Source: Sphingopyxis sp.
GTDB taxonomy: Bacteria; Pseudomonadota; Alphaproteobacteria; Sphingomonadales; Sphingomonadaceae
DNA: 64,000 nt
Assembly (NCBI RefSeq): GCF_035565275.1
Contig: NZ_DATMST010000063.1
Span: 2,537-66,536 of the forward strand
Reading direction: 5' to 3'
The stretch's first letter is position 1. Each line of letters starts with the position of its first letter. The position numbers and the translations under genes were made by a program. The notes under the pieces are model-generated. The model saw only the letters and a list, made by a program, of their open reading frames with translations. It was not told the origin of the DNA and ran no database searches. Below are positions 1 to 64,000 of this stretch, piece by piece.

Positions 1-35
1 CCAAGCTCGACGAGTTGGAGAAAACGGAGTCATGA
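1..35 (+). CDS. 3' end of an upstream gene ([10 protein letters not shown]), stop overlaps the rbfA start
   Basis: Frame 3 is open from the window edge to TGA at 33-35, giving an ATGA overlap with rbfA; too short to identify. Confidence 0.35.
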
Positions 36-448
36 AACCCGACAAGGACCGGAAAAAGGACAGCGGCCCCTCGGTTCGCGTGCTGCGCGTCGGCGAACAG
101 GTGCGCCATATCCTGTCCGAAATCCTCGCGCGCGGCGATGTCCACGACGACCAGCTGACCAAACAGCCGGTAAGCATCACCGAGGTCCGCATGTCGCCCG
201 ACCTGCGCCACGCGACGGTGTTCGTGAAATCGCTGCTCGGCAAGGATGAGGATGCGGTGCTGAAGGCGCTCCGCACCAACACCGCGTGGCTGCAAAAGAG
301 CGTCGCCGAAAAGATGAGCATGAAATATGCCGCAAAGCTGAAATTCCTCCCGGACGAAAGCTTCGACGAAGCGAGCCACATCGAGAAATTGCTGCGCGAC
401 CCGAAGGTGAGGCGCGATCTGGAGAGCGGTGAGGGCGAAGAGGCCTGA
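32..448 (+). CDS. rbfA: Ribosome-binding factor A
   Basis: [40 protein letters not shown] motifs; context upstream of truB-rpsO-pnp. Confidence 0.97.
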
Positions 449-457
449 CGTCTATTC

Positions 458-537
458 CCGTTCGTGCCGAGCGAAGTCGAGGCACCCGTCGGTACAGCAA
501 GGTTCAGGAGCATCTCGACTGCGCTCGATGCGAACGG
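458..537. repeat. Palindromic intergenic repeat, family B (CCGTTCG...CGAACGG)
   Basis: Arms CCGTTCGTGCCGAGCGAAGTCGAGGCAC and GCATCTCGACTGCGCTCGATGCGAACGG are imperfect reverse complements; related copy at 9675-9731. Confidence 0.75.
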
Positions 538-550
538 CATGCGGGTCGGG

Positions 551-1987
551 TTATACCTTCCCCTTGATCCCTGCCGCCGCTTCCAGCTCGACCAGCGCAT
601 CCTCCAGATAGTCGATCAGCCGCTGGACGTGCGGCACGCTGCGGCGGCAGGCGGTGATGCCGAAATCGATATTCTTGTTGTTGCTGACCTGCGTGATGTT
701 CATCGCCATGCCGTCGACCGGGATGCTCGCGGGATACATGCCGTCGAGCCGTGCGCCGTTCCAGTAGAGCTGCTCGCGCGGACCGGGGACGTTCGAGATG
801 GTGACGCTGTACGCCGGAAATTTGTCGGCGGTGCGTGTCAGTGCGGTCAGCATCTGCGGCATCTGGGTGATCGCGGTATAGATCTGGATCTGCTGCGCGG
901 TCATTTCGCGCAGCTGCGCCTTCGCGGCGTTCATCGACGCCTGGATCGTCGTCATGCGCGTCGCCGGATCGTCGATGTGCGTCGCGAGGTTCGCGGTCAC
1001 CGCCGCGACCGAATTGCCCGAATCGATATCGTCCTTGGCGCGAATCGACACCGGCGCCATGGCTTTGAGTGGCTTGTCGGGCAGCTCGTTCAGCGATTGC
1101 AGATATTTGCGCATCGCTCCCGAACACATCGCAAGCACCGCGTCGTTGATGGTCCCGTCGTACGCCTTGCCCATCGCGCGGACGCGTTCCAATGACCAGC
1201 TTTGCGCGACGAAGCGGCGTGCGCCGGTGATGTTGCGGTTGAAGCTGGTGCGCGGCAGTCCGCCCCACGGCGTCGCAAGGTCACCGCCTCCGAGCCCGAA
1301 CATCGCTGCTGCATATTGGTTGAGTGCCTTGGTCACCCCGACGCTGTTGCCCCATTGCTCCTTCAGGAAGCCGCCGATGGCCTTGAGGTCGGTGAGGCTG
1401 GGCGTCGGCGCCTTCTTCGGCGCCGGGAACTTGCGCTTGTAGGCTTCGTAGGCCTCGACGGACATCGGCGAATAGCTGCGCTTCTCTTTCGGATCGGCGC
1501 TCAGCATCGCATTGGTGAAATGCATCGAACTCGCGCCGTCCATCAGCGCGTGGTGGATCTTGAAATAGGTCGCGATCTGGCGGTCGGGCAGCCCTGAAAT
1601 CAGCGTGATTTCCCACATCGGCCGCGTGCGGTCGAGCAGCGTGCCGTGGAGGCGCGACACGAGTTCGAACATCTCGCGATACCGCCCCGGCTTGGGCAGC
1701 GCGGCACTTCGCACATGGTAATGCATGTCGATATCGCGGTCGGGTTCGAGCCTGATCGGGCCATACTGCCCGAGCGGGGTGAGTTTCAGCACTTCACTGA
1801 ACGGTCGCCGCAGCCCTTCGGACTGGCGCAACATCGCCAGCTGTTCATTGAGCCACTCGGTTTCGTCGACCTTGTCGGGCAGGGTATAGAGATTGACCCC
1901 GCCCACATGCATCGGCGTCTCGCGCGTTTCGGCGACGAGGAACATCGCGTCGGTCACCGGCATCAGCCGCATGGCAGCTCTCCCCAC
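551..1987 (-). CDS. Wax ester synthase/diacylglycerol acyltransferase (WS/DGAT); the real start may be the MRLMPVTD methionine
   Basis: ETPMHVGG, catalytic HHALMDG, TINDAVLA, ISNVPGP motifs. Confidence 0.93.
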   Translation of the reverse strand: MGRAAMRLMPVTDAMFLVAETRETPMHVGGVNLYTLPDKVDETEWLNEQLAMLRQSEGLRRPFSEVLKLTPLGQYGPIRLEPDRDIDMHYHVRSAALPKPGRYREMFELVSRLHGTLLDRTRPMWEITLISGLPDRQIATYFKIHHALMDGASSMHFTNAMLSADPKEKRSYSPMSVEAYEAYKRKFPAPKKAPTPSLTDLKAIGGFLKEQWGNSVGVTKALNQYAAAMFGLGGGDLATPWGGLPRTSFNRNITGARRFVAQSWSLERVRAMGKAYDGTINDAVLAMCSGAMRKYLQSLNELPDKPLKAMAPVSIRAKDDIDSGNSVAAVTANLATHIDDPATRMTTIQASMNAAKAQLREMTAQQIQIYTAITQMPQMLTALTRTADKFPAYSVTISNVPGPREQLYWNGARLDGMYPASIPVDGMAMNITQVSNNKNIDFGITACRRSVPHVQRLIDYLEDALVELEAAAGIKGKV

Positions 1988-2051
1988 TGTTTATGCTGCT
2001 TCTTTTGATACGCAGCATGAGGAGGGGGTGGGGGCAAGTCAAGCAGCCCTC

Positions 2052-2083
2052 TTCGTCGCTCCGGATCAAGTCCGGAGTGACGA
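2052..2083. repeat. Half copy of palindromic repeat family A
   Basis: Hairpin CGTCGCTCCGGA-TCAAG-TCCGGAGTGACG; 2061-2083 is identical over 23 bp to 4283-4305 inside truB. Confidence 0.8.
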
Positions 2084-2128
2084 GAGTTTGATGATTGGCG
2101 GAGGCCAGCGAAGGCGTTATCGCACCTC

Positions 2129-2731
2129 ATGGCCAAGCTTTATTTCTACTACGCCAGCATGAACGCCGGCAAATCGACGACGCTGCTCCAGGCGGATTTC
2201 AACTATCGCGAGCGCGGCATGGAAACGATGTTGTGGACCGCGGCGCTCGATGACCGTTATGGCGCGGGGCAGGTGACGAGCCGCATCGGGCTGATGGCCG
2301 ACGCGCATAAATTCGATCCCGACAGCAATCTGTGGGCTGCGGTGAATGCCGAGAACGCCGAACGTCCGCTCGCCTGCGTGCTCGTTGACGAGGCGCAGTT
2401 CCTGACACGCGCGCAGGTTCTCGACCTCGCCCGCCTTGCCGACGAGACAGGAATTCCCGTGCTTTGCTATGGTCTCCGCACCGATTTTTCGGCCGAACTC
2501 TTCCCCGGATCGGCAGCATTGCTCGGCATCGCCGATGCGCTCGTCGAACTCAAGGCGGTGTGCGAATGCGGGCGCAAGGCGACGATGAACCTGCGCGTCG
2601 ACGAAAGCGGCCGCGCCGTGGTCGAAGGCGCGCAGACCGAGATCGGCGGCAACGACCGCTATGTCGCCATGTGCCGGCGGCACTTCATGGCAAAGCGCCG
2701 CGAAGCGGCCGGAGCGCTCGCCGATGCTTGA
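2129..2731 (+). CDS. tdk: Thymidine kinase
   Basis: [13 protein letters not shown] Walker A, VDEAQFL, YGLRTDF, Zn-binding CECG...CRRH. Confidence 0.96.
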
Positions 2732-3260
2732 CCGGCTCTACATCGAACTCGCCGACGGCGGTCTCAAGCTCGTCAAGCTGAAGGAAGGGCATCGCGAGGC
2801 GCTTCGTGCTGCCTGCGCTGCCGATGCCGATATCTGGCCGATCTATTCGTCGAGTTTCGATCCCGATCATTTCGACACGGCGTTCGATACGCTGATCGGG
2901 CACGTCAGCCGCATGCCCTACGCGATTTTCGATGGCCAGACGCTTGTCGGTATGACCGCCTATCTGCGTCCCGACGTGTCGGCGCAAACGGTCGAGATCG
3001 GCAACAGCTTCCTTCATCCCGACGCACGTGGAACGGGGTTCAACGGCCGGCTCAAGAAGCTGATGATCGATCATGCGTTCGCGGCCGGTATCCGCCGGAT
3101 CGAATTCCGCATCGACGAACGCAACAAGCGTAGCCAGGCTGCGGTCGCCAAGCTCGGCTGTACCAAGGAAGGGGTGTTGCGGTCAGAGCGCATCACCTGG
3201 ACCGGCCATGTCCGCGATACCGGGCTCTGGTCGCTGTTGGCGGACGAGTGGCGGCGATGA
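2724..3260 (+). CDS. GNAT (RimJ/RimL-like) acetyltransferase
   Basis: ATG 2724 overlaps the tdk stop; [44 protein letters not shown]. Confidence 0.88.
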
Positions 3261-3321
3261 ACTGCATGGGACGCAAGGGTCAGCACGGGTTCAGACTCGG
3301 TCTGCTATCCGCGCCGTCACC

Positions 3322-3741
3322 ATGAAACAGAAACTCGCTCTCTCCCTGGCCGCCTTGCTGCTTCCCCTTTCGGCAGCGGCGGCCATCGAGCCGACCGACG
3401 CGCCCGCAAGGGAACCGCGCGCGCTCGGCGTCGAATCGAGCATCGTCTTCCCGAGCGACAGTACGATCCGCAACTGGCAGGCCGACCGCGATCGCGGCAT
3501 CTGGATCGAAGGGCGGCGCGGCGAATGGTATTATGGCACCTTCGCCGGCTTCTGCCGCGACATCGATTTCGCGCAGGCGATCGGCTTGGAAACGCGCGGC
3601 GCCGGGCGGCTCGACAAATTCGCGTCGATCGTTGTGCGGGGCGATCGCTGCCAGCTATCGTCCTTCGTCACGTCGGCACCGCCGCCGACGAAGGAAGAAC
3701 GCAAGGCCGCGCGCGAAACCGACAAGACCGCGGAAAATTGA
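3322..3741 (+). CDS. Secreted hypothetical protein (DUF6491-like)
   Basis: Signal peptide MKQKLALSLAALLLPLSAAAA; two Cys; IRNW...WYY...C..IDFA..IG...LDKF pattern. Confidence 0.6.
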   Translation: MKQKLALSLAALLLPLSAAAAIEPTDAPAREPRALGVESSIVFPSDSTIRNWQADRDRGIWIEGRRGEWYYGTFAGFCRDIDFAQAIGLETRGAGRLDKFASIVVRGDRCQLSSFVTSAPPPTKEERKAARETDKTAEN

Positions 3742-3772
3742 CAGCTCATGGCCCGCGTCCTAGCGGCGCGGG

Positions 3773-4729
3773 ATGAACGGCTGGATCATTCTCGACAAGC
3801 CTGTCGGCCTTGGCTCGACGCAGGCGGTGGGCGCCGTGAAACGCGTGTGCCGCGAAGCCGGGCTGGGCAAGGTCAAGGTCGGTCATGGCGGCACGCTCGA
3901 TCCGCTGGCGTCGGGGGTGTTGCCGATCGCGCTCGGCGAAGCGACAAAGCTGTGCGGGCGGATGCTCGACGCGAGCAAGATTTACGACTTCACCCTGCAA
4001 TTCGGTGCGCAAACCGCCGGGCTCGATGCCGAGGGCGAAGTCGTGGCTACAAGCGACGTTCGGCCGACGCTGGCCGATGTGGAGGCGATACTGCCACGTT
4101 TCACCGGTCCGATCGAGCAGGTGCCGCCCGCTTTTTCGGCGATCAAGGTTGGTGGTCAGCGGGCCTATGACCTGGCGCGCAAGGGCGAGGCGGTGGAGAT
4201 GAAAGCGCGCAGCGTCACCATATATTCCCTTCGTCATGCCGGACTTGATCCGGCATCCATGCCCACCGACGAAGAATGGACCCCGGATCAAGTCCGGAGT
4301 GACGAAGGTGGGGGAGGGCCGCTCGACTCCATCACCCTCACCGCCCGCGTGTCCAAAGGCACCTATATCCGCAGCCTCGCGCGCGATATCGCGCACGCCG
4401 TCGGCACCGTCGGGCATGTCACGATGCTCCGCCGCACAAAGGCGGGGCCGTTCGGGCTCGAGCGGGCGATTTCGCTGGACAAATTGAACGCATTCGGTCA
4501 AGGCGCCGCCCAATCAGAAATATTTCTGCCGCTTGAGGCAGGGCTGGTCGACATCCCGGCTCTGAACCTTTCCCCGGAAGCGGCAGGGGCGATCCGTCAG
4601 GGTCGCGTCTGGACCGGGGGGTGCACGGATGACGGGCTCTATTGGGGAAGGGACAGCGACATGCGTCCCGTCGCCCTGATCGAGGCTTTGGCGGGAACGC
4701 TGAAGGTTGTCCGCGGCTTCAATCTGTAA
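3773..4729 (+). CDS. truB: tRNA pseudouridine(55) synthase carrying an in-frame palindromic insertion
   Basis: [47 protein letters not shown]. Confidence 0.97.
4229..4307. repeat. Full palindromic repeat family A inserted in frame in truB (encodes [27 protein letters not shown])
   Basis: CTTCGTCATGCCGGACTTGATCCGG...CCGGATCAAGTCCGGAGTGACGAAG; same 15-bp cores as the intergenic copy at 7619-7710. Confidence 0.9.
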
Positions 4730-4755
4730 ACAAGGATGTTCGAGGAAAAATAAAT

Positions 4756-5025
4756 ATGTCGATTACCGCCGAGCGCAAAACCGAAGTCATTAATGACAAT
4801 GCCCGCGCCAAGGGCGATACCGGTTCGCCGGAAGTTCAGGTCGCGATCCTGACCGACCGCATCAATACGCTGACCGCCCACTTCAAGGCGCACCACAAGG
4901 ACAACCACAGCCGCCGCGGCCTCCTCATGATGGTCAACAAGCGCCGCAGCCTCCTCGACTATCTGAAGAAGAAGGATGAGGCCCGTTATTCGGCGCTGAT
5001 CGCGAAGCTGGGTCTTCGTAAATAA
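4756..5025 (+). CDS. rpsO: 30S ribosomal protein S15
   Basis: [27 protein letters not shown]; 89 aa from ATG 4756. Confidence 0.98.
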
Positions 5026-5034
5026 GAATTTCTG

Positions 5035-5058
5035 GCGGCCCCGGATTTCCGGGGCCGC
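5035..5058 (+). terminator. Stem-loop after rpsO (terminator or processing/stability hairpin)
   Basis: GCGGCCCCGGA-TT-TCCGGGGCCGC, 11-bp stem, no clear U tract. Confidence 0.5.
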
Positions 5059-5218
5059 TGTCATATTGGTCCCGTGCAATTGTGCCGGGCCGCAGGGCCG
5101 CTCCCGCATCCGGCGGGACCGCCATCGGGGCAGACAGACGCCCTACACCGCCCCGGGCCGGATTGCCCGGAATCAGAGGCCCCGCCCGGCATAGGGCCCG
5201 GCGGGCGAAGGAAACCAC

Positions 5219-7531
5219 ATGTTTGACGTGAAAAAAGTATCGATCGAGTGGGGCGGTGAAACGCTGACGCTCGAAACGGGCAAGGTTGCCCGTCAGGCCG
5301 ACGGCGCCGTCATCGCGACGCTGGGCGAAACGGTCGTCCTGTGTGCCGTCACCGCCGCCAAGAAGGTCAAGGAAGGGCAGGATTTCTTCCCGCTCACCGT
5401 CCACTATCAGGAAAAATATTCGGCCGCCGGACGCATTCCGGGCGGCTTCTTCAAGCGCGAACGCGGCGCGACCGAAAAGGAAACGCTGGTTTCCCGCCTG
5501 ATCGACCGCCCGATCCGCCCGCTGTTCCCCGAAGGTTTCTACAACGAAATCAACGCCATTGCCCAGGTTCTGAGCTATGACGGCCACAACGAGCCCGATA
5601 TTCTGGCGCTGGTCGCCGCGTCGGCCGCGATGACGATTTCGGGCGTCCCCTTCATGGGCCCGATCGGCGCCGCGCGCGTTGGCTACATCGACGGCGAATA
5701 TATTCTGAACCCGACCGACGCACAGGTTGCCGAGGGCGATCTCGACCTGGTCGTCGCCGCGACGTACGACGCGGTGATGATGGTCGAATCCGAAGCCAAT
5801 GAGCTGTCGGAAGAGGTCATGCTCGGCGCCGTCCTGTTCGCGCACGACGCGTGCAAGGAAGTCGTCAAGGCGATCGTGAAGCTCGCCGAACAGGCCGCCA
5901 AGGATCCCTGGGCGATGGCCGAACAGGCTGACCTGAGCACCGCCAAGGACAAGCTGAAGAAGCTGATCGGCAAGGATATTGCCGCCGCCTACAAGCTGAC
6001 CGACAAATCGGCCCGCTCGAACGCGCTGAACGAAGCCCGCGGCAAGGCCAAGGAAGCCTTTGCCGATGCGGCTCCGCAGGATCAGCTCGCCGCGTCCAAG
6101 CTGGTGAAGAAGCTGGAAGCCGAAATCGTTCGCGGCGCCATCCTGAAGGACGGCAAGCGCATCGACGGTCGCAAGACGACGGAAATTCGGCAGATCGTCG
6201 CCGAAACGCACTTCCTGCCCCGCGCGCACGGCTCGGCGCTGTTCACCCGCGGCGAAACGCAGACGATTGCCACGGCAACGCTCGGCACCAAGGAAAGCGA
6301 ACAGATGGTCGATGGCCTGAACGGCCTGTCGTACCAGAACTTCATGCTCCACTATAACTTCCCGCCCTATTCGGTCGGTGAAGTCGGCCGCTTCGGCGCG
6401 CCGGGCCGCCGCGAAGTCGGTCACGGCAAGCTCGCATGGCGCGCGCTGCACCCCGTGCTGCCGACGAAGGACGAGTTCCCCTACACGATCCGCCTCACCA
6501 GCGACATCACCGAGTCGAACGGCTCGTCGTCGATGGCGTCGGTCTGCGGCGGTTCGCTCGCGATGATGGACGCCGGCGTGCCGATCAAGCGCCCCGTCTC
6601 GGGCATCGCGATGGGCCTGATCCTCGAAGGCAAGGATTATGCGATCCTGTCGGACATTCTGGGCGACGAGGATCACCTCGGCGACATGGACTTCAAGGTC
6701 GCGGGCACGTCCGAAGGCATCACCACGATGCAGATGGACATCAAGATCGCGGGCATCACGCGCGAGATCTTCGAGGCCGCGCTGAACCAAGCGAAGGAAG
6801 GCCGCGCGCACATCCTCGGAGAGATGGCGAAGGCGCTTGGCGAAACCCGGAGCGAATTGTCGGCGCACGCACCGCGTATCGAGACGATGCAGATCGACAA
6901 GTCGAAGATCCGCGACGTCATCGGTACCGGCGGCAAAGTGATCCGCGAGATCGTCGCGACCACCGGCGCGAAGGTCGACATCGACGACGAAGGCCTGATC
7001 AAGATTTCGTCGAGCGACCTCGACCAGATCGAAGCGGCGCGCAAGTGGATCAGCGGCATCGTCGAGGAAGCCGAAGTCGGCAAGATCTATGACGGCAAGG
7101 TCGTCAACCTCGTCGATTTCGGTGCGTTCGTTAATTTCATGGGCGGCAAGGACGGTCTCGTCCACGTCAGCGAAATCGCCAACGAGCGCGTCGAAAAGGT
7201 CGCCGACGTCCTGAGCGAAGGCCAGGAAGTCAAGGTCAAGGTCCTCGAAATCGACCAGCGCGGCAAGGTTCGCCTGTCGATGCGCGTCGTGAACCAGGAA
7301 ACCGGCGAAGAACTCGAAGACACCCGCCCGCCGCGTGAACCTCGCGGTGACCGCGGGCCGCGCCGTGATGGCGGCGACCGTGGCGATCGCGGCCCGCGTG
7401 GCGGCGGTGGCCGTGACCGTGGCCCGCGTCGTGATGGCGGTGGCGAAGGTCGTGGTGATCGTGGCCCGCGCCGCGAACGCAGCGAAGGTCCGGAAGACCA
7501 GGGCCACGTGCCCGACTTCCTGAAGGACTAA
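5219..7531 (+). CDS. pnp: Polyribonucleotide nucleotidyltransferase with an R/G/D-rich C-terminal tail
   Basis: [37 protein letters not shown] and S1 domains. Confidence 0.99.
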
Positions 7532-7554
7532 GCCTTCCGTCAATCGGAAACAGG

Positions 7555-7585
7555 AAAGGGGGTCGCGAATGCGGCCCCCTTTTTT
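7555..7585 (+). terminator. Intrinsic terminator after pnp
   Basis: AAAGGGGGTCGC-GAAT-GCGGCCCCCTTT followed by a T run. Confidence 0.85.
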
Positions 7586-7618
7586 ATGGCGGCTACGGGA
7601 TGGGAAGCGGACCTGTCT

Positions 7619-7710
7619 TTCGTCATCCCGGACTTGATCCGGGGTCCCGCTTGAGATCTAAGCTGGTGGACGCGCAAAAAGCGAGATCCCGGATCAAGTC
7701 CGGGATGATG
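7619..7710. repeat. Full intergenic palindromic repeat family A
   Basis: CGTCATCCCGGACTTGATCCGGG ... CCCGGATCAAGTCCGGGATGATG. Confidence 0.88.
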
Positions 7711-7736
7711 GCGAAGAGAACTGCAGCGTCGCTTCG

Positions 7737-8555
7737 TTAGCGGCCTCCGCCGAAGGTATAGCTCAGCGCGATCCCCCCCGACGGCTGGCTGCGCGATCCG
7801 AGTTCGCGAGTGACCGGCGAGTCGGCTGCGTCGCCGACGAGCCGATCGTAACGGCCATATACCGCGAAGCCCCAATTCTTGCCGAGCATGCGGTGGTAAC
7901 CTGCGGTTACACCGATCGACTGGATGCCGCCCCCGGGATCATAGGCGGTAAGGCCCGACGTGGCTGCGGCGGCGGGCGTGACGCCGAAATAGGCCCGGGT
8001 GTATTTGGCGTCGCCCAGCGTCACGCGCGGGCCGATCGAAAACAGCCAGTCGTCGCCCTGCCGTGCAATATAGTCCGCGCTGATTTCACCGGTCCAGCCC
8101 TTGTGGCCGCTGATCCCCTTGCGTCCTTCGACGCGGACGCGGAGCTCGGGGACTAGCGACATCTGCGCGAAGCCGCCTGCCTCGACGGACAAGCCGACCT
8201 TGGGCAGGTCAGCGCCGATGTCGGAGGCCTTGCGCTTGCCGATGAAGCCAAATGCCGGGCCGAAAGCGAAATTGCCCGAATGGACGAGCGGCTGGCCGAA
8301 GCTTTCATCGGGGGCTTCGAACTCGAACTCGCTTTCGCGCGTGCGCGAGACATCGATATAGGGACCGACACTGAACTTGTCCGCGCCCGGCCATGAGGGC
8401 GACAGCTGCGGTCCGATGATGATCCGGGTGCGCTTTTCACTGCTCGTGCTGTCTTCCTGCGCGTTGGCGGGAACCGCCACCGTGGCGAGAGCAACGAGGT
8501 ACAGGGCGGGAAACTTGCTGCGTTCGATCATGCGGAAATCCTTGTTGTTCCGCAT
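7737..8555 (-). CDS. MipA/OmpV family outer-membrane protein
   Basis: Signal peptide, YTRAYFGV, YDRLVGDAADSP, terminal aromatic SYTF; AGGGA RBS before ATG 8555. Confidence 0.85.
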   Translation of the reverse strand: MRNNKDFRMIERSKFPALYLVALATVAVPANAQEDSTSSEKRTRIIIGPQLSPSWPGADKFSVGPYIDVSRTRESEFEFEAPDESFGQPLVHSGNFAFGPAFGFIGKRKASDIGADLPKVGLSVEAGGFAQMSLVPELRVRVEGRKGISGHKGWTGEISADYIARQGDDWLFSIGPRVTLGDAKYTRAYFGVTPAAAATSGLTAYDPGGGIQSIGVTAGYHRMLGKNWGFAVYGRYDRLVGDAADSPVTRELGSRSQPSGGIALSYTFGGGR

Positions 8556-8591
8556 GAAATTCCCTGCGGCGGTATTTCGTTCCAAGAGGTG

Positions 8592-9752
<1,161 letters not shown>

Positions 9753-9775
9753 TTAGCGCCTGAACGCCCGAATTG

Positions 9776-10390
9776 CTAGCCCTGTGCCGGGAGCTTGCCG
9801 CCATGCTCGGCCCAGAATTTCGCAATCCGTCCTGTGATCAGCTCGGTCGCAAGTACGCGCGACGTGTCGCGCGGCAGGTCGAGCGCCTCGGCCATCGGGC
9901 CGCCGAGTTGCGCATCGCCCAATGCCATGAGCACCAGCGCGAGCGTATCCTCGTGCATCAAGCGCTTTTCGTGCGCGTCGGGCGCCATGCCGTCGATCAG
10001 GCGATGGATCGCATCGACGATCGGGTCGAGCGCATCGTCGTTGCCCGTCGCCGCCATCCACGTCGCGAGCGCGCCCGCGCCGCCTTCGTTGAAGGCGTCG
10101 AAGGCGAGGTCGACAATCTCGCGCACATTGCGTTCGCCCGGCGGTGATTCGGCCATTTTCCGGCCGATCGTCGCGCACACGGTTTCGGCCTGATAGGCGG
10201 CGAGCGCCTTTTGCAGCCCCGCCGCGCTGCCGAAATGATGGAGCAGATTGGCGTGGGTGCGGTCGATCCGTGCCGCCACGGCTTTGAGCGTCACCGCCGC
10301 CGGCCCCATTTCGATCAATATATGGCGCGCAGCCTCGAGCGCCGCCGAGCGGCTTTCCTCCGGACTCAAACGCTTCTTCACTATTGACAT
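9776..10390 (-). CDS. TetR/AcrR family transcriptional regulator
   Basis: N-terminal HTH VTLKAVAARIDRTHANLLHHFGS; divergent from the metal-dependent hydrolase gene. Confidence 0.9.
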   Translation of the reverse strand: MSIVKKRLSPEESRSAALEAARHILIEMGPAAVTLKAVAARIDRTHANLLHHFGSAAGLQKALAAYQAETVCATIGRKMAESPPGERNVREIVDLAFDAFNEGGAGALATWMAATGNDDALDPIVDAIHRLIDGMAPDAHEKRLMHEDTLALVLMALGDAQLGGPMAEALDLPRDTSRVLATELITGRIAKFWAEHGGKLPAQG

Positions 10391-10412
10391 ATGTGTAAGT
10401 AAACCCTATTGC
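10381..10412 (+). promoter_or_regulatory. Sigma70 promoter with an overlapping palindromic operator (copy 1)
   Basis: TTGACA-N17-TATTGC; CTATTGACATATGTGTAAGTAA covers the TetR start codon; 20/22 match to 28761-28782. Confidence 0.7.
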
Positions 10413-10437
10413 TGCCCCGTCTCCCCTTTTCGACGGT

Positions 10438-11343
10438 ATGAGCCATATGTCCAGCCTTTCCCGGTCGCCGACCCCCGCCGATCTTTCGATCACCCCGCGC
10501 GACATGCGTTTTGGCCGCGACGACAGGCAGGGCCGCTGGTGGCTGAACGGCGACCCGATCGCGTCGGCTTTCCACACCGCGCTGTCGGTGACCTTTCCGC
10601 GCGGCGAGGCGATGTTCATCGAAGCGGTGAAGGCGCACCGCGACGGCGTGCCGGAGAAGCTGGCGCGCGAGATCCGCGCCTTCACCCAGCAGGAGGTGAT
10701 TCACAGCCGCGAGCATGTCGTGTTCAACAAGAAGGCGGCGGAAGCAGGATACGACCTTTCCGAACTCGAGGCCGATGTGAACCACGTCCTCGACCAGATC
10801 AAATCGCGCCCGCAGATCGTCAACCTGATGGCGACGATCGCGCTCGAACATTATACCGCGATGATGGCGGCGACGATGCTGCGCGACGACAGCATGTATG
10901 CGGGCGCCGAGCCCGAATGGGCGGCCCTGTGGAAATGGCACGCGATCGAGGAGATCGAGCACAAGGGCGTCGCATACGATACCTGGCTGCATGCGACGAA
11001 GGACTGGAGCCGGTTTCGCCGCTGGCGCGCCAAGTCGTTGATGATGCTCCTCGTCACCTCGCGTTTCTGGCCCAAGCGCGTGAAGGGCATGAAGGCACTC
11101 CTGAAGCAGGACGGGCTGACCGGCTGGCGCGTCACGGCGCGCATCTGGTGGTATCTGCTCGGCACGCCCGGCGTGCTGCGCAAGAGCTTCTTCCCCTGGC
11201 TTTCCTACTTCATGCCGGGCTTCCATCCGTGGAACCACGACGACCGCGCGCTGATCGGCAAATATGAAAGCGATTATGCCGACGCGATCATGCCGGCGCA
11301 TTCGTCGGCGCCGCGCGAGGAACTGGCGGCGGCCGCCGCCTGA
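10438..11343 (+). CDS. Predicted metal-dependent hydrolase (ferritin-like di-metal fold)
   Basis: SVTFPRGEAMFI, QEVIHSREH, ALEHYTA, WHAIEEIEHKGVAYD, YFMPGFHPW. Confidence 0.85.
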   Translation: MSHMSSLSRSPTPADLSITPRDMRFGRDDRQGRWWLNGDPIASAFHTALSVTFPRGEAMFIEAVKAHRDGVPEKLAREIRAFTQQEVIHSREHVVFNKKAAEAGYDLSELEADVNHVLDQIKSRPQIVNLMATIALEHYTAMMAATMLRDDSMYAGAEPEWAALWKWHAIEEIEHKGVAYDTWLHATKDWSRFRRWRAKSLMMLLVTSRFWPKRVKGMKALLKQDGLTGWRVTARIWWYLLGTPGVLRKSFFPWLSYFMPGFHPWNHDDRALIGKYESDYADAIMPAHSSAPREELAAAAA

Positions 11344-11488
11344 CCATCTTCTCCCCGGTTGCGGGGGTCCGGAACGGTTCTCTCTCCCTGTTCCGGGCCT
11401 CCTCATCCGCGAAGAGCGATCGTGTCAATGCCGGCTGGACGAGCCGGCTCTGGTCCCATATCCTCATGGCGTGGGAGGGGACCAGACC

Positions 11489-12049
11489 ATGCGACCACAA
11501 ATGACCGCGGCCGAGATCACGCAGTTCGAACTGCAACTGGCAGGGCTCGGCTCCTTGCTCGAATTCGGGTGCGGCGGCAGCACGATCGTCGCCGCACGGC
11601 AGGTGCGCCGGATCGTCAGCGTCGACAGCGATCCCGCATGGCTGGGCACGGTGCAGGCCGACATTGCGCGCGAGGTTGTCGAATTCACGCCGTTCCATGC
11701 CGACATCGGCCCGGTCGGCGAACGGGGTTATCCGGTCGACGAAAGCCGCATCCGCGACTGGCCGCGCTATCACACGCAGATCTGGCGGAGCGTGGGCGGC
11801 AGCCCCGACGCGGTGCTGATCGACGGGCGTTTCCGGGTGGCTTGCCTGTTGCAGTCGATCGTCCACTGCAAGCCCGACTGTATCTTCCTGTTCCCCGACT
11901 TTCGCGACCGGCCGCACTATCATGCCGTGCTTCGCCACGTCGACGTGCTGACGCGTGTCGACTCGCTCGCCGTGCTGCGCGCAAAACAGCAGGTCGACGG
12001 CAAGGCGGTGCTGCACGACCTGTTCGACCATTATCTGGTCCCCGATTGA
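11489..12049 (+). CDS. Putative class I SAM-dependent methyltransferase
   Basis: LLEFGCGGST motif I, VSVDSDPAW, DAVLIDGRFRVAC; GGAGGGG RBS before ATG 11489. Confidence 0.6.
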   Translation: MRPQMTAAEITQFELQLAGLGSLLEFGCGGSTIVAARQVRRIVSVDSDPAWLGTVQADIAREVVEFTPFHADIGPVGERGYPVDESRIRDWPRYHTQIWRSVGGSPDAVLIDGRFRVACLLQSIVHCKPDCIFLFPDFRDRPHYHAVLRHVDVLTRVDSLAVLRAKQQVDGKAVLHDLFDHYLVPD

Positions 12050-12081
12050 CCGCCGCTGTTCGCTTGGGCACATCGGCAGCC

Positions 12082-12624
12082 ATGGCATTCGAAACCTTTA
12101 CCGCCCCGCCCGTGATCGAGACCGAACGGATGCGCCTGCGTCCCGGGCGACTGTCGGACAAGGACGTCCATACCGCGATGTGGGCCGATGATCGCGTCAC
12201 CCGCTTCATCGGCGGCGAACCGCGTGCGCCCGACGTCAGCTGGGGAAAGTTCCTGAGCTCGGCCGGGCTGTGGCCGGTGATGGGCTTTGGCTATTGGGTC
12301 TTTGCGGACAAGGCGACCGACAAGCTGATCGGGCAGGGCGGGCTCAGCTATTTCTGCCGCGGCATCCCCGAACTGGAAGATGTGCCCGAGGCGGGGTGGG
12401 CGTTCGACGCCGACCATTGGGGCGCGGGCTACGCGACCGAGGCGATGAGGGCGACGCTCGGTTGGGCCGACGCGCATCTCGATGCGGCAGAAGTGCGATG
12501 CATCATCGACCCCGGCAACGATGCATCCGAACGCGTTTCGGCCAAGCTGGGTTTCCGCCGCATCGGCGAAAGCGATGCGCTGGGTCATGTCGTGGCGATC
12601 TATTCACGCCCGCGCGGGGGATAA
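12082..12624 (+). CDS. GNAT acetyltransferase
   Basis: IETERMRLR, EAGWAF....WGAGYATEA, N.ASERVSAKLGF. Confidence 0.88.
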   Translation: MAFETFTAPPVIETERMRLRPGRLSDKDVHTAMWADDRVTRFIGGEPRAPDVSWGKFLSSAGLWPVMGFGYWVFADKATDKLIGQGGLSYFCRGIPELEDVPEAGWAFDADHWGAGYATEAMRATLGWADAHLDAAEVRCIIDPGNDASERVSAKLGFRRIGESDALGHVVAIYSRPRGG

Positions 12625-12631
12625 GGGGCGG

Positions 12632-13078
12632 TCAGGCTGGCTCGACGACCAGCACGCCGCCGTCGGCGCTGACCACGCGGACCTTGGCGCCTTCGGCCAC
12701 ATCGGGGCCGCGCACCGGCCATTCGCCGTCGCCGACTTTCGCACGGCCGCGACCATCCTCGATCGCGCGCGTCACCGTCAGTACTTCGCCGACGAGACGG
12801 CCGCCGCGCTGGTTGAGGTGGGGATCGGTCGTGGTGATCGGGTTCGCCTTCAGCCAGCGGCGTCCGCCATAGAGCGCGACGAACGACAGGATCGCGAAGA
12901 TGCCGAGCTGGAGCGGGACGCTGAACGGCACGATCCATGCGATGACGCCGGTGACGATCGCCGCGGCGCCGACCCAGATCAGGAAAAAGCCCGGCGCGAC
13001 GATCTCCGCGGCGGCGAGCAGCACGCCCAGGGAGAGCCACGCCCAATGCGGTTCCATATTGGCCAGCCAGTCGGGCAT
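12632..13078 (-). CDS. NfeD family membrane protein
   Basis: WLSLGVLLAAAEIVAPGFFLIW, LNQRGGRLVG, GRAKVGDGEW; directly after the SPFH gene. Confidence 0.9.
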   Translation of the reverse strand: MPDWLANMEPHWAWLSLGVLLAAAEIVAPGFFLIWVGAAAIVTGVIAWIVPFSVPLQLGIFAILSFVALYGGRRWLKANPITTTDPHLNQRGGRLVGEVLTVTRAIEDGRGRAKVGDGEWPVRGPDVAEGAKVRVVSADGGVLVVEPA

Positions 13079-13079
13079 G

Positions 13080-13991
13080 TCAGGCTCCCTTGCGTTCGAG
13101 CGCGTCCCTGGCAAGTTCGCCGATGCCGCCAAGCGTGCCGATCAGCTGCGTCGCCTCGACGGGGAAGAGGATCGTCTTGGCGTTGGGGCTGGTCGCGAAC
13201 TGGCCGACCGCCTCGACATATTTCTGCGCGATGAAATAGTTGATCGCCTGTGCATTTCCGCCAGCGATCGCGTCCGAAACCATCTGCGTCGCTTTCGCTT
13301 CGGCTTCCGCCTCGCGCTCGCGTGCTTCTGCATCGCGGAAGGCAGCTTCGCGGCGGCCTTCGGCTTCGAGAATCTGGCTCTGTTTCTGGCCTTCGGCGCG
13401 CAGGATTTCCGACGCGCGGCTGCCTTCGGCCTCGAGGATATTGGCGCGCTTTTCGCGCTCGGCCTTCATCTGCCGCGCCATCGCGTTCGAGATATCGGCG
13501 GGCGGACGGATGTCCTTGATCTCGACGCGGGTGATCTTGACGCCCCATGGCGTCGTCGCGTCGTCGACGACGTGCAGCAGGCGAGTGTTGATCTCGTCGC
13601 GCTTCGACAAGGTTTCGTCGAGGTCCATCGAGCCCATCACGGTGCGCAGGTTGGTCGTCGTCAGGTTCATGATCGAGAGATAGAGATCGCTGACTTCATA
13701 GGCCGCCTTCGCCGCGTCGAGCACCTGGAAGAAGACGACGCCGTCGACCGCGACCATCGCATTGTCCTTGGTGATGATTTCCTGCCCGGGAATATCGAGC
13801 ACCTGCTCCATCATGTTCACCTTGCGACCGACACGGTCGAAGATCGGCATGATGAAGTTGAGCCCGGGCTGCGCGGTGTGCGTGTAGCGGCCGAAGCGTT
13901 CGATCGTATAGGCGAAACCCTGCCGGACGGGCGTCAGCGCCCACATCAGGAAAACAAGAGCCAGTACGACCAGCGCAAGCGCGAATTCCAT
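13080..13991 (-). CDS. SPFH/stomatin-like protein
   Basis: ERFGRY, QEIITKDNA, TNLRTVMGSMDLD, WGVKITRVEI, QMKAEREKRA. Confidence 0.95.
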   Translation of the reverse strand: MEFALALVVLALVFLMWALTPVRQGFAYTIERFGRYTHTAQPGLNFIMPIFDRVGRKVNMMEQVLDIPGQEIITKDNAMVAVDGVVFFQVLDAAKAAYEVSDLYLSIMNLTTTNLRTVMGSMDLDETLSKRDEINTRLLHVVDDATTPWGVKITRVEIKDIRPPADISNAMARQMKAEREKRANILEAEGSRASEILRAEGQKQSQILEAEGRREAAFRDAEAREREAEAEAKATQMVSDAIAGGNAQAINYFIAQKYVEAVGQFATSPNAKTILFPVEATQLIGTLGGIGELARDALERKGA

Positions 13992-14072
13992 CGATCATCC
14001 CCTCTGCAAATTCAACATCCGCCGACGCCTTCCTTATTGCGGCAATGGTCTGACTGCGCCACAGAAAAGCGC

Positions 14073-14888
14073 ATGACCCCAAGTGAATATGCTCCGCGCT
14101 CGCTGCTCTATGTCCCCGGATCGAACGCCCGCGCGCTCGAAAAGGCGAAAGCGCTGGCGGCGGACATGCTGATCGTCGATCTGGAGGATGCCGTACCCGC
14201 CGATCGCAAGGGCGAGGCGCGCGCAGCGATGCGCACGGCGGTTGAAGCGGGCTTTCCGGGGAAGCGCGTCGCGGTGCGGATCAACGGTACCGACTCCCCC
14301 GAACAGGCGGCCGATATCGATGCGCTTGCCGGGCTGGGGCTGGATGCCATGGTGTTGCCGAAGGTCGACCGGCGCGCCGATCTCGACCCCGCACGCGGGC
14401 TGGGATTTCCGTTGCTCGCGATGATCGAAACGCCGGCGGCGATCTATGCGGCGCAGGATATCGCCGCCGATCCCGCGGTCGGGGGACTGATCGCGGGGCT
14501 GAACGACCTCGCGCATGAAATGAAGCTCCCCGACGGACCCGACCGTCGCGCGATGAGTTACGCGATCCAGTCGATCGTCCTCGCGGCACGTGCCGCCGGG
14601 GTCTGGGGCTTCGATGGTGTCTATAATGCGATCGACGATGCCGACGGCTTCGCGGCCGAAGCGATCGAGGGACGCCGGCTGGGCTTTGACGGCAAGACGC
14701 TGGTCCACCCGTCGCAGGTCGATCCATGCAATGCCGCCTTTGCGCCGTCGGTCCGCGAGATCGCCGCCGCCGAAGCACTCGTCGCCGCGGCGACCGGCGG
14801 GGCGCAGCGTCACGACGGCCGGATGATCGAGGATATGCACGTCGCGGCGGCGCGGGCGCTGCTGGAGCGGGCGGGGCGTATCGTCTGA
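14073..14888 (+). CDS. HpcH/HpaI aldolase-citrate lyase (CitE-like CoA ester lyase)
   Basis: RSLLYVPGSN, DLEDAV, MIETP, GFDGKTLVHPSQV. Confidence 0.9.
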   Translation: MTPSEYAPRSLLYVPGSNARALEKAKALAADMLIVDLEDAVPADRKGEARAAMRTAVEAGFPGKRVAVRINGTDSPEQAADIDALAGLGLDAMVLPKVDRRADLDPARGLGFPLLAMIETPAAIYAAQDIAADPAVGGLIAGLNDLAHEMKLPDGPDRRAMSYAIQSIVLAARAAGVWGFDGVYNAIDDADGFAAEAIEGRRLGFDGKTLVHPSQVDPCNAAFAPSVREIAAAEALVAAATGGAQRHDGRMIEDMHVAAARALLERAGRIV

Positions 14889-14940
14889 CGGTCGTTCGTC
14901 ATTCGACGAACGCGCCTTGTCGTGCCGCGGCGGAAATGCC

Positions 14941-16455
14941 ATGCGCCGCCGCATGAAAACCGCCCGTTTCCACGCCGCCGTCGCGGCAGTCGTCCTTCTT
15001 GCATCCGCTCCTGCCGTTTGGGCTGCGCCGGCAAACGCCGACGCGCCGGTCACCGAGGCCGAGCTCGCCCGGCATATCCAGGTGCTGGCGAGCGATGCAT
15101 TCGAAGGCCGCGCGCCGGGAACCGAGGGTGAAGACCGTACGATCGCCTATGTCGTCGGCGAATGGGCGAAGGCCGGCCTCGAGGCGGTCCCGGGCAGCGC
15201 GACGCCATGGTTGCAGCCGGTACCGTTCGTCGAGAGCCAAGCCGTCGGGGGCAGCGCCAGATTCAAGGTCAACGGCCGCGATTTCGCGATGGACAAGGAC
15301 GGCATCATCCTGACCGGCCGCGACGCATCGGTGTCGATGACCGACGTGCCTGCGATCTTCGTCGGCTATGGCATCGACGGCGCGGGCAAGGTCAACGCCG
15401 ACGTCAAGGGCAAGGTCGCGATCATGCTGTTCGACAGCGCGCCCTTTGGCGACAAGCTGCCGCGCTATCGCGAACGGCGTCAGATGCTGGCCGATGCCGG
15501 CGCAAGCGCGGTCTTGGTGATCGCGACCGATGCGCTGCCCTGGGCCGAACTGCGCGAGAATGTCGGCGGCAAGACGGTGCGGCTCGCCGACGCGGCGCCG
15601 GGTGCTCCGGTTTCGGGCTTCCTGTCGATCGCGGGGGCCGATGCCTTGCTCGCCAAGGCCGGACTTGGCGGCGCGGCGGCGCGCGAGGCTGCGAAGTCGC
15701 CCGACTATCGCGGTGCGGTGCTGCCGGTGACCGCCGACTTCACGGCCAAGACGAATATCCGTTCGTTCGCCAGCAACAATATCGTCGCGAAGCTTCCGGG
15801 TGCGAAGCCCGACGGCAAGGCGGTGCTGTTCCTCGGCCACTGGGATCATCTTGGCATCTGCGGCAAGGAAGGTGACGCGGACCGCATCTGCAACGGCGCG
15901 GTCGACAATGCGAGCGGCATCGCGGTGCTGATCGAGGTCGCGAAGCGGCTGGGTTCGGGCACGCGACCCGACCGCGACATTTATTTCATGGCGACGACCG
16001 CCGAAGAGAAGGGCCTGCTCGGCGCGCATTATTTCGCCGATCATCCGGCGGTGCCGCTCGGCGACATCACCGTCGCGCTCAACATCGACACGATCGCCAT
16101 CTCGCCGCGGGGCACGCCCGTGGCGACGATCGGGCGCGGCAAGCCGGCTTATGACGCCGTGGTGCGCGACGTAGCGACGAAGCTCGGGCGCAGGCTCGAC
16201 GACGATGGCGAGGCTGACGCCTTCATCCAGCGGCAGGATGGCTGGGCGCTCGGCGCGAAGGGCGTGACCTCGCTGATGGTCGGCGGCAGCTTTTCGGACA
16301 TGAAGCTGCTCGAGGACTTCCTCGGCAGCGACTATCATACGGCTGCGGACAATTTTTCCGACAAGATCCCGCTCGGCGGCGCAGCCGAGGATGCCGACCT
16401 GCACGTCGCACTGGGCCGGGCGTTCGCCGATACCAAGCGGTGGCCGGGCAAATAG
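14941..16455 (+). CDS. Secreted M28 family metallopeptidase
   Basis: LASDAFEGRAPG, GHWDHLG, NGAVDNASG, AEEKGLLG, NIDTI, DYHTAAD. Confidence 0.9.
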   Translation: MRRRMKTARFHAAVAAVVLLASAPAVWAAPANADAPVTEAELARHIQVLASDAFEGRAPGTEGEDRTIAYVVGEWAKAGLEAVPGSATPWLQPVPFVESQAVGGSARFKVNGRDFAMDKDGIILTGRDASVSMTDVPAIFVGYGIDGAGKVNADVKGKVAIMLFDSAPFGDKLPRYRERRQMLADAGASAVLVIATDALPWAELRENVGGKTVRLADAAPGAPVSGFLSIAGADALLAKAGLGGAAAREAAKSPDYRGAVLPVTADFTAKTNIRSFASNNIVAKLPGAKPDGKAVLFLGHWDHLGICGKEGDADRICNGAVDNASGIAVLIEVAKRLGSGTRPDRDIYFMATTAEEKGLLGAHYFADHPAVPLGDITVALNIDTIAISPRGTPVATIGRGKPAYDAVVRDVATKLGRRLDDDGEADAFIQRQDGWALGAKGVTSLMVGGSFSDMKLLEDFLGSDYHTAADNFSDKIPLGGAAEDADLHVALGRAFADTKRWPGK

Positions 16456-16462
16456 CGACGGG

Positions 16463-16542
16463 CGTCGGCCCCGCGAAGGCGGGGGCCGCTAGCGACCTGA
16501 AGCTCCATCGATAACGTTGCCCCGCCTTCGCGGGGGCAACGT
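16463..16542. repeat. Palindromic repeat family C between convergent genes
   Basis: CCCCGCGAAGGCGGGG (16469-16484) and its exact reverse complement (16520-16535). Confidence 0.8.
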
Positions 16543-16560
16543 TATTCTATCGGGCGAACT

Positions 16561-17934
16561 TTAAGCCGCCTGCTTCGCGCGGTCGGCCATTTCCTGATTG
16601 AGCATCTCTGCCAGCAGGAACGCCAGTTCGAGCGACTGACCCGCGTTCAGGCGCGGGTCGCAATGCGTGTGGTAGCGGTCGGCAAGATCCATCTGCGTCA
16701 CATCCATCGCGCCGCCGGTGCATTCGGTGACGTTCTGCCCGGTCATCTCGATATGGATGCCGCCGCCATGCGTGCCCTCGGCGCGGTGCACGGCAAAGAA
16801 GCCGCGCACTTCGGCGAGGATGCGCTCGAACGGGCGCGTCTTGTAGCCGTTGGGCGTCTTGATGACGTTGCCGTGCATCGGATCGCACGACCAGACGACG
16901 GGGTGGCCCGATTCCTTCACCGCGCGAACGAGTTTCGGCAGATGCGCCTCGATCTTGTCGTGGCCATAGCGCGTGATCAGCGTCATGCGGCCCGCGACAT
17001 GGTTCGGGTTGAGCGTGTCGAGCAGGCGCAGCAGCACGTCGGGCTCGAGGCTCGGCCCGCATTTCATGCCGACCGGATTGCCGATGCCGCGGAGATACTC
17101 GATATGCGCCGAGCCTTCGAAGCGGGTGCGGTCGCCGACCCACAGGAAATGGCCCGAGGTGTCGTACCAGCCGCCGGTCAGGCTGTCCTGCCGCGTCAGC
17201 GCCTGCTCATAGGGAAGCAGCAGCGCCTCGTGGCTGGTGTAGAAGCTTGTTCCCTTGATCTGTGGCACCGTTTCGGGGGTCACGCCGCACGCTTCCATGA
17301 AGGCGAGCGCTTCGGAAATCCGCGCGGCGGTTTCCTGATATTTCTTCGCCCACGGGCTGCGGTCCATGAAATCATGCGTCCAAGCATTGACCTGGTGCAG
17401 GTTTGCATAGCCGCCGTTCGCGAAGGCGCGCAGCAGGTTCAGCGTCGCCGCCGACTGGTTATACGCCTTGACCATGCGCTGCGGGTCGGGCTCGCGGCCC
17501 GTTTCCTCGAACGCGATGTCGTTGATGATGTCGCCGCGATAGCTGGGCAGCGACACGCCATCGATGTCTTCCAGATCGGCCGAGCGCGGCTTGGCGAACT
17601 GGCCCGCCATGCGGCCGAGCTTCACCACGGGCATTTTCGACGCAAAGGTCAGCACGACCGCCATCTGCAGTAGCACGCGGAAAGTGTCGCGGATGTTGTT
17701 CGGATGAAATTCGGCAAAGCTTTCGGCGCAATCGCCGCCCTGCAGCAGGAACGCCTTGCCCTCCGCCACGCGCGCGAGGTCGGCGGTCAGGTCGCGTGCT
17801 TCGCCGGCAAAAACCAGCGGCGGATAATTGCTGAGTTCGCGTTCCGCAGCCGCGAGCGCATCGGTGTCGCGATAGGTGGGAAGCTGGCGAGCCTCGTGCG
17901 AGCGCCAGCTATGCGGTTGCCAGTTTTTCGTCAT
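16561..17934 (-). CDS. Class II DAHP synthase (AroF/AroG-like)
   Basis: [43 protein letters not shown]. Confidence 0.97.
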
Positions 17935-18189
17935 CTGCCTGTTCTTTTCGGTTCGAATCCGTGCGCCGCCATGGCGCGAATGCCGTCCGGACGCAATGCG
18001 CCCGAACCTTCCAGTCGCAAAATTAGCATTTTCGTCGTATTTGCGCACCTATACTTTTCTTGAAGGGCGAAAACTGATAGTTTGTTACGGCCTTCGGAAA
18101 TGCGACGGGGCGTGCGACCAAGGCGTTCCGCAATCGGTTACGTTATCACCCAGTGGCCCGACTTCGGGTCTCGACGCGAGCGATTGGCT

Positions 18190-18867
18190 ATGGCGAGTTT
18201 CGATTCCGCATGGTTCCTCTATGCGACGCTCTTGTTGCTGTTGGCGACAAGTTTTGTCGTGCGCATCGACTATGCCCGCATCGGTCTTGCCGCGGCGGCT
18301 CTCGTCGCGCTCCCGCTGACGCTCTTTCGGGGTTCGGATTTCGGCTACAGTCTGCTCGTGCTCGCGATTCTTGTCGTCAATCTCGGCATATTGGCGCGTC
18401 TCTGGCTTCGCGGGACGAATATCCGCTTTTCGGCCGAGGAAGAGGAGTTGCGCCGCCAGCATTTCGGCGGGCTGAGCGCCGCGGTCGCGCGCGACCTGAT
18501 CGATCAGGGGCACTGGATTTCGGCGAAGCGCGGCGAGATACTGATCCGGGAGAACCAGGCGGCGCCCAGCCTCTTCTACCTGGCCGAAGGGCAGGCCGGA
18601 ATCCTGCGCGACGGCGTCGAGGTCGGCAAACTGTCCGACGGCGCGCTGATCGGCGAGGCGACGGTGCTCGATGGTGCGCAGGCCACCGGGACGGTGCAGC
18701 TCGCCAGCAACGCGCGGCTGTGGTTCGTCCCCGCCGCGGCGCTACGCGCCTATCTCGCGGCCAACCCCGGCGTCGCCGGAGCATTGCACGAAGGTTTTGC
18801 GCGCGCGTTACGCGGCAAACTGGCGAGCGCGAACACCCGGATCGCCGATCCGCCGCCGCTGTCTTAG
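18190..18867 (+). CDS. Membrane protein with a C-terminal cyclic-nucleotide-binding domain (Popeye-like architecture)
   Basis: Three hydrophobic N-terminal segments, FSAEEEEL...FGGL linker, GEILIRE...LFYLAEG, GALIGE. Confidence 0.75.
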   Translation: MASFDSAWFLYATLLLLLATSFVVRIDYARIGLAAAALVALPLTLFRGSDFGYSLLVLAILVVNLGILARLWLRGTNIRFSAEEEELRRQHFGGLSAAVARDLIDQGHWISAKRGEILIRENQAAPSLFYLAEGQAGILRDGVEVGKLSDGALIGEATVLDGAQATGTVQLASNARLWFVPAAALRAYLAANPGVAGALHEGFARALRGKLASANTRIADPPPLS

Positions 18868-18932
18868 GGCATTTCGTGGCGTGGTGGTTCTCAGCCTCGA
18901 ATCTGCAACCGGCGCCTGCTAGTCATCGATCC

Positions 18933-19283
18933 ATGACGATGATTCTCTATGGCATTTCGAACTGCGACACGGTGAAGAAAGCGCGGCGCTGGCTCGACGA
19001 GCACGGCGTCGCCTACCAATTTCACGATGTGCGCAAGGACGGGCTCGACGCTGCGCGGCTGCAGGGCTGGATCGACGCGCTGGGCTGGGAAAAGCTTCTC
19101 AACAGGGCGGGAACGACTTTTCGCAAGCTGCCTGATGCGCAGAAGGAAGGGCTCGATGCCGCGTCGGCGAAGGTGCTGATGCTGGAGCAGCCCGCGATGA
19201 TCAAACGCCCGGTGATCGAAGCGGCGGACGGGGTCAGCGTCGGTTTTGGGGCTGCCGACTGGCAGACACGTTTTGCTGCATGA
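18933..19283 (+). CDS. ArsC/Spx family reductase (YffB-like)
   Basis: YGISNCDTVKKA, LLNRAGTTFR, MIKRPV. Confidence 0.9.
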   Translation: MTMILYGISNCDTVKKARRWLDEHGVAYQFHDVRKDGLDAARLQGWIDALGWEKLLNRAGTTFRKLPDAQKEGLDAASAKVLMLEQPAMIKRPVIEAADGVSVGFGAADWQTRFAA

Positions 19284-20356
19284 TGCGATGGCCTCCGGTC
19301 CTGCTGGCCCTGACGCTGTCGGCCGGCTGCACGGCTGACGCGGTGACCGTGCAACCGACCCTCGACGGCAACCCGCCGATCGTCATCGCGCACCGCGGTG
19401 CGTCGGGCGAGCGGCCCGAACATACGCTGGCAGGTTATCGGCTAGCGATCGAGCTTGGCGCCGACTATATCGAACCCGACCTGGTGCTGACGAAGGACGG
19501 CGTGCTCGTCGCGCGGCACGAAAACGAGATTTCGGAAACCACCGACGTCGCCGATCATCCCGAATTTGCTGGCCGCAAGGCGACGAAAACGATCGACGGG
19601 CAAAAGGTCACCGGCTGGTTTACCGAGGATTTCACGCTCGCCGAGCTCAAGACACTCCGCGCGCGTGAGCGGCTGCCGAAATTACGCAGCACCGAATATG
19701 ACGGCCGGTTCGAGATCCCGACCTTCGAGGAAATCCTGACTTTGCTCGCCGAGGTCAACAAGGGACGGGAGAAGCCGGTTGGCGTCTATCCCGAAACCAA
19801 GCATCCGGGCTATTTTGTGGCGATCGGCCTGCCGCATGAGGCGTCCTTGCTCACGATACTTGATCGTTTCGGCTATCGCGGACGCGGCGCGCCGGTATTC
19901 ATCCAGAGCTTCGAGGTCGGCAATCTGATGGACCTGCGCGCAAAAAGCGACCTGCCGCTGATCCAGCTGATGGACGCCGAGGGCGCGCCCGCCGACCGGC
20001 CCGGCACAAGTTATACCGCCATGGCGTCGCCCGCAGGCCTGAAGATGATCGCCGCCTATGCCGACGGCATCGGACCCAACAAGGCGATGGTGATCCCGCG
20101 CGGCGCCCTCGGGAGACTGGGCGACCCGACGAGCCTCGTACGCGATGCGCATGCCGCGGGGCTGAAGGTCCATCCGTGGACATTTCGCCGTGAAAATTAC
20201 TTCCTGCCGCTCGGCGACAAGGGCGGGATCAACCCCGCCGGCCATGGCGACCTTGCCGCCGAAATCACCGCCTATCTGCAGACCGGTATCGACGGGCTGT
20301 TCAGCGACAACCCGCGCGAAGCCGTCGCGACCGTGAAGAAAGGAGTTCGCCGATGA
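19280..20356 (+). CDS. glpQ: Glycerophosphodiester phosphodiesterase
   Basis: IAHRGASGERPEHT, IEPDLVLTKD, HENEI, YPETKHP, IQSFE, GLFSDNP; export signal. Confidence 0.93.
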   Translation: MMRWPPVLLALTLSAGCTADAVTVQPTLDGNPPIVIAHRGASGERPEHTLAGYRLAIELGADYIEPDLVLTKDGVLVARHENEISETTDVADHPEFAGRKATKTIDGQKVTGWFTEDFTLAELKTLRARERLPKLRSTEYDGRFEIPTFEEILTLLAEVNKGREKPVGVYPETKHPGYFVAIGLPHEASLLTILDRFGYRGRGAPVFIQSFEVGNLMDLRAKSDLPLIQLMDAEGAPADRPGTSYTAMASPAGLKMIAAYADGIGPNKAMVIPRGALGRLGDPTSLVRDAHAAGLKVHPWTFRRENYFLPLGDKGGINPAGHGDLAAEITAYLQTGIDGLFSDNPREAVATVKKGVRR

Positions 20357-21294
20357 CCGAGAGGGCGCTGGGCAAGAGCGGGCTTTCGATCCCGCCGCTG
20401 GTTCTGGGCGGCAATGTTTTCGGCTGGACCGCTGACCGGGCCGCGAGTTTTGCCGTTCTCGACCGTTTTGTCGAGGGCGGCGGGCGGATGATCGACACCG
20501 CCGACGTCTATTCGGCGTGGGTCGACGGCCATGTCGGAGGCGAGTCTGAAGGCGTGATCGGCGAATGGCTGAAAGCCAGCGGCGCGCGCGACAGGATTCT
20601 GATCGCGACCAAGGTCGGCATGCTGCCCGGCGAGGGTGGCAAGGGGTTGGAGCCCGACCGCATCCGTGCTGCGGCTGACGCGTCGCTCGAGCGGCTGGGA
20701 GTCGACACGATCGACCTTTATTTCGCGCACAAGGACGATCCCGACGTGCCGCTGGACGAGATGCTGGGCGCGTTCGGCGAGCTGATTGATGCGGGCAAGG
20801 TCCGCGCGCTCGGCGCGTCGAACTATGGCGCTGACCGGCTCGCCGAGGCGCTTCGGATCGCCGACGAAAAAGACCTGCCGCGCTTCACGGTGATGCAGCC
20901 CGAACTCAATCTGCTCGACCGCGACCAGTATGAAGGCGCGCTGCAACGGCTTTGCGTCGCCGAAGGCATCGGCGTGATCCCTTATTTCAGCCTCGCCTCC
21001 GGCTATCTGTCGGGCAAATATCGCGCCGTGGGCGATCTCGGACAAAGCGTCCGGGGCTACAAGGCCAAAGCCTATATGGAAGGCCGCGGCCCGGCGGTGC
21101 TCGCGGTCATGGATGCCATCGCCGCGGAAACCGGCGCCACCCTGTCGCAGATCGCGCTCGCGTGGGTCGCGGCGCAGCAGGGCGTGACGGCGCCGATCGC
21201 CAGCGCCACCACGGTCGAACAGCTCGATGAGTTGCTTGGCAGCATGGACCTTGAACTCGGCGACGGGCAGCTGGCGGCGCTGGCCACGGCCTGA
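20353..21294 (+). CDS. Aldo/keto reductase
   Basis: [47 protein letters not shown]. Confidence 0.93.
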
Positions 21295-21354
21295 AGCCCG
21301 GCCGGCACCACCGGGGAAGGGGGCGCCGGTCCGGACCCGCGCGGCCGCGCTATC

Positions 21355-21576
21355 TCAATATTCGCTGTCGTCCCACTGGAACACCGCCTCGAGCGGCTTG
21401 TCGAAGACCCGCGCGATGCGGAAAGCGACTTCCAGCGAGGGCGAATATTTGCCTTGCTCGATCGCCGCGATCGTCTGGCGCGTCACGCCGACGCGGTCGC
21501 CAAGATCCCCTTGCGTCATCTCGCCCGCCAGAAAACGCAGTGTCCGGATGTCGTTCGTGAAGGGCGGCTTAGCCAT
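21355..21576 (-). CDS. Small XRE/Cro HTH regulator
   Basis: [36 protein letters not shown]. Confidence 0.9.
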
Positions 21577-21994
21577 GCCACCCCCGGCGGTAGCTCGTCA
21601 GGACGACCACATGCCCGGTGAGTTCAGCGAGGACGATCGCGAACAGCGCGCTGTTGACGATCCGCATCGGCGGGTCGGTGAAGGGCATGACGACGCCGAC
21701 AAGCATCGTCCCGGCGAGCAGGACATAATAGGACATTTGCGCGCCGCGTGCGGCGATCGCGCGGTCGCGTTCATCCACCCGGGGGCGCGGCGATTTGCGC
21801 GCCTCGAGAGTGAGCCAGGCATAGCCGGCGAGCACGACCAACCCCTGCGTCGCTGCGATCGGGCCGAACAGCCAGAGCATCGCGAACGGCGAGGTTCCCG
21901 CCGGGTGCCCGGCGAGAACCAGTCCGAAATAGAGGCTGTAGGCCAGCACCATCGCCCCCAGCGTCAGCCAACTGGTCTTTTCCCTGTAGGTCAT
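21569..21994 (-). CDS. Four-TM membrane protein paired with the XRE regulator
   Basis: [20 protein letters not shown]; overlaps the XRE start. Confidence 0.7.
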
Positions 21995-22007
21995 GAGCAA
22001 AGCTCCA

Positions 22008-22069
22008 ATGTTCGTCATATGCAACGTAATGTTAAAAATATTGAACATAGAGTCAAGAAAATTTTACAT
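22008..22069 (-). promoter_or_regulatory. Three tandem 20-bp operator-like units (21-bp period) over a sigma70 promoter
   Basis: ATGTTCG-N6-GCAACGT, ATGTTAA-N6-TGAACAT, GAGTCAA-N6-TTTACAT; TTGACT -35 on the minus strand. Confidence 0.55.
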
Positions 22070-22141
22070 GATGCGGCATTGGCCATTCCCGTGCGCGGTT
22101 CGACCTTTCGTTCGGTGCGGCAAGGGGCTAGACCCCGGCCC

Positions 22142-23005
22142 ATGTCTACACTCCCCAAAACGCTCACCCTCGACACCTCCACCAGCCGCGCGAATCCGAC
22201 GCCGCAGCCGATGAAGCGACTGACCGTACCGCGGATTCGCCAGCGCAAGGGCGGCGAGCCGATCGTGATGCTCACCGCTTACACCGTTCGCATGGCACAG
22301 CTGCTCGACCCGCATTGCGACATGCTGCTCGTGGGCGATTCGCTCGCGCAGGTGATCTATGGTTTGCCGCACACCGTCGGCGTGACAATGGAAATGATGG
22401 CGCTGCACGGCGCCGCCGTGGTGCGTGGCAGCTGGCATGCCGCAGTGATCGTCGATATGCCCTTTGGCAGTTACGAGGGCAGCCCCGAACAGGCATTCAA
22501 CAATGCGGCGCGGCTGCTCAAGGAAACCGGCGCAGCGGCGGTCAAGGTCGAGGGCGGCAAGGTGCTCGCGCCGACGATCGAATTCCTGACCCAGCGCGGC
22601 ATTCCGGTGATGGGCCATGTCGGCCTGACGCCGCAGGCGGTCAATATCCTCGGCGGTTATGGCGTGCGCGGGAAGAGCGACGAGGAAGCCCGGTCGATCG
22701 TCGAGGATGCCGTCGCGGTGGCACAGGCGGGCGCCTTCTCGATCGTGATCGAGGGCGTGCTCGAATCGATCGCGATCGAAATCACCAACAAGGTCGATTG
22801 CCCCACCATCGGTATCGGTGCGTCGGCGCAATGCGATGGCCAGGTGCTGGTGACCGACGACATGCTGGGGATGTTCGAACGCGTCCCGAAATTCGTGAAA
22901 CGCTATCAGGACATGGCCGGCGTCGTCGAGGGCGCGGTCAAGGACTATGCGGACGAAGTCAGGTCCCGTTCATTCCCGACGGAGGATCAGACCTACGCCG
23001 GCTGA
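22142..23005 (+). CDS. panB: 3-methyl-2-oxobutanoate hydroxymethyltransferase
   Basis: [40 protein letters not shown]. Confidence 0.97.
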
Positions 23006-23122
23006 AACGCGGCGGTGCGCTGAAGGGGCAAGTGAATCGCTTGGCCTTTTTCGGCGTGGTCGCTAAGGAAGCGACCGGCGGGAAATATGCCCAGAGCCAT
23101 GAATGACAAGATGGAGGTTTGA

Positions 23123-23929
23123 TTGGCCCTGAGCCCGACGAATGATGCCGCGCTGTTGCAAGAGGTTGACGAGGCCGTCCGCAAGGACCGGCTCGATACG
23201 ATCATGCAAAACTACGGCCGCTGGATTGTCGGCGGTGTCCTCGCTGCCTTGCTGGCGTTCGGGGGCTATCTGTTCTGGAGCCATCGTCAGGACGTTGCGC
23301 GCGGCGAGCAGGCCGAGCAGCTGATCGCGGCGTTCGAAAAGCTCCAGTCCAATCAGCCGCGTGCCGCCGCCGCCGAATTGCAGAAGCTCGAAGCCGATGG
23401 CGATCCCGCCTATGGCGCCGTCGCCGCGATGCAGCAGGCGAATATCAAGGCTCAGACTGGTGACCTGAAAGCCGCCGCTGCGCTGATGGCGAAAGTCGCT
23501 GCCGACACGAAGCTCGATCAGTCGCTCCGCGATCTGGCGCTGATCCGCCAGACCGCGTTCGAATATGACACGCTGAAGCCCGCGGCGGTGATCGCCCGCC
23601 TGAAACCGATGGTCGACGCGAAGGATCCGGCTTCGAGCTGGTTCGCCAGCGCCGCCGAATTGTCGGCGACGGCGCATTATCAGCTGGGCCAATTCGATCA
23701 GGCGGGCGCGCTGTACGGCCGCATTGCCAAGACGCCGGGCGTCGCCAAGTCGCTCGAATCGCGCGCGGTGCAGATGGCGGGCATGCTGGGCGTCGACGCG
23801 GTCGCCGACCGGGCGTCCGAAAGCGCCGCAGCCGACAAGACGGGGGCGGCGCAGGCTGCCGCCGGGGACCAGAAAGGCAGTGCCGCGCCCAAGGCAGCGG
23901 CGGCCGGAAAAGCTGAGGAAGTCAACTAA
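23123..23929 (+). CDS. YfgM-like TPR membrane-anchored protein
   Basis: LLQEVDEAVRKD, one TM, TPR-like helices; TTG start with GGAGG RBS; upstream of bamB-like and der. Confidence 0.82.
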   Translation: MALSPTNDAALLQEVDEAVRKDRLDTIMQNYGRWIVGGVLAALLAFGGYLFWSHRQDVARGEQAEQLIAAFEKLQSNQPRAAAAELQKLEADGDPAYGAVAAMQQANIKAQTGDLKAAAALMAKVAADTKLDQSLRDLALIRQTAFEYDTLKPAAVIARLKPMVDAKDPASSWFASAAELSATAHYQLGQFDQAGALYGRIAKTPGVAKSLESRAVQMAGMLGVDAVADRASESAAADKTGAAQAAAGDQKGSAAPKAAAAGKAEEVN

Positions 23930-23930
23930 G

Positions 23931-25265
23931 ATGCGGAACACGCGGTACGGAATTTATGCAGCGTTGCTGGCGCTGCCGCTCGCGGCTTGTGGGGTGTTCA
24001 AGGGCGACGGCGGGCCGAAGACGCCGACCGTCGGCGACCGCGTATCGATCCTGTCCAACGACAATAGTGTCAAGGTCGATCCCGCCACGGCCGCGATCGC
24101 GGTCGTCCTTCCTGAACCCGCGGTCAATGCCGACTGGGCGCAATCGGGCGGCAATGCGTCGAAATCGATGGGCCATCCGGCGCTGGGCGCGACCCGAACC
24201 CAGTTGTGGCAGGCCGATATTACCGGCGGAACCAACAAGCTGCGGCTCGCGGCGGCGCCGGTCGTTGCCGATAACCGCCTGTTCGCGGTCGGCACCGACG
24301 CCGTGGTGTCGGCCTTTGCCGCCGACACGGGCGCGCAGCTGTGGCGGACGCCGATCGGCAGTACCGAAAAGGATTTCAAGGATTCGCTGTTCGGTGGCGG
24401 TGCGGCAGTCGACGGGTCGGTCGTATATGCGACGAGCGGTGTGGGCGATGTCGCCGCGCTGAACGTCGCTGACGGATCGGTGATCTGGAAGGTGAAGCCC
24501 TCGGGTCCGCTGCGCGGCGCGCCGACGATTGCCTTTGGCGGCGTCTATGTGATCAGTCAGGACAACCAGATTTTCGCGCTCAACGCGACCAATGGCGCGG
24601 TCCAGTGGCAGGCGACGGCGTCGATGGAGGCTGGCAGCGTATTCGGGGCGGCATCGCCCGCGGCGGGGCAGGGGACGATCGTCGCCGGCTTCTCGTCGGG
24701 CGAAGTCCAGGCCTATCGTTACGAAAACGGCCGCGACCTTTGGGAAGACGCGCTCGCGCGCACGTCGATGGCGCTGTCGGTGTCGACTTTGACTGACGTC
24801 GATGCCGATCCGGTCGTCGACCGGGGCAGGGTTTTCGCGCTTGGCCAGGGCGGCCGCATGGCGAGCTATGAATTGCTGACGGGCCAGCGCAGCTGGGAAA
24901 TCTCGATCGCGGGCATTTCGACGCCCTATGTGGTTGGCGAATGGGTCTATGCGATGACCGACGACGGCAAGCTGCTGTGTGTCGCGCGCTCTTCGGGCAA
25001 GGTTCGCTGGCTCCAGCAGCTTGCGCGCTTCCGCGTCGAGACGGAGAAGAAGAAAAAGGACCCGATCCGCTGGACGGGGCCGATCCTTGCAGGCGGGCGG
25101 CTGATCGCGGTCAACAGCGAAGGTCAGCTCGTTGAATTCTCGCCGACCGATGGCTCGACGCTGGCGACGACCGAATTCAAGACGCCGCTGTCACAGCCCC
25201 CGATCGTCGCGAACAACGTCCTTTATATTCTGGCGGACGACGGACGCATCACCGCCTGGCGGTAA
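23931..25265 (+). CDS. PQQ-like beta-propeller lipoprotein (BamB-like)
   Basis: Lipobox LAAC; repeated A..A.TG..LW motifs; yfgM-bamB-der synteny. Confidence 0.85.
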   Translation: MRNTRYGIYAALLALPLAACGVFKGDGGPKTPTVGDRVSILSNDNSVKVDPATAAIAVVLPEPAVNADWAQSGGNASKSMGHPALGATRTQLWQADITGGTNKLRLAAAPVVADNRLFAVGTDAVVSAFAADTGAQLWRTPIGSTEKDFKDSLFGGGAAVDGSVVYATSGVGDVAALNVADGSVIWKVKPSGPLRGAPTIAFGGVYVISQDNQIFALNATNGAVQWQATASMEAGSVFGAASPAAGQGTIVAGFSSGEVQAYRYENGRDLWEDALARTSMALSVSTLTDVDADPVVDRGRVFALGQGGRMASYELLTGQRSWEISIAGISTPYVVGEWVYAMTDDGKLLCVARSSGKVRWLQQLARFRVETEKKKKDPIRWTGPILAGGRLIAVNSEGQLVEFSPTDGSTLATTEFKTPLSQPPIVANNVLYILADDGRITAWR

Positions 25266-25311
25266 CAGGGCGCGCGGCCGCTGCGGCCGCGCCGAAAGAT
25301 AGGATAGAAGC

Positions 25312-26700
25312 ATGGCGCGATCCGCAACGATCGCCATTGTCGGCCGGCCCAATGTCGGCAAGTCGACGCTGTTCAACAGGCTGGTCGGCAAGCGCCTTGC
25401 GCTCGTCGATGACCAGCCCGGAGTGACGCGCGATCGGCGCGAGGGCGATGGCGAACTGCTCGGCCTGAAATTCACGATCGTCGATACCGCGGGTTTCGAG
25501 GATTATGATGCGGCAACGCTGCCCGGCCGCATGCGCGTGCAGACCGAAAAGGCGGTGCGTGAGGCCGATGCCGCATTGTTCATGATCGATGGCCGCGCGG
25601 GGGTAACCCCGCTCGACGAGGAAATTGCGCGCTGGCTGCGCAGCGAAGACACGCCGATCATCCTGCTGGTCAACAAGGCCGAGGGCAAGCAGGGCGAAAA
25701 TGGCCTGATGGAAAGCTATTCGCTCGGCTTCGACAATCCGGTCGCGCTCAGCGCCGAGCATGGCGAAGGCGTCGTCGACCTGTTCGATGCTTTGCGCCCG
25801 ATCGTCGAGGCCTATGACGCGGAAGAGGCGGAACTTTCGCCGCCGCTCGCCGAGGGCGAGGAGGACGAGGACGCGCCGCTCGGGCCGATGAAGCTCGCGA
25901 TCGTCGGCCGCCCGAACGCCGGCAAGTCGACGCTGATCAACCGCATGATCGGCGAGGACCGGCTGATCACCGGACCCGAGGCAGGGATTACGCGCGATTC
26001 GATCCGCGTCGACTGGCAGTGGGAAAAGGACGGCGAGGTCCACGAGATCCAGCTGTTCGACACCGCGGGGATGCGCAAGCGCGCGAAGGTGGTCGACAAG
26101 CTCGAGAAACTGTCGGTCGCCGACGCGCTGCACGCGGTCGATTTCGCCGAGGTGGTCGTGCTGCTGCTCGACGCCACGAAAGGCCTCGAGGCACAGGACC
26201 TGCGCATCGCCGACCGCGTGCTGCAGGAAGGGCGCGCGTTGATCGTCGCGCTGAACAAATGGGACGTCGCCGAGGATCCCTCGTCACTGTTCAACGGCGT
26301 TCGTGCCGCGCTCGACGACGGGCTGAGCCAGGTGAAGGGTGTGCCGGTGCTCAGTATTTCGGGCGCGACGGGCAAGGGGATCGATACGCTCGTCCGTGTC
26401 GCGTTCGAACAGCGCGCGATCTGGACCAACCGCGTCTCGACCGCCCGGCTCAACCGCTGGTTCGAGAGCGCGGTGACCGCGAATCCGCCGCCGGCGCCGG
26501 GCGGCAAGCGGATCAAGCTGCGCTATATCACGCAAGCCCGGACGCGGCCGCCGACCTTTGTCGTTTTCGGCAGCCGCACCGATGCCTTGCCCGGAAGCTA
26601 TGAGCGCTACCTCGTCAACGGCATGCGCAAGGAACTGGGCTTTCAGGGCGTCCCCGTTCGGCTCAATTTCCGCAATACGCGCAATCCGTACGACGAATGA
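25312..26700 (+). CDS. der: Ribosome biogenesis GTPase Der
   Basis: Two G domains GRPNVGKST / GRPNAGKST, DTAG, NKWD, KH-like C-terminus. Confidence 0.98.
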   Translation: MARSATIAIVGRPNVGKSTLFNRLVGKRLALVDDQPGVTRDRREGDGELLGLKFTIVDTAGFEDYDAATLPGRMRVQTEKAVREADAALFMIDGRAGVTPLDEEIARWLRSEDTPIILLVNKAEGKQGENGLMESYSLGFDNPVALSAEHGEGVVDLFDALRPIVEAYDAEEAELSPPLAEGEEDEDAPLGPMKLAIVGRPNAGKSTLINRMIGEDRLITGPEAGITRDSIRVDWQWEKDGEVHEIQLFDTAGMRKRAKVVDKLEKLSVADALHAVDFAEVVVLLLDATKGLEAQDLRIADRVLQEGRALIVALNKWDVAEDPSSLFNGVRAALDDGLSQVKGVPVLSISGATGKGIDTLVRVAFEQRAIWTNRVSTARLNRWFESAVTANPPPAPGGKRIKLRYITQARTRPPTFVVFGSRTDALPGSYERYLVNGMRKELGFQGVPVRLNFRNTRNPYDE

Positions 26701-26930
26701 CCGCAGCTGACGACGCCGCGGCGCTGGTCGTCGATGCGCGGGGAATGCGTTGTCCATGGCCCGCCTTGCGACTGGCACGGGCAATGCGCGAAGCGGCCGA
26801 CGTGCTGCTGATCGCTGACGATCCGCAAGCGGGGCGCGAGGTTATGGCGCTCGCGGGCGAGCATGGCTGGTCGGTCGCTGCGGACGCCGCCACCGCGGGC
26901 GAGGGGCGCTGGCGCGTGACGCGACCCTGA
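26697..26930 (+). CDS. TusA/SirA family sulfur carrier
   Basis: VDARGMRCPWP (CPxP), ADDP; ATGA overlap with der. Confidence 0.85.
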   Translation: MTAADDAAALVVDARGMRCPWPALRLARAMREAADVLLIADDPQAGREVMALAGEHGWSVAADAATAGEGRWRVTRP

Positions 26931-27044
26931 CTTGAAACGGGCCAGCTTTCGCGGCGACCGTTCCACGCCGTAACGTCTTTTTTACCCAAGGCGGGCATGC
27001 ACGGGCCGGGACCACGGCCGAATTGAACACCAAGGGACGGAACA

Positions 27045-27449
27045 TTGGACGAAATGCTGGTCGATTGGGATGAATTTCGCGCGACGCGTGCCCAGTTGGG
27101 CGCGGCGTTCGTACGGATTCTCGGCTATTTCCGCGAAGACGGCACCAAGTCGGTTGCCGCGATCGAAGAGGCGATGCGCGCGCGTGACGCGCGCGGTCTC
27201 GTCATGCCCGCGCACACGCTGAAGAGCGAAGCCCGCCAGTTCGGCGGCGAAAGGCTTGGCGCGCTGGCCGAAGATATCGAAATGTTCGCGCGGCATTGCG
27301 TCGAAAGCCAGATCAGTCCCGAAGAATATCTGCCGCGCGTCGTTGCGTTGCGCGCGCTGTTCGAAGAGACGCTGACCGCGCTCGAGCGCGAGGCCAACCC
27401 GCTCGTCCAGCGCCGTCCCGGCGGGCTCGACCGCGCCATCGGATACTGA
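27045..27449 (+). CDS. Stand-alone Hpt domain protein
   Basis: AHTLKSEARQFGGERL H-box; TTG start. Confidence 0.85.
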   Translation: MDEMLVDWDEFRATRAQLGAAFVRILGYFREDGTKSVAAIEEAMRARDARGLVMPAHTLKSEARQFGGERLGALAEDIEMFARHCVESQISPEEYLPRVVALRALFEETLTALEREANPLVQRRPGGLDRAIGY

Positions 27450-27456
27450 CCGGCGG

Positions 27457-28704
27457 CTATCGGCGCATAGGCTGGAACGCCCCGCGCGCGAGGCTGCGCC
27501 ATAACCATTCGAACGGGCCGTAGCGAAAGCGTTCGAGCCAAGGCTTCGACCACAGCAGCATGAACGCCCACATGCCCAGGCAGAAGAGATAGAGCGTCCA
27601 GCGGTCGACCTCGCCGAACAATCCCAGCCCATAACCGTAGAAGGTCGTGGTCATCACGATACTGGTGCCGAGATAATTTGAGAAGGCGGCACGTCCCGCG
27701 GCGGCCACGCGCGCAAGCCACACGCTGCCTGCGGCGCGCCGGATCAGCAGCACGAGCAGCGCAGCGTAGGCGATCGTCATCATCAACCGCCCGGGCGCGG
27801 CCCACGCCATGAAGGCGTTGACTGCGACCAGATAGTCGAAACCCGCGCGCCACTGGATCCATGCGACGAGGATGGTGAGCAGCAGCCCCGGCGGCAGCCA
27901 GCGCTGCGCGGTGCGGCGATAGGCGGCGGGCGTCCACGCGCCAGTCAGGAAGCCGTTCCGGAACAGTGCCATGCCGAGCATCATCAGCGGCAATGTTTCG
28001 AGTATCGTCATCAGCACGCCGACGAATGGATTGGCGGCGTTGCCCAGCCGTTCGTCGAGTATGGGAAGATAGGACCCGCGGTAGAGCGCCGTTTCCTCGA
28101 TGACCTCGTCGTCAATCTTCGCATATTCGTCGCGCACGTCGCGGCCGGCCTCCGCCATCGTCGACGCGGGGTTATCGGCAGCGGAAGCGACGGCAAGCTG
28201 CGAGCCGAAGAAAAAGGCCGTCAGCAGAACGCCGAGAGTGAAAAGCCCGAGCGCCCATTTGATCAGGCGGCGCGGCTCCCAGCGGCGGAAAGCGAAGGCG
28301 ACGCAGCCGACGGCGGCGTAGAGGAACAGGATGTCGCCCCACCAGATGAAGAAATAGTGGCAGAGGCCGAAGATAGCGAGCCACATCATGCGACGGTAAT
28401 GGACCGCGCCGGGATTCTGGCCCGACGCTTCGGCCCGGTCGACGATCAAGAGCATGCTTGCGCCGAACAGGATCGAGAAGAGTCCGCGCATCTTGCCGTC
28501 GAACAGCAGGAAGCCGATTGTCCAGGCGGAGATGTCGGACGCCGTCTCGCCGCCATAGGCCTTGGGCGAGACATAGGCCATTTCGGGCATCGCGAAGGCG
28601 ACGATGTTCATGGCCAATATGCCCATGACCGCGAATCCGCGCAGCGCGTCGAGGGTGACGAGGCGTTCGGTCGCAACTTCGCTGTCTTCGCGCATATCGC
28701 CCAT
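27457..28704 (-). CDS. DUF418 (YeiB-like) membrane protein
   Basis: LDALRGFAVMGIL, LFSILFGAS, WWGDILFLYA, GRAAFSNYL, YGPFEWLWR. Confidence 0.88.
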   Translation of the reverse strand: MGDMREDSEVATERLVTLDALRGFAVMGILAMNIVAFAMPEMAYVSPKAYGGETASDISAWTIGFLLFDGKMRGLFSILFGASMLLIVDRAEASGQNPGAVHYRRMMWLAIFGLCHYFFIWWGDILFLYAAVGCVAFAFRRWEPRRLIKWALGLFTLGVLLTAFFFGSQLAVASAADNPASTMAEAGRDVRDEYAKIDDEVIEETALYRGSYLPILDERLGNAANPFVGVLMTILETLPLMMLGMALFRNGFLTGAWTPAAYRRTAQRWLPPGLLLTILVAWIQWRAGFDYLVAVNAFMAWAAPGRLMMTIAYAALLVLLIRRAAGSVWLARVAAAGRAAFSNYLGTSIVMTTTFYGYGLGLFGEVDRWTLYLFCLGMWAFMLLWSKPWLERFRYGPFEWLWRSLARGAFQPMRR

Positions 28705-28760
28705 CCACTGGTTATGAAGCTGTTACGGTCGGCCACCGTCGCGGTCCAGCCGTTAAGCTG

Positions 28761-28791
28761 CTATTGACATTTGTGTCAGTAATGCTATCCG
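28761..28791 (+). promoter_or_regulatory. Sigma70 promoter with an overlapping palindromic operator (copy 2)
   Basis: CTATTGACATTTGTGTCAGTAA (TGACA-N4-TGTCA), perfect TTGACA and GCTATCC -10-like box. Confidence 0.7.
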
Positions 28792-28823
28792 GGCAGCATC
28801 AACTGATTCGAACGAGACCAGCC

Positions 28824-29603
28824 ATGATCCCCACCATCTTCTCCCATCCCGATCGCCAGCCGCAGAAGTTTCGCCCGCTGAAGGCGTTCGCGCATTTTCG
28901 CAAGCTCATCAAGGACAAGGAAGACACCGAACAGGTCTTCCACATCTTCGAGAATTTGCCGCGCAAGGGTTTCATGGACGATGCGCGTGCCTTCGTCGAA
29001 AGCGATTTCGGTCAGAAGCTGATGGAGCGCGAACCCTATCTGCCTGACCTGCTCGACGATCACGCGTGGATCGACCAGCTGCCCGAAGGCAGCGTCGGCC
29101 ATGCCTATGTGACCTTCATGCGCCGCGAAGGCCTGTCGGCCGCTGGCCTTGTTGCCGAGAGTGACAAGATGGGCCGCCCCAAATTCGACGACCAGGTGCA
29201 ATGGTATTCGAATCGCCTGCGCGACACGCATGACCTGTTCCACATCCTCACGGGCTATGGCCGTGATGCACTTGGCGAACAATGCGTGCTTGGCTTCACC
29301 TATGGCCAGACGGGCAATTACGGCAATTTCTTCATCGCCTATGCTGGCGGTTACGAAGTGAAGCGGAGCATCAAGAGTGACGCGCCGGTAATGGGCGCGA
29401 TTCGTCAGGGTCAGCGCCACGGCAAGGCGGCGCAGGCAATCATCGAGCAGGATATCCGCTCGCTGCTCGCCGAACCGCTCGAAGCTGCGCGCGCACGCCT
29501 CGGCATCGCCAAGCCGACACTCTATGAGGAGGCTCACCGCGCGTATCGCAACCGCGGGATCGATCCGTACAATTTCCTTGCGGCGCAGGCCGCGGCCGCT
29601 TGA
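28824..29603 (+). CDS. Coq4 family protein
   Basis: LPEGSVGHAY, RDTHDLFHILTGYGRDALGE (HDxxH...E). Confidence 0.85.
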   Translation: MIPTIFSHPDRQPQKFRPLKAFAHFRKLIKDKEDTEQVFHIFENLPRKGFMDDARAFVESDFGQKLMEREPYLPDLLDDHAWIDQLPEGSVGHAYVTFMRREGLSAAGLVAESDKMGRPKFDDQVQWYSNRLRDTHDLFHILTGYGRDALGEQCVLGFTYGQTGNYGNFFIAYAGGYEVKRSIKSDAPVMGAIRQGQRHGKAAQAIIEQDIRSLLAEPLEAARARLGIAKPTLYEEAHRAYRNRGIDPYNFLAAQAAAA

Positions 29604-29610
29604 CCGTTCA

Positions 29611-29650
29611 CCTCGAGCTCCCCGCAAAGCCGGGGGCTCGAGGCGAGTTT
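29611..29650. terminator. Hairpin between convergent coq4-like and FMN reductase genes
   Basis: CCTCGAGCTCCCCG-CAAAGC-CGGGGGCTCGAGG followed by a T run. Confidence 0.6.
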
Positions 29651-29690
29651 TTATCTTCCGGACGCGCTTCCTGCCGGTGACCCCGATGTT

Positions 29691-30338
29691 TTACCTCGCC
29701 TTCTCCGGCCAGACACGCGGGCTGCGCGGCGTCTCCAGCCTGTAGTCCGAATAGGATCGGGAGAAGATCTCCCGGCCCATGCGTTCGGCGTCGCCGATGG
29801 GGTTCGCCGGATCGTTGCGCACTTCGCCGCGGCTGTTGCCCGCCCCGCGCACCACGCCGACGAAATCAGAATTCGTGTAGCGGGAAAATTCCTGAATCTG
29901 GTGGACGATGCCGAGCGCCACGCCGGGATAGGTTTCCTCGGACGCCAGTACCACGCCCAGGCGTTTGTTCGCCATCGCGGCAAGCGCGTCCTGCGAACCC
30001 GGATAGGAGGCCGCATAATAGCAGAAGCTGCGATCGAAGAACGCCTTGATCTGGGCGGACACGCCGTACCAATAGATGGGCGAACAAAAGATCACCCCGC
30101 GCGCGGGCAAGAACTCGTCGAAGAACAGCGCGCGATACGGGTCGTCGATCGCGCATTCGCCATCGGGCCGGCGGCATTGGCGGCAGTCGCGCAGAAACCC
30201 GGAAATATGGTCATCCAGAAATCGCAGTGCGACCTCGCTGCCCGCCGCCTGGGCGCCGCGCCGGACGGCTTCGGCAAGCGTCGCACTATTGCCGTTCCGG
30301 CGTGGACTTCCGACAAGAATAAGCAGTTTTTCGGGCAT
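29691..30338 (-). CDS. NADPH-dependent FMN reductase / iron-sulfur flavoprotein family
   Basis: LVGSPRRNGNS, CRQCRRPDGECAIDD, CSPIYWY, KAFFDR. Confidence 0.85.
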   Translation of the reverse strand: MPEKLLILVGSPRRNGNSATLAEAVRRGAQAAGSEVALRFLDDHISGFLRDCRQCRRPDGECAIDDPYRALFFDEFLPARGVIFCSPIYWYGVSAQIKAFFDRSFCYYAASYPGSQDALAAMANKRLGVVLASEETYPGVALGIVHQIQEFSRYTNSDFVGVVRGAGNSRGEVRNDPANPIGDAERMGREIFSRSYSDYRLETPRSPRVWPEKAR

Positions 30339-30425
30339 ATCGATTGATCCTTTCGCGTTGGATGCGGCACGGCTGCCGCCTCCGGTTGATCGCAAAAGGG
30401 TGGCGTGATACTTTCTATTGATCAA

Positions 30426-30465
30426 TTACCTACTATTTTGTCATATACTCACCATTAGGTAAGAA
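30426..30465. promoter_or_regulatory. AT-rich divergent promoter with HxlR-type operator candidates
   Basis: TTACCTA (30426) ... TAGGTAA (30456); TACTCAC-N6-GTAAGAA. Confidence 0.45.
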
Positions 30466-30472
30466 TTGGTCA

Positions 30473-30811
30473 ATGACGACGCGCAAACAACCCTATAATG
30501 ACGGTCTCGGGCCGGTGTTCGAGGTCATCGGCGGGAAGTGGAAGGCTATGATTCTCTGGGAGCTTCACGGCACGCCGGTGCGCTTTGGCGCGCTCAAGCG
30601 GCGTATCGCCGGGATCAGCGAAAAGATGCTGATCCAGCAATTGCGCGAGATGGAAGCCGACGGCCTTGTCCACCGCGAGATGTTCCATCAGGTCCCGCCG
30701 CGTGTCGATTATTCGGTTACCCCCTTGGGGGCGTCGCTCAACGAGGCGCTGACGCCGCTATGCGAGTGGGGGAAACATAATCTGCAACCCCCGACTACCG
30801 GCAGCGGGTAA
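30473..30811 (+). CDS. HxlR family winged-helix regulator
   Basis: IGGKWKAMILWEL, RFGALKR, ISEKMLIQQLREME, VPPRVDYSVT. Confidence 0.92.
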   Translation: MTTRKQPYNDGLGPVFEVIGGKWKAMILWELHGTPVRFGALKRRIAGISEKMLIQQLREMEADGLVHREMFHQVPPRVDYSVTPLGASLNEALTPLCEWGKHNLQPPTTGSG

Positions 30812-30817
30812 CGTTGG

Positions 30818-31555
30818 TCAGCCGAGCTTTGCGATCAGCGCCTGCGCTGCGGCAGGGTTGCGGACTTTCGCGCCGGAGATGAAGAAGAGGTAGACGTCCT
30901 GATCCCCCTTCGCCCAATCCTTGGCGCGCTTCGCCCAATGGTCGAGCGCCTTGTCGTCATAGCCGGTGTCGACGTCTTCCTGACTGCGCTGAAGCCGCGC
31001 ATAGGTGAAATCGGCGGTCTGCTCGTCGATGCACGGGAATTCGTCGCTGTCGGCATAGACAATCGCCATGTTCCGTTCGCGCACCATGTCGACAAAGGCC
31101 TGATCGCGGAAACTTTCATCGCGCACCTCGATCGCGTGGCGCAACGGCACGCCGTCCTGCGTGTCGGGAAGCAGGTCGAGGAAGCCCGCGAAATCGTCGC
31201 GATCGAACTTCTTCGTCGCCATGAACTGCCAGTGGATCGGGCCGAGCCGGTCGCCGAGCCGCGTCAGGCCCTGCGTCAGGAATTTCTCGATCGACGCGGC
31301 GCCTTCGGCAAGCACCTTGCGGTTGGTCGTGAAGCGTGACGCCTTGACGCTGAACTTGAATCCGTCGGGGACCGCTTCAGCCCAATTGGCAAAGGTTTCG
31401 GGCTTCTGGCTGCCATAATAGGTGCCGTTGATCTCGATACCGGTCAGATGCTGCCCGGCATATTCGAGCTCGCGCTTTTGCGCGAGGCCGGCAGGGTAGA
31501 AGGGGCCGCGCCACGGTTCGAAGGTCCAGCCCCCGATTCCGACATGGATGCTCAT
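30818..31555 (-). CDS. DUF72 family protein
   Basis: IGGWTF..W...FYP, EINGTYY, FSVKASR, LGPIHWQF, YARL. Confidence 0.9.
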   Translation of the reverse strand: MSIHVGIGGWTFEPWRGPFYPAGLAQKRELEYAGQHLTGIEINGTYYGSQKPETFANWAEAVPDGFKFSVKASRFTTNRKVLAEGAASIEKFLTQGLTRLGDRLGPIHWQFMATKKFDRDDFAGFLDLLPDTQDGVPLRHAIEVRDESFRDQAFVDMVRERNMAIVYADSDEFPCIDEQTADFTYARLQRSQEDVDTGYDDKALDHWAKRAKDWAKGDQDVYLFFISGAKVRNPAAAQALIAKLG

Positions 31556-31572
31556 CGGCCCCTCTCTTTCAC

Positions 31573-33828
31573 TTATGCGAGGGCCGCGTCGGCCCCCATC
31601 AGGTTCGGGAAGAAGCCTTCGTGGGCCTCACGCAGTTCGGCGAGCGTCACCTGATGGTCGCTGCCCTCCAGTTCGAAGACGATACGGTCCTTGATCGTGC
31701 GGCCGACCGGATCGACGGGCACGTCGGCGCGGCCGGCGGCATCAAGGAAGTCGGCGAGGCAGGTGTCGCAGACGGTGACAAGGTACAGCCCCTGATCCTC
31801 GCCGAAGAAGCTCTCGGCGACACCGAAGGGCTGTTCCTCGCTGATTAGGACGCCGATGTTCGACTTCAATGCCATTTCGGCGAGCGTCACCGCCATGCCG
31901 CCGTCGGAGACGTCGTGACAGGCGGTGATCCAGCCGGCGTTGATCGCGCCGCGGATGAAGTCGCCGGTACGCTTTTCGGCGCGCAGGTCGACAGGCGGCG
32001 GCGGGCCTTCCTCGCGGCCGAGAATTTCGCGCAGCCACACCGACTGGCCGAGGTGGCCGGCTCGTTCGCCGACCGCGAGCACGATGTCGCCGGTCCGCTT
32101 GAAACCGATGCCGACCGCCTTGCCCAGATCCTCGATCACGCCGACGCCGCCGATCGCGGGGGTCGGCAGGATCGCGCTGCCGCCGCCGGTCGCCTTGCTT
32201 TCGTTATAGAGGCTGACGTTACCCGACACGATCGGATAGTCGAGCGCGCGGCACGCCTGCGCCATTCCGTCGAGACAGCCCACGATCTGTCCCATGATTT
32301 CGGGGCGCTGCGGGTTGGCGAAATTGAGGCAGTTGGTGATCGCGAGCGGGGTCGCGCCGACGGCGCTGATGTTGCGCCACGTTTCGGCAACCGCCTGCTT
32401 GCCGCCCTCCACGGGGTCGGCGTAGCAATAGCGCGGCGTGCAGTCGGTCGACATCGCGAGCGCGCGGTTGGTGCCGTGGATGCGCACGAGCGCGGCGTCG
32501 CCGCCGGTCTGCACCGTGTCGGCGCCGACCTGGCTGTCATACTGTTCCCAAATCCAGCGGCGGCTGGCGATGTCTGGGGTGCCCAAGAGCGTTTTTAGAT
32601 CTGCCGCGACGTCTTTCGTCTCGGGGACGTTGGTCAGTTCGGGCTGCTTCGGCGTGGGGACGTGCGGGCGGTCATAGAGCGGCGCATCGTCGGCGAGCGG
32701 CGCGAGCGGGATGTCGCAGACGATCTCGCCATGATGCTCGAGCACCATGCGCCCGGTATCGGTGACGGTGCCGATGACCGCGAAGTCGAGTTCCCATTTG
32801 TGGAAGATCGCTGCGGCGAAATCCTCGCGGCCGGGCTTCAGGACCATCAGCATGCGTTCCTGCGATTCGGACAGCATCATCTCATACGCCGTCATGCCGG
32901 TTTCGCGCTGCGGCACGTCGTCCATCTTGAGGTGGAGGCCGACGCCGCCCTTCGACGCCATTTCGACCGACGAGCTGGTAAGGCCCGCGGCGCCCATGTC
33001 CTGGATCGCGACGATCGCGTCCGACGCCATCAGTTCGAGGCACGCCTCGATCAGCAATTTCTCGGTGAAGGGGTCGCCGACCTGCACGGTCGGGCGCTTT
33101 TCCTCGGCATCCTCGCCGAAGTCCGCGCTTGCCATGGTCGCGCCGTGGATGCCGTCGCGGCCGGTCTTCGAGCCGACATAGACGATCGGATTGCCGACGC
33201 CCGATGCGGCGGAATAGAAAATCTTGTCCTGCTCGGCGACGCCGACGGTCATCGCGTTGACGAGGATATTGCCGTCATAGGCCTTGTGGAAATTGACCTC
33301 GCCGCCGACCGTGGGGACGCCGACGCAATTGCCGTAACCGCCGATGCCGTGAACGACGCCCGAGATCAGATGCTTCATCTTCGGATGGTCGGGGCGGCCG
33401 AAACGCAGCGCGTTGAGGTTCGCGACCGGGCGCGCGCCCATGGTGAAAACGTCGCGCAAAATGCCGCCTACCCCGGTCGCCGCGCCCTGATAGGGTTCGA
33501 TATACGACGGGTGGTTGTGGCTCTCCATCTTGAAGATCGCGGCGAGCTTTTTACCGTCCTCGCCTTCGCCGATGTCGATGACGCCGGCATTTTCACCCGG
33601 GCCGCAGATCACCCAAGGCGCTTCGGTCGGCAATTTCTTGAGGTGCAGGCGCGAGCTTTTGTAGCTGCAATGCTCGGACCACATGACCGAGAAGATGCCG
33701 AGTTCGACAAGGTTCGGCTCGCGCCCGAGCGCGTGCAGGACGCGATCATATTCTTCCGGAGACAAGCCATGTTCGGCAACGATCTCGGGGGTGATGACGG
33801 AGGCGGGCGCGGTTGCTGTCTGAGTCAT
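31573..33828 (-). CDS. purL: Phosphoribosylformylglycinamidine synthase subunit PurL
   Basis: [48 protein letters not shown]. Confidence 0.98.
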
Positions 33829-33861
33829 GGCGCGCCTTTAGCTCCGACTGCGCAAAACGAA

Positions 33862-33895
33862 CAGACCCCATGATGCGAAAACATCATGGGGTCTG
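33862..33895 (-). terminator. Intrinsic terminator for the small secreted gene
   Basis: Perfect 14-bp stem CAGACCCCATGATG/CATCATGGGGTCTG, followed by TTCGTTTT on the minus strand. Confidence 0.7.
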
Positions 33896-33911
33896 CGGTC
33901 GGAGAGAGGGT

Positions 33912-34208
33912 TCAGCGCGAGGCGAGGGTGGTCGGCTCGATCTTGAGCGGTTCGACATCGCGGAGTGTGAAGCTTACCTGTTGCGAGCCGACGGTGCCGC
34001 GGACGCGGTGCTGGCCGACACGGAGCGTGAACGGCTTGCCGGTGCGTTCCTCGACGCCGCTGATCACGCGCGTGTCGCCGACTTGCGTGACGGTGTAGCT
34101 GTAGGTCGCGCCGTCATGTTCGAAACGCTTGACCGCCTCGTCCTTCGCCAGCGCGGCAGTGGGCGCCAGCGCGAACAGACCGAGGGCGGGAAGAATGAAT
34201 CTTTTCAT
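33912..34208 (-). CDS. Small secreted beta-rich hypothetical protein (98 aa)
   Basis: Signal peptide MKRFILPALGLFALAPTAALA; AGGA RBS; own terminator; buried at the end of a 556-aa shadow ORF in the track. Confidence 0.75.
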   Translation of the reverse strand: MKRFILPALGLFALAPTAALAKDEAVKRFEHDGATYSYTVTQVGDTRVISGVEERTGKPFTLRVGQHRVRGTVGSQQVSFTLRDVEPLKIEPTTLASR

Positions 34209-34351
34209 GATGCAAGTCCTTGTCAATGAACAACGTCGGTTGAACAAAACTTGCCTTCGAGCCCCTCTCTTCTTGTGCAGTGCAACATGACCGGCGCGAC
34301 GCGCGCCATCAATTGCAAAAAACAGAAGCGTGATTGCGCCGGGCGAAGGAG

Positions 34352-35014
34352 TCAGGCGCCGGCCGGTAGTCGCTGTCGCCGGTTTGCACCCGCCCACGCC
34401 GCGGTTCCGGCGAGCAGCGCATAGGCGAACAGCATCGTCGCCGGGACGGCAAGCGAATAGGCGGGTTCTTTGGGGCCAAACCAGTCGATCGCCTGCGCAA
34501 AGGCGAGCAGGCTCGCGAGCAGCCATGGTCGCCGGTTGCCTGCCGGAGCTTCGGTACGGCGCATATAACAGGCCAAGGCACCGCCGATCAGTGCGATTTC
34601 GAGCGGCATCGCGATCGCCGGATGATTCCAGAGTCCGAATCCGAATCTCGGCGGCATGCCATAAAGCGTCAGATCGGGGATATGGACGAGGAGGTCGATG
34701 AACCAGTGCGAGGCGGCCACCAGCGCGGCGCCGATCGCGGCCTCTCTGCGCTTCGTCGCGAACCAGACGAGAGCGCCGAAAAGCACGGCCCATATCAGCG
34801 TGCCGAGCAGGCTGTGCGTATAGGGCATGCGATACAGGTCCATCGGGTTCATCGCGGTGATGCCGGGGATGATCCGCATCGCCTCGATCCCCGGGACCAG
34901 CAAGGCGGCAAATCCGATATCGACGAGCTGCGCGGCGACGAACAGCGTACCGAGCCCAGCCGCCCGCGGGCGGGTCGCCATGATCAGCGCCGGGGCGAAA
35001 TGGCCGATGAACAT
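34352..35014 (-). CDS. Membrane protein, YdjM-like putative metal-dependent hydrolase
   Basis: MFIGH, THSLLG, SHWFIDLLVH motifs with several TM segments. Confidence 0.6.
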   Translation of the reverse strand: MFIGHFAPALIMATRPRAAGLGTLFVAAQLVDIGFAALLVPGIEAMRIIPGITAMNPMDLYRMPYTHSLLGTLIWAVLFGALVWFATKRREAAIGAALVAASHWFIDLLVHIPDLTLYGMPPRFGFGLWNHPAIAMPLEIALIGGALACYMRRTEAPAGNRRPWLLASLLAFAQAIDWFGPKEPAYSLAVPATMLFAYALLAGTAAWAGANRRQRLPAGA

Positions 35015-35096
35015 GGTGCCAGCCTATCGGGCCGCAGGGTGACGTCAAGCTCGACCACACTTGACCACGGGGGGGCGAAAGGGCCAAAGCAGGGAC

Positions 35097-35360
35097 ATGA
35101 CGGATACCCCCGACAGCGCAGCCTCGCCCGAAATCGCCTCGCTCTCTTTCGAAGCGGCGATGGGTGAACTCGAAACCATCGTGCGGCGGCTCGAAAGCGG
35201 CGACGTCAGCCTCGAGGAATCGGTGACGCTCTATGAACGGGGCCATGCGCTGCGCGGGCATTGCGAGGCTCGGCTCGCGGCGGCGCAGGCGCGGATCGAG
35301 CAGGTCAGCCTGGGCGCCGACGGCCGGCCCACGGGAACCACCCCTTTCGGCGAAAGCTGA
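35097..35360 (+). CDS. xseB: Exodeoxyribonuclease VII small subunit
   Basis: [33 protein letters not shown]. Confidence 0.95.
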
Positions 35361-35366
35361 TCCGTC

Positions 35367-36287
35367 ATGGCGTCCGTCGACAGCGAGGTTTCGCGCGGAA
35401 CGCAATTGCTCCTTTCCACCCAGGCTGAGGTCGCGGCGGGGATCGACCGATTGTTTGACCAGTTGCTGGCAGTGCCTTCTGATCCGCGCGGGCCGCTTTA
35501 TGAAGCGATGCGCCATGCCGCGGTCGCGGGGGGCAAGCGGCTGCGCCCTTTGCTCGTCCGCGCGGCGGGCGACCTGTTCCATGTCGATCGCAGGCTAAGC
35601 TTGCGCGTCGGCGCGGCGGTCGAGGCGATGCACGTCTATTCACTGATCCACGACGATCTGCCGTGCATGGACGATGACGACATACGCCGCGGCAAGCCGA
35701 CGGTGCACAAGGCGTTCGACGAGGCGACCGCGGTGCTTGCGGGCGATTCGCTCCACGCGCTGGCATTCGAGTGGCTGTGCGATCCGGTAACGAGCGCCGA
35801 CCCGTTTGTGCGCGCCGAGCTTTGCTGCGAACTCGCGCGCGCCGCGGGCCCCGCAGGCATGGCGGGCGGGCAGATGATGGATCTCGCCGCCGAGACGGCG
35901 AATTTCGACCTGCCGACGGTGACCCGGCTCCAGCAGCTCAAGACCGGCGCGCTGATCGCTTTTTCGGTCGAGGCGGGGGCTATCCTCGCGCGCATTCCGC
36001 CCGACAGCCGTACGCCGCTGCGCGGTTATGCGCGCGATATCGGGCTCGCCTTCCAGATCGCCGACGACATCATGGACGTCGAGGGCGACGAGGCGCTCGC
36101 GGGCAAGGCGCTGCACAAGGATGAAGCCGCGGGCAAGGCGACCTTTGTCACCTTGATGGGGCTGGAGCGCGCGCGCGAACAGGCGGGGCTGCTTGTCGAA
36201 CAGGCGATTGCGCATCTTGCGGGCTTCGGCGAAGAGGCGGCGCTGTTGCGCGCTATCGCGCGTTATGTCGTGGAAAGGGACCGTTGA
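35367..36287 (+). CDS. ispA: Farnesyl diphosphate synthase
   Basis: GGKRLRP, SLIHDDLPCMDDDDIRRG, GMAGGQ, FQIADD. Confidence 0.95.
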   Translation: MASVDSEVSRGTQLLLSTQAEVAAGIDRLFDQLLAVPSDPRGPLYEAMRHAAVAGGKRLRPLLVRAAGDLFHVDRRLSLRVGAAVEAMHVYSLIHDDLPCMDDDDIRRGKPTVHKAFDEATAVLAGDSLHALAFEWLCDPVTSADPFVRAELCCELARAAGPAGMAGGQMMDLAAETANFDLPTVTRLQQLKTGALIAFSVEAGAILARIPPDSRTPLRGYARDIGLAFQIADDIMDVEGDEALAGKALHKDEAAGKATFVTLMGLERAREQAGLLVEQAIAHLAGFGEEAALLRAIARYVVERDR

Positions 36288-36793
36288 TGCGGGTGGGGGT
36301 TTATCCGGGGACGTTCGATCCGATCACGCTCGGGCATATGGACATCATCCGGCGCGGCGCGAAGCTGGTCGATCGGCTGGTCATCGGGGTGACGACGAAC
36401 ATCGCCAAGTCGCCGATGTTCGACGACGACGAGCGCATCGACATGGTGAAGGCCGAGGTTTCTTCGATCGATGGCGATATCCGCGTCGTCGGTTTCAATG
36501 CGCTGCTGATGGATTTCGCCGAGCGCGAAGGGGCCACCGTGATCATCCGCGGACTACGCGCGGTCGCCGACTTTGAATATGAATATCAGATGGCAGGGAT
36601 GAACCAGCAATTGAACGACCGGATCGAAACGGTGTTCCTGATGGCCGATGTAGGCTTGCAGCCGATTGCTTCCCGGTTGGTCAAGGAAATAGCGATCTTC
36701 GGCGGCGACATCCGCAAATTCGTGACGCCCGCGGTGCGCGAGGCTGTCACGACGCGCATCGCCGAGCGCGGCCTTCGCCAAGGCGACGCGTGA
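36287..36793 (+). CDS. coaD: Phosphopantetheine adenylyltransferase
   Basis: YPGTFDPITLGH, RGLRAVADFEYE. Confidence 0.98.
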   Translation: MRVGVYPGTFDPITLGHMDIIRRGAKLVDRLVIGVTTNIAKSPMFDDDERIDMVKAEVSSIDGDIRVVGFNALLMDFAEREGATVIIRGLRAVADFEYEYQMAGMNQQLNDRIETVFLMADVGLQPIASRLVKEIAIFGGDIRKFVTPAVREAVTTRIAERGLRQGDA

Positions 36794-36880
36794 CACCATC
36801 CATTGAGCGTTCAGCTTTTTCCGGCTAGGGCGCGCCGGACGGGGCGCAATTCCGGAATGCTATACAGAGGCCGATCCAGT

Positions 36881-37687
36881 ATGAAATCTTCCTTCCGTCC
36901 CATGATTCTCGCGGCGATGGCGTTCGGTCTCGCGACTGCGGCGGTGGCGCAGGAAGCGCCGCCCGCACCCTCGCCCAACCCCGAGACGAGCCAGCCGGCG
37001 CCGCCGGTCGAAACCCCGGCTCCGGCGCCCGTCGACACGGCCCCCGCGACCGCACCGGCAGCAGAGGGAACGCCCGCAGTCGAAGCGCCTGCGGTGCCCG
37101 CGATGACGCCCGATCAATATATGGGCGTCCCCGAATATATGCTGAACCTCGACCTTTCGACGGGCGGCCGGGTGGTGATCCAGCTCTATCCCAACGTCGC
37201 GCCGAACCATGTGGAGCGTGTGAAGCAGCTGGCGCGTGCAGGCTTTTACGACGGGATCAAGTTTCACCGCGTTATCGACGGCTTCATGGCGCAGACGGGT
37301 GATCCGACCGCAACCGGACAGGGCGGATCGCAACTTCCCGACCTCAAGGCCGAGTTCAATCTGACCCCGCATCTGCGTGGAACATTGTCGATGGCGCGCG
37401 CGCAGAGCGAGGATAGTGCGAACAGCCAGTTCTTCATCATGCTCCAGCCGCGTTTCTCGCTCGATCGCCACTACACCGCCTTCGGCCGCGTCGTATCGGG
37501 CATGCAATATGTCGATGCGATCCATAAGGGCGAGCCGCCCGCGGTCATGTCGCGCATGGTTCAGGTGTCGGTCGCGGCCGACAACAAGCCGATGCCGCCG
37601 GCTTCGATGCTGGTCGAGACGGTGCCTCCGCCGGCGGTTCCCGCACCGGTCAGCGTCGACGAACTCAACGCCCCGATCAGGCAGTAA
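36881..37687 (+). CDS. Periplasmic cyclophilin-type peptidylprolyl isomerase
   Basis: Signal peptide plus Pro/Ala linker; [32 protein letters not shown]. Confidence 0.93.
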
Positions 37688-37710
37688 GCGCGGGGACGCG
37701 CCCGAAGACG

Positions 37711-38745
37711 ATGCGCGTCGACGCCTTCGATTTCGATCTGCCGAACGAACGTATCGCGCTGCGCCCAGCGCGGCCGCGCGATGCCGCGCGTATGCTGGTG
37801 GTCCACGGCGGGAACATCGCCGATGCCGGGGTGCGTGACCTGCCGACATGGTTGCGCGCGGGCGACTGCCTCGTCTTCAACGACACGCGCGTCATTCCCG
37901 CGCAACTCGAAGGCCGCCGGGGGGATGCGAAGATCGGCGCAACGCTGCACAAGCGGATCGACCTGCGCCGCTGGCAGGCGTTCGTGCGCAACGCAAAGCG
38001 GCTGCGCGTCGGCGAGACGGTCGATTTCGGCGCGGGGGTCGAGGCGCTCGCCGAGGAGCGGCTGGCCGACGGCAGCTTCATCCTTGCCTTCGGGGGCGAC
38101 GAGCCGGTCGAACTGCTGCTCGAGCGGGCGGGCACGATGCCGCTACCCCCCTATATCGCAGGCAAGCGCCCGACCGACGAAGATGATCGCAGTGACTATC
38201 AGACGATGTTCGCGCGCGAGGATGGCGCGGTCGCGGCGCCGACCGCGGCGCTGCACTTCACCCCCGAACTGCTCGGCGCGCTCGCCGCGGCGGGTGTCGC
38301 GACCGAGACGCTGACGTTGCACGTCGGCGCGGGCACCTTCCTGCCGGTGAAGGCCGATGACACCGACGACCATGTCATGCACGCCGAATGGGGGCGGATC
38401 GAGGCCGACACCGCCGCGCGCCTGAATGCGGTGCGCGCGGCGGGTGGGCGGGTGATCGCGGTTGGCACCACCAGCCTGCGCCTGCTCGAAAGCGCGGCGC
38501 AGGACGACAGCACGATCGCGCCCTTCGCGGGCGACACTGCGATCTTCATCACCCCGGGATACCGCTTCAAGGCGATCGACGGGCTGATGACCAATTTCCA
38601 TCTGCCACGCTCGACGCTCTTCATGCTCGTCAGCGCGTTGATGGGGCTGGAGACGATGCAGGCGGCTTACGCTCACGCCATCGAAAGCGAATATCGCTTC
38701 TACAGCTACGGCGACGCGAGCCTGTTGCTGCCGTCCGCGCGCTGA
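37711..38745 (+). CDS. queA: tRNA preQ1(34) SAM ribosyltransferase-isomerase
   Basis: [55 protein letters not shown]. Confidence 0.98.
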
Positions 38746-38919
38746 GCAAAGGGGCCGGCACGGGTCCGAACATCGCGGATGATCGCCCTATTTTTCGCGC
38801 AACGACGAAATAGGAACATATGGCGAACATTTTCGCTTTCCTACATTATTCCGGCACCATAGCCTCCCCGACATCCGAAGCGAAAAGGCGCCCTTCGGGC
38901 GCGAATCAGGGGAAAGCCG

Positions 38920-39144
38920 ATGAAGAAATTTCGTCTGCCGGTGCTGGTGCTGGCGTTGCTGGGGATGGGGCCGGCGGCGATGTCCGCCGAGACGCTTGCC
39001 TACAGCTATGATGCCAAAGGCCGGCTGGTGAAGGTCGTGCGCACCGGCAGCGTGAACAACACTGTCACCGTCGAATACGAGCATGACAAGGCCGACAATC
39101 GCACGCGATTGAAGACGACGAACTCGCCCAATCCGCCGCCGTAA
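38920..39144 (+). CDS. Small secreted single-YD-repeat protein (74 aa)
   Basis: Signal peptide MKKFRLPVLVLALLGMGPAAMSA, then YSYDAKGRL...VEYEHDKADNRT, i.e. two RHS-type YD motifs. Confidence 0.8.
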   Translation: MKKFRLPVLVLALLGMGPAAMSAETLAYSYDAKGRLVKVVRTGSVNNTVTVEYEHDKADNRTRLKTTNSPNPPP

Positions 39145-39196
39145 GGCGCGTCGTTCGACTCGATGAAATAGCCTTTCCAACAGAGGAATTTCCGAC

Positions 39197-42100
39197 ATGC
39201 AAACATCACGCAAACCGGGCGCCCGCCGCGCCCGTCGCTTTCTGTCGTCCGCCGCATGGCTGCCGTTCGCGGTGCTGGCACTGGGCCTGCCCTCGCCGGT
39301 TCGGGCGCAAGACGCACCCGAACCCTATCGCAACGATGACGTCTATGGCGTTGATCTGACCACTGGTAGTTTCAACGTGAAGCTTCTTGAAGGTAGGATC
39401 GGTCCTAGCGATGGCGGTGTAACGTTGGTTCGTTATTCGGGCCGTGGCGGCTATGAAAATAACTGGACCGGAGTACTTAATCGGACCAACGTGGACGGCC
39501 AAACGCGTATTAACATCAGTTTCGGAAATGTGTCTGCCAAGTTTACTCTTGGCTCCGGAGGAGTGTGGACTTCGGACAAATCTGATGGGGCGACCCTCAC
39601 CGAAACGGTCTATGATCAAACGTACAGGGCGGAATATCTTTATCGGGCAGCTGACGGAGCCGAAGTTGTCTTTAAAACGACGCCTTTCATCTCGAACATG
39701 TATCCGACTACCGGCACTGTCACATATAATTGCGCACGAGGCCCTGCGTCGCATTGCGCACTGCCCGTCTCGATGAAGCAAGCAGATGGACAGAAGTTCA
39801 TCCTGTCCTATGACACGAGCTATAGCTGTTTGCCTGGACCGGTGGGCTCGCAAAATTGCTCGGTCGGCGTTGCCCATGGCGCACAGGTTTCATCTTCTTC
39901 TGGTTATGCTGTCTCCTTCGGTACTTCCGGAGCCACTTTATTCCATCCCGATGAAAGAACCTGCGCGGGGTTTAGCTGCACCTTCCCGCCTGACACGCCT
40001 CGCGTGACATATGCTTATCCAACTACCAACGTCCTCGAGGTCACGACGACGAACGGCGAGATATGGCGCTTTACCAAAGGTACAAGCGGGACCGGAAACG
40101 GCCGTATCGTGGGTATCCGGAGTCCAGGCGCAACCAGCGATACGACGGCGATCGCCTATGACAGCAGCGGCCGGGTCACGTCCATCACCGAAGACGGCGT
40201 GACGAAGACCTATAGCTGGGGGACGTCGGGCGGAAATACGGTGGTCAATACGACCGAAGGCGGAACCGACACGGGTCAGGTGGTTTCGAATCCGGCCGTG
40301 GGCCAGCCCACGAACGTGACCAATGGCGCTGCGCAGACTATTACTTACCAATATGACACGTCGGGCCGTCGTACGCGGACGACGATGCCCGAGGGAAATT
40401 ACGTCCACACGACCTACGATGCGCGCGGCAATGTGACCGAGACGCGCGCGGTCGCGAAGCCGGGAAGCGGACCCGCTGATATCGTCACTACGGCAAATTT
40501 CGACGCGGCTTGCACCAATCCGGTCAAGTGCAACAAGCCGAACTGGACGCAGGACGCGCTCGGTAACCGCACCAACTATACTTACGATCCGACGCACGGG
40601 CAGGTGACGAGGGTCCAATTGCCTTCTCCGACCGCCGATGCAGTTGGAGCCGAAACCGGCGTGCGGCCTGAAATCAACTATGGGTACACCGGCATATCGG
40701 TCGCGAGCGGCACCGTGCATAAGCTCACGCAGATCACGACCTGTGCGACCGCGGCGACTTGCAGCGGTACGGCGAACGAGACGAAGGTGACGATCGGTTA
40801 CAATGATCGATTGCTGCCAACGACCGTTACAACGGCTGCGGGCGATGGCTCGATCAGTTCGACCACCACCTATACCTATGACTGGCTGGGCAATGTCACC
40901 AGCGTTGACGGTCCGCTCGCCGGAACTGACGACACGACCTATTATTTTGGCTCGGCCGACTTACCAGCGGGCATCATCTATCCCGATCCCGACGGTGCTG
41001 GCCCGCGTCCGCGACGGGCGGAGCGGCGAAATTATGTGAATTGGACGACGCTCGAGTCGATCTCAATCGGCACAGTTACGGGTACAGCCCTGACCGACTT
41101 GACCGGCATGACCGCGCAGCAGACGATCAGCTACACCTACGACAGCAACAAGAATATCGTCAAGGACGTGACCTCAACCCCGTCGGGAACGGTGAGCGTC
41201 GTCCAGCACAGTTATGACGCCAAGAAACGGCGGACATGCACCGCGCTGCGCATGAACCCCGCGACGTGGAGCGCACTGCCCGCCAGCGCGTGCACCGCGG
41301 CGACGGCGTCGGCGACCTATGGCCCCGACCGCATCACGCGCACCAGCTATGACGCCAACGATCGCGCGACCAAGGTCGAAACCGCGGTTGGCACGGCCGC
41401 CGCCGCCGACGAACTGCGCGCAGCTTATACCGCGAACGGGCAGATCGACCATGTCATCGACGCCGAAAGCAACCGGACGAGCTATATCTACGACGGGTTC
41501 GACCGGCTGTCGCAGACGCGCTATCCCTCGGCCACCAAGGGTGCGAACAGCAGCAACGCGAGCGATTATGAGGGGCTGAGCTATGACGCGCGGAGCAGCG
41601 TGACGCAGCGCCGCCTGCGCGACAACACGGCGGTCGGATACAGCTACGACGATCTTGGCCGGCTGACCGGCAAGGACCTGCCGGGCAGCGAGCCCGATGC
41701 GACCTATGGTTATGACCTGCTGGGCCGGCCGGCGACTGCGGTGCAGGATGGCCAGACACTCTCCTTCGTCCATGACGCCTTGGGGCGGAAAACCGGCGAG
41801 AGCATTCCCTATCTGGGTGCGACGGGTTACGCCTATGATGCGGCCGGGCGGCGGACCAGCATGAGCTATCCGGGCGGCGTGCTGACGGTCAATTACGACC
41901 ATGATGTCACGGGCAATGTCACCGCGATCCGCGAAAACGGCGCGCCATCCGGCGCGGGCGTGCTCGCGACCTATGCGTTCGACGATCTGGGACGGCGTAT
42001 GAGCGTGACGTTCGGCAACGGCAGCACGCAAAATTTCACCTATGATCCCGCGTCGCGGCTGGAGACGTTGACCAATAATCTGGGTGGGGCGGTGACGACG

Positions 42101-43423
42101 CACGACCTGACGCAGACATTCGCCTATAATCCGGCGAGCCAGATCGCCAGCGTCATGCACAGCAACGACGCCTATGCGTGGCAAGGCCATTATAACGTCG
42201 ATCGCGCCTATGTCGCCGACGGGCTCAACCGCATCATGAGCGCGGCTGCCACGAGCATCGGCTATGACGCGCGCGGCAATCTGTCGATGTCGGGCAGCGA
42301 CAGCTACGGTTATGACAGCGAAAACCGGATGACGGGCGCGCCCGGCGGCACGACGCTGCACTATGATCCCGCGGCCCGGTTGAAGCGGATATATTCGGCC
42401 GCGGGGGGAACGACCTGGTTCGGCTATGACGGTGTCGACCGGACCATCGAACTGGATGTCGTCGGCACGGTGCTGCGCCGCAATGTCCACGGCCCCGGCA
42501 TCGACAATCCGATCGTCTGGTACGAGGGCGTGGGCCTCGGCGACCGACGCTTCCTGATGGCCGACGAACGCGGCAGCGTGGTGAGCGTCACCGACAGCGC
42601 CGGCGCGACGGTGGGGCTGAACAGCCATGACGAATATGGCAATCCGGCGCCGGGCAATGTCGGGCGGTTCGGCTATACCGGGCAGACGTGGCTGCCCGAG
42701 CTGGGGATGTGGTATTACAAGGCGCGGATCTATTCGCCGGTGCTCGGGCGGTTCATGCAGACTGATCCGATTGGATATGGCGACGGGATGAACTGGTATA
42801 ACTATGTCGGTGGGGATCCGGTGAATTTTGTGGATCCGTTGGGTCTAAGCTGTGATAATCCCGGAAATGGGGATTATTGTGACCCGTACAATCCGGGTGA
42901 CGATGGTCCAGAAATAAGCGTGATCGCCAACTGCAAGAAGGGTTGGACCTGCTCTGGAAAAGTAATTTGGTACCATATGGAACCTATATCTTTTGATCTG
43001 AGATATATAAATTACTCTTGCAATGCGGGCCGTCTTGTTTGTGAGCGAGAAAAGCCGAAGTATTGTTCGTCAACCACTTATCAGGTTGGAGATCTCATAG
43101 ATGACGTAGGTGGTGCCATTCAAGGAGCGGGGGCTGCTACCGTCGTGGCTGGAGGTGTGATCGGCGTCGCGACGGCATTTACTGGCGTTGGGGTCGGCGC
43201 TGGTGGTGGAGTGGCGGGAGTCGGCGGGACGATCTACACAGGCGGGACCGCCGTATCTGCGATCGGTAATGCAGTTAAATATGCAGGCGGTCAAAGTGGA
43301 GAGTTAACAGCCGCAAAAATGATAAGCCTTCCGATCGTTTATAAACTGAATGCCGTGCCGGGAATCATATCGGATAAAGTTCTATCGGAAACCATAGATG
43401 GGGCTTTGAGTGACCCTTGTTAG
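39197..43423 (+). CDS. RHS/YD-repeat polymorphic toxin-like protein with an N-terminal signal peptide
   Basis: Many YxYD.xGR repeats; RHS core YKARIYSPVLGRFMQTDPIG and DPVNFVDPLGL; variable 191-aa C-terminus; no PAAR/VgrG motif seen. Confidence 0.93.
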   Translation: MQTSRKPGARRARRFLSSAAWLPFAVLALGLPSPVRAQDAPEPYRNDDVYGVDLTTGSFNVKLLEGRIGPSDGGVTLVRYSGRGGYENNWTGVLNRTNVDGQTRINISFGNVSAKFTLGSGGVWTSDKSDGATLTETVYDQTYRAEYLYRAADGAEVVFKTTPFISNMYPTTGTVTYNCARGPASHCALPVSMKQADGQKFILSYDTSYSCLPGPVGSQNCSVGVAHGAQVSSSSGYAVSFGTSGATLFHPDERTCAGFSCTFPPDTPRVTYAYPTTNVLEVTTTNGEIWRFTKGTSGTGNGRIVGIRSPGATSDTTAIAYDSSGRVTSITEDGVTKTYSWGTSGGNTVVNTTEGGTDTGQVVSNPAVGQPTNVTNGAAQTITYQYDTSGRRTRTTMPEGNYVHTTYDARGNVTETRAVAKPGSGPADIVTTANFDAACTNPVKCNKPNWTQDALGNRTNYTYDPTHGQVTRVQLPSPTADAVGAETGVRPEINYGYTGISVASGTVHKLTQITTCATAATCSGTANETKVTIGYNDRLLPTTVTTAAGDGSISSTTTYTYDWLGNVTSVDGPLAGTDDTTYYFGSADLPAGIIYPDPDGAGPRPRRAERRNYVNWTTLESISIGTVTGTALTDLTGMTAQQTISYTYDSNKNIVKDVTSTPSGTVSVVQHSYDAKKRRTCTALRMNPATWSALPASACTAATASATYGPDRITRTSYDANDRATKVETAVGTAAAADELRAAYTANGQIDHVIDAESNRTSYIYDGFDRLSQTRYPSATKGANSSNASDYEGLSYDARSSVTQRRLRDNTAVGYSYDDLGRLTGKDLPGSEPDATYGYDLLGRPATAVQDGQTLSFVHDALGRKTGESIPYLGATGYAYDAAGRRTSMSYPGGVLTVNYDHDVTGNVTAIRENGAPSGAGVLATYAFDDLGRRMSVTFGNGSTQNFTYDPASRLETLTNNLGGAVTTHDLTQTFAYNPASQIASVMHSNDAYAWQGHYNVDRAYVADGLNRIMSAAATSIGYDARGNLSMSGSDSYGYDSENRMTGAPGGTTLHYDPAARLKRIYSAAGGTTWFGYDGVDRTIELDVVGTVLRRNVHGPGIDNPIVWYEGVGLGDRRFLMADERGSVVSVTDSAGATVGLNSHDEYGNPAPGNVGRFGYTGQTWLPELGMWYYKARIYSPVLGRFMQTDPIGYGDGMNWYNYVGGDPVNFVDPLGLSCDNPGNGDYCDPYNPGDDGPEISVIANCKKGWTCSGKVIWYHMEPISFDLRYINYSCNAGRLVCEREKPKYCSSTTYQVGDLIDDVGGAIQGAGAATVVAGGVIGVATAFTGVGVGAGGGVAGVGGTIYTGGTAVSAIGNAVKYAGGQSGELTAAKMISLPIVYKLNAVPGIISDKVLSETIDGALSDPC

Positions 43424-43433
43424 GAGCGGAAAT

Positions 43434-43616
43434 TTGAATAATATTATTAAAAAATATATAATGTACGCTAGTATATCTTCAATTTTATTTATATTAAGTA
43501 TATCTCATTTTTTTCGTTCAGATAAAAGTGCAGAAATTGTTTCGGTTTTTTCATCTATGATTATGTTTTTAATTATTCTATTATGCATTAAATACATAGT
43601 TAAGAAATTTCCGTAA
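43434..43616 (+). CDS. Candidate immunity protein, 60 aa with two TM helices
   Basis: AGGAG RBS then TTG 10 bp after the RHS stop; extremely AT-rich; MNNIIKKYIMYASISSILFILSISHFF...VFSSMIMFLIILLCIKYIVKKFP. Confidence 0.7.
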   Translation: MNNIIKKYIMYASISSILFILSISHFFRSDKSAEIVSVFSSMIMFLIILLCIKYIVKKFP

Positions 43617-43632
43617 GAGCATTTGGAATTAC

Positions 43633-43685
43633 GGTGACAGGTGCAACAATCCCCCATTGACGCGGGGATTGGGGCGCCTGTCGCC
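43633..43685. repeat. REP-like hairpin in front of the transposase stub
   Basis: GGTGACAGGTGC...GCGCCTGTCGCC outer stem, AATCCCC/GGGGATT inner stem. Confidence 0.65.
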
Positions 43686-43765
43686 TGATTCCAACCAGCC
43701 GCGCGTGATTGATCCATTGCGGCGCCACGTGATTGACGGGCGCTCGCAGTGTCCCCACCATGCCC

Positions 43766-43825
43766 ATGGCCCGGCTGCGCCGCATCGTCCTGCCCGGCAT
43801 TCCGCATCATGTGACCCGGCGGGGC
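43766..43825 (+). pseudogene. N-terminal stub of a RAYT/IS200-like (Y1 HUH) transposase
   Basis: MARLRRIVLPGIPHHVTRRG matches the recalled family N-terminus (MAR.xRxxxPGxxHHVTxRG); similarity stops after 20 codons and the frame ends at 43903. Confidence 0.72.
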
Positions 43826-43859
43826 AGACCTCGAGAGCACTTGTTACGCGCCTCACTCC

Positions 43860-44612
43860 TCACCCCAGCCGGCCCGCATACACCCCCATCGCCGCGGCAA
43901 TGAACTCCGCGCACCCCGGTAACTCGGGATGGTCATAGGTGCCGCGGAATTCGGAGTTGTCGGCATAATAGCGGCCAAGGCGCCTGAACGCCGCGGCGTC
44001 GGGGGTCCAGCTGTGCGAGACCCAGCGATAATGGCGGCCGGTCACCTCCTGCACCGCGTCGGACGCGGGATCGGCGCCTTCGCGGAACAGGTGCTGGAAA
44101 TCGGCGCGGATCGCTTCCATCTCTTCTTGGATCGCGGCGACCTGTTCCTTGCTGAAGCTTCGCGCCTTTGCCGCTGCCGCCGCGACGGCATCCTTGCCCC
44201 AGAAGGCTTCGGCCTCGCGCTGCCAGCGGTCGCGCGTTTCGGGGGCGATGCCGGCGTAATAGTCATTGTCTTCCATATGCTCGTCCTTTTCCAGTGATGC
44301 GATCGTGCGATCGATGGTGTGGATGAGGGTGCGGTAGTGGTCGATCCGGCCTTCGAGTGCCGCGCGGTGCTGGCGGAGCGCCGCGAGCGGGTCGAAGCCG
44401 GGATCGTCGAGCACGGCGGCGATCTCCGCCAGCGGCAGGCCGAGCTCGCGGTAAAAGAGGATCTGCTGCAGCCGCAGCAGTTCCTCCTTGCCGTAATAAC
44501 GATAGCCATTGGCGCCGACATGGCCGGGCTTCAGCAGTCCGATCGCATCATAATGATGCAGCGTCCTGACGCTGATGCCCGCCGCTCTTGCGACTTGCCG
44601 AACCGTCCGCAT
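43860..44612 (-). CDS. MerR family regulator with a TipAS domain (TipA/Mta-like)
   Basis: ISVRTLHHYDAIGLLKP...GYRYY, LQQILFYRELGL; C-terminal HYRWV...LGRYYADNSEF. Confidence 0.9.
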   Translation of the reverse strand: MRTVRQVARAAGISVRTLHHYDAIGLLKPGHVGANGYRYYGKEELLRLQQILFYRELGLPLAEIAAVLDDPGFDPLAALRQHRAALEGRIDHYRTLIHTIDRTIASLEKDEHMEDNDYYAGIAPETRDRWQREAEAFWGKDAVAAAAAKARSFSKEQVAAIQEEMEAIRADFQHLFREGADPASDAVQEVTGRHYRWVSHSWTPDAAAFRRLGRYYADNSEFRGTYDHPELPGCAEFIAAAMGVYAGRLG

Positions 44613-44638
44613 TGCCGTCTCCTCATCGTGCGGACAGG

Positions 44639-44669
44639 CCTGTCGGGGATAACGCGGCGTGAGGGTCAA
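44639..44669 (-). promoter_or_regulatory. MerR-type long-spacer promoter/operator
   Basis: TTGACC-CTCACGCCGCGTTATCCCC(19 bp)-GACAGG on the minus strand; resembles recalled Mta/TipA sites; -10 is weak. Confidence 0.5.
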
Positions 44670-44698
44670 GCGCTTTTTTGCACGACCCGCGAACGATC

Positions 44699-45388
44699 CT
44701 AATATTCGATCGTGATCCGGACCTTGTCGGGTTCCACGCCTGCCAGGGCGGCGATTTCTTCGCGGCTGGTGTCGACCAGTGCCCGGATTTGCTTCGACGT
44801 CGCCGACGGGTTGCCGTGCGCCGCCGCGGCGTCGCCGATCAGCAACTCGCGTTCCGACATGCCGAAGGCGTCGGCCAGCGCGATCAGGTTGCTGCGCCGC
44901 GGGACGGTCTTGCCGCTTTCCCACGCCCAGATGCTCGGCTTGCTGAAGCCTGTCCGCACGGAGAGTTCGGCGCGGGTGAGGCCGCGTTCCTGCCGGAGCC
45001 GAAGCAGTCGCGCCGCGAGCATTTCGTCATCGGCAGGAAGGTGCGCGGGGTCGACGTCGTCGGGAAGCGGATTGCGAAGCTGCGCCGCACTGAGCGCGGC
45101 GCGCGACAGCGGCCGGTCGAAACGGCATCCTGCGAGCGCCTCGCTGCGCCATACGATGGTCGCCGCGCAGTCGGGCGCTTCAGGCAGTTCGACGATGATC
45201 CGTTGACCGATCGCGAGGTCGGACACGGTTTCGATCAGCATGCCGGTTGCCGACAGATTGTGGACTACCACGACAGCCCCCTCGTCGCCATCGAAGGACC
45301 CGGGGGCTTCAAATCGCATGTGCATGCGGGCGGCCGCGCGCGTGTCGTCGGCGCCCTGTTCCTGTTCGATCATCGCGTGAATGGGCAT
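44699..45388 (-). CDS. PilZ-XRE HTH fusion regulator A
   Basis: RAAAR (RxxxR) and NLSATG (D/NxSxxG) PilZ motifs; XRE HTH LTRAELSVRTGFSKPSIWAWESG. Confidence 0.82.
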   Translation of the reverse strand: MPIHAMIEQEQGADDTRAAARMHMRFEAPGSFDGDEGAVVVVHNLSATGMLIETVSDLAIGQRIIVELPEAPDCAATIVWRSEALAGCRFDRPLSRAALSAAQLRNPLPDDVDPAHLPADDEMLAARLLRLRQERGLTRAELSVRTGFSKPSIWAWESGKTVPRRSNLIALADAFGMSERELLIGDAAAAHGNPSATSKQIRALVDTSREEIAALAGVEPDKVRITIEY

Positions 45389-45568
45389 GGACCAGCCCTA
45401 TGCGGGGCAATCGGTTGTCGAGTGGTTAAAGGCGCGGGCCGCATCGCGGGGCCATGCGCGGTCCGGCACATGGCAGCAAGGTCGGTTTACCCGATCGCGG
45501 GCCGAACCGTGCGCTGATTGCGGCGGGCCAGTTTTGCGATTTTTCCCGGATTTTGGCCGCTGGCGGGC

Positions 45569-45801
45569 CTTTTGATTAACTTAAACCAAATCATTAGGTT
45601 AAGTTTTGACGTGCCGCTGTCCCGATTCTGAACGCCAGTGGCCCCATTGTCCCGGTAGCGCCGGCGGGATTAACCTTCGACAGGTGCGAAAAATCGCGGA
45701 TTTCTTTGCAAGTTGAATGGCATCGTCGATGCGGATTTTCGGTTGACGCCCATTTTGAGGGTGTGAACCCCTCTTAATCCATGTACTAAGTTTTTCTTAA
45801 C
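45569..45801. promoter_or_regulatory. AT-rich divergent control region with multiple TTAA motifs and a CtrA-like site
   Basis: AACTTAA-N14-TTAAGTT (45578-45605), ATTAACCTT (45669), CTAA-N7-TTAAC (45786-45801). Confidence 0.5.
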
Positions 45802-45905
45802 GGAGGGGGGTGAGTCGGGTCGCGACTCCCCGGGCGTCGGGGGATGCCCAATGGTTATCCGCAAAGCGGGGCCGGAAACCGTTTGGTTTTTTGGGGGGTT
45901 GTGAC

Positions 45906-46430
45906 ATGAGGTTCATGCTCTTTGCGCTTGCGGCGGCGGCTTTTGCTGTGCCTGCGAACGCCAGCGAAATCGAGAATGTCCGGTCGTTCGACATCGCGGT
46001 CAGCGGTTCGATTCGCCAGCATTGCGCGATGGGTAGCATTCAGAACATGGATTTCGGCAACCTCGAACGCCGCGGTCTCGCTATCCAGACACAAGTCGCC
46101 TTCGACTGCAACGTCCCCTTCACGATGATGATCAAGGGGGCGCGCGGCGGACTTACGCACACGAAGATGCCGAACGGGCAGGGCCCGTATGCCGGCGTGT
46201 TGCCCTATAGCCTGGCCGTCGAACTGCCCGTGCGGCATCCGGCCGCCGAAATGCTCAACCGGTCATTCAACAGCCACCAGCTTCAGGCCGGCGGTGTGAT
46301 TTCCAGCAACGGCGGCATCGCCACCGACGGCATGGTCCTTGCGGTCCAGCTTGGCACGCCATCGGGCGAAGCGGGGCTGCTCGCCGGCGAATATTCGGAG
46401 ACGATCACGATAACCGTTTCTCCGATCTAA
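45906..46430 (+). CDS. Fimbrial (chaperone-usher) minor subunit
   Basis: Signal peptide, alternating donor-strand pattern FDIAVSGSI, two Cys, MDFG, terminal GEYSETITITVSP. Confidence 0.75.
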   Translation: MRFMLFALAAAAFAVPANASEIENVRSFDIAVSGSIRQHCAMGSIQNMDFGNLERRGLAIQTQVAFDCNVPFTMMIKGARGGLTHTKMPNGQGPYAGVLPYSLAVELPVRHPAAEMLNRSFNSHQLQAGGVISSNGGIATDGMVLAVQLGTPSGEAGLLAGEYSETITITVSPI

Positions 46431-46572
46431 TGAATTCGTCCGCGGGCGAACCGCGGGCGGTAGCCGGAAGGGCAGGCACCGCTGCTCTCCCGGTCTCCGA
46501 CCAGAACGGTGCAGGTATTAGGCCGCAGTCCGGCAAATGGGCCGGGGCGGTATAATAGAGGGAAGAAGATTT

Positions 46573-47331
46573 ATGAAGAAGATCCTTTGCGGCGCCGTTG
46601 CCGCTATCGCTCTCGTCGGCGCCGCAGCGCCCGCCGCCGCGCAGACCAACCAGCGTCACTATGCCGGCGTCATCGCTGGTATTCCCTACACCTCGACCAA
46701 CCCGGGCGGTCTCGCCACCATCGGTCTCGAACTCGGCCTTCTGGGCGGCATCGGCACGCGCTACACCGCGCAGGCCAATGCTCCGGCCAGCACCGGCACG
46801 ATCGACGACGAAGTCACCGTCGCCTTCACGCTGACGGGTGAAGTCCCGCAGGATTGCTCGTTCTATTCGGGCAACAACAGCGCAGCGCGCGACATCGATT
46901 TCGGCGTGATCGGCATCCGTGGCGGCGACAATGAAAACGTCGGTTCGGCCTTCGAAATGACCGGCCCGGCCGTCGCCAACATCGAAACGCTGACTGCTGG
47001 CTGCAACTTCAACAACGAAGTCAGCATCCAGAAGACCAACGGCGTCAACGGCCTCGTCAACGCGGCTGCCGGCGGTTACGACACCGACGAATTCCAGGCG
47101 AACATTCCGTACAGCGTGAATGCAAGCTGGACCGGCGTTGCGTACAACACCGTGACCACGGGCACGCCGCAGTCGCTGGCCGTTTCGACCTCGCAGCCCG
47201 GCGCGACCAAGCTGCAGGGTGCATGGCGTTCGGACATGGACATCAACATCAACGCTCCGGCGATCACCAGCAAGGGTCTGGTCGCTGGTCAGTATTCGGA
47301 CGTCGTGACGCTGAAGCTGACCGCGCTCTAA
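46573..47331 (+). CDS. Probable major fimbrial subunit with an extended N-terminus
   Basis: Signal peptide, FTLTGEVPQDC...IDFG...AGCN, terminal AGQYSDVVTLKLTAL; strongly biased codons; own terminator. Confidence 0.8.
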   Translation: MKKILCGAVAAIALVGAAAPAAAQTNQRHYAGVIAGIPYTSTNPGGLATIGLELGLLGGIGTRYTAQANAPASTGTIDDEVTVAFTLTGEVPQDCSFYSGNNSAARDIDFGVIGIRGGDNENVGSAFEMTGPAVANIETLTAGCNFNNEVSIQKTNGVNGLVNAAAGGYDTDEFQANIPYSVNASWTGVAYNTVTTGTPQSLAVSTSQPGATKLQGAWRSDMDININAPAITSKGLVAGQYSDVVTLKLTAL

Positions 47332-47350
47332 GTTGATGCTGTGAATATGG

Positions 47351-47383
47351 GAAAGGGGGAAGAGCGATCTTTCCCCTTTCTTT
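47351..47383 (+). terminator. Intrinsic terminator/stabiliser after the major subunit gene
   Basis: GAAAGGGGGAAGA-GCGA-TCTTTCCCCTTTC-TTT. Confidence 0.75.
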
Positions 47384-47423
47384 ATGAATAGGGAATATGC
47401 CGGAAACGGCGGGGGATGGGATT

Positions 47424-48227
47424 ATGACGGCATTGGCGATGTTGAAGCGTCGTGGGCGCGCTTTGCTGGCGATTTTTGCCGCACTTGCGGTGCTCGTCAG
47501 TCCGGCCTTGGCCATGCGCGTCTCCCCGATGGTGGTCGAGATGGAATCGCGCGGCAGTTCCGCCGTCGCCCGCATCGAGGTCCAGAACATCAACCCGGGC
47601 AATCTGGCTTTCCAGACCCGCGTCTTCCGCATGGAATTCGACAAGGATGGAAAGGTCGTCGAAACCCCGGCCGACGACCAGTTCCTGATCTTTCCGCCGC
47701 AGGGTGTGCTCGCTGCCGGCGGCCGTCAGGTCGTGCGACTGCAGTGGGTTGGCGATCCCGAACTGGCCGCATCGCAAGCCTATTATGTTTCGGTCGAGCA
47801 ATTGCCGGTGGCATTCGAACCCGGTGCCACCGAAACGGTGGGTGCTCAGGTCCAGGTGCTTTACAATATGCGCGCGCTGGTCGTGGTGGCGCCCCCGGGG
47901 GCAAAGCCGCAGGTCAAGGCCACCTCGGTAAAGGCGGTTACGTATCAGCCCCCGGCGCTTCCCGGCGCGACGGACCTTCCGCCGATGCAGGACGGGCTTG
48001 AAATCACGCTGCGCAACGATGGCCGCCGCCACGCGATGATGGCGAATTTCGGCTGGCTGCTCGAAGGCACGGACAAGGACGGAAAATGGCTGCGGGTCGA
48101 CATCTCGCCCGAAGAACTGACCCGCGCTGTCGGCACGGGCTATGTTCCCGCCCAGGGTGAACGCGTTTTCCGGATTCCGGTCCCCGGTTTCGGGCCCGGC
48201 CCCGTGAAGCTGTCGTTCAAGCAATGA
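47424..48227 (+). CDS. Periplasmic fimbrial chaperone (non-classical type)
   Basis: Signal peptide, VSPMVVEM, FLIFPPQGVL..GGRQVVRLQW, YYVSVEQLP. Confidence 0.88.
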   Translation: MTALAMLKRRGRALLAIFAALAVLVSPALAMRVSPMVVEMESRGSSAVARIEVQNINPGNLAFQTRVFRMEFDKDGKVVETPADDQFLIFPPQGVLAAGGRQVVRLQWVGDPELAASQAYYVSVEQLPVAFEPGATETVGAQVQVLYNMRALVVVAPPGAKPQVKATSVKAVTYQPPALPGATDLPPMQDGLEITLRNDGRRHAMMANFGWLLEGTDKDGKWLRVDISPEELTRAVGTGYVPAQGERVFRIPVPGFGPGPVKLSFKQ

Positions 48228-50851
48228 GGAGGGGACTCGTCCTTTGCTCGGTGGCGCTTCCGGCCTTATGCGCCGGCACGGCGGCCGCGCAGGTTTCCAT
48301 TCCGCTGCCCCAGAGTCAGAAGACAACGCCGCCGGTACAGAATCAGGGCGAACCGACGACCATTCCGCTCCCGGGAACGCCGATACCGCCGGTGCCAACT
48401 CCGACGCCGGTCATGCCGCAGTTGCCGATCGGCGCGCATGGCCGTCCGGACATCAACCCGTACAACCGCGACATCGACATGACGGTGCCGCTGACATTCC
48501 TGAACCGCAGCTTGGGCGATATTCCGATGCGGCTGACGGCGGACGACCGTTTCCTGCTCGAATCGGAAACCTTTCTCCGCCTGATGCGGCCCGTGCTGAA
48601 CGATCCGGCGCACGCCACCCTGGCGGGGCATCTGCAGAATCTGACGCAATTCGGTCCCGATGACCTCGCGAAAACCGGCGTCGCGCTGAACTATGATCCC
48701 AGCACGCTGGCGGTGGTCGTCGTCGAAGTGACACCGGAACAGCGGGCGATACAGAACCTGTTCGCGCCGCCTCGCGACGATATCAACAGCGTCACGCTGC
48801 AACCCGCCGATTTTTCCGCCTATCTCAATCTGAACGTCATCCAGACCAAGATTTGGGAAGCCGACGGGACCGATCCGCCCACAGTCAATTTCGACGGTGC
48901 GATCCGGCTCGGCCGCATCGTTTTCGAAGCCGATGCCCAGTTCGCGCAGACCTTTGGCCTGACCGAGGACAAGTATAAATTCTCGCGCAACTATGCGCGG
49001 CTCGTCTATGACGAACCCGAGGATTATCGCCGCTGGTTTCTCGGCGATCTCGACCCTGAAATCCGCGGCCAGCAATCCTTCGTCCAGATGGGCGGCGTCG
49101 GCGTGCTGCGACAGCAGCGGCGTTTCAACACCTTCCGGTCGGCCGTTCTGCAATCCAACCGCCAGCTTGTTCTTCAGCGGGAATCAACGGTTCGCTTCCT
49201 GCGCAACGGATCGCTCTATCGCGAGGTGCGGCTGCAGCCCGGCAGCTATGATTTCAGTTCGCTGCCGCTGATTGCCGGCAGCAACGACATCGACATCCAA
49301 GTCACCGACAATACCGGGGCCATCCAGAATCTGTCGTATCAGCAATATCTCGACCCGATCGATCTCGATCCGGGCGATTATGAATATGGCGCCTTTCTGG
49401 GCCCGACGAGCAGCAGGTTCGGTCGCGCACCCGACTATCGCGGGCCGGTCGCCTTCACCGGCTTTTTTCGCAAGGCCTTTTTCGATGCCCCCGCGGTCGG
49501 GGTCGGTCTTCAGGTCAGCAAAGACGTCCAGACGCTTACCGGCCAGACCCAGTTCGTGCTCGGAAACGGCGGGCGACTGCTCCTCGATGCGGGGGGCAGC
49601 AATTCAAAATCGGCCGGGCAGGGTTATGCCGGCGGCATCAGCTACGAGCATTTCATCGACCGTGCAGGACTGTCCGACAGCTTCACGCTGCGGGGTGATT
49701 ATCTGTCGCCGAAGTTCGCGACGCTGGGCAATATCGACGGGATCAATACCACGTCGATGACGCTGTCGGCGCAATATACCCGGCAATTCAGCCTTCGCTT
49801 CATGACCACATCGACCGCGTCCTATCTCAGGGGACGCGGGTCACTTGGCGACAGCTACCGCGTGGGGACTACCGGCTATTATCGCATCGACCGGAAATGG
49901 ACGCTCCGCGCCGGGGTCGATTATTCAAAATATCCGTCGACCTTTTCGCGCCGGGAAGGCGTCAGTTTCAATATCGGGCTCGTCTTCCAGCCCGACTATC
50001 GCCGACGGGCTGAAGCCCGCTACGAAAGCCGCGACAATCTCGCCGAGCTTTCCTACAATCAAAGCGGTCTCAACCAGCTCAACAGCGTCGGCTTCGGCGG
50101 TGTGGTTGCGCATCAGGATGACAATGTCCGCGCGCAGGGCTATGCGACCTATTCGGCGAACCGCTTCGACGCGGCGATCAGCCACGCAACCTATGGCCCC
50201 AGCTTCTCCGACTTCGGTGCGGTCAACGCCACTTCGGTCCGCGTCGGTACCACCATCGCTTTCGCCGACGGCACGGTCGGCGTCGGGCGGCGGATCAACG
50301 ACAGCTTCATGCTGCTATCTGGGCACAAGAATCTGGGCAAGCGCAGCGTGGTCGCCGGCCAGTCGCTGGCCGAGAATAATTATATCGGCAAAAGCGGCCC
50401 GCTCGGGGCAGCGGTCAACAATTTCCTTGGTTCCTATTCCACCCAGTCGGTGCAATATGATGTCGAGAATCCGCCGACGGGATACGATGTCGGACCGGGC
50501 GTGTTCCGGGTCCATCCGCCGTACAAGAGCGGTTATGCGGCGCGCATCGGCACCGACGCGTTTGCCAGCGTCATGGGTACGCTGATTCTCGCTCCCGACA
50601 TGCCTGTGTCGCTGATCGGCGGCCGTGTGACCCTGCTCGATGTCCAGGAAACCGAAACGCCCAAGCCGATTCCGTTCTTCACCAATTCGGCCGGACGCTT
50701 TGCGATCGCCAACCTGTTGCCGGGTCGCCGCTATGTGGTGGAAACCTATGGTCCCAATGGTACGATCGACCGGAGCTTTGAATTCACGGTGCCGGCGGAC
50801 ACCAATGGTCTGGTGAACCTTGGCCCCGTTCGCCCCGGTTCGAAAAATTAG
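48224..50851 (+). CDS. Fimbrial usher (outer membrane)
   Basis: 875 aa, signal peptide, RRWFLGDL, plug motif LQPGSYDFSSLPLIAGSNDIDIQVTD, beta-strand-rich barrel, FFTNSAGRF. Confidence 0.88.
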   Translation: MRRGLVLCSVALPALCAGTAAAQVSIPLPQSQKTTPPVQNQGEPTTIPLPGTPIPPVPTPTPVMPQLPIGAHGRPDINPYNRDIDMTVPLTFLNRSLGDIPMRLTADDRFLLESETFLRLMRPVLNDPAHATLAGHLQNLTQFGPDDLAKTGVALNYDPSTLAVVVVEVTPEQRAIQNLFAPPRDDINSVTLQPADFSAYLNLNVIQTKIWEADGTDPPTVNFDGAIRLGRIVFEADAQFAQTFGLTEDKYKFSRNYARLVYDEPEDYRRWFLGDLDPEIRGQQSFVQMGGVGVLRQQRRFNTFRSAVLQSNRQLVLQRESTVRFLRNGSLYREVRLQPGSYDFSSLPLIAGSNDIDIQVTDNTGAIQNLSYQQYLDPIDLDPGDYEYGAFLGPTSSRFGRAPDYRGPVAFTGFFRKAFFDAPAVGVGLQVSKDVQTLTGQTQFVLGNGGRLLLDAGGSNSKSAGQGYAGGISYEHFIDRAGLSDSFTLRGDYLSPKFATLGNIDGINTTSMTLSAQYTRQFSLRFMTTSTASYLRGRGSLGDSYRVGTTGYYRIDRKWTLRAGVDYSKYPSTFSRREGVSFNIGLVFQPDYRRRAEARYESRDNLAELSYNQSGLNQLNSVGFGGVVAHQDDNVRAQGYATYSANRFDAAISHATYGPSFSDFGAVNATSVRVGTTIAFADGTVGVGRRINDSFMLLSGHKNLGKRSVVAGQSLAENNYIGKSGPLGAAVNNFLGSYSTQSVQYDVENPPTGYDVGPGVFRVHPPYKSGYAARIGTDAFASVMGTLILAPDMPVSLIGGRVTLLDVQETETPKPIPFFTNSAGRFAIANLLPGRRYVVETYGPNGTIDRSFEFTVPADTNGLVNLGPVRPGSKN

Positions 50852-50861
50852 GAGGCATTAT

Positions 50862-51779
50862 ATGCTGCGCCCAACCCTGTTTCTCGCTGCGGCCTTCCTC
50901 GCGATGCCGCTCCACGCCCAAGCGCCGGCGCCGGGCGCTGCCATTCCCGGCGCCGAATGTCTCATCCGGACCAGCGCCACGCCGGCAAGCTGGCTGATCC
51001 AGGGCTATGATCCGTTCGACGGCTCGATTCCCGAGGGAACCTTCGGCGTCACCTTCGTCAACGAGGGCACGGCCGAATGCCGTTTTACCCCGACCTTCGA
51101 GCTCGTCCAGCCGCCCTTCGGCCTGTCGAAAGGCACGGGAAAGCCGATCGGTTACGCCCTGCTCAACCTGACCGATACGCAGGATGTGACGCCGCGCGCC
51201 GGACGGACGCAGCGCAATCCGTCGCAGCGCATGCTGGCGCTCAGCCCCAATGCATCGCGCACATTGCTCTACAAGCTGGTCGCCGACCCCGACGATGTCC
51301 GCAATTCGGGCACCTTTACCCAGGATGTGACACTCGAGGCGCAGGACAGCAGCTTCCGCTCGCTCGGCGGTACGCGCATCGTTCTCGGCATCGATGTTCT
51401 GCCATCGGCGAGGATCGGGCTCGCCGGCGCCTACACGATGAGCGATGGGCAGGCGGTCGTCGATCTCGGCGACTTGCGGCCCGGCGTCGCGCCGGTGCCG
51501 CTGCAGCTTCGCGTTGCCAGCACTGGCTCATATGACCTGAACGTCACGTCGGCCAATTCGGGCCGGTTGCGGCTGGGCGCGAGCGACTGGTACGTGCCTT
51601 ACAGCCTGGCGATCGGCGGCAATTCGATCAACTTGACGGGCGCGCGAACGATATCGGGGAAGTCGAACGACGGGCTCCGCCGCGAAGCGCTGCCGATCCA
51701 GTTTCTCATTGGCGACACCTCCGATCGCCGTGCGGGGGTGTACAGCGACGTCGTCTCGATCTCGGTAACCGCACGCTGA
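50862..51779 (+). CDS. Two-domain fimbrial tip/adhesin-like subunit
   Basis: GGAGG RBS, signal peptide, two pilin-like halves ending GTFTQDVTLE and AGVYSDVVSISVTAR. Confidence 0.72.
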   Translation: MLRPTLFLAAAFLAMPLHAQAPAPGAAIPGAECLIRTSATPASWLIQGYDPFDGSIPEGTFGVTFVNEGTAECRFTPTFELVQPPFGLSKGTGKPIGYALLNLTDTQDVTPRAGRTQRNPSQRMLALSPNASRTLLYKLVADPDDVRNSGTFTQDVTLEAQDSSFRSLGGTRIVLGIDVLPSARIGLAGAYTMSDGQAVVDLGDLRPGVAPVPLQLRVASTGSYDLNVTSANSGRLRLGASDWYVPYSLAIGGNSINLTGARTISGKSNDGLRREALPIQFLIGDTSDRRAGVYSDVVSISVTAR

Positions 51780-51833
51780 CCCAACGCGGCCTCGCTGCTG
51801 CCGCAATCAACGGGCGGGAGCGAGGATGCTCCC

Positions 51834-51848
51834 TTAACTGAATGTTAG
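51834..51848 (+). promoter_or_regulatory. CtrA-like site upstream of the last subunit gene
   Basis: TTAA-CTGAATG-TTAG, one mismatch to TTAA-N7-TTAA. Confidence 0.4.
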
Positions 51849-51905
51849 ATTTGCGAGTCTAGACAGTCATCCAAGAGCTTCGGCCTAAAGGCGGAAAGGT
51901 TGCGG

Positions 51906-52319
51906 ATGATCAGGAAATTCTCGCTCGGCATCGCGAGCTTTGTGCTCGTTGCGGCGCCGACGACCGCGATGGCGGCGTCGTTCGGCCTTAACCTCCGCCT
52001 GACGGTTTCGGTGCACTGCACCGTCCAGCATCAGGCGACCGGATTCGGTGCGATCAGCGGCGATGCGGTGTCGCTCGGCACCTTCCGCGAATATTGCAAT
52101 GCGCCGACCGGCTACGACCTCGTCATCAACTATGCGCCGGGTTCGCTGGAAGGCGCACGGATCATCGCGGGGAATGACGAGATCATTCTCAATGGATCGG
52201 GCCAGGCTGTTCTCAGCCGTGCGACGGGACCGCGGATGAGGGAACGCCCGATCGCGGCGGTCCCCGGCGAACGTGGTTTCGATACCGATCGCTTTGAACT
52301 GCGCATCGTTCCGTCCTGA
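51906..52319 (+). CDS. Small secreted pilin-like or accessory protein
   Basis: Signal peptide, LNLRLTVSVHC donor-strand-like pattern, two Cys. Confidence 0.6.
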   Translation: MIRKFSLGIASFVLVAAPTTAMAASFGLNLRLTVSVHCTVQHQATGFGAISGDAVSLGTFREYCNAPTGYDLVINYAPGSLEGARIIAGNDEIILNGSGQAVLSRATGPRMRERPIAAVPGERGFDTDRFELRIVPS

Positions 52320-52454
52320 CGCCGGCATCGGGCGGCGATCGGCCACGATCGGAACATCGTCCGTTTTTCGATAGACTGGCGCCGCTCTGACAGGGCGGTT
52401 TCGACGGCCACGCCCTGCGTGAACCGGCGCGCCCCGGTCACGTGCCGTTCCGGC

Positions 52455-53123
52455 CTATATCTCGATGATCAACTTGATGTTGCCGGGGGCGACGCCAGCC
52501 GCCTTCGCGATTTGTTCTTTCGCGCGGGCGATCAGATCGTTCAGACTTTCAGTTTCCTCGAAGCCCAGAAGCTCGGAAACTTCTACGCCGAGCGCGTTCG
52601 ACAACGCTTCCACCCGGCCGGCCCGGGGGCGGGCCTTGTCGAGTTCCCAGGCCGAGATCGACGGTTCGCTGACACCGAGCTGCGCTGCGAGCTGGCCTTG
52701 CGTCAGATCTTTCGCGGTCCGTAATCGCTGCAGGCGGATGCCGAAACTTTCGGCGGACGGTGCCGCCGGATCGGAGGATGTCTGGGCGTCGGATTCGATC
52801 ACCACGCTGCGCAGTTGCGCGGCGCTGAGCGTCGCTGACGAAACCGGCATTGCGAATTCGCACCCCGCGAGGGGGCCGCTCACCCAGATCACTTTGGCAG
52901 CGGTTTTCCCGCTATGCGGCAGATTGACCTCGATCACCTCGCCGATTTCGAGAGCCGCGCCGCTTTCGACCAGCATTCCCGTTGCGGAAATATTATGGAC
53001 CAGCGCCTCGACTTCGGCACCGGTGGCCTTCGATCCCTGCAGCGGAAGCCGCAACTGCCGGCGCGCGGCGCGGCCCTTGGCGGCCGAGCGGGGGTCTTCG
53101 TTCAGATATACGGTCATTGCCAT
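52455..53123 (-). CDS. PilZ-XRE HTH fusion regulator B
   Basis: RAARR (RxxxR) and NISATG; XRE HTH LTQGQLAAQLGVSEPSISAWELDK; paralog of regulator A. Confidence 0.85.
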   Translation of the reverse strand: MAMTVYLNEDPRSAAKGRAARRQLRLPLQGSKATGAEVEALVHNISATGMLVESGAALEIGEVIEVNLPHSGKTAAKVIWVSGPLAGCEFAMPVSSATLSAAQLRSVVIESDAQTSSDPAAPSAESFGIRLQRLRTAKDLTQGQLAAQLGVSEPSISAWELDKARPRAGRVEALSNALGVEVSELLGFEETESLNDLIARAKEQIAKAAGVAPGNIKLIIEI

Positions 53124-53216
53124 CGGTGCTCAATCGCGAGCCCAGCCTTAATATTTCCCTTCGGTTCAAGGTTAATGAACAGGGTGACATAGAGTCCCGC
53201 TCTTGGGGAGTGCGCC

Positions 53217-53241
53217 GGAACCCGCCGCGCGCTGACCCGTT
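53217..53241 (+). promoter_or_regulatory. Sigma-EcfG promoter of the hemerythrin gene
   Basis: GGAAC-N16-CGTT, perfect consensus. Confidence 0.8.
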
Positions 53242-53273
53242 TTGTCTTCGATCCCCAATGGACGGAGACCGAC

Positions 53274-54936
<1,663 letters not shown>

Positions 54937-54943
54937 CGCTTTT

Positions 54944-56497
54944 TCAGGGAATGACGCTGATCGCGATGCTGTAGCAGCCCGCTTCGGCATCATGATCGAG
55001 CGGGGAGCGGAGCTGGCGCGACAGGCCGGTCAGCACCCGGCCATAACGTTCGTTCAGCAATAAAGTCATTTCCGGCCCGGCGCGCAGCGCGGGCGACGCC
55101 ATCTGCAACAGGGCGCGGTCGTTCCGATCGGCCTCCAGATGCACCGAAATCCGCATCGTCGCGCGCGGATCGGACAGCATCGCCAGTTCGACCAGTTCGG
55201 TCACCAGGAAGGCGACCGGAACGGCGACATCCTGGCTGATGTGCAGATCATCGTCGCTGTCGATCTGGATGCCGAAGCGGCGCGCCTCATGCGGGGCGGT
55301 GCCGCGCAGGCTGGCGGACAATTCGCTGATCAGCGGACGCACGCCGACGCCGCGATTCTCTTCCAGCTCGGCAAAATGGTTGCGATGGACGACCGACAGG
55401 GCATCGACCCGGCGCTGGATCGATCCATAGGCCGACACCGCTTCGGGCTCATGCGCCGATCGTGCGTGCAGGCTGATCAGGCTGGCGATGATCTGCAGGT
55501 TGTTCTTGACCCGATGATGCACCTCGCGCGTCAGCTTGCGCTGGGTGTCGAGCGCGGCGGCCATTTCCGCCTCATGGGTGGCGACATCCTCGCTGATCTC
55601 GCGGAATGTGTCGCCCAGGTCGCTGATCTCGTGCGCGGGGGTGCGGATGCGCCGCAACGGCTCCAGCACTTCGCCGGGCTGATAGGCGGCGACCTGGCGC
55701 CGCAGCAGCACCAGCGGGCGGATCAGCAGCCGATTGACCACGAACCAGCCGATCGCGGCGGCCGCGAACCACATCACCAGCGGCAGGAACAGCGACAGCA
55801 GCCGGGCGATCGTCGCGGGCGGCTCGCGCACCGTCATGGTCAGCAATATGTCGGGCGGGTCGAGCCGGGCGGACAGGCTGCTGCTATGGCCGTCGATCCG
55901 GCTGCCGGGGCGGCTGACGATCATCTGCCGCTCGCCCTGGCGCAGGCTCAGTTGCCTATTCTGCAGTGCGGTTGCCGGATCGGCGACGCTTTCGAGATGC
56001 GGCCGCGAATAATAGGCCAGCGCCGCGACGCGATTGTCATGGCTGTGGGTGCGGGACAGCAGGAAGTCGCCGGACGACAGCAGTTCGACGCGTGGACCGA
56101 TGAAGCGGCGTGTGGGCGGAATGCCGGCCGGCTCCGGCGTGGCCGATCCGCAAAGTTTCTTGCCGGATCGGTCATAGATATAGAATCGGATGCCGCTGCG
56201 GTCCTGCGCGGTAAGGAAGAAGGAGAGGCGGTTGCAGATTTCGCCGTCCGCCTTGCCATCGGCCAGCGCGTTGACGGTCAGGCCCAGCGCGGTGCGATCG
56301 GCGTTGAGATCGGCGGTCAGCTTGCGCGCGCTCTGCGTCACGGCGACGCGCAGCAGCGCTTCCTTCTCCAGGTCGGCGGTGCGGATCGCCTGCAGCGACG
56401 CCACCAGCGCGATCAGCCCCAGCGGCAGCAGCGCGAGCGTCAGGATGAGGAACATCTTGACGCCGGTGGACCGGAGATAGACGCCGAACATGGTCAT
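54944..56497 (-). CDS. phyP: HisKA_2-type sensor with a degenerate ATPase domain (PhyP-like)
   Basis: Two TMs, HAMP-like linker, EVHHRVKNNLQ H-box; no recognisable N, G1 or G2 boxes; directly downstream of nepR. Confidence 0.7.
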   Translation of the reverse strand: MTMFGVYLRSTGVKMFLILTLALLPLGLIALVASLQAIRTADLEKEALLRVAVTQSARKLTADLNADRTALGLTVNALADGKADGEICNRLSFFLTAQDRSGIRFYIYDRSGKKLCGSATPEPAGIPPTRRFIGPRVELLSSGDFLLSRTHSHDNRVAALAYYSRPHLESVADPATALQNRQLSLRQGERQMIVSRPGSRIDGHSSSLSARLDPPDILLTMTVREPPATIARLLSLFLPLVMWFAAAAIGWFVVNRLLIRPLVLLRRQVAAYQPGEVLEPLRRIRTPAHEISDLGDTFREISEDVATHEAEMAAALDTQRKLTREVHHRVKNNLQIIASLISLHARSAHEPEAVSAYGSIQRRVDALSVVHRNHFAELEENRGVGVRPLISELSASLRGTAPHEARRFGIQIDSDDDLHISQDVAVPVAFLVTELVELAMLSDPRATMRISVHLEADRNDRALLQMASPALRAGPEMTLLLNERYGRVLTGLSRQLRSPLDHDAEAGCYSIAISVIP

Positions 56498-56556
56498 GGG
56501 GGATCGAGAGGGTCCTTGTATGGGCGGCAGGGAAATGCCGCCCCGACCAGCGTTGA

Positions 56557-56751
56557 TCAGTCCAGTTTGCTGAGCAGGTCCAGCATTTCGGCGGGAATAT
56601 CTTCGTCGACCGTGCGCTGATAGACGGACTTGAGCACCTGGGACACCTGTGCCTCGTCCTTTTTCGCGGCCGTGCGGCGCTTGCGTGGTTCGGGCGCAGT
56701 CTTCATGTCGCGGTCGCGGATGGTCGTGCCGACGTCAATATCCCCTCCCAT
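56557..56751 (-). CDS. nepR: Anti-sigma factor NepR
   Basis: VSQVLKSVYQRTVDEDIPAEMLDLLSKLD; divergent from phyR; start uncertain. Confidence 0.9.
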   Translation of the reverse strand: MGGDIDVGTTIRDRDMKTAPEPRKRRTAAKKDEAQVSQVLKSVYQRTVDEDIPAEMLDLLSKLD

Positions 56752-56915
56752 CCTGTCCCGTTCCGTTGTTGAAGAAACCAAAATCAGCCCCTTTGAAGCT
56801 AAATCCGTGACGCCAGCCTGTCCGCTATTTCGCCGCAACGCATAGCGGCGTCAATTCACCGAGCTGGGCAAATTTCACCAAAAAGCCGTTACCGTCGAAA
56901 AAACCGAACGAGAGT

Positions 56916-56942
56916 GAAACAAATCTTGGTGTCGATGGTTCC
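56916..56942. promoter_or_regulatory. Overlapping divergent EcfG-type promoters (nepR on minus, phyR on plus)
   Basis: Minus GGAAC-N16-TGTT (56942-56918); plus GAAAC-N16-GGTT (56916-56940). Confidence 0.6.
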
Positions 56943-57083
56943 GGCATTCGAAGCATTTTTTGCACCGTCGGTCATTCGGCGGCAGGGGGAGAGGGGCTTG
57001 CCAGCGCGGCATCGTCATCCCATCCTCCGGCGGAGCCGATGTTTCGGACAACAGGCCCGACAGGGCAGGGAGAAGACTTACCG

Positions 57084-57878
57084 ATGTCGCTTGGACAGCA
57101 ACTGCACCCCCATCTTCCTTTCTTGCGGCGCTATGCGCGCGCGCTGACGGGCAGCCAGACTCATGGCGATGCCTATGTGCGCGCCACGCTGGAAGCGATC
57201 GTTGCCGCGCCGGAGGAGTTTCCCAGCGGTGTCGATCCTCGCCTCGGCCTCTACAAGACCTTCCATGCGATCTGGTCGTCCTCGCATCTGGATGACGAGC
57301 CCGGCTTCTCGGGCTCGATCGGGCAGGAGGCGATCGCTCATGCCCGATTGGCACGGCTGACCCCGCTGCCGCGCCAGGCGTTGCTGCTGACCGCGCTCGA
57401 AGGCTTCACGACGGAAGATGCCGGCTATCTGATCGGCCTCGACACCGCCGATGTCGAAGCCCTGGTCGAGGAAGCGCTGGAGGAGATCGAGGCGCAGACC
57501 CGTGCCAAGGTTCTCATCATCGAGGATGAGCCGATCATCGCGATGGATATCGAGACGATCGTGCGCGATCTTGGCCACGACGTGACTGCCATTGCCGTCA
57601 CCCGCGAGGATGCGGTGCGCGAGGCGCTGGCGGAACGGCCCGGCCTGGTGCTGGCCGATATCCAGTTGGCCGATGATTCGAGCGGCATCGACGCGGTGAA
57701 GGACATTCTCGCCGAATTCTCGGTGCCGGTGATCTTCATCACTGCCTTCCCCGAACGGCTGCTGACCGGCGAACGGCCCGAGCCGACCTTCCTCATCACC
57801 AAGCCGTTCCAGCGCTCGACGGTCAAGGCCGCGATCTCGCAGGCGCTTTTCTTCGACGAAGCGACCGCCCCGGCCTGA
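57084..57878 (+). CDS. phyR: Anti-anti-sigma response regulator PhyR
   Basis: Sigma-like N-terminus LPFLRRYARALTGSQ plus receiver IIEDEPIIAMDI, LADIQLAD, FLITKPF. Confidence 0.96.
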   Translation: MSLGQQLHPHLPFLRRYARALTGSQTHGDAYVRATLEAIVAAPEEFPSGVDPRLGLYKTFHAIWSSSHLDDEPGFSGSIGQEAIAHARLARLTPLPRQALLLTALEGFTTEDAGYLIGLDTADVEALVEEALEEIEAQTRAKVLIIEDEPIIAMDIETIVRDLGHDVTAIAVTREDAVREALAERPGLVLADIQLADDSSGIDAVKDILAEFSVPVIFITAFPERLLTGERPEPTFLITKPFQRSTVKAAISQALFFDEATAPA

Positions 57879-57916
57879 CCTGTCTTCCCGCCGGCCGATC
57901 CTTTGTGACGGTCGGC

Positions 57917-57941
57917 GGAACCCTCCCGGCTTTAACGCGTT
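57917..57941 (+). promoter_or_regulatory. Sigma-EcfG promoter
   Basis: GGAAC-N16-CGTT, perfect consensus, 29 bp before ATG 57971. Confidence 0.8.
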
Positions 57942-57970
57942 AAATATGCGTAACGATTCGGAGAGGGCCG

Positions 57971-58102
57971 ATGGCCGACGAGGAGCAGCATATCTCGACG
58001 CAGGACGCACGGGGCGGCGCCACGCCGCACGTCGTTCGCTATGTGCTGGGCATTTCGCTCGCGCTGGCCGTGATCGTGATGCTGCTGGTTCTCTGGCGGT
58101 AA
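57971..58102 (+). CDS. 43-aa single-TM small protein (below the ORF-track cutoff)
   Basis: GAGAGG RBS; MADEEQHISTQDARGGATPHVVRYVLGISLALAVIVMLLVLWR*. Confidence 0.72.
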   Translation: MADEEQHISTQDARGGATPHVVRYVLGISLALAVIVMLLVLWR

Positions 58103-58184
58103 GGCAGTGGAAAAAATGGGCGTTTCTAGGGGTATCTTGGGAATTGGCCTTTGGCGGTAATCGAACTAGGGTGCGGATGCATAT

Positions 58185-58934
58185 ATGGCTTTGACGACTT
58201 CGGTTCATGCAGCGAGGGCGACAGTCGAAACGGGGGTTGCTGCCGTGGATGAAGGGCTGAACCAGGCGCCGCGCGAGGCACTGTCTGATGGCGAGTTCAA
58301 GCGGGAACTGGCCGCGGTCATTCCGCATCTGCGCGCCTTCGGGCGATCCCTGTCGGGTAATCGCGACACCGCCGACGATCTTGTCCAGGAAACCCTGCTC
58401 AAGGCCTGGGCCGCCCGTGCCCGCTTCCAGGCCGGCACCAACATGCGTGCCTGGACCTTCATCATCCTGCGCAATCATTATCTCTCGCAGATGCGCCGTT
58501 CGCGCTTCCGTGGCGACTGGGACGACCTCACCGCCGACCGGCTGCTCGCTGCGCCCGCGGGCCAGGACAAGCATGTCGAACTCAGCGACATGCAGCGCGC
58601 CCTGCTGCAATTGCCCCAGCCCCAGCGTGAGGCATTGATCCTCGTCGGCGCGGGTGGCTTTGCCTATGAGGAAGCGGCGGAAATCTGCGGCGTCGCGGTC
58701 GGCACGATCAAGAGCCGCGTGGCCCGCGGTCGCGCCGCGCTCGAACAGATTTTGGAGGAGGGCGCGCTGCCCTCGCGCCGGACGCAGGAAACGACCGACA
58801 CAGCGGTGCTGGACGAGATCATGGACGATGTCGATCGCCTGAGCCGTGGCCGCATTTCCGACAATCTGGTCGACCATGGCGCCGCCGAAGACGACGGCGA
58901 TGACGACATCGGGGGCAAGACCGCCGAGGATTGA
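58185..58934 (+). CDS. ecfG: ECF15 sigma factor EcfG
   Basis: IPHLRAFGRSL, ADDLVQETLLKAW, GTNMRAWTFIILRN, YEEAAEICGVAVGTIKSRVARGR; phyR context; start uncertain. Confidence 0.9.
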   Translation: MALTTSVHAARATVETGVAAVDEGLNQAPREALSDGEFKRELAAVIPHLRAFGRSLSGNRDTADDLVQETLLKAWAARARFQAGTNMRAWTFIILRNHYLSQMRRSRFRGDWDDLTADRLLAAPAGQDKHVELSDMQRALLQLPQPQREALILVGAGGFAYEEAAEICGVAVGTIKSRVARGRAALEQILEEGALPSRRTQETTDTAVLDEIMDDVDRLSRGRISDNLVDHGAAEDDGDDDIGGKTAED

Positions 58935-59016
58935 GGGCGGGATGCCATTGACCCGGCGTGATCGGGAACGATCCGCCCGGCTTGTCGGGCGAAAGGCCAT
59001 GGGAAGGATGGAAGCC

Positions 59017-59274
59017 ATGGGCAGCGACCCGCAATATCGACAGGATCGGACCGGGCGACGCTCGGATCGTCCGCAAGGCAGCGGCGGCATCGTCTTCGCG
59101 CTGGTGGCGCTGGCCCTGATCCTGGCGATCGGCTTCTTCTACCTCACCAATGAAAGCCGGGAGGATCGGCGCGCGGACGCCATTACCCAGGCGGCGGATT
59201 CGGTCGACAATGGTGCCCGGATCGTGGGTGAAGCCGCGCGCAATGCGGCGGACAAGCTGCGCAACAACAACTGA
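59017..59274 (+). CDS. Small single-TM protein with a stress-protein-like C-terminus
   Basis: GIVFALVALALILAIGFFYL TM; AADSVDNGARIVGEAARNAADKL amphipathic tail. Confidence 0.65.
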   Translation: MGSDPQYRQDRTGRRSDRPQGSGGIVFALVALALILAIGFFYLTNESREDRRADAITQAADSVDNGARIVGEAARNAADKLRNNN

Positions 59275-59309
59275 ACCTCCTTGCGATCGGGCGGGACAAG
59301 GCGATCCGG

Positions 59310-59411
59310 TGTCGCCTTGATTTACAGTCATTGGCGCCATCTTCAGATTTTCTTTGCCATTTTCAGGCAGGGTCTGAGCCCTGTCGGATTTCCTTACAGC
59401 TTGTTGTAAGG
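59310..59411 (+). promoter_or_regulatory. Tandem TGTCG(G/C)-N5-(T/C)TTACA motifs upstream of the PEP-CTERM cluster
   Basis: 59310-59326 TGTCGC-CTTGA-TTTACA; 59382-59398 TGTCGG-ATTTC-CTTACA; CCTTACA-N6-TGTAAGG at 59392-59411. Confidence 0.55.
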
Positions 59412-59479
59412 CTGGGCCGACTCCAGTTGGCGGCCCTTCCCGACCGGAGGGGCGGTGCTGCGGGAAGAAGCGCGATACG

Positions 59480-60868
59480 ATGATCAGGCTGTTCAAACAT
59501 TATGTCCCTCATGCGGTGCTGCTGCTCGGCCTGCTCGATTTTCTGCTGCTGATCGGCGCGGCGGAAGCGGGCTGGATCCTGCGCGCGCACCAGATCGGCA
59601 TGGATGTCGAGCCGATCGCGACCCGCATCGGCCCGCTGCTGAGCTTTGCCTTCGCCATCCAGACCGGCATGATCGCGGTCGGCGTCTACAGCCCCGAAGC
59701 GCTGCAATCGATCCGCTTCGCCTTTGCGCGCCTGCTCGTCGCCATCTCGCTGGGCGTCATATTCCTCTCGGTCATGTATTTCCTGTTGCCCGGCATCACC
59801 CTGTGGCGCTCCAATTCGCTCTACGCGATGGGGCTGGCGATGGGGCTGCTGCTGCTGGCCCGCATGCTGCTGGGGTCGCTGCTCGGCGGCGAGGCGTTCA
59901 AGCGCCGCCTTGTCGTGCTGGGTGCCGGCCGGCGCGCCAACCGCATCCGCGACCTGGAACAGAAGCGCGGCGCCGGTTTCTTGGTGGTCGGCTATATCGC
60001 CATGAATGATGGCGACCAGGTGGTGGAGGAGGCGATCAACCGCACCGCCATCTACAACATGTCCGATTATGTGGTGCGTCTGAATGCCAGCGAGGTCGTG
60101 CTGGCGCTGGAGGAACGGCGCAACGCCATCCCCATGTCCGACCTGCTGCGGATCAAGACCACCGGCGTCCATGTCAACGATCTCTCCACCTTCCTGGAGC
60201 GCGAGACCGGGCGCGTCGATCTCGACAGCGTCAATCCCAGCTGGCTGATCTTTTCCGACGGTTTTTCCGCCGGTCGTCGCCTGTCCAGCATCGCCAAGCG
60301 CATCTTCGACATCATCGCCAGTTCGATCCTGCTGCTGCTGACCGGCCCGATCATCCTGTTCGCCGCCTTGCTGGTGAAGCTCGACAGCCGTGGCCCGGCT
60401 TTCTACCGGCAGCAGCGCGTTGGCCTCTATGGCCAGGAATTCTGGATCGTGAAGCTGCGCACCATGCGCCAGGATGCGGAGGTCAAGGGCCAGGCAGTCT
60501 GGGCGGAGAAGGATGATCCGCGGATCACGCGCCTGGGCTATTGGCTGCGCAAGCTGCGCATCGACGAACTGCCGCAGAGCTGGACCGTGCTGAAGGGCGA
60601 GATGAGTTTCGTCGGTCCGCGCCCGGAACGGCGCCAGTTCGTCGAGGATCTGGAACAGCATCTGCGCTATTATGCCGAACGGCATATGGTGAAGCCGGGC
60701 ATCACCGGCTGGGCGCAGATCAACTATCCCTATGGCGCGTCGATCGAGGATGCCCGCCACAAGCTGGAATATGATCTTTATTATGCCAAGAATTACACGC
60801 CCTTCCTGGACCTGCTGATCCTGATCCAGACGGTGCGGGTGATCCTCTGGCCCGACGGCGCGCGCTGA
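59480..60868 (+). CDS. PEP-CTERM system-associated sugar transferase (priming glycosyltransferase type)
   Basis: MIRLFKHY start, TM bundle, KRIFDIIAS, KLRTMRQDAE, RIDELPQ, GEMSFVGPRPER, PGITGWAQIN. Confidence 0.92.
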   Translation: MIRLFKHYVPHAVLLLGLLDFLLLIGAAEAGWILRAHQIGMDVEPIATRIGPLLSFAFAIQTGMIAVGVYSPEALQSIRFAFARLLVAISLGVIFLSVMYFLLPGITLWRSNSLYAMGLAMGLLLLARMLLGSLLGGEAFKRRLVVLGAGRRANRIRDLEQKRGAGFLVVGYIAMNDGDQVVEEAINRTAIYNMSDYVVRLNASEVVLALEERRNAIPMSDLLRIKTTGVHVNDLSTFLERETGRVDLDSVNPSWLIFSDGFSAGRRLSSIAKRIFDIIASSILLLLTGPIILFAALLVKLDSRGPAFYRQQRVGLYGQEFWIVKLRTMRQDAEVKGQAVWAEKDDPRITRLGYWLRKLRIDELPQSWTVLKGEMSFVGPRPERRQFVEDLEQHLRYYAERHMVKPGITGWAQINYPYGASIEDARHKLEYDLYYAKNYTPFLDLLILIQTVRVILWPDGAR

Positions 60869-60878
60869 GCGGCAGGCC

Positions 60879-62960
60879 ATGAGCGCGCTGCTGCAATTCA
60901 TCGGCGACTGGGGCCACGCACTGGCCGCGGTCCTGTTCGCCGCGCTTGGCATCTTCATCCTGCGGCGCCGGGACGACGCGGCCGAGCCGCGCATGCTCGC
61001 CAGCGCGCTGCTGCTGACCTCCTGCTGGGCGCTCTATGTCTCGTTCGGTGGCGTCGACAAGCCGCTGTCGGGCATCGGGGAAAGCGTCCGCAACGCCGCC
61101 TGGCTGATGCTGCTGTTCGTCATGCTGCGGCGCGGCCCGGCCTCGCGCGGCGGCGCGCTGGTCGCCGTCGGCCTCGTCTATCTCGCCGTCGCCGGCCTCA
61201 TCTTCCTCCAGACCTCGACCGATCTCACCTGGCGGCAATTGCCGGTCCGCAGCGATCTGCACCAGATGCTGGTGGCGGTGTCGCTGGTGCTGCGGATGAT
61301 GACCGCGATCGGCTGCCTGCTGCTGGTCCATCATCTCTATACCGCCTGGCCTTCGCGCGATCGCGGGCGGGTGTCGCTGTTGCTCGGCGCGCTGGCGGCG
61401 ATGTGGACCTATGACCTCAATCTCTATGTCATCGGCTATTTCGCGATGGACCGGGTCAACGAGCTATACGCGCTGCGCGGGCCGCTGATGGCGCTGCTGG
61501 CGCCGGTCATCGCCATCGGCATGCGCAAGGAAATGGCCGGCCGCCTGCAATTGTCGCGCACCATTGCCTTCCAGTCGCTCTCGCTGGTCGCCGTCGGCCT
61601 CTATGTCGTGGTGCTGACCGCGGCGGCGGTGCTGATCGAGATGATCGCCGGCCCCTATGCGCGGGTGGTGGAGATTGGCGCGGTCTTCTTCGTCGCGGTG
61701 ACCGCGCTCGTCCTGCTGCCCTCGCCACAGATGCGCGCGCTGTGGAAGGTGCAGGTCGCCAAGCATTTCTTCCAGCATCGCTACGACTATCGCACCGAAT
61801 GGATGCGCTTTGGCGAAACCATCGGCCGGCCGGGCGAAAATGCCCCGCCGCTGGGCGAGCGGGTGGCCAAGGCGGTCGCCGACATCACCGATTCCCCCGC
61901 TGCCTTGCTGCTGCTGCGCACCGACGATGGCCGGCTCGCGTTCGAGGCGCAATGGAACTGGCCGCAGGAGCCGATTGCCGGCCTGTCCCTGCCGCTCGAT
62001 CAGTTGGAAAGCTGGGAAGGGAGCGGCTGGATCGTCGATGTCGGTCGCATCCGCGATGGCGACGCCACCTTCGACCTGCCGCCTTGGCTGATCGAGGATG
62101 CCCATGTCTGGGCGCTGGTGCCGCTGCTCCATTATGGCCGGCTGATCGGCGCGATCCTGCTCGCGCCGCCGCCGATCGACCGCCGCCTCGACTGGGAGGA
62201 TTTCGACATGCTGCGCGCCGCCGGGCGCCAGGCGGCGACCCATATCAGCGAGGCGCAGGGGCAGCAGGCGCTCGACGACGCCCAGCGCTTCGACGAGTTC
62301 AACCGCCGATTCGCCTTCATCGCGCATGACATCAAGAATCTGGTCAGCCAATTGTCCCTGCTCTCGCGCAATGCGGAGCGGCACGCCGACAATCCCGATT
62401 TCCGCGCCGACATGCTGCTGACGCTCAAGGAATCGGTGGGCAAGATGAACGACATGCTCGCCCGCCTGTCGCAGCATAACAAGGGCCGGCCCGAAGAGCC
62501 GCGCCCGGTGGCGCTGGGCCCGCTGGTCGATCAGGTTGTGCGCAGCCGCGCCCGCCAGCGCGCCATCACCGTCAGCGGTGACGTGCCGGTCGCGCTCGCC
62601 GATCCGGCGCGGGTCGAGCAGATATTGGTCCATCTGCTGCAGAATGCGATCGACGCCAGCGATGCCGATCGCCCGGTCGAACTGCATCTGGGCAGTGCGC
62701 ATGGCCAGGTGACATTGGCTGTGGTCGATCAGGGCTGCGGCATGACCGCCGAATTCATCCGCCGCGATCTGTTCAAGCCCTTTTCGTCCAGCAAGGCCGG
62801 CGGCTTTGGCCTCGGCGCCTTCGAGGCGCGCAGCCTGGCCGAGGCGATGGGCGGGCGGATCGACGTGGAAAGCAAACCCGGCGTGGGGAGCCGTTTCACC
62901 CTGCGCCTGCCGCTGGCGCCCGCGCCGGCGTGCGATGATGTTCAAGGAAAGGCCGCCTGA
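60879..62960 (+). CDS. prsK: PEP-CTERM system histidine kinase PrsK
   Basis: Multi-TM N-terminus, KHFFQHRYDYRTEW, FAFIAHDIKNLVSQLSLL, DQGCGM, GFGLGAFEAR. Confidence 0.9.
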   Translation: MSALLQFIGDWGHALAAVLFAALGIFILRRRDDAAEPRMLASALLLTSCWALYVSFGGVDKPLSGIGESVRNAAWLMLLFVMLRRGPASRGGALVAVGLVYLAVAGLIFLQTSTDLTWRQLPVRSDLHQMLVAVSLVLRMMTAIGCLLLVHHLYTAWPSRDRGRVSLLLGALAAMWTYDLNLYVIGYFAMDRVNELYALRGPLMALLAPVIAIGMRKEMAGRLQLSRTIAFQSLSLVAVGLYVVVLTAAAVLIEMIAGPYARVVEIGAVFFVAVTALVLLPSPQMRALWKVQVAKHFFQHRYDYRTEWMRFGETIGRPGENAPPLGERVAKAVADITDSPAALLLLRTDDGRLAFEAQWNWPQEPIAGLSLPLDQLESWEGSGWIVDVGRIRDGDATFDLPPWLIEDAHVWALVPLLHYGRLIGAILLAPPPIDRRLDWEDFDMLRAAGRQAATHISEAQGQQALDDAQRFDEFNRRFAFIAHDIKNLVSQLSLLSRNAERHADNPDFRADMLLTLKESVGKMNDMLARLSQHNKGRPEEPRPVALGPLVDQVVRSRARQRAITVSGDVPVALADPARVEQILVHLLQNAIDASDADRPVELHLGSAHGQVTLAVVDQGCGMTAEFIRRDLFKPFSSSKAGGFGLGAFEARSLAEAMGGRIDVESKPGVGSRFTLRLPLAPAPACDDVQGKAA

Positions 62961-64000
62961 TGAGCGACACCCGCCCCAAATTGCTGATCGTCGAGGATGA
63001 TCCCGGCCTGCAGCGGCAATTGCGCTGGGCCTATGAGGATTATCAGCTCTTCATCGCCGGCGATCGGCTCGAAGCGATCGAGATGCTGCGGATGGAGGCG
63101 CCCGATGTGGTGACGCTCGACCTTGGCCTGCCGCCGGACCCGGACGGCACCAGCGAGGGCTTTGCCACGCTGGAGGAGATATTGCGCATCAAGCCCGATA
63201 CCAAGGTGATCGTGGCGTCGGGCCATGGCGCACGGGAAAGCGCGCTCAATGCCATTTCCGGCGGTGCCTATGATTTCTACCAGAAGCCGGTCGACATTGA
63301 CGAACTGGGCCTGATCGTGCGCCGCGCCTTCCATGTCCACGCGCTCGAACAGGAAAATGCGCGCCTCGCCGAAGCCGCGCCGGAGGGCGGGAGGGTGCTC
63401 GGCCGGATGATCACCGGCGCGCCGGAGATGATGCGGGTCGCCCGCACGATCGAGCGGGTCGCCAGCGCCGATGTCTCGGTCATGCTGCTGGGCGCCAGCG
63501 GCACCGGCAAGGAATTGCTGGCGCAGGGGCTGCATGATGCCAGCCCGCGTCGCGGCGGTGCCTTCGTCGCGATCAATTGCGCGGCCATCCCCGAAACCCT
63601 GCTGGAATCAGAACTGTTCGGGCATGAAAAGGGCGCCTTCACCGGTGCGGTCAAGACCACCCCCGGCAAGATCGAGCAGGCGCAGGGCGGCACCCTGTTC
63701 CTGGACGAGGTCGGCGACATTCCGCTGCCCCTGCAGGTAAAGCTGCTGCGCTTCCTGCAGGAAAGGGTGATCGAACGGATCGGCGGGCGCCAGCCGATCG
63801 CGGTCGACACCCGTATCGTGTGCGCCACCCATCAGGATCTCGACGCGATGATCGCCGCCGCCAGCTTCCGCGAGGATCTCTATTATCGCCTGGCCGAGAT
63901 CGTCATCCGCATCCCCGCGCTGCGCGACCGGCCGGGCGATCCGGCGCTGCTCGCGCGCCATTTCCTCACCCGCTTCGCGCAGGACATGAACCCGCAGGTC
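62960..64000 (+). CDS. prsR: PEP-CTERM-box sigma54 response regulator PrsR (runs off the window)
   Basis: ATGA overlap with prsK; LLIVEDDPGLQRQLRW, LDLGLPPDPDG, GASGTGKE, INCAAIPE, GAFTGA, LFLDE. Confidence 0.92.
   Translation, partial: MSDTRPKLLIVEDDPGLQRQLRWAYEDYQLFIAGDRLEAIEMLRMEAPDVVTLDLGLPPDPDGTSEGFATLEEILRIKPDTKVIVASGHGARESALNAISGGAYDFYQKPVDIDELGLIVRRAFHVHALEQENARLAEAAPEGGRVLGRMITGAPEMMRVARTIERVASADVSVMLLGASGTGKELLAQGLHDASPRRGGAFVAINCAAIPETLLESELFGHEKGAFTGAVKTTPGKIEQAQGGTLFLDEVGDIPLPLQVKLLRFLQERVIERIGGRQPIAVDTRIVCATHQDLDAMIAAASFREDLYYRLAEIVIRIPALRDRPGDPALLARHFLTRFAQDMNPQV

Follow-up and report, generated by a model that had tools for sequence, protein, structure and literature searches.

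The nearest described counterpart of the two regulators reported here is MrkH of Klebsiella pneumoniae, a transcription factor that activates the type 3 fimbriae operon mrkABCDF and senses c-di-GMP through a PilZ domain. MrkH consists of a YcgR-N-like domain and a PilZ domain, has no helix-turn-helix (HTH), and binds DNA via its PilZ-type domains (PMC12564702). Stand-alone and adaptor PilZ receptors, such as PA0012, Alg44 PilZ, MapZ/PA4608, MotI/DgrA, YcgR, and VCA0042/PlzD, act by protein-protein contacts on enzymes, motors, and chemotaxis proteins, and none carries an HTH. In one-component c-di-GMP regulators, the second messenger binds the DNA-binding protein itself and changes promoter occupancy, often at adhesion or motility genes. 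None of these has a PilZ domain; BldD, for instance, has an XRE-like DNA-binding domain and senses tetrameric c-di-GMP by a C-terminal RxD-x8-RxxD motif (PMC4151990). On the side of the pilus, the relevant comparison is with Csu of Acinetobacter baumannii, an archaic chaperone-usher system with SCPU subunits. PilZ-HTH regulators are not known to flank Csu genes.

In a 64,000-nucleotide stretch of Sphingopyxis sp. DNA (the window), two genes, which we call PXa and PXb, encode proteins with both a PilZ domain and an XRE HTH, and bracket a chaperone-usher cluster (Table 1). The initial annotation had likened them to MrkH, and the analogy holds at the level of function. As for MrkH, PilZ would sense c-di-GMP for a transcription factor, the genes lie beside a chaperone-usher fimbrial operon, and the locus includes a c-di-GMP turnover gene, mrkJ in Klebsiella and a PAS-GGDEF-EAL gene that adjoins PXb or the cluster in 13 Sphingopyxis relatives. 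Unlike MrkH, PXa and PXb have one PilZ domain, a canonical HTH, and a C-terminal tail; beyond the PilZ fold, no sequence relationship to MrkH is detectable, and the adjacent pilus is Csu-like rather than type 3. Judging from synteny, the link of PXa and PXb to pili holds only within Sphingopyxis.

Table 1. Features of the PXa-PXb locus (positions in the window)
Feature	Coordinates	Strand	Description	Basis
PXa	44699..45388	-	229 aa, PilZ + XRE-HTH + C-terminal helix/tail regulator, clade I	ORF, Pfam
C-terminal helix and conserved tail of PXa	44702..44809	-	residues 194-229, ending in IAALAGVEPDKVRITIEY	pLDDT 85-95
Cro/C1-type (XRE) HTH of PXa	44837..45019	-	residues 124-184	Pfam, PDB sequence matches, Foldseek
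PilZ domain of PXa	45074..45343	-	residues 16-105, R17xxxR21 and N44xS46xxG49	Pfam
PXa/pil1 divergent control region	45389..45902		514 bp	
Promoter-proximal box	45414..45429	-	TTAACCACTCGACAAC, 26-41 nt before PXa start codon	
28-bp palindrome	45578..45605		AACTTAAACCAA-atca-TTAGGTTAAGTT, candidate operator for dimeric HTH protein	
Three direct repeats	45773..45801	+	CTTAAT-N6-ACTAAG-N5-CTTAAC, about 100 nt upstream of pil1	
pil1	45903..46430	+	175 aa, secreted pilin-like protein, first cluster gene	weak SCPU, signal peptide
pil2	46573..47331	+	252 aa, secreted, second pilin-like subunit	ORF, C-terminal motif
Periplasmic chaperone	47397..48227	+		PapD_N, 26.9 bits against cut-off of 23 (Pfam)
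Outer-membrane usher	48224..50851	+	875 aa, very divergent	Pfam Usher below cut-off
Secreted protein	50862..51779	+	305 aa, possibly tip subunit or adhesin	
Secreted protein	51900..52319	+	139 aa, last cluster gene	ORF, signal peptide
PXb	52455..53123	-	222 aa, PilZ + XRE-HTH + tail regulator, clade II	ORF, Pfam, tree
PXb promoter region	53124..53273		common to PXb and the divergent hemerythrin gene	

PXa and PXb join a PilZ domain to a DNA-binding domain

Both open reading frames are present where the initial annotation had placed them, and both encode the PilZ, XRE HTH, and C-terminal tail it had described, with motifs legible in the translations and Pfam matches above cut-off (PXa: PilZ E 1.7e-8, 35.1 bits against a cut-off of 22.5, HTH_31 E 8.6e-15, HTH_3 E 3.2e-13; PXb: PilZ E 5.4e-8, HTH_3 E 4.7e-14). 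The two proteins are 38% identical across 213 aa (E 1e-40) and have a common linker, LAGC(R/E)F..P.S...LSAAQLR; their recognition helices read SKPSIWAWE in PXa and SEPSISAWE in PXb, and their tails IAALAGVEPDKVRITIEY and IAKAAGVAPGNIKLIIEI, respectively. Within Sphingopyxis, PXa orthologues are 64-79% identical. An AF2 model of PXa comprises a beta-barrel (22-90), a helix (96-105), a disordered linker, the HTH (124-184), and a second helix (194-216), with a full-length pTM of 0.41 that leaves the placement of the domains relative to each other uncertain.

The c-di-GMP motifs, said to be intact in both proteins (R17AAAR21 and N44LSATG49 in PXa, RAARR and NISATG in PXb), proved to be conserved throughout the family. 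S46 and G49 are found in 92 of 92 homologues, as is N or D at position 44, and R21 in 89 of 89; among the 92 homologues, RxxxR stands at R17-R21 in clade I and one residue later, at R18-R22, in clade II. To judge from these alignments, the motifs are under strong purifying selection. PilZ structures make up 36 of the best 37 PDB matches to the N-domain model (Foldseek), among them PA0012, Alg44, BcsA, MapZ, MotI, VCA0042, MrkH, and YcgR, and most of the 36 were solved with c-di-GMP bound. The stand-alone and adaptor receptors share the fold and the c-di-GMP motifs of PXa, have the identical spacing between R17xxxR21 and N44xS46xxG49, and are the best structural matches.

We consider it likely that PXa and PXb bind c-di-GMP; the genome has 21 GGDEF genes. 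PilZ domains that do not bind the nucleotide exist (reviewed in PMC10333796), for example in PilZ proteins of Xanthomonas or Pseudomonas. If the domain served here for protein interaction or dimerization, PXa and PXb would be ordinary XRE repressors, and the poorly modelled N-terminal 20 residues could be read in this way. However, a disordered RxxxR arm is normal in apo PilZ domains. We regard such loss of binding as very improbable: the known non-binding domains have lost RxxxR and/or (D/N)xSxxG, whereas both motifs are kept in essentially all homologues of two deep clades, and genes for c-di-GMP turnover or binding adjoin the regulators again and again.

Sequence-specific DNA binding is predicted with high confidence. 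The HTH of PXa matches the P22 c2, 434, and DdrO repressors in PDB sequences (E 1e-4 to 1e-2) and in fold (TM to target 0.8-0.9, Foldseek), and SinR likewise matches by sequence and fold. As in SinR and DdrO, a C-terminal oligomerization element follows the HTH, but the helix and tail of PXa and PXb are unrelated to the C-domains of those proteins and, unlike phage-type Cro/C1 repressors, PXa and PXb carry a fused N-terminal PilZ sensor. PXa and PXb are thus probable c-di-GMP-responsive switches of gene expression.

The C-terminal helix and tail, kept throughout the family, are probably an oligomerization module, and congeners have separate PilZ-tail and HTH-tail proteins carrying the same element. 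It is possible that PXa and PXb form a heterodimer via this tail. Since the tail is kept also in genomes with a single regulator copy, it is not a specific sign of such pairing, and we think an obligate PXa-PXb heteromer unlikely.

Two ancient paralogues of an uncharacterized family

The initial annotation named no characterized example of this architecture, and our literature search likewise found no paper on a PilZ-HTH family; PXa and PXb belong to an uncharacterized regulator family, which is restricted to one family of Sphingomonadales. That the two genes are paralogues stood up to phylogenetic analysis, but they are not a recent pair, since they fall in two deep clades and are ancient paralogues.

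PXb (stem branch 0.93) is nested inside clade II, which is linked to PAS-GGDEF genes. Outside the PXb group, clade II genes usually lie just upstream of a degenerate PAS-GGDEF gene, which is directly downstream on the same strand for 35 of 46. Across the family, 41 of 80 loci have a PAS-GGDEF gene within 7 kb, and the family's link to c-di-GMP is reinforced by such neighbors. All 12 PXb orthologues, in contrast to the rest of clade II, are at the distal end of this chaperone-usher cluster and none is found elsewhere; their recognition helix is invariantly GVSEPSISAWELDK, where other clade II genes have GVSKPTVWAWE. PXb is probably a divergent copy whose source was a PilZ-HTH/degenerate-GGDEF module; with a new recognition helix, it would provide a second, cluster-associated input.

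A divergent Csu-like pilus cluster

The genes between PXa and PXb encode, to judge from their sequences, a chaperone-usher system that is Csu-like and very divergent. Gene order is as in Csu, with pilins followed by chaperone, usher, and a further subunit, and among solved structures the chaperone has CsuC as its one relative (sole PDB match of its profile, E 0.002). Like Csu, the subunits combine a weak SCPU match with a C-terminal G-x-Y-S-D/E-x-h-x-h-x-V motif; unlike Csu, the usher (E 0.0016, 17.8 bits against a cut-off of 27.1, residues 321-764) and the pilins (pil1: E 0.0018, 19 bits against 22.4) score below Pfam cut-offs, and neither the usher nor pil1 matched PDB sequences. The pil1 product ends in AGEYSETITITV and is conserved in 15 loci. 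A similar motif, AGQYSDVVTLKL, ends the pil2 product, which had no Pfam match and is also conserved, with two copies in loci L008 and L022. The 305-aa protein, likewise without a Pfam match, is conserved in 13 loci, and its C-terminus, AGVYSDVVSISVT, aligns weakly with that of pil1 (hhalign E 0.007, probability 5.6%). The 139-aa protein is conserved in 10-14 loci. Of 151 Sphingomonadales genomes, 14 have an usher of this subfamily; in the genome of the window, a second copy (contig C136) is flanked not by PilZ-HTH genes but by genes for a LysR protein and a response regulator.

Linkage to pili is specific to Sphingopyxis

PXa is divergent from pil1, and PXb is convergent with the last cluster gene. 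This bracketing is not due to chance, given that the same arrangement with both paralogues recurs in 11 other Sphingopyxis loci, with five more having the PXa-type gene alone. In all, the divergent PXa-type/pil1 pair is found in 15 loci, in L017, and in the window, or about 17 of the 22 clade I loci known in Sphingopyxis here, the other five having no cluster.

A general linkage of the family to fimbrial genes was not borne out: at 63 of its 80 loci, no chaperone-usher gene lies closer than 10 kb. Homologues mostly unlinked to fimbrial genes are what that annotation had named as speaking against its reading, and this is what is seen at the family level. Because of these 63 loci, we treat the fimbrial switch as specific to a clade, and infer it for Sphingopyxis, where alone, among the 151 Sphingomonadales genomes, the regulator and the usher subfamily are adjacent.

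We put the chance that PXa and PXb control this pilus operon at about even. It is conceivable, though we doubt it, that both respond to c-di-GMP but have other targets, regulating themselves and other genes, as in the PilZ-HTH/degenerate-GGDEF module of other genera, and that the cluster is accessory DNA inserted beside a resident PXa. The unlinked loci and the PAS-GGDEF gene as most frequent neighbor fit such a role. So do the PXa orthologues without a cluster (L010, L018, and L020), of which that in L010 is still beside the tgt-hemerythrin block. The unrelated neighbors of Sphingobium clade I genes and the presence of the usher subfamily in 8 of 141 genomes without the regulator also count against control of the pilus operon. 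The block from queA to tgt, in which the cluster is found, is variable, so that some of the adjacency may reflect an insertion hot spot; the content of the PXa-tgt interval differs among relatives, and an RHS block is specific to the window. Against other targets, the divergent PXa-pil1 pair has been kept through about 55% divergence of the regulator protein, PXb is always beside the cluster, and clade I is linked independently, in a different genomic setting, to a second type of cluster. In that instance, two Sphingorhabdus clade I genes (L031 and L034) lie beside a different chaperone-usher cluster, with a distant homologue of the 139-aa protein divergent from the regulator. The clade I gene of L015 also adjoins a different chaperone-usher cluster (about 30% identity), and one Sphingobium clade I gene (L024) is beside csgF/csgG.

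Control regions and a model for regulation

With the true pil1 start at 45903, the PXa-pil1 intergenic region is 514 bp. Several blocks within it are conserved among 14 orthologous loci, and it matched no Rfam family. It holds seven TTAA (0.11 expected, P 4e-11) and five TTAAC (0.08 expected, P 2e-8), the second densest TTAAC cluster of the 4.5-Mb genome. The palindrome in this region has 12-nt arms that are 83% complementary, with outer arms, CTTAA...TTAAG, conserved among orthologues. The genome has no other copy of it, which fits the site of a local regulator and is at odds with a target other than the pilus; the looser CTTAA-N10-20-TTAAG is found just three times.

We lean slightly toward a model in which PXa and PXb are one-component c-di-GMP regulators, PXa acting on the pil1 region and PXb giving a second input. 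Each protein runs from a canonical PilZ domain at the N-terminus through the conserved helix LSAAQLR and a flexible linker to the HTH, and closes with the helix and tail. The flexible RxxxR arm and the (D/N)xSxxG strand of the barrel would grip c-di-GMP between them, the mode of binding of other PilZ proteins. This could move PilZ relative to the HTH or alter oligomerization via the tail, and so change operator occupancy, with either sign of regulation. In Sphingopyxis, the target of PXa would be the 514-bp region common to PXa and the first pilin gene.

Other conserved elements point toward additional control. The genome has 11 YTAA-N7-TTAAC sites, among them positions 45786-45801 in the direct repeats, a CtrA-box-like CTAA-N7-TTAAC. 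All orthologues keep this site, and L014 and L042 have it as a perfect TTAA-N7-TTAAC. Upstream of clade I genes, TTAAC-N6-(G/C)AAAC stands at an equal distance across differing genomic contexts, and the clade II counterpart, CTAACC-N5-TTAAC, is at about -57 in 37 of 46 genes; such fixed-distance boxes in every context would also suit regulators with targets other than the pilus. Being direct repeats, the conserved promoter boxes suit CtrA better than an XRE dimer.

Mainly CtrA, or another response regulator binding direct repeats, might control the pilus operon and the regulator genes via TTAAC boxes, with the PilZ-HTH proteins being members of the regulon rather than regulators of the pilus promoter. 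The pil1 box has the CtrA form (Y/G)TAA-N7-(T/C)TAAC, the 11-bp-spaced repeats overlap the expected -35 position in both clades, and other TTAAC clusters of the genome precede motB/motA, two PilZ genes, and a ctrA-like gene, whose site is a perfect palindrome. Motility and biofilm are under CtrA in Sphingomonas melonis, as cited in PMC6472365. Yet the CtrA motif is assumed from other alphaproteobacteria, a perfect TTAA-N7-TTAA is absent from the window itself, and the clade II 5´ half-site is CTAA or ATAA in 36 of 37 cases and TTAA in one, which could mark the site of another protein, including the regulator itself. We find it improbable that the PilZ-HTH proteins are regulon members only. CtrA control is compatible with regulation by PXa and PXb. 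Given the CtrA-box-like direct repeats in the control region, expression of the pilus is probably tied into the CtrA regulon for motility and the cell cycle. At the other end of the cluster, TTAACC-N17-(G/A)TTAA(T/G) lies about 30-60 nt before the PXb start codon in 11 orthologues and could be a sigma-70-like -35/-10 pair.

Domains and fold of the two regulators

The two ORFs that bracket the chaperone-usher cluster, here called PXa (clade I) and PXb (clade II), lie where the initial annotation had placed them, and the features it had described are all seen in the translations: RxxxR, NxSxxG, the LAGCxF...LSAAQLR stretch, the differing recognition helices (SKPSIWAWE in PXa, SEPSISAWE in PXb) and the C-terminal tail, a helix with a conserved end segment. 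Pfam profiles bear out the combination of PilZ and XRE HTH in one protein, with PilZ (PF07238) scoring 35.1 bits in PXa and 33.5 bits in PXb (cut-off 22.5) and the Cro/C1-type HTH (PF01381/PF13560) scoring 49.9 and 52.6 bits, respectively, with HTH_3 (cut-off 23). The two proteins are 38% identical over 213 residues.

Features of the locus and of related loci (unprefixed coordinates refer to the window; L, loci of relatives; C, contigs of the window's genome)
Feature	Location	Strand	Description
MerR/TipAS-type regulator gene	43860-44615	minus	83 bp downstream of PXa, same strand
PXa	44699-45388	minus	229 aa; PilZ and Cro/C1-type HTH, both over Pfam curated cut-offs
PXa-pil1 control region	45389-45902		514 bp, between PXa and the first pilin gene
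GC(G)xATAG example	45389-45430		Conserved motif before clade I ATG
Palindrome	45578-45605		28 bp; arms kept in orthologues; three of its type genome-wide
Three direct repeats	45773-45801		11-12-bp spacing; last two form CTAA-N7-TTAAC at 45786-45801
Pilus cluster between PXa and PXb		plus	Six secreted or outer-membrane proteins, in order pil1 (true start 45903), second pilin-like protein, PapD-like chaperone, 875-aa usher, 305-aa protein, 139-aa protein
Hairpins	46431-46545		GC-rich, directly 3´ of the pil1 stop codon
PXb	52455-53123	minus	222 aa; PilZ and Cro/C1-type HTH, both over Pfam curated cut-offs
Second chaperone-usher cluster	C136:8951-15338		Same subfamily
TTAAC clusters	C305:1821-1836, C186:6094-6160, C237:5554-5666, C241:12552-12639, C175:58514-58547, C312:498-580		Elsewhere in the window's genome
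PilZ-HTH and PAS-GGDEF pair	L049:10001-11878		Example of 35 loci
PAS-GGDEF-EAL gene	L007:1-2112, L010:1716-3908, L040:802-2991		Examples from Sphingopyxis relatives
Clade I regulator by csgF and csgG	L024:11543-13142		Sphingobium bisphenolivorans
Split PilZ+tail or HTH+tail relatives	L087:355-987, L089:357-947, L088:377-793	minus	Congeners

The RxxxR of the N-terminal arm reads R17AAAR21 in PXa and RAARR in PXb, and (D/N)xSxxG reads NLSATG and NISATG; the spacing of 23 from R21 to N44 agrees with the 22-23 or so typical of binding-type domains. Across 92 aligned family members from genomes, S46 and G49 are invariant (92/92), position 44 holds N in 78 and D in 14, and R21 is kept in all 89 homologues with a residue at that column. 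A second arginine lies four residues away in both clades, the partner being at position 17 in clade I and at 18/22 in clade II. Judged from sequence, this is the motif pattern of c-di-GMP-binding-type PilZ domains, unlike that of degenerate ones.

Structure prediction points the same way. An AlphaFold2 model of PXa, built with 78 homologues as input (mean pLDDT 77), has a beta-barrel (residues 22-90) and a helix (96-105), joined by a disordered linker to a five-helix HTH (124-184); a long helix, modelled with confidence, follows at 194-216 and carries the conserved tail. Since this full-length model matched only HTH proteins in the PDB, including P22 c2, 434, DdrO and SinR, residues 1-112 were modelled separately. 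The resulting N-domain has six strands within 22-90 and a helix at 96-104, with a barrel pLDDT of about 80, and 36 of its top 37 Foldseek PDB matches are PilZ domains, mostly solved with c-di-GMP; PA0012, Alg44, BcsA, MapZ, MotI, PP4397, VCA0042, MrkH and YcgR are among them. The window's genome encodes 21 GGDEF domains. The best reading of sequence, predicted fold and gene neighbourhood is that PXa and PXb would be c-di-GMP-sensing transcription factors. This part of the fimbrial switch proposed in the initial annotation thus stands on several grounds; the other part, control of the pilus, is inferential and would apply to Sphingopyxis alone.

Distribution and phylogeny

The PilZ-HTH family is sizeable yet narrow. 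Over 130 clusters were found at 90% identity. A search of 1.84 billion representatives gave about 350 clusters at 50% identity (E<=1e-30, mostly full-length single-stretch matches), and species-representative genomes hold 350 loci. The family occurs in 12 of 151 Sphingomonadales genomes (full-length members in 10), all within the window's own GTDB family, and was not found in any of 300 other genomes sampled across Alphaproteobacteria. Database names for its members are generic ("helix-turn-helix domain-containing protein", "PilZ domain-containing protein"), and NCBIfam has no model for the architecture.

In the maximum-likelihood tree the family falls into two deep clades, both supported by an SH-aLRT of 100. 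Clade I comprises PXa and genes of Sphingopyxis, Sphingobium and Sphingorhabdus, while PXb, whose stem branch is long (0.93), is nested in clade II with genes of Novosphingobium, Tsuneonella, Erythrobacter and relatives. PXa and PXb are thus ancient paralogues, and the tree rules out a recent tandem duplication at this locus as their origin. The clade II recognition helix is near-invariant between genera (GVSKPTVWAWE); in PXb orthologues it is fixed in the altered form GVSEPSISAWELDK (12/12), which points to a change of DNA specificity after PXb had been recruited to this locus.

Genomic context

We compared gene neighbourhoods (10-kb flanks) at the best 80 of the 350 loci. Immediately downstream of 35 of the 46 clade II genes outside the PXb group, on the same strand, is a gene for a PAS-GGDEF protein of ~310 aa. 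This pairing is seen in several unrelated flanking contexts, and a member of the PAS-GGDEF cluster lies within 7 kb, at any position, at 41 of the 80 loci. In every case the GGDEF signature of the partner is degenerate (GSERF, GGGTF, GGESF, DGDRF and others), and the RxxD inhibitory site (I-site) is mostly kept, so that the partner looks like a non-catalytic yet c-di-GMP-binding protein. The regulator and its partner, both putative c-di-GMP receptors, make up a conserved module of two genes, with the 35 loci (L049, L052, L073 and L077, for example) belonging to Novosphingobium, Tsuneonella, Erythrobacter and relatives. No orthologue of the degenerate PAS-GGDEF protein was found in the window's genome, where similarity is of the generic GGDEF kind. 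A different gene, encoding a 731-aa PAS-GGDEF-EAL protein with a canonical GGDEF and a weak C-terminal PilZ match, is present in 13 Sphingopyxis relatives, between the hemerythrin gene and PXb or, where PXb is missing, by the cluster. It is missing from the corresponding stretch of the window (53124-53273), and the best match in this genome, on contig C294, is 50% identical.

The linkage to ushers across Sphingomonadales that the initial annotation had proposed to check did not extend beyond a small group. Chaperone-usher genes lie beside the regulator at 17 of the 80 loci, all from Sphingopyxis or Sphingorhabdus, and among the 151 Sphingomonadales genomes this usher subfamily occurs in 14, together with the regulator in six and adjacent to it in the window's genus alone. 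Within that group the arrangement recurs. A PXa-type gene is divergent from pil1 at 15 loci, at L017 and in the window, and the distal end of the cluster is where each of the 12 PXb orthologues lies. The cluster is missing at five Sphingopyxis loci of clade I. At L015, and in another genomic context at the Sphingorhabdus loci L031 and L034, the neighbour of the clade I gene is another cluster of this kind, with an identity of about 30%. These counts show that the association with c-di-GMP genes is family-wide and that with pili clade-specific, and it is reasonable to infer that PXa and PXb control the pilus operon in Sphingopyxis. The clade I regulator of Sphingobium bisphenolivorans adjoins csgF and csgG, curli-secretion genes of another surface-fibre system.

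The pilus cluster

The cluster itself is very divergent. Only the chaperone exceeds its Pfam cut-off (PapD_N, 26.9 bits against 23), and its profile finds a single relative in the PDB, CsuC, the chaperone of Acinetobacter baumannii Csu pili (E 0.002). The usher match spans 440 residues at 17.8 bits, under the cut-off of 27.1, and pil1 matches SCPU at 19 bits, under the cut-off of 22.4; the other three secreted proteins have no Pfam match. Profile searches of the PDB with the usher and pil1 gave nothing, and NCBIfam has no model for any protein of the cluster. A weak C-terminal motif is common to pil1 and the 305-aa protein only (hhalign E 0.007, probability 5.6%), with no relationship detected by hhalign between pil1 and the 139-aa protein. 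The sub-threshold scores, taken with the CsuC match, make "non-classical, Csu-like" a reasonable label, short of proof.

The hairpins that follow pil1 are stable (MFE -55.9 kcal/mol, z -2.45) and may act as an attenuator that sets the expression of the major subunit relative to that of the assembly genes. The second chaperone-usher cluster of this genome has an usher 30% identical to that in the window and is flanked by genes for a LysR regulator, a response regulator and kinase, and a membrane GGDEF protein; there is no PilZ-HTH gene beside it.

Control regions

Alignment of 14 loci revealed several conserved AT-rich blocks between PXa and pil1, in a genome of 64% G+C. The 4.54-Mb genome has 997 copies of TTAA, an under-representation of about five-fold; the region holds seven of them against 0.11 expected (Poisson P 4e-11). 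Its five copies of TTAAC make it the genome's second densest cluster of that sequence. At the position of the CTAA-N7-TTAAC box, orthologues have (Y/G)TAA-N7-(T/C)TAAC, and L014 and L042 have the perfect TTAA-N7-TTAAC, the CtrA consensus that alphaproteobacterial promoters carry near -35, of which there is no copy in the whole window.

Similar boxes precede the regulators. Clade II genes have CTAACC-N5-TTAAC about 57 nt 5´ of the start codon (37/46), and clade I genes have TTAAC-N6-(G/C)AAAC at 26-42 nt. Clade I genes also have no Shine-Dalgarno sequence; 9-15 nt 5´ of their ATG is a conserved GC(G)xATAG, and their mRNAs may be leaderless. Direct repeats spaced by one helical turn fit CtrA-type response regulators more readily than XRE dimers, and we lean, by a little, toward taking the conserved boxes as CtrA-like. 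That they are instead the operators of PXa, PXb and their relatives is a rather doubtful alternative. For a dimeric HTH protein, the most plausible candidate operator is the 28-bp palindrome. CtrA-like boxes, which were not part of the initial annotation, would add a putative regulatory layer to this region.

In the window's genome as a whole, YTAA-N7-TTAAC occurs at only 11 sites. One perfect palindromic site precedes a ctrA-like gene, and other TTAAC clusters lie upstream of motB/motA and of two stand-alone PilZ genes. Together with the pilin gene, these probably outline a CtrA-type regulon. Two features, the CtrA-like promoter boxes and the pairing with degenerate GGDEF proteins across the family, suggest a conserved link in Sphingomonadales between a cell-cycle/motility regulator and c-di-GMP output. 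A search for riboswitches and other RNA elements across 43500-54000 (Rfam, permissive thresholds) returned matches at chance level alone, and no sigma-70 consensus promoter was found in 45300-46000.

Relation to known systems

The closest functional analogue of PXa and PXb is MrkH, the PilZ activator of Klebsiella pneumoniae type 3 fimbriae, which at most works alike. Like MrkH, they are PilZ-based regulators beside a chaperone-usher operon with a gene for a c-di-GMP enzyme nearby, although their dependence on c-di-GMP is putative. A PXa-type gene diverges from pil1 at 16 related loci as well as in the window, with control of the operon likewise putative. MrkH binds DNA in an unusual way. It combines a YcgR-N-like domain with PilZ and has no HTH, whereas in PXa and PXb a single PilZ domain is joined to a canonical HTH, and this difference in domain organization places them outside the MrkH family. 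In a 2025 review of c-di-GMP effectors, MrkH is the sole PilZ-based transcription factor entered, and PilZ fusions to other domains are named as an open direction (PMC12564702). Full-text literature searches for PilZ-XRE/HTH fusions gave nothing relevant, and the architecture may already be catalogued.

If our reading is true, the direct fusion of PilZ to a canonical HTH would be the simplest device to lead from c-di-GMP to transcription. It would offer a clean system for following how ligand binding by PilZ is passed to a neighbouring domain, and possibly a compact, portable c-di-GMP-responsive regulator for reporters. Sphingomonads are abundant in biofilms and drinking-water systems and in pollutant degradation. 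To our knowledge their Csu-like pili are almost unstudied, and PXa and PXb would be the first regulatory handle on them.

The C-terminal tail

Conservation of the C-terminal helix and tail extends across the family and includes single-copy genomes, so that their basic role is probably homo-oligomerization. Three congeners (genomes G057, G122 and G143) encode natural proteins with PilZ and tail without HTH, and with HTH and tail without PilZ. These split proteins suggest that the tail acts as a common interaction module that could mediate mixed assemblies, and they keep alive, rather than demonstrate, the earlier idea that PXa and PXb could heterodimerize. The window's genome has no split paralogues of either kind and only the two full-length genes.

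One can imagine, as a speculation that we think unlikely to hold as a whole, a modular c-di-GMP network joined by the tail. PilZ-HTH-tail, PilZ-tail and HTH-tail proteins share the tail and would form mixed oligomers. The PXa and PXb of Sphingopyxis, with their unlike recognition helices, would come together at the pil1 control region and act as a switch with two inputs. Along with CtrA, this switch would gate the archaic pilus and make adhesion answer to the second messenger as well as to the cell-cycle/motility programme. In other genera, the PilZ-HTH regulator would partner a catalytically dead GGDEF protein that keeps its I-site.

Other genes at the locus

The MerR/TipAS-type ORF downstream of PXa is over-extended at its 5´ end as listed, so that it overlaps PXa; five or six relatives have the same gene after their PXa orthologue. 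At L007-L016, queA comes directly after PXa, or after PXa and then MerR. The window differs over 38746-43900, and the RHS toxin block between queA and the MerR-type gene is peculiar to its genome in comparison with those loci.
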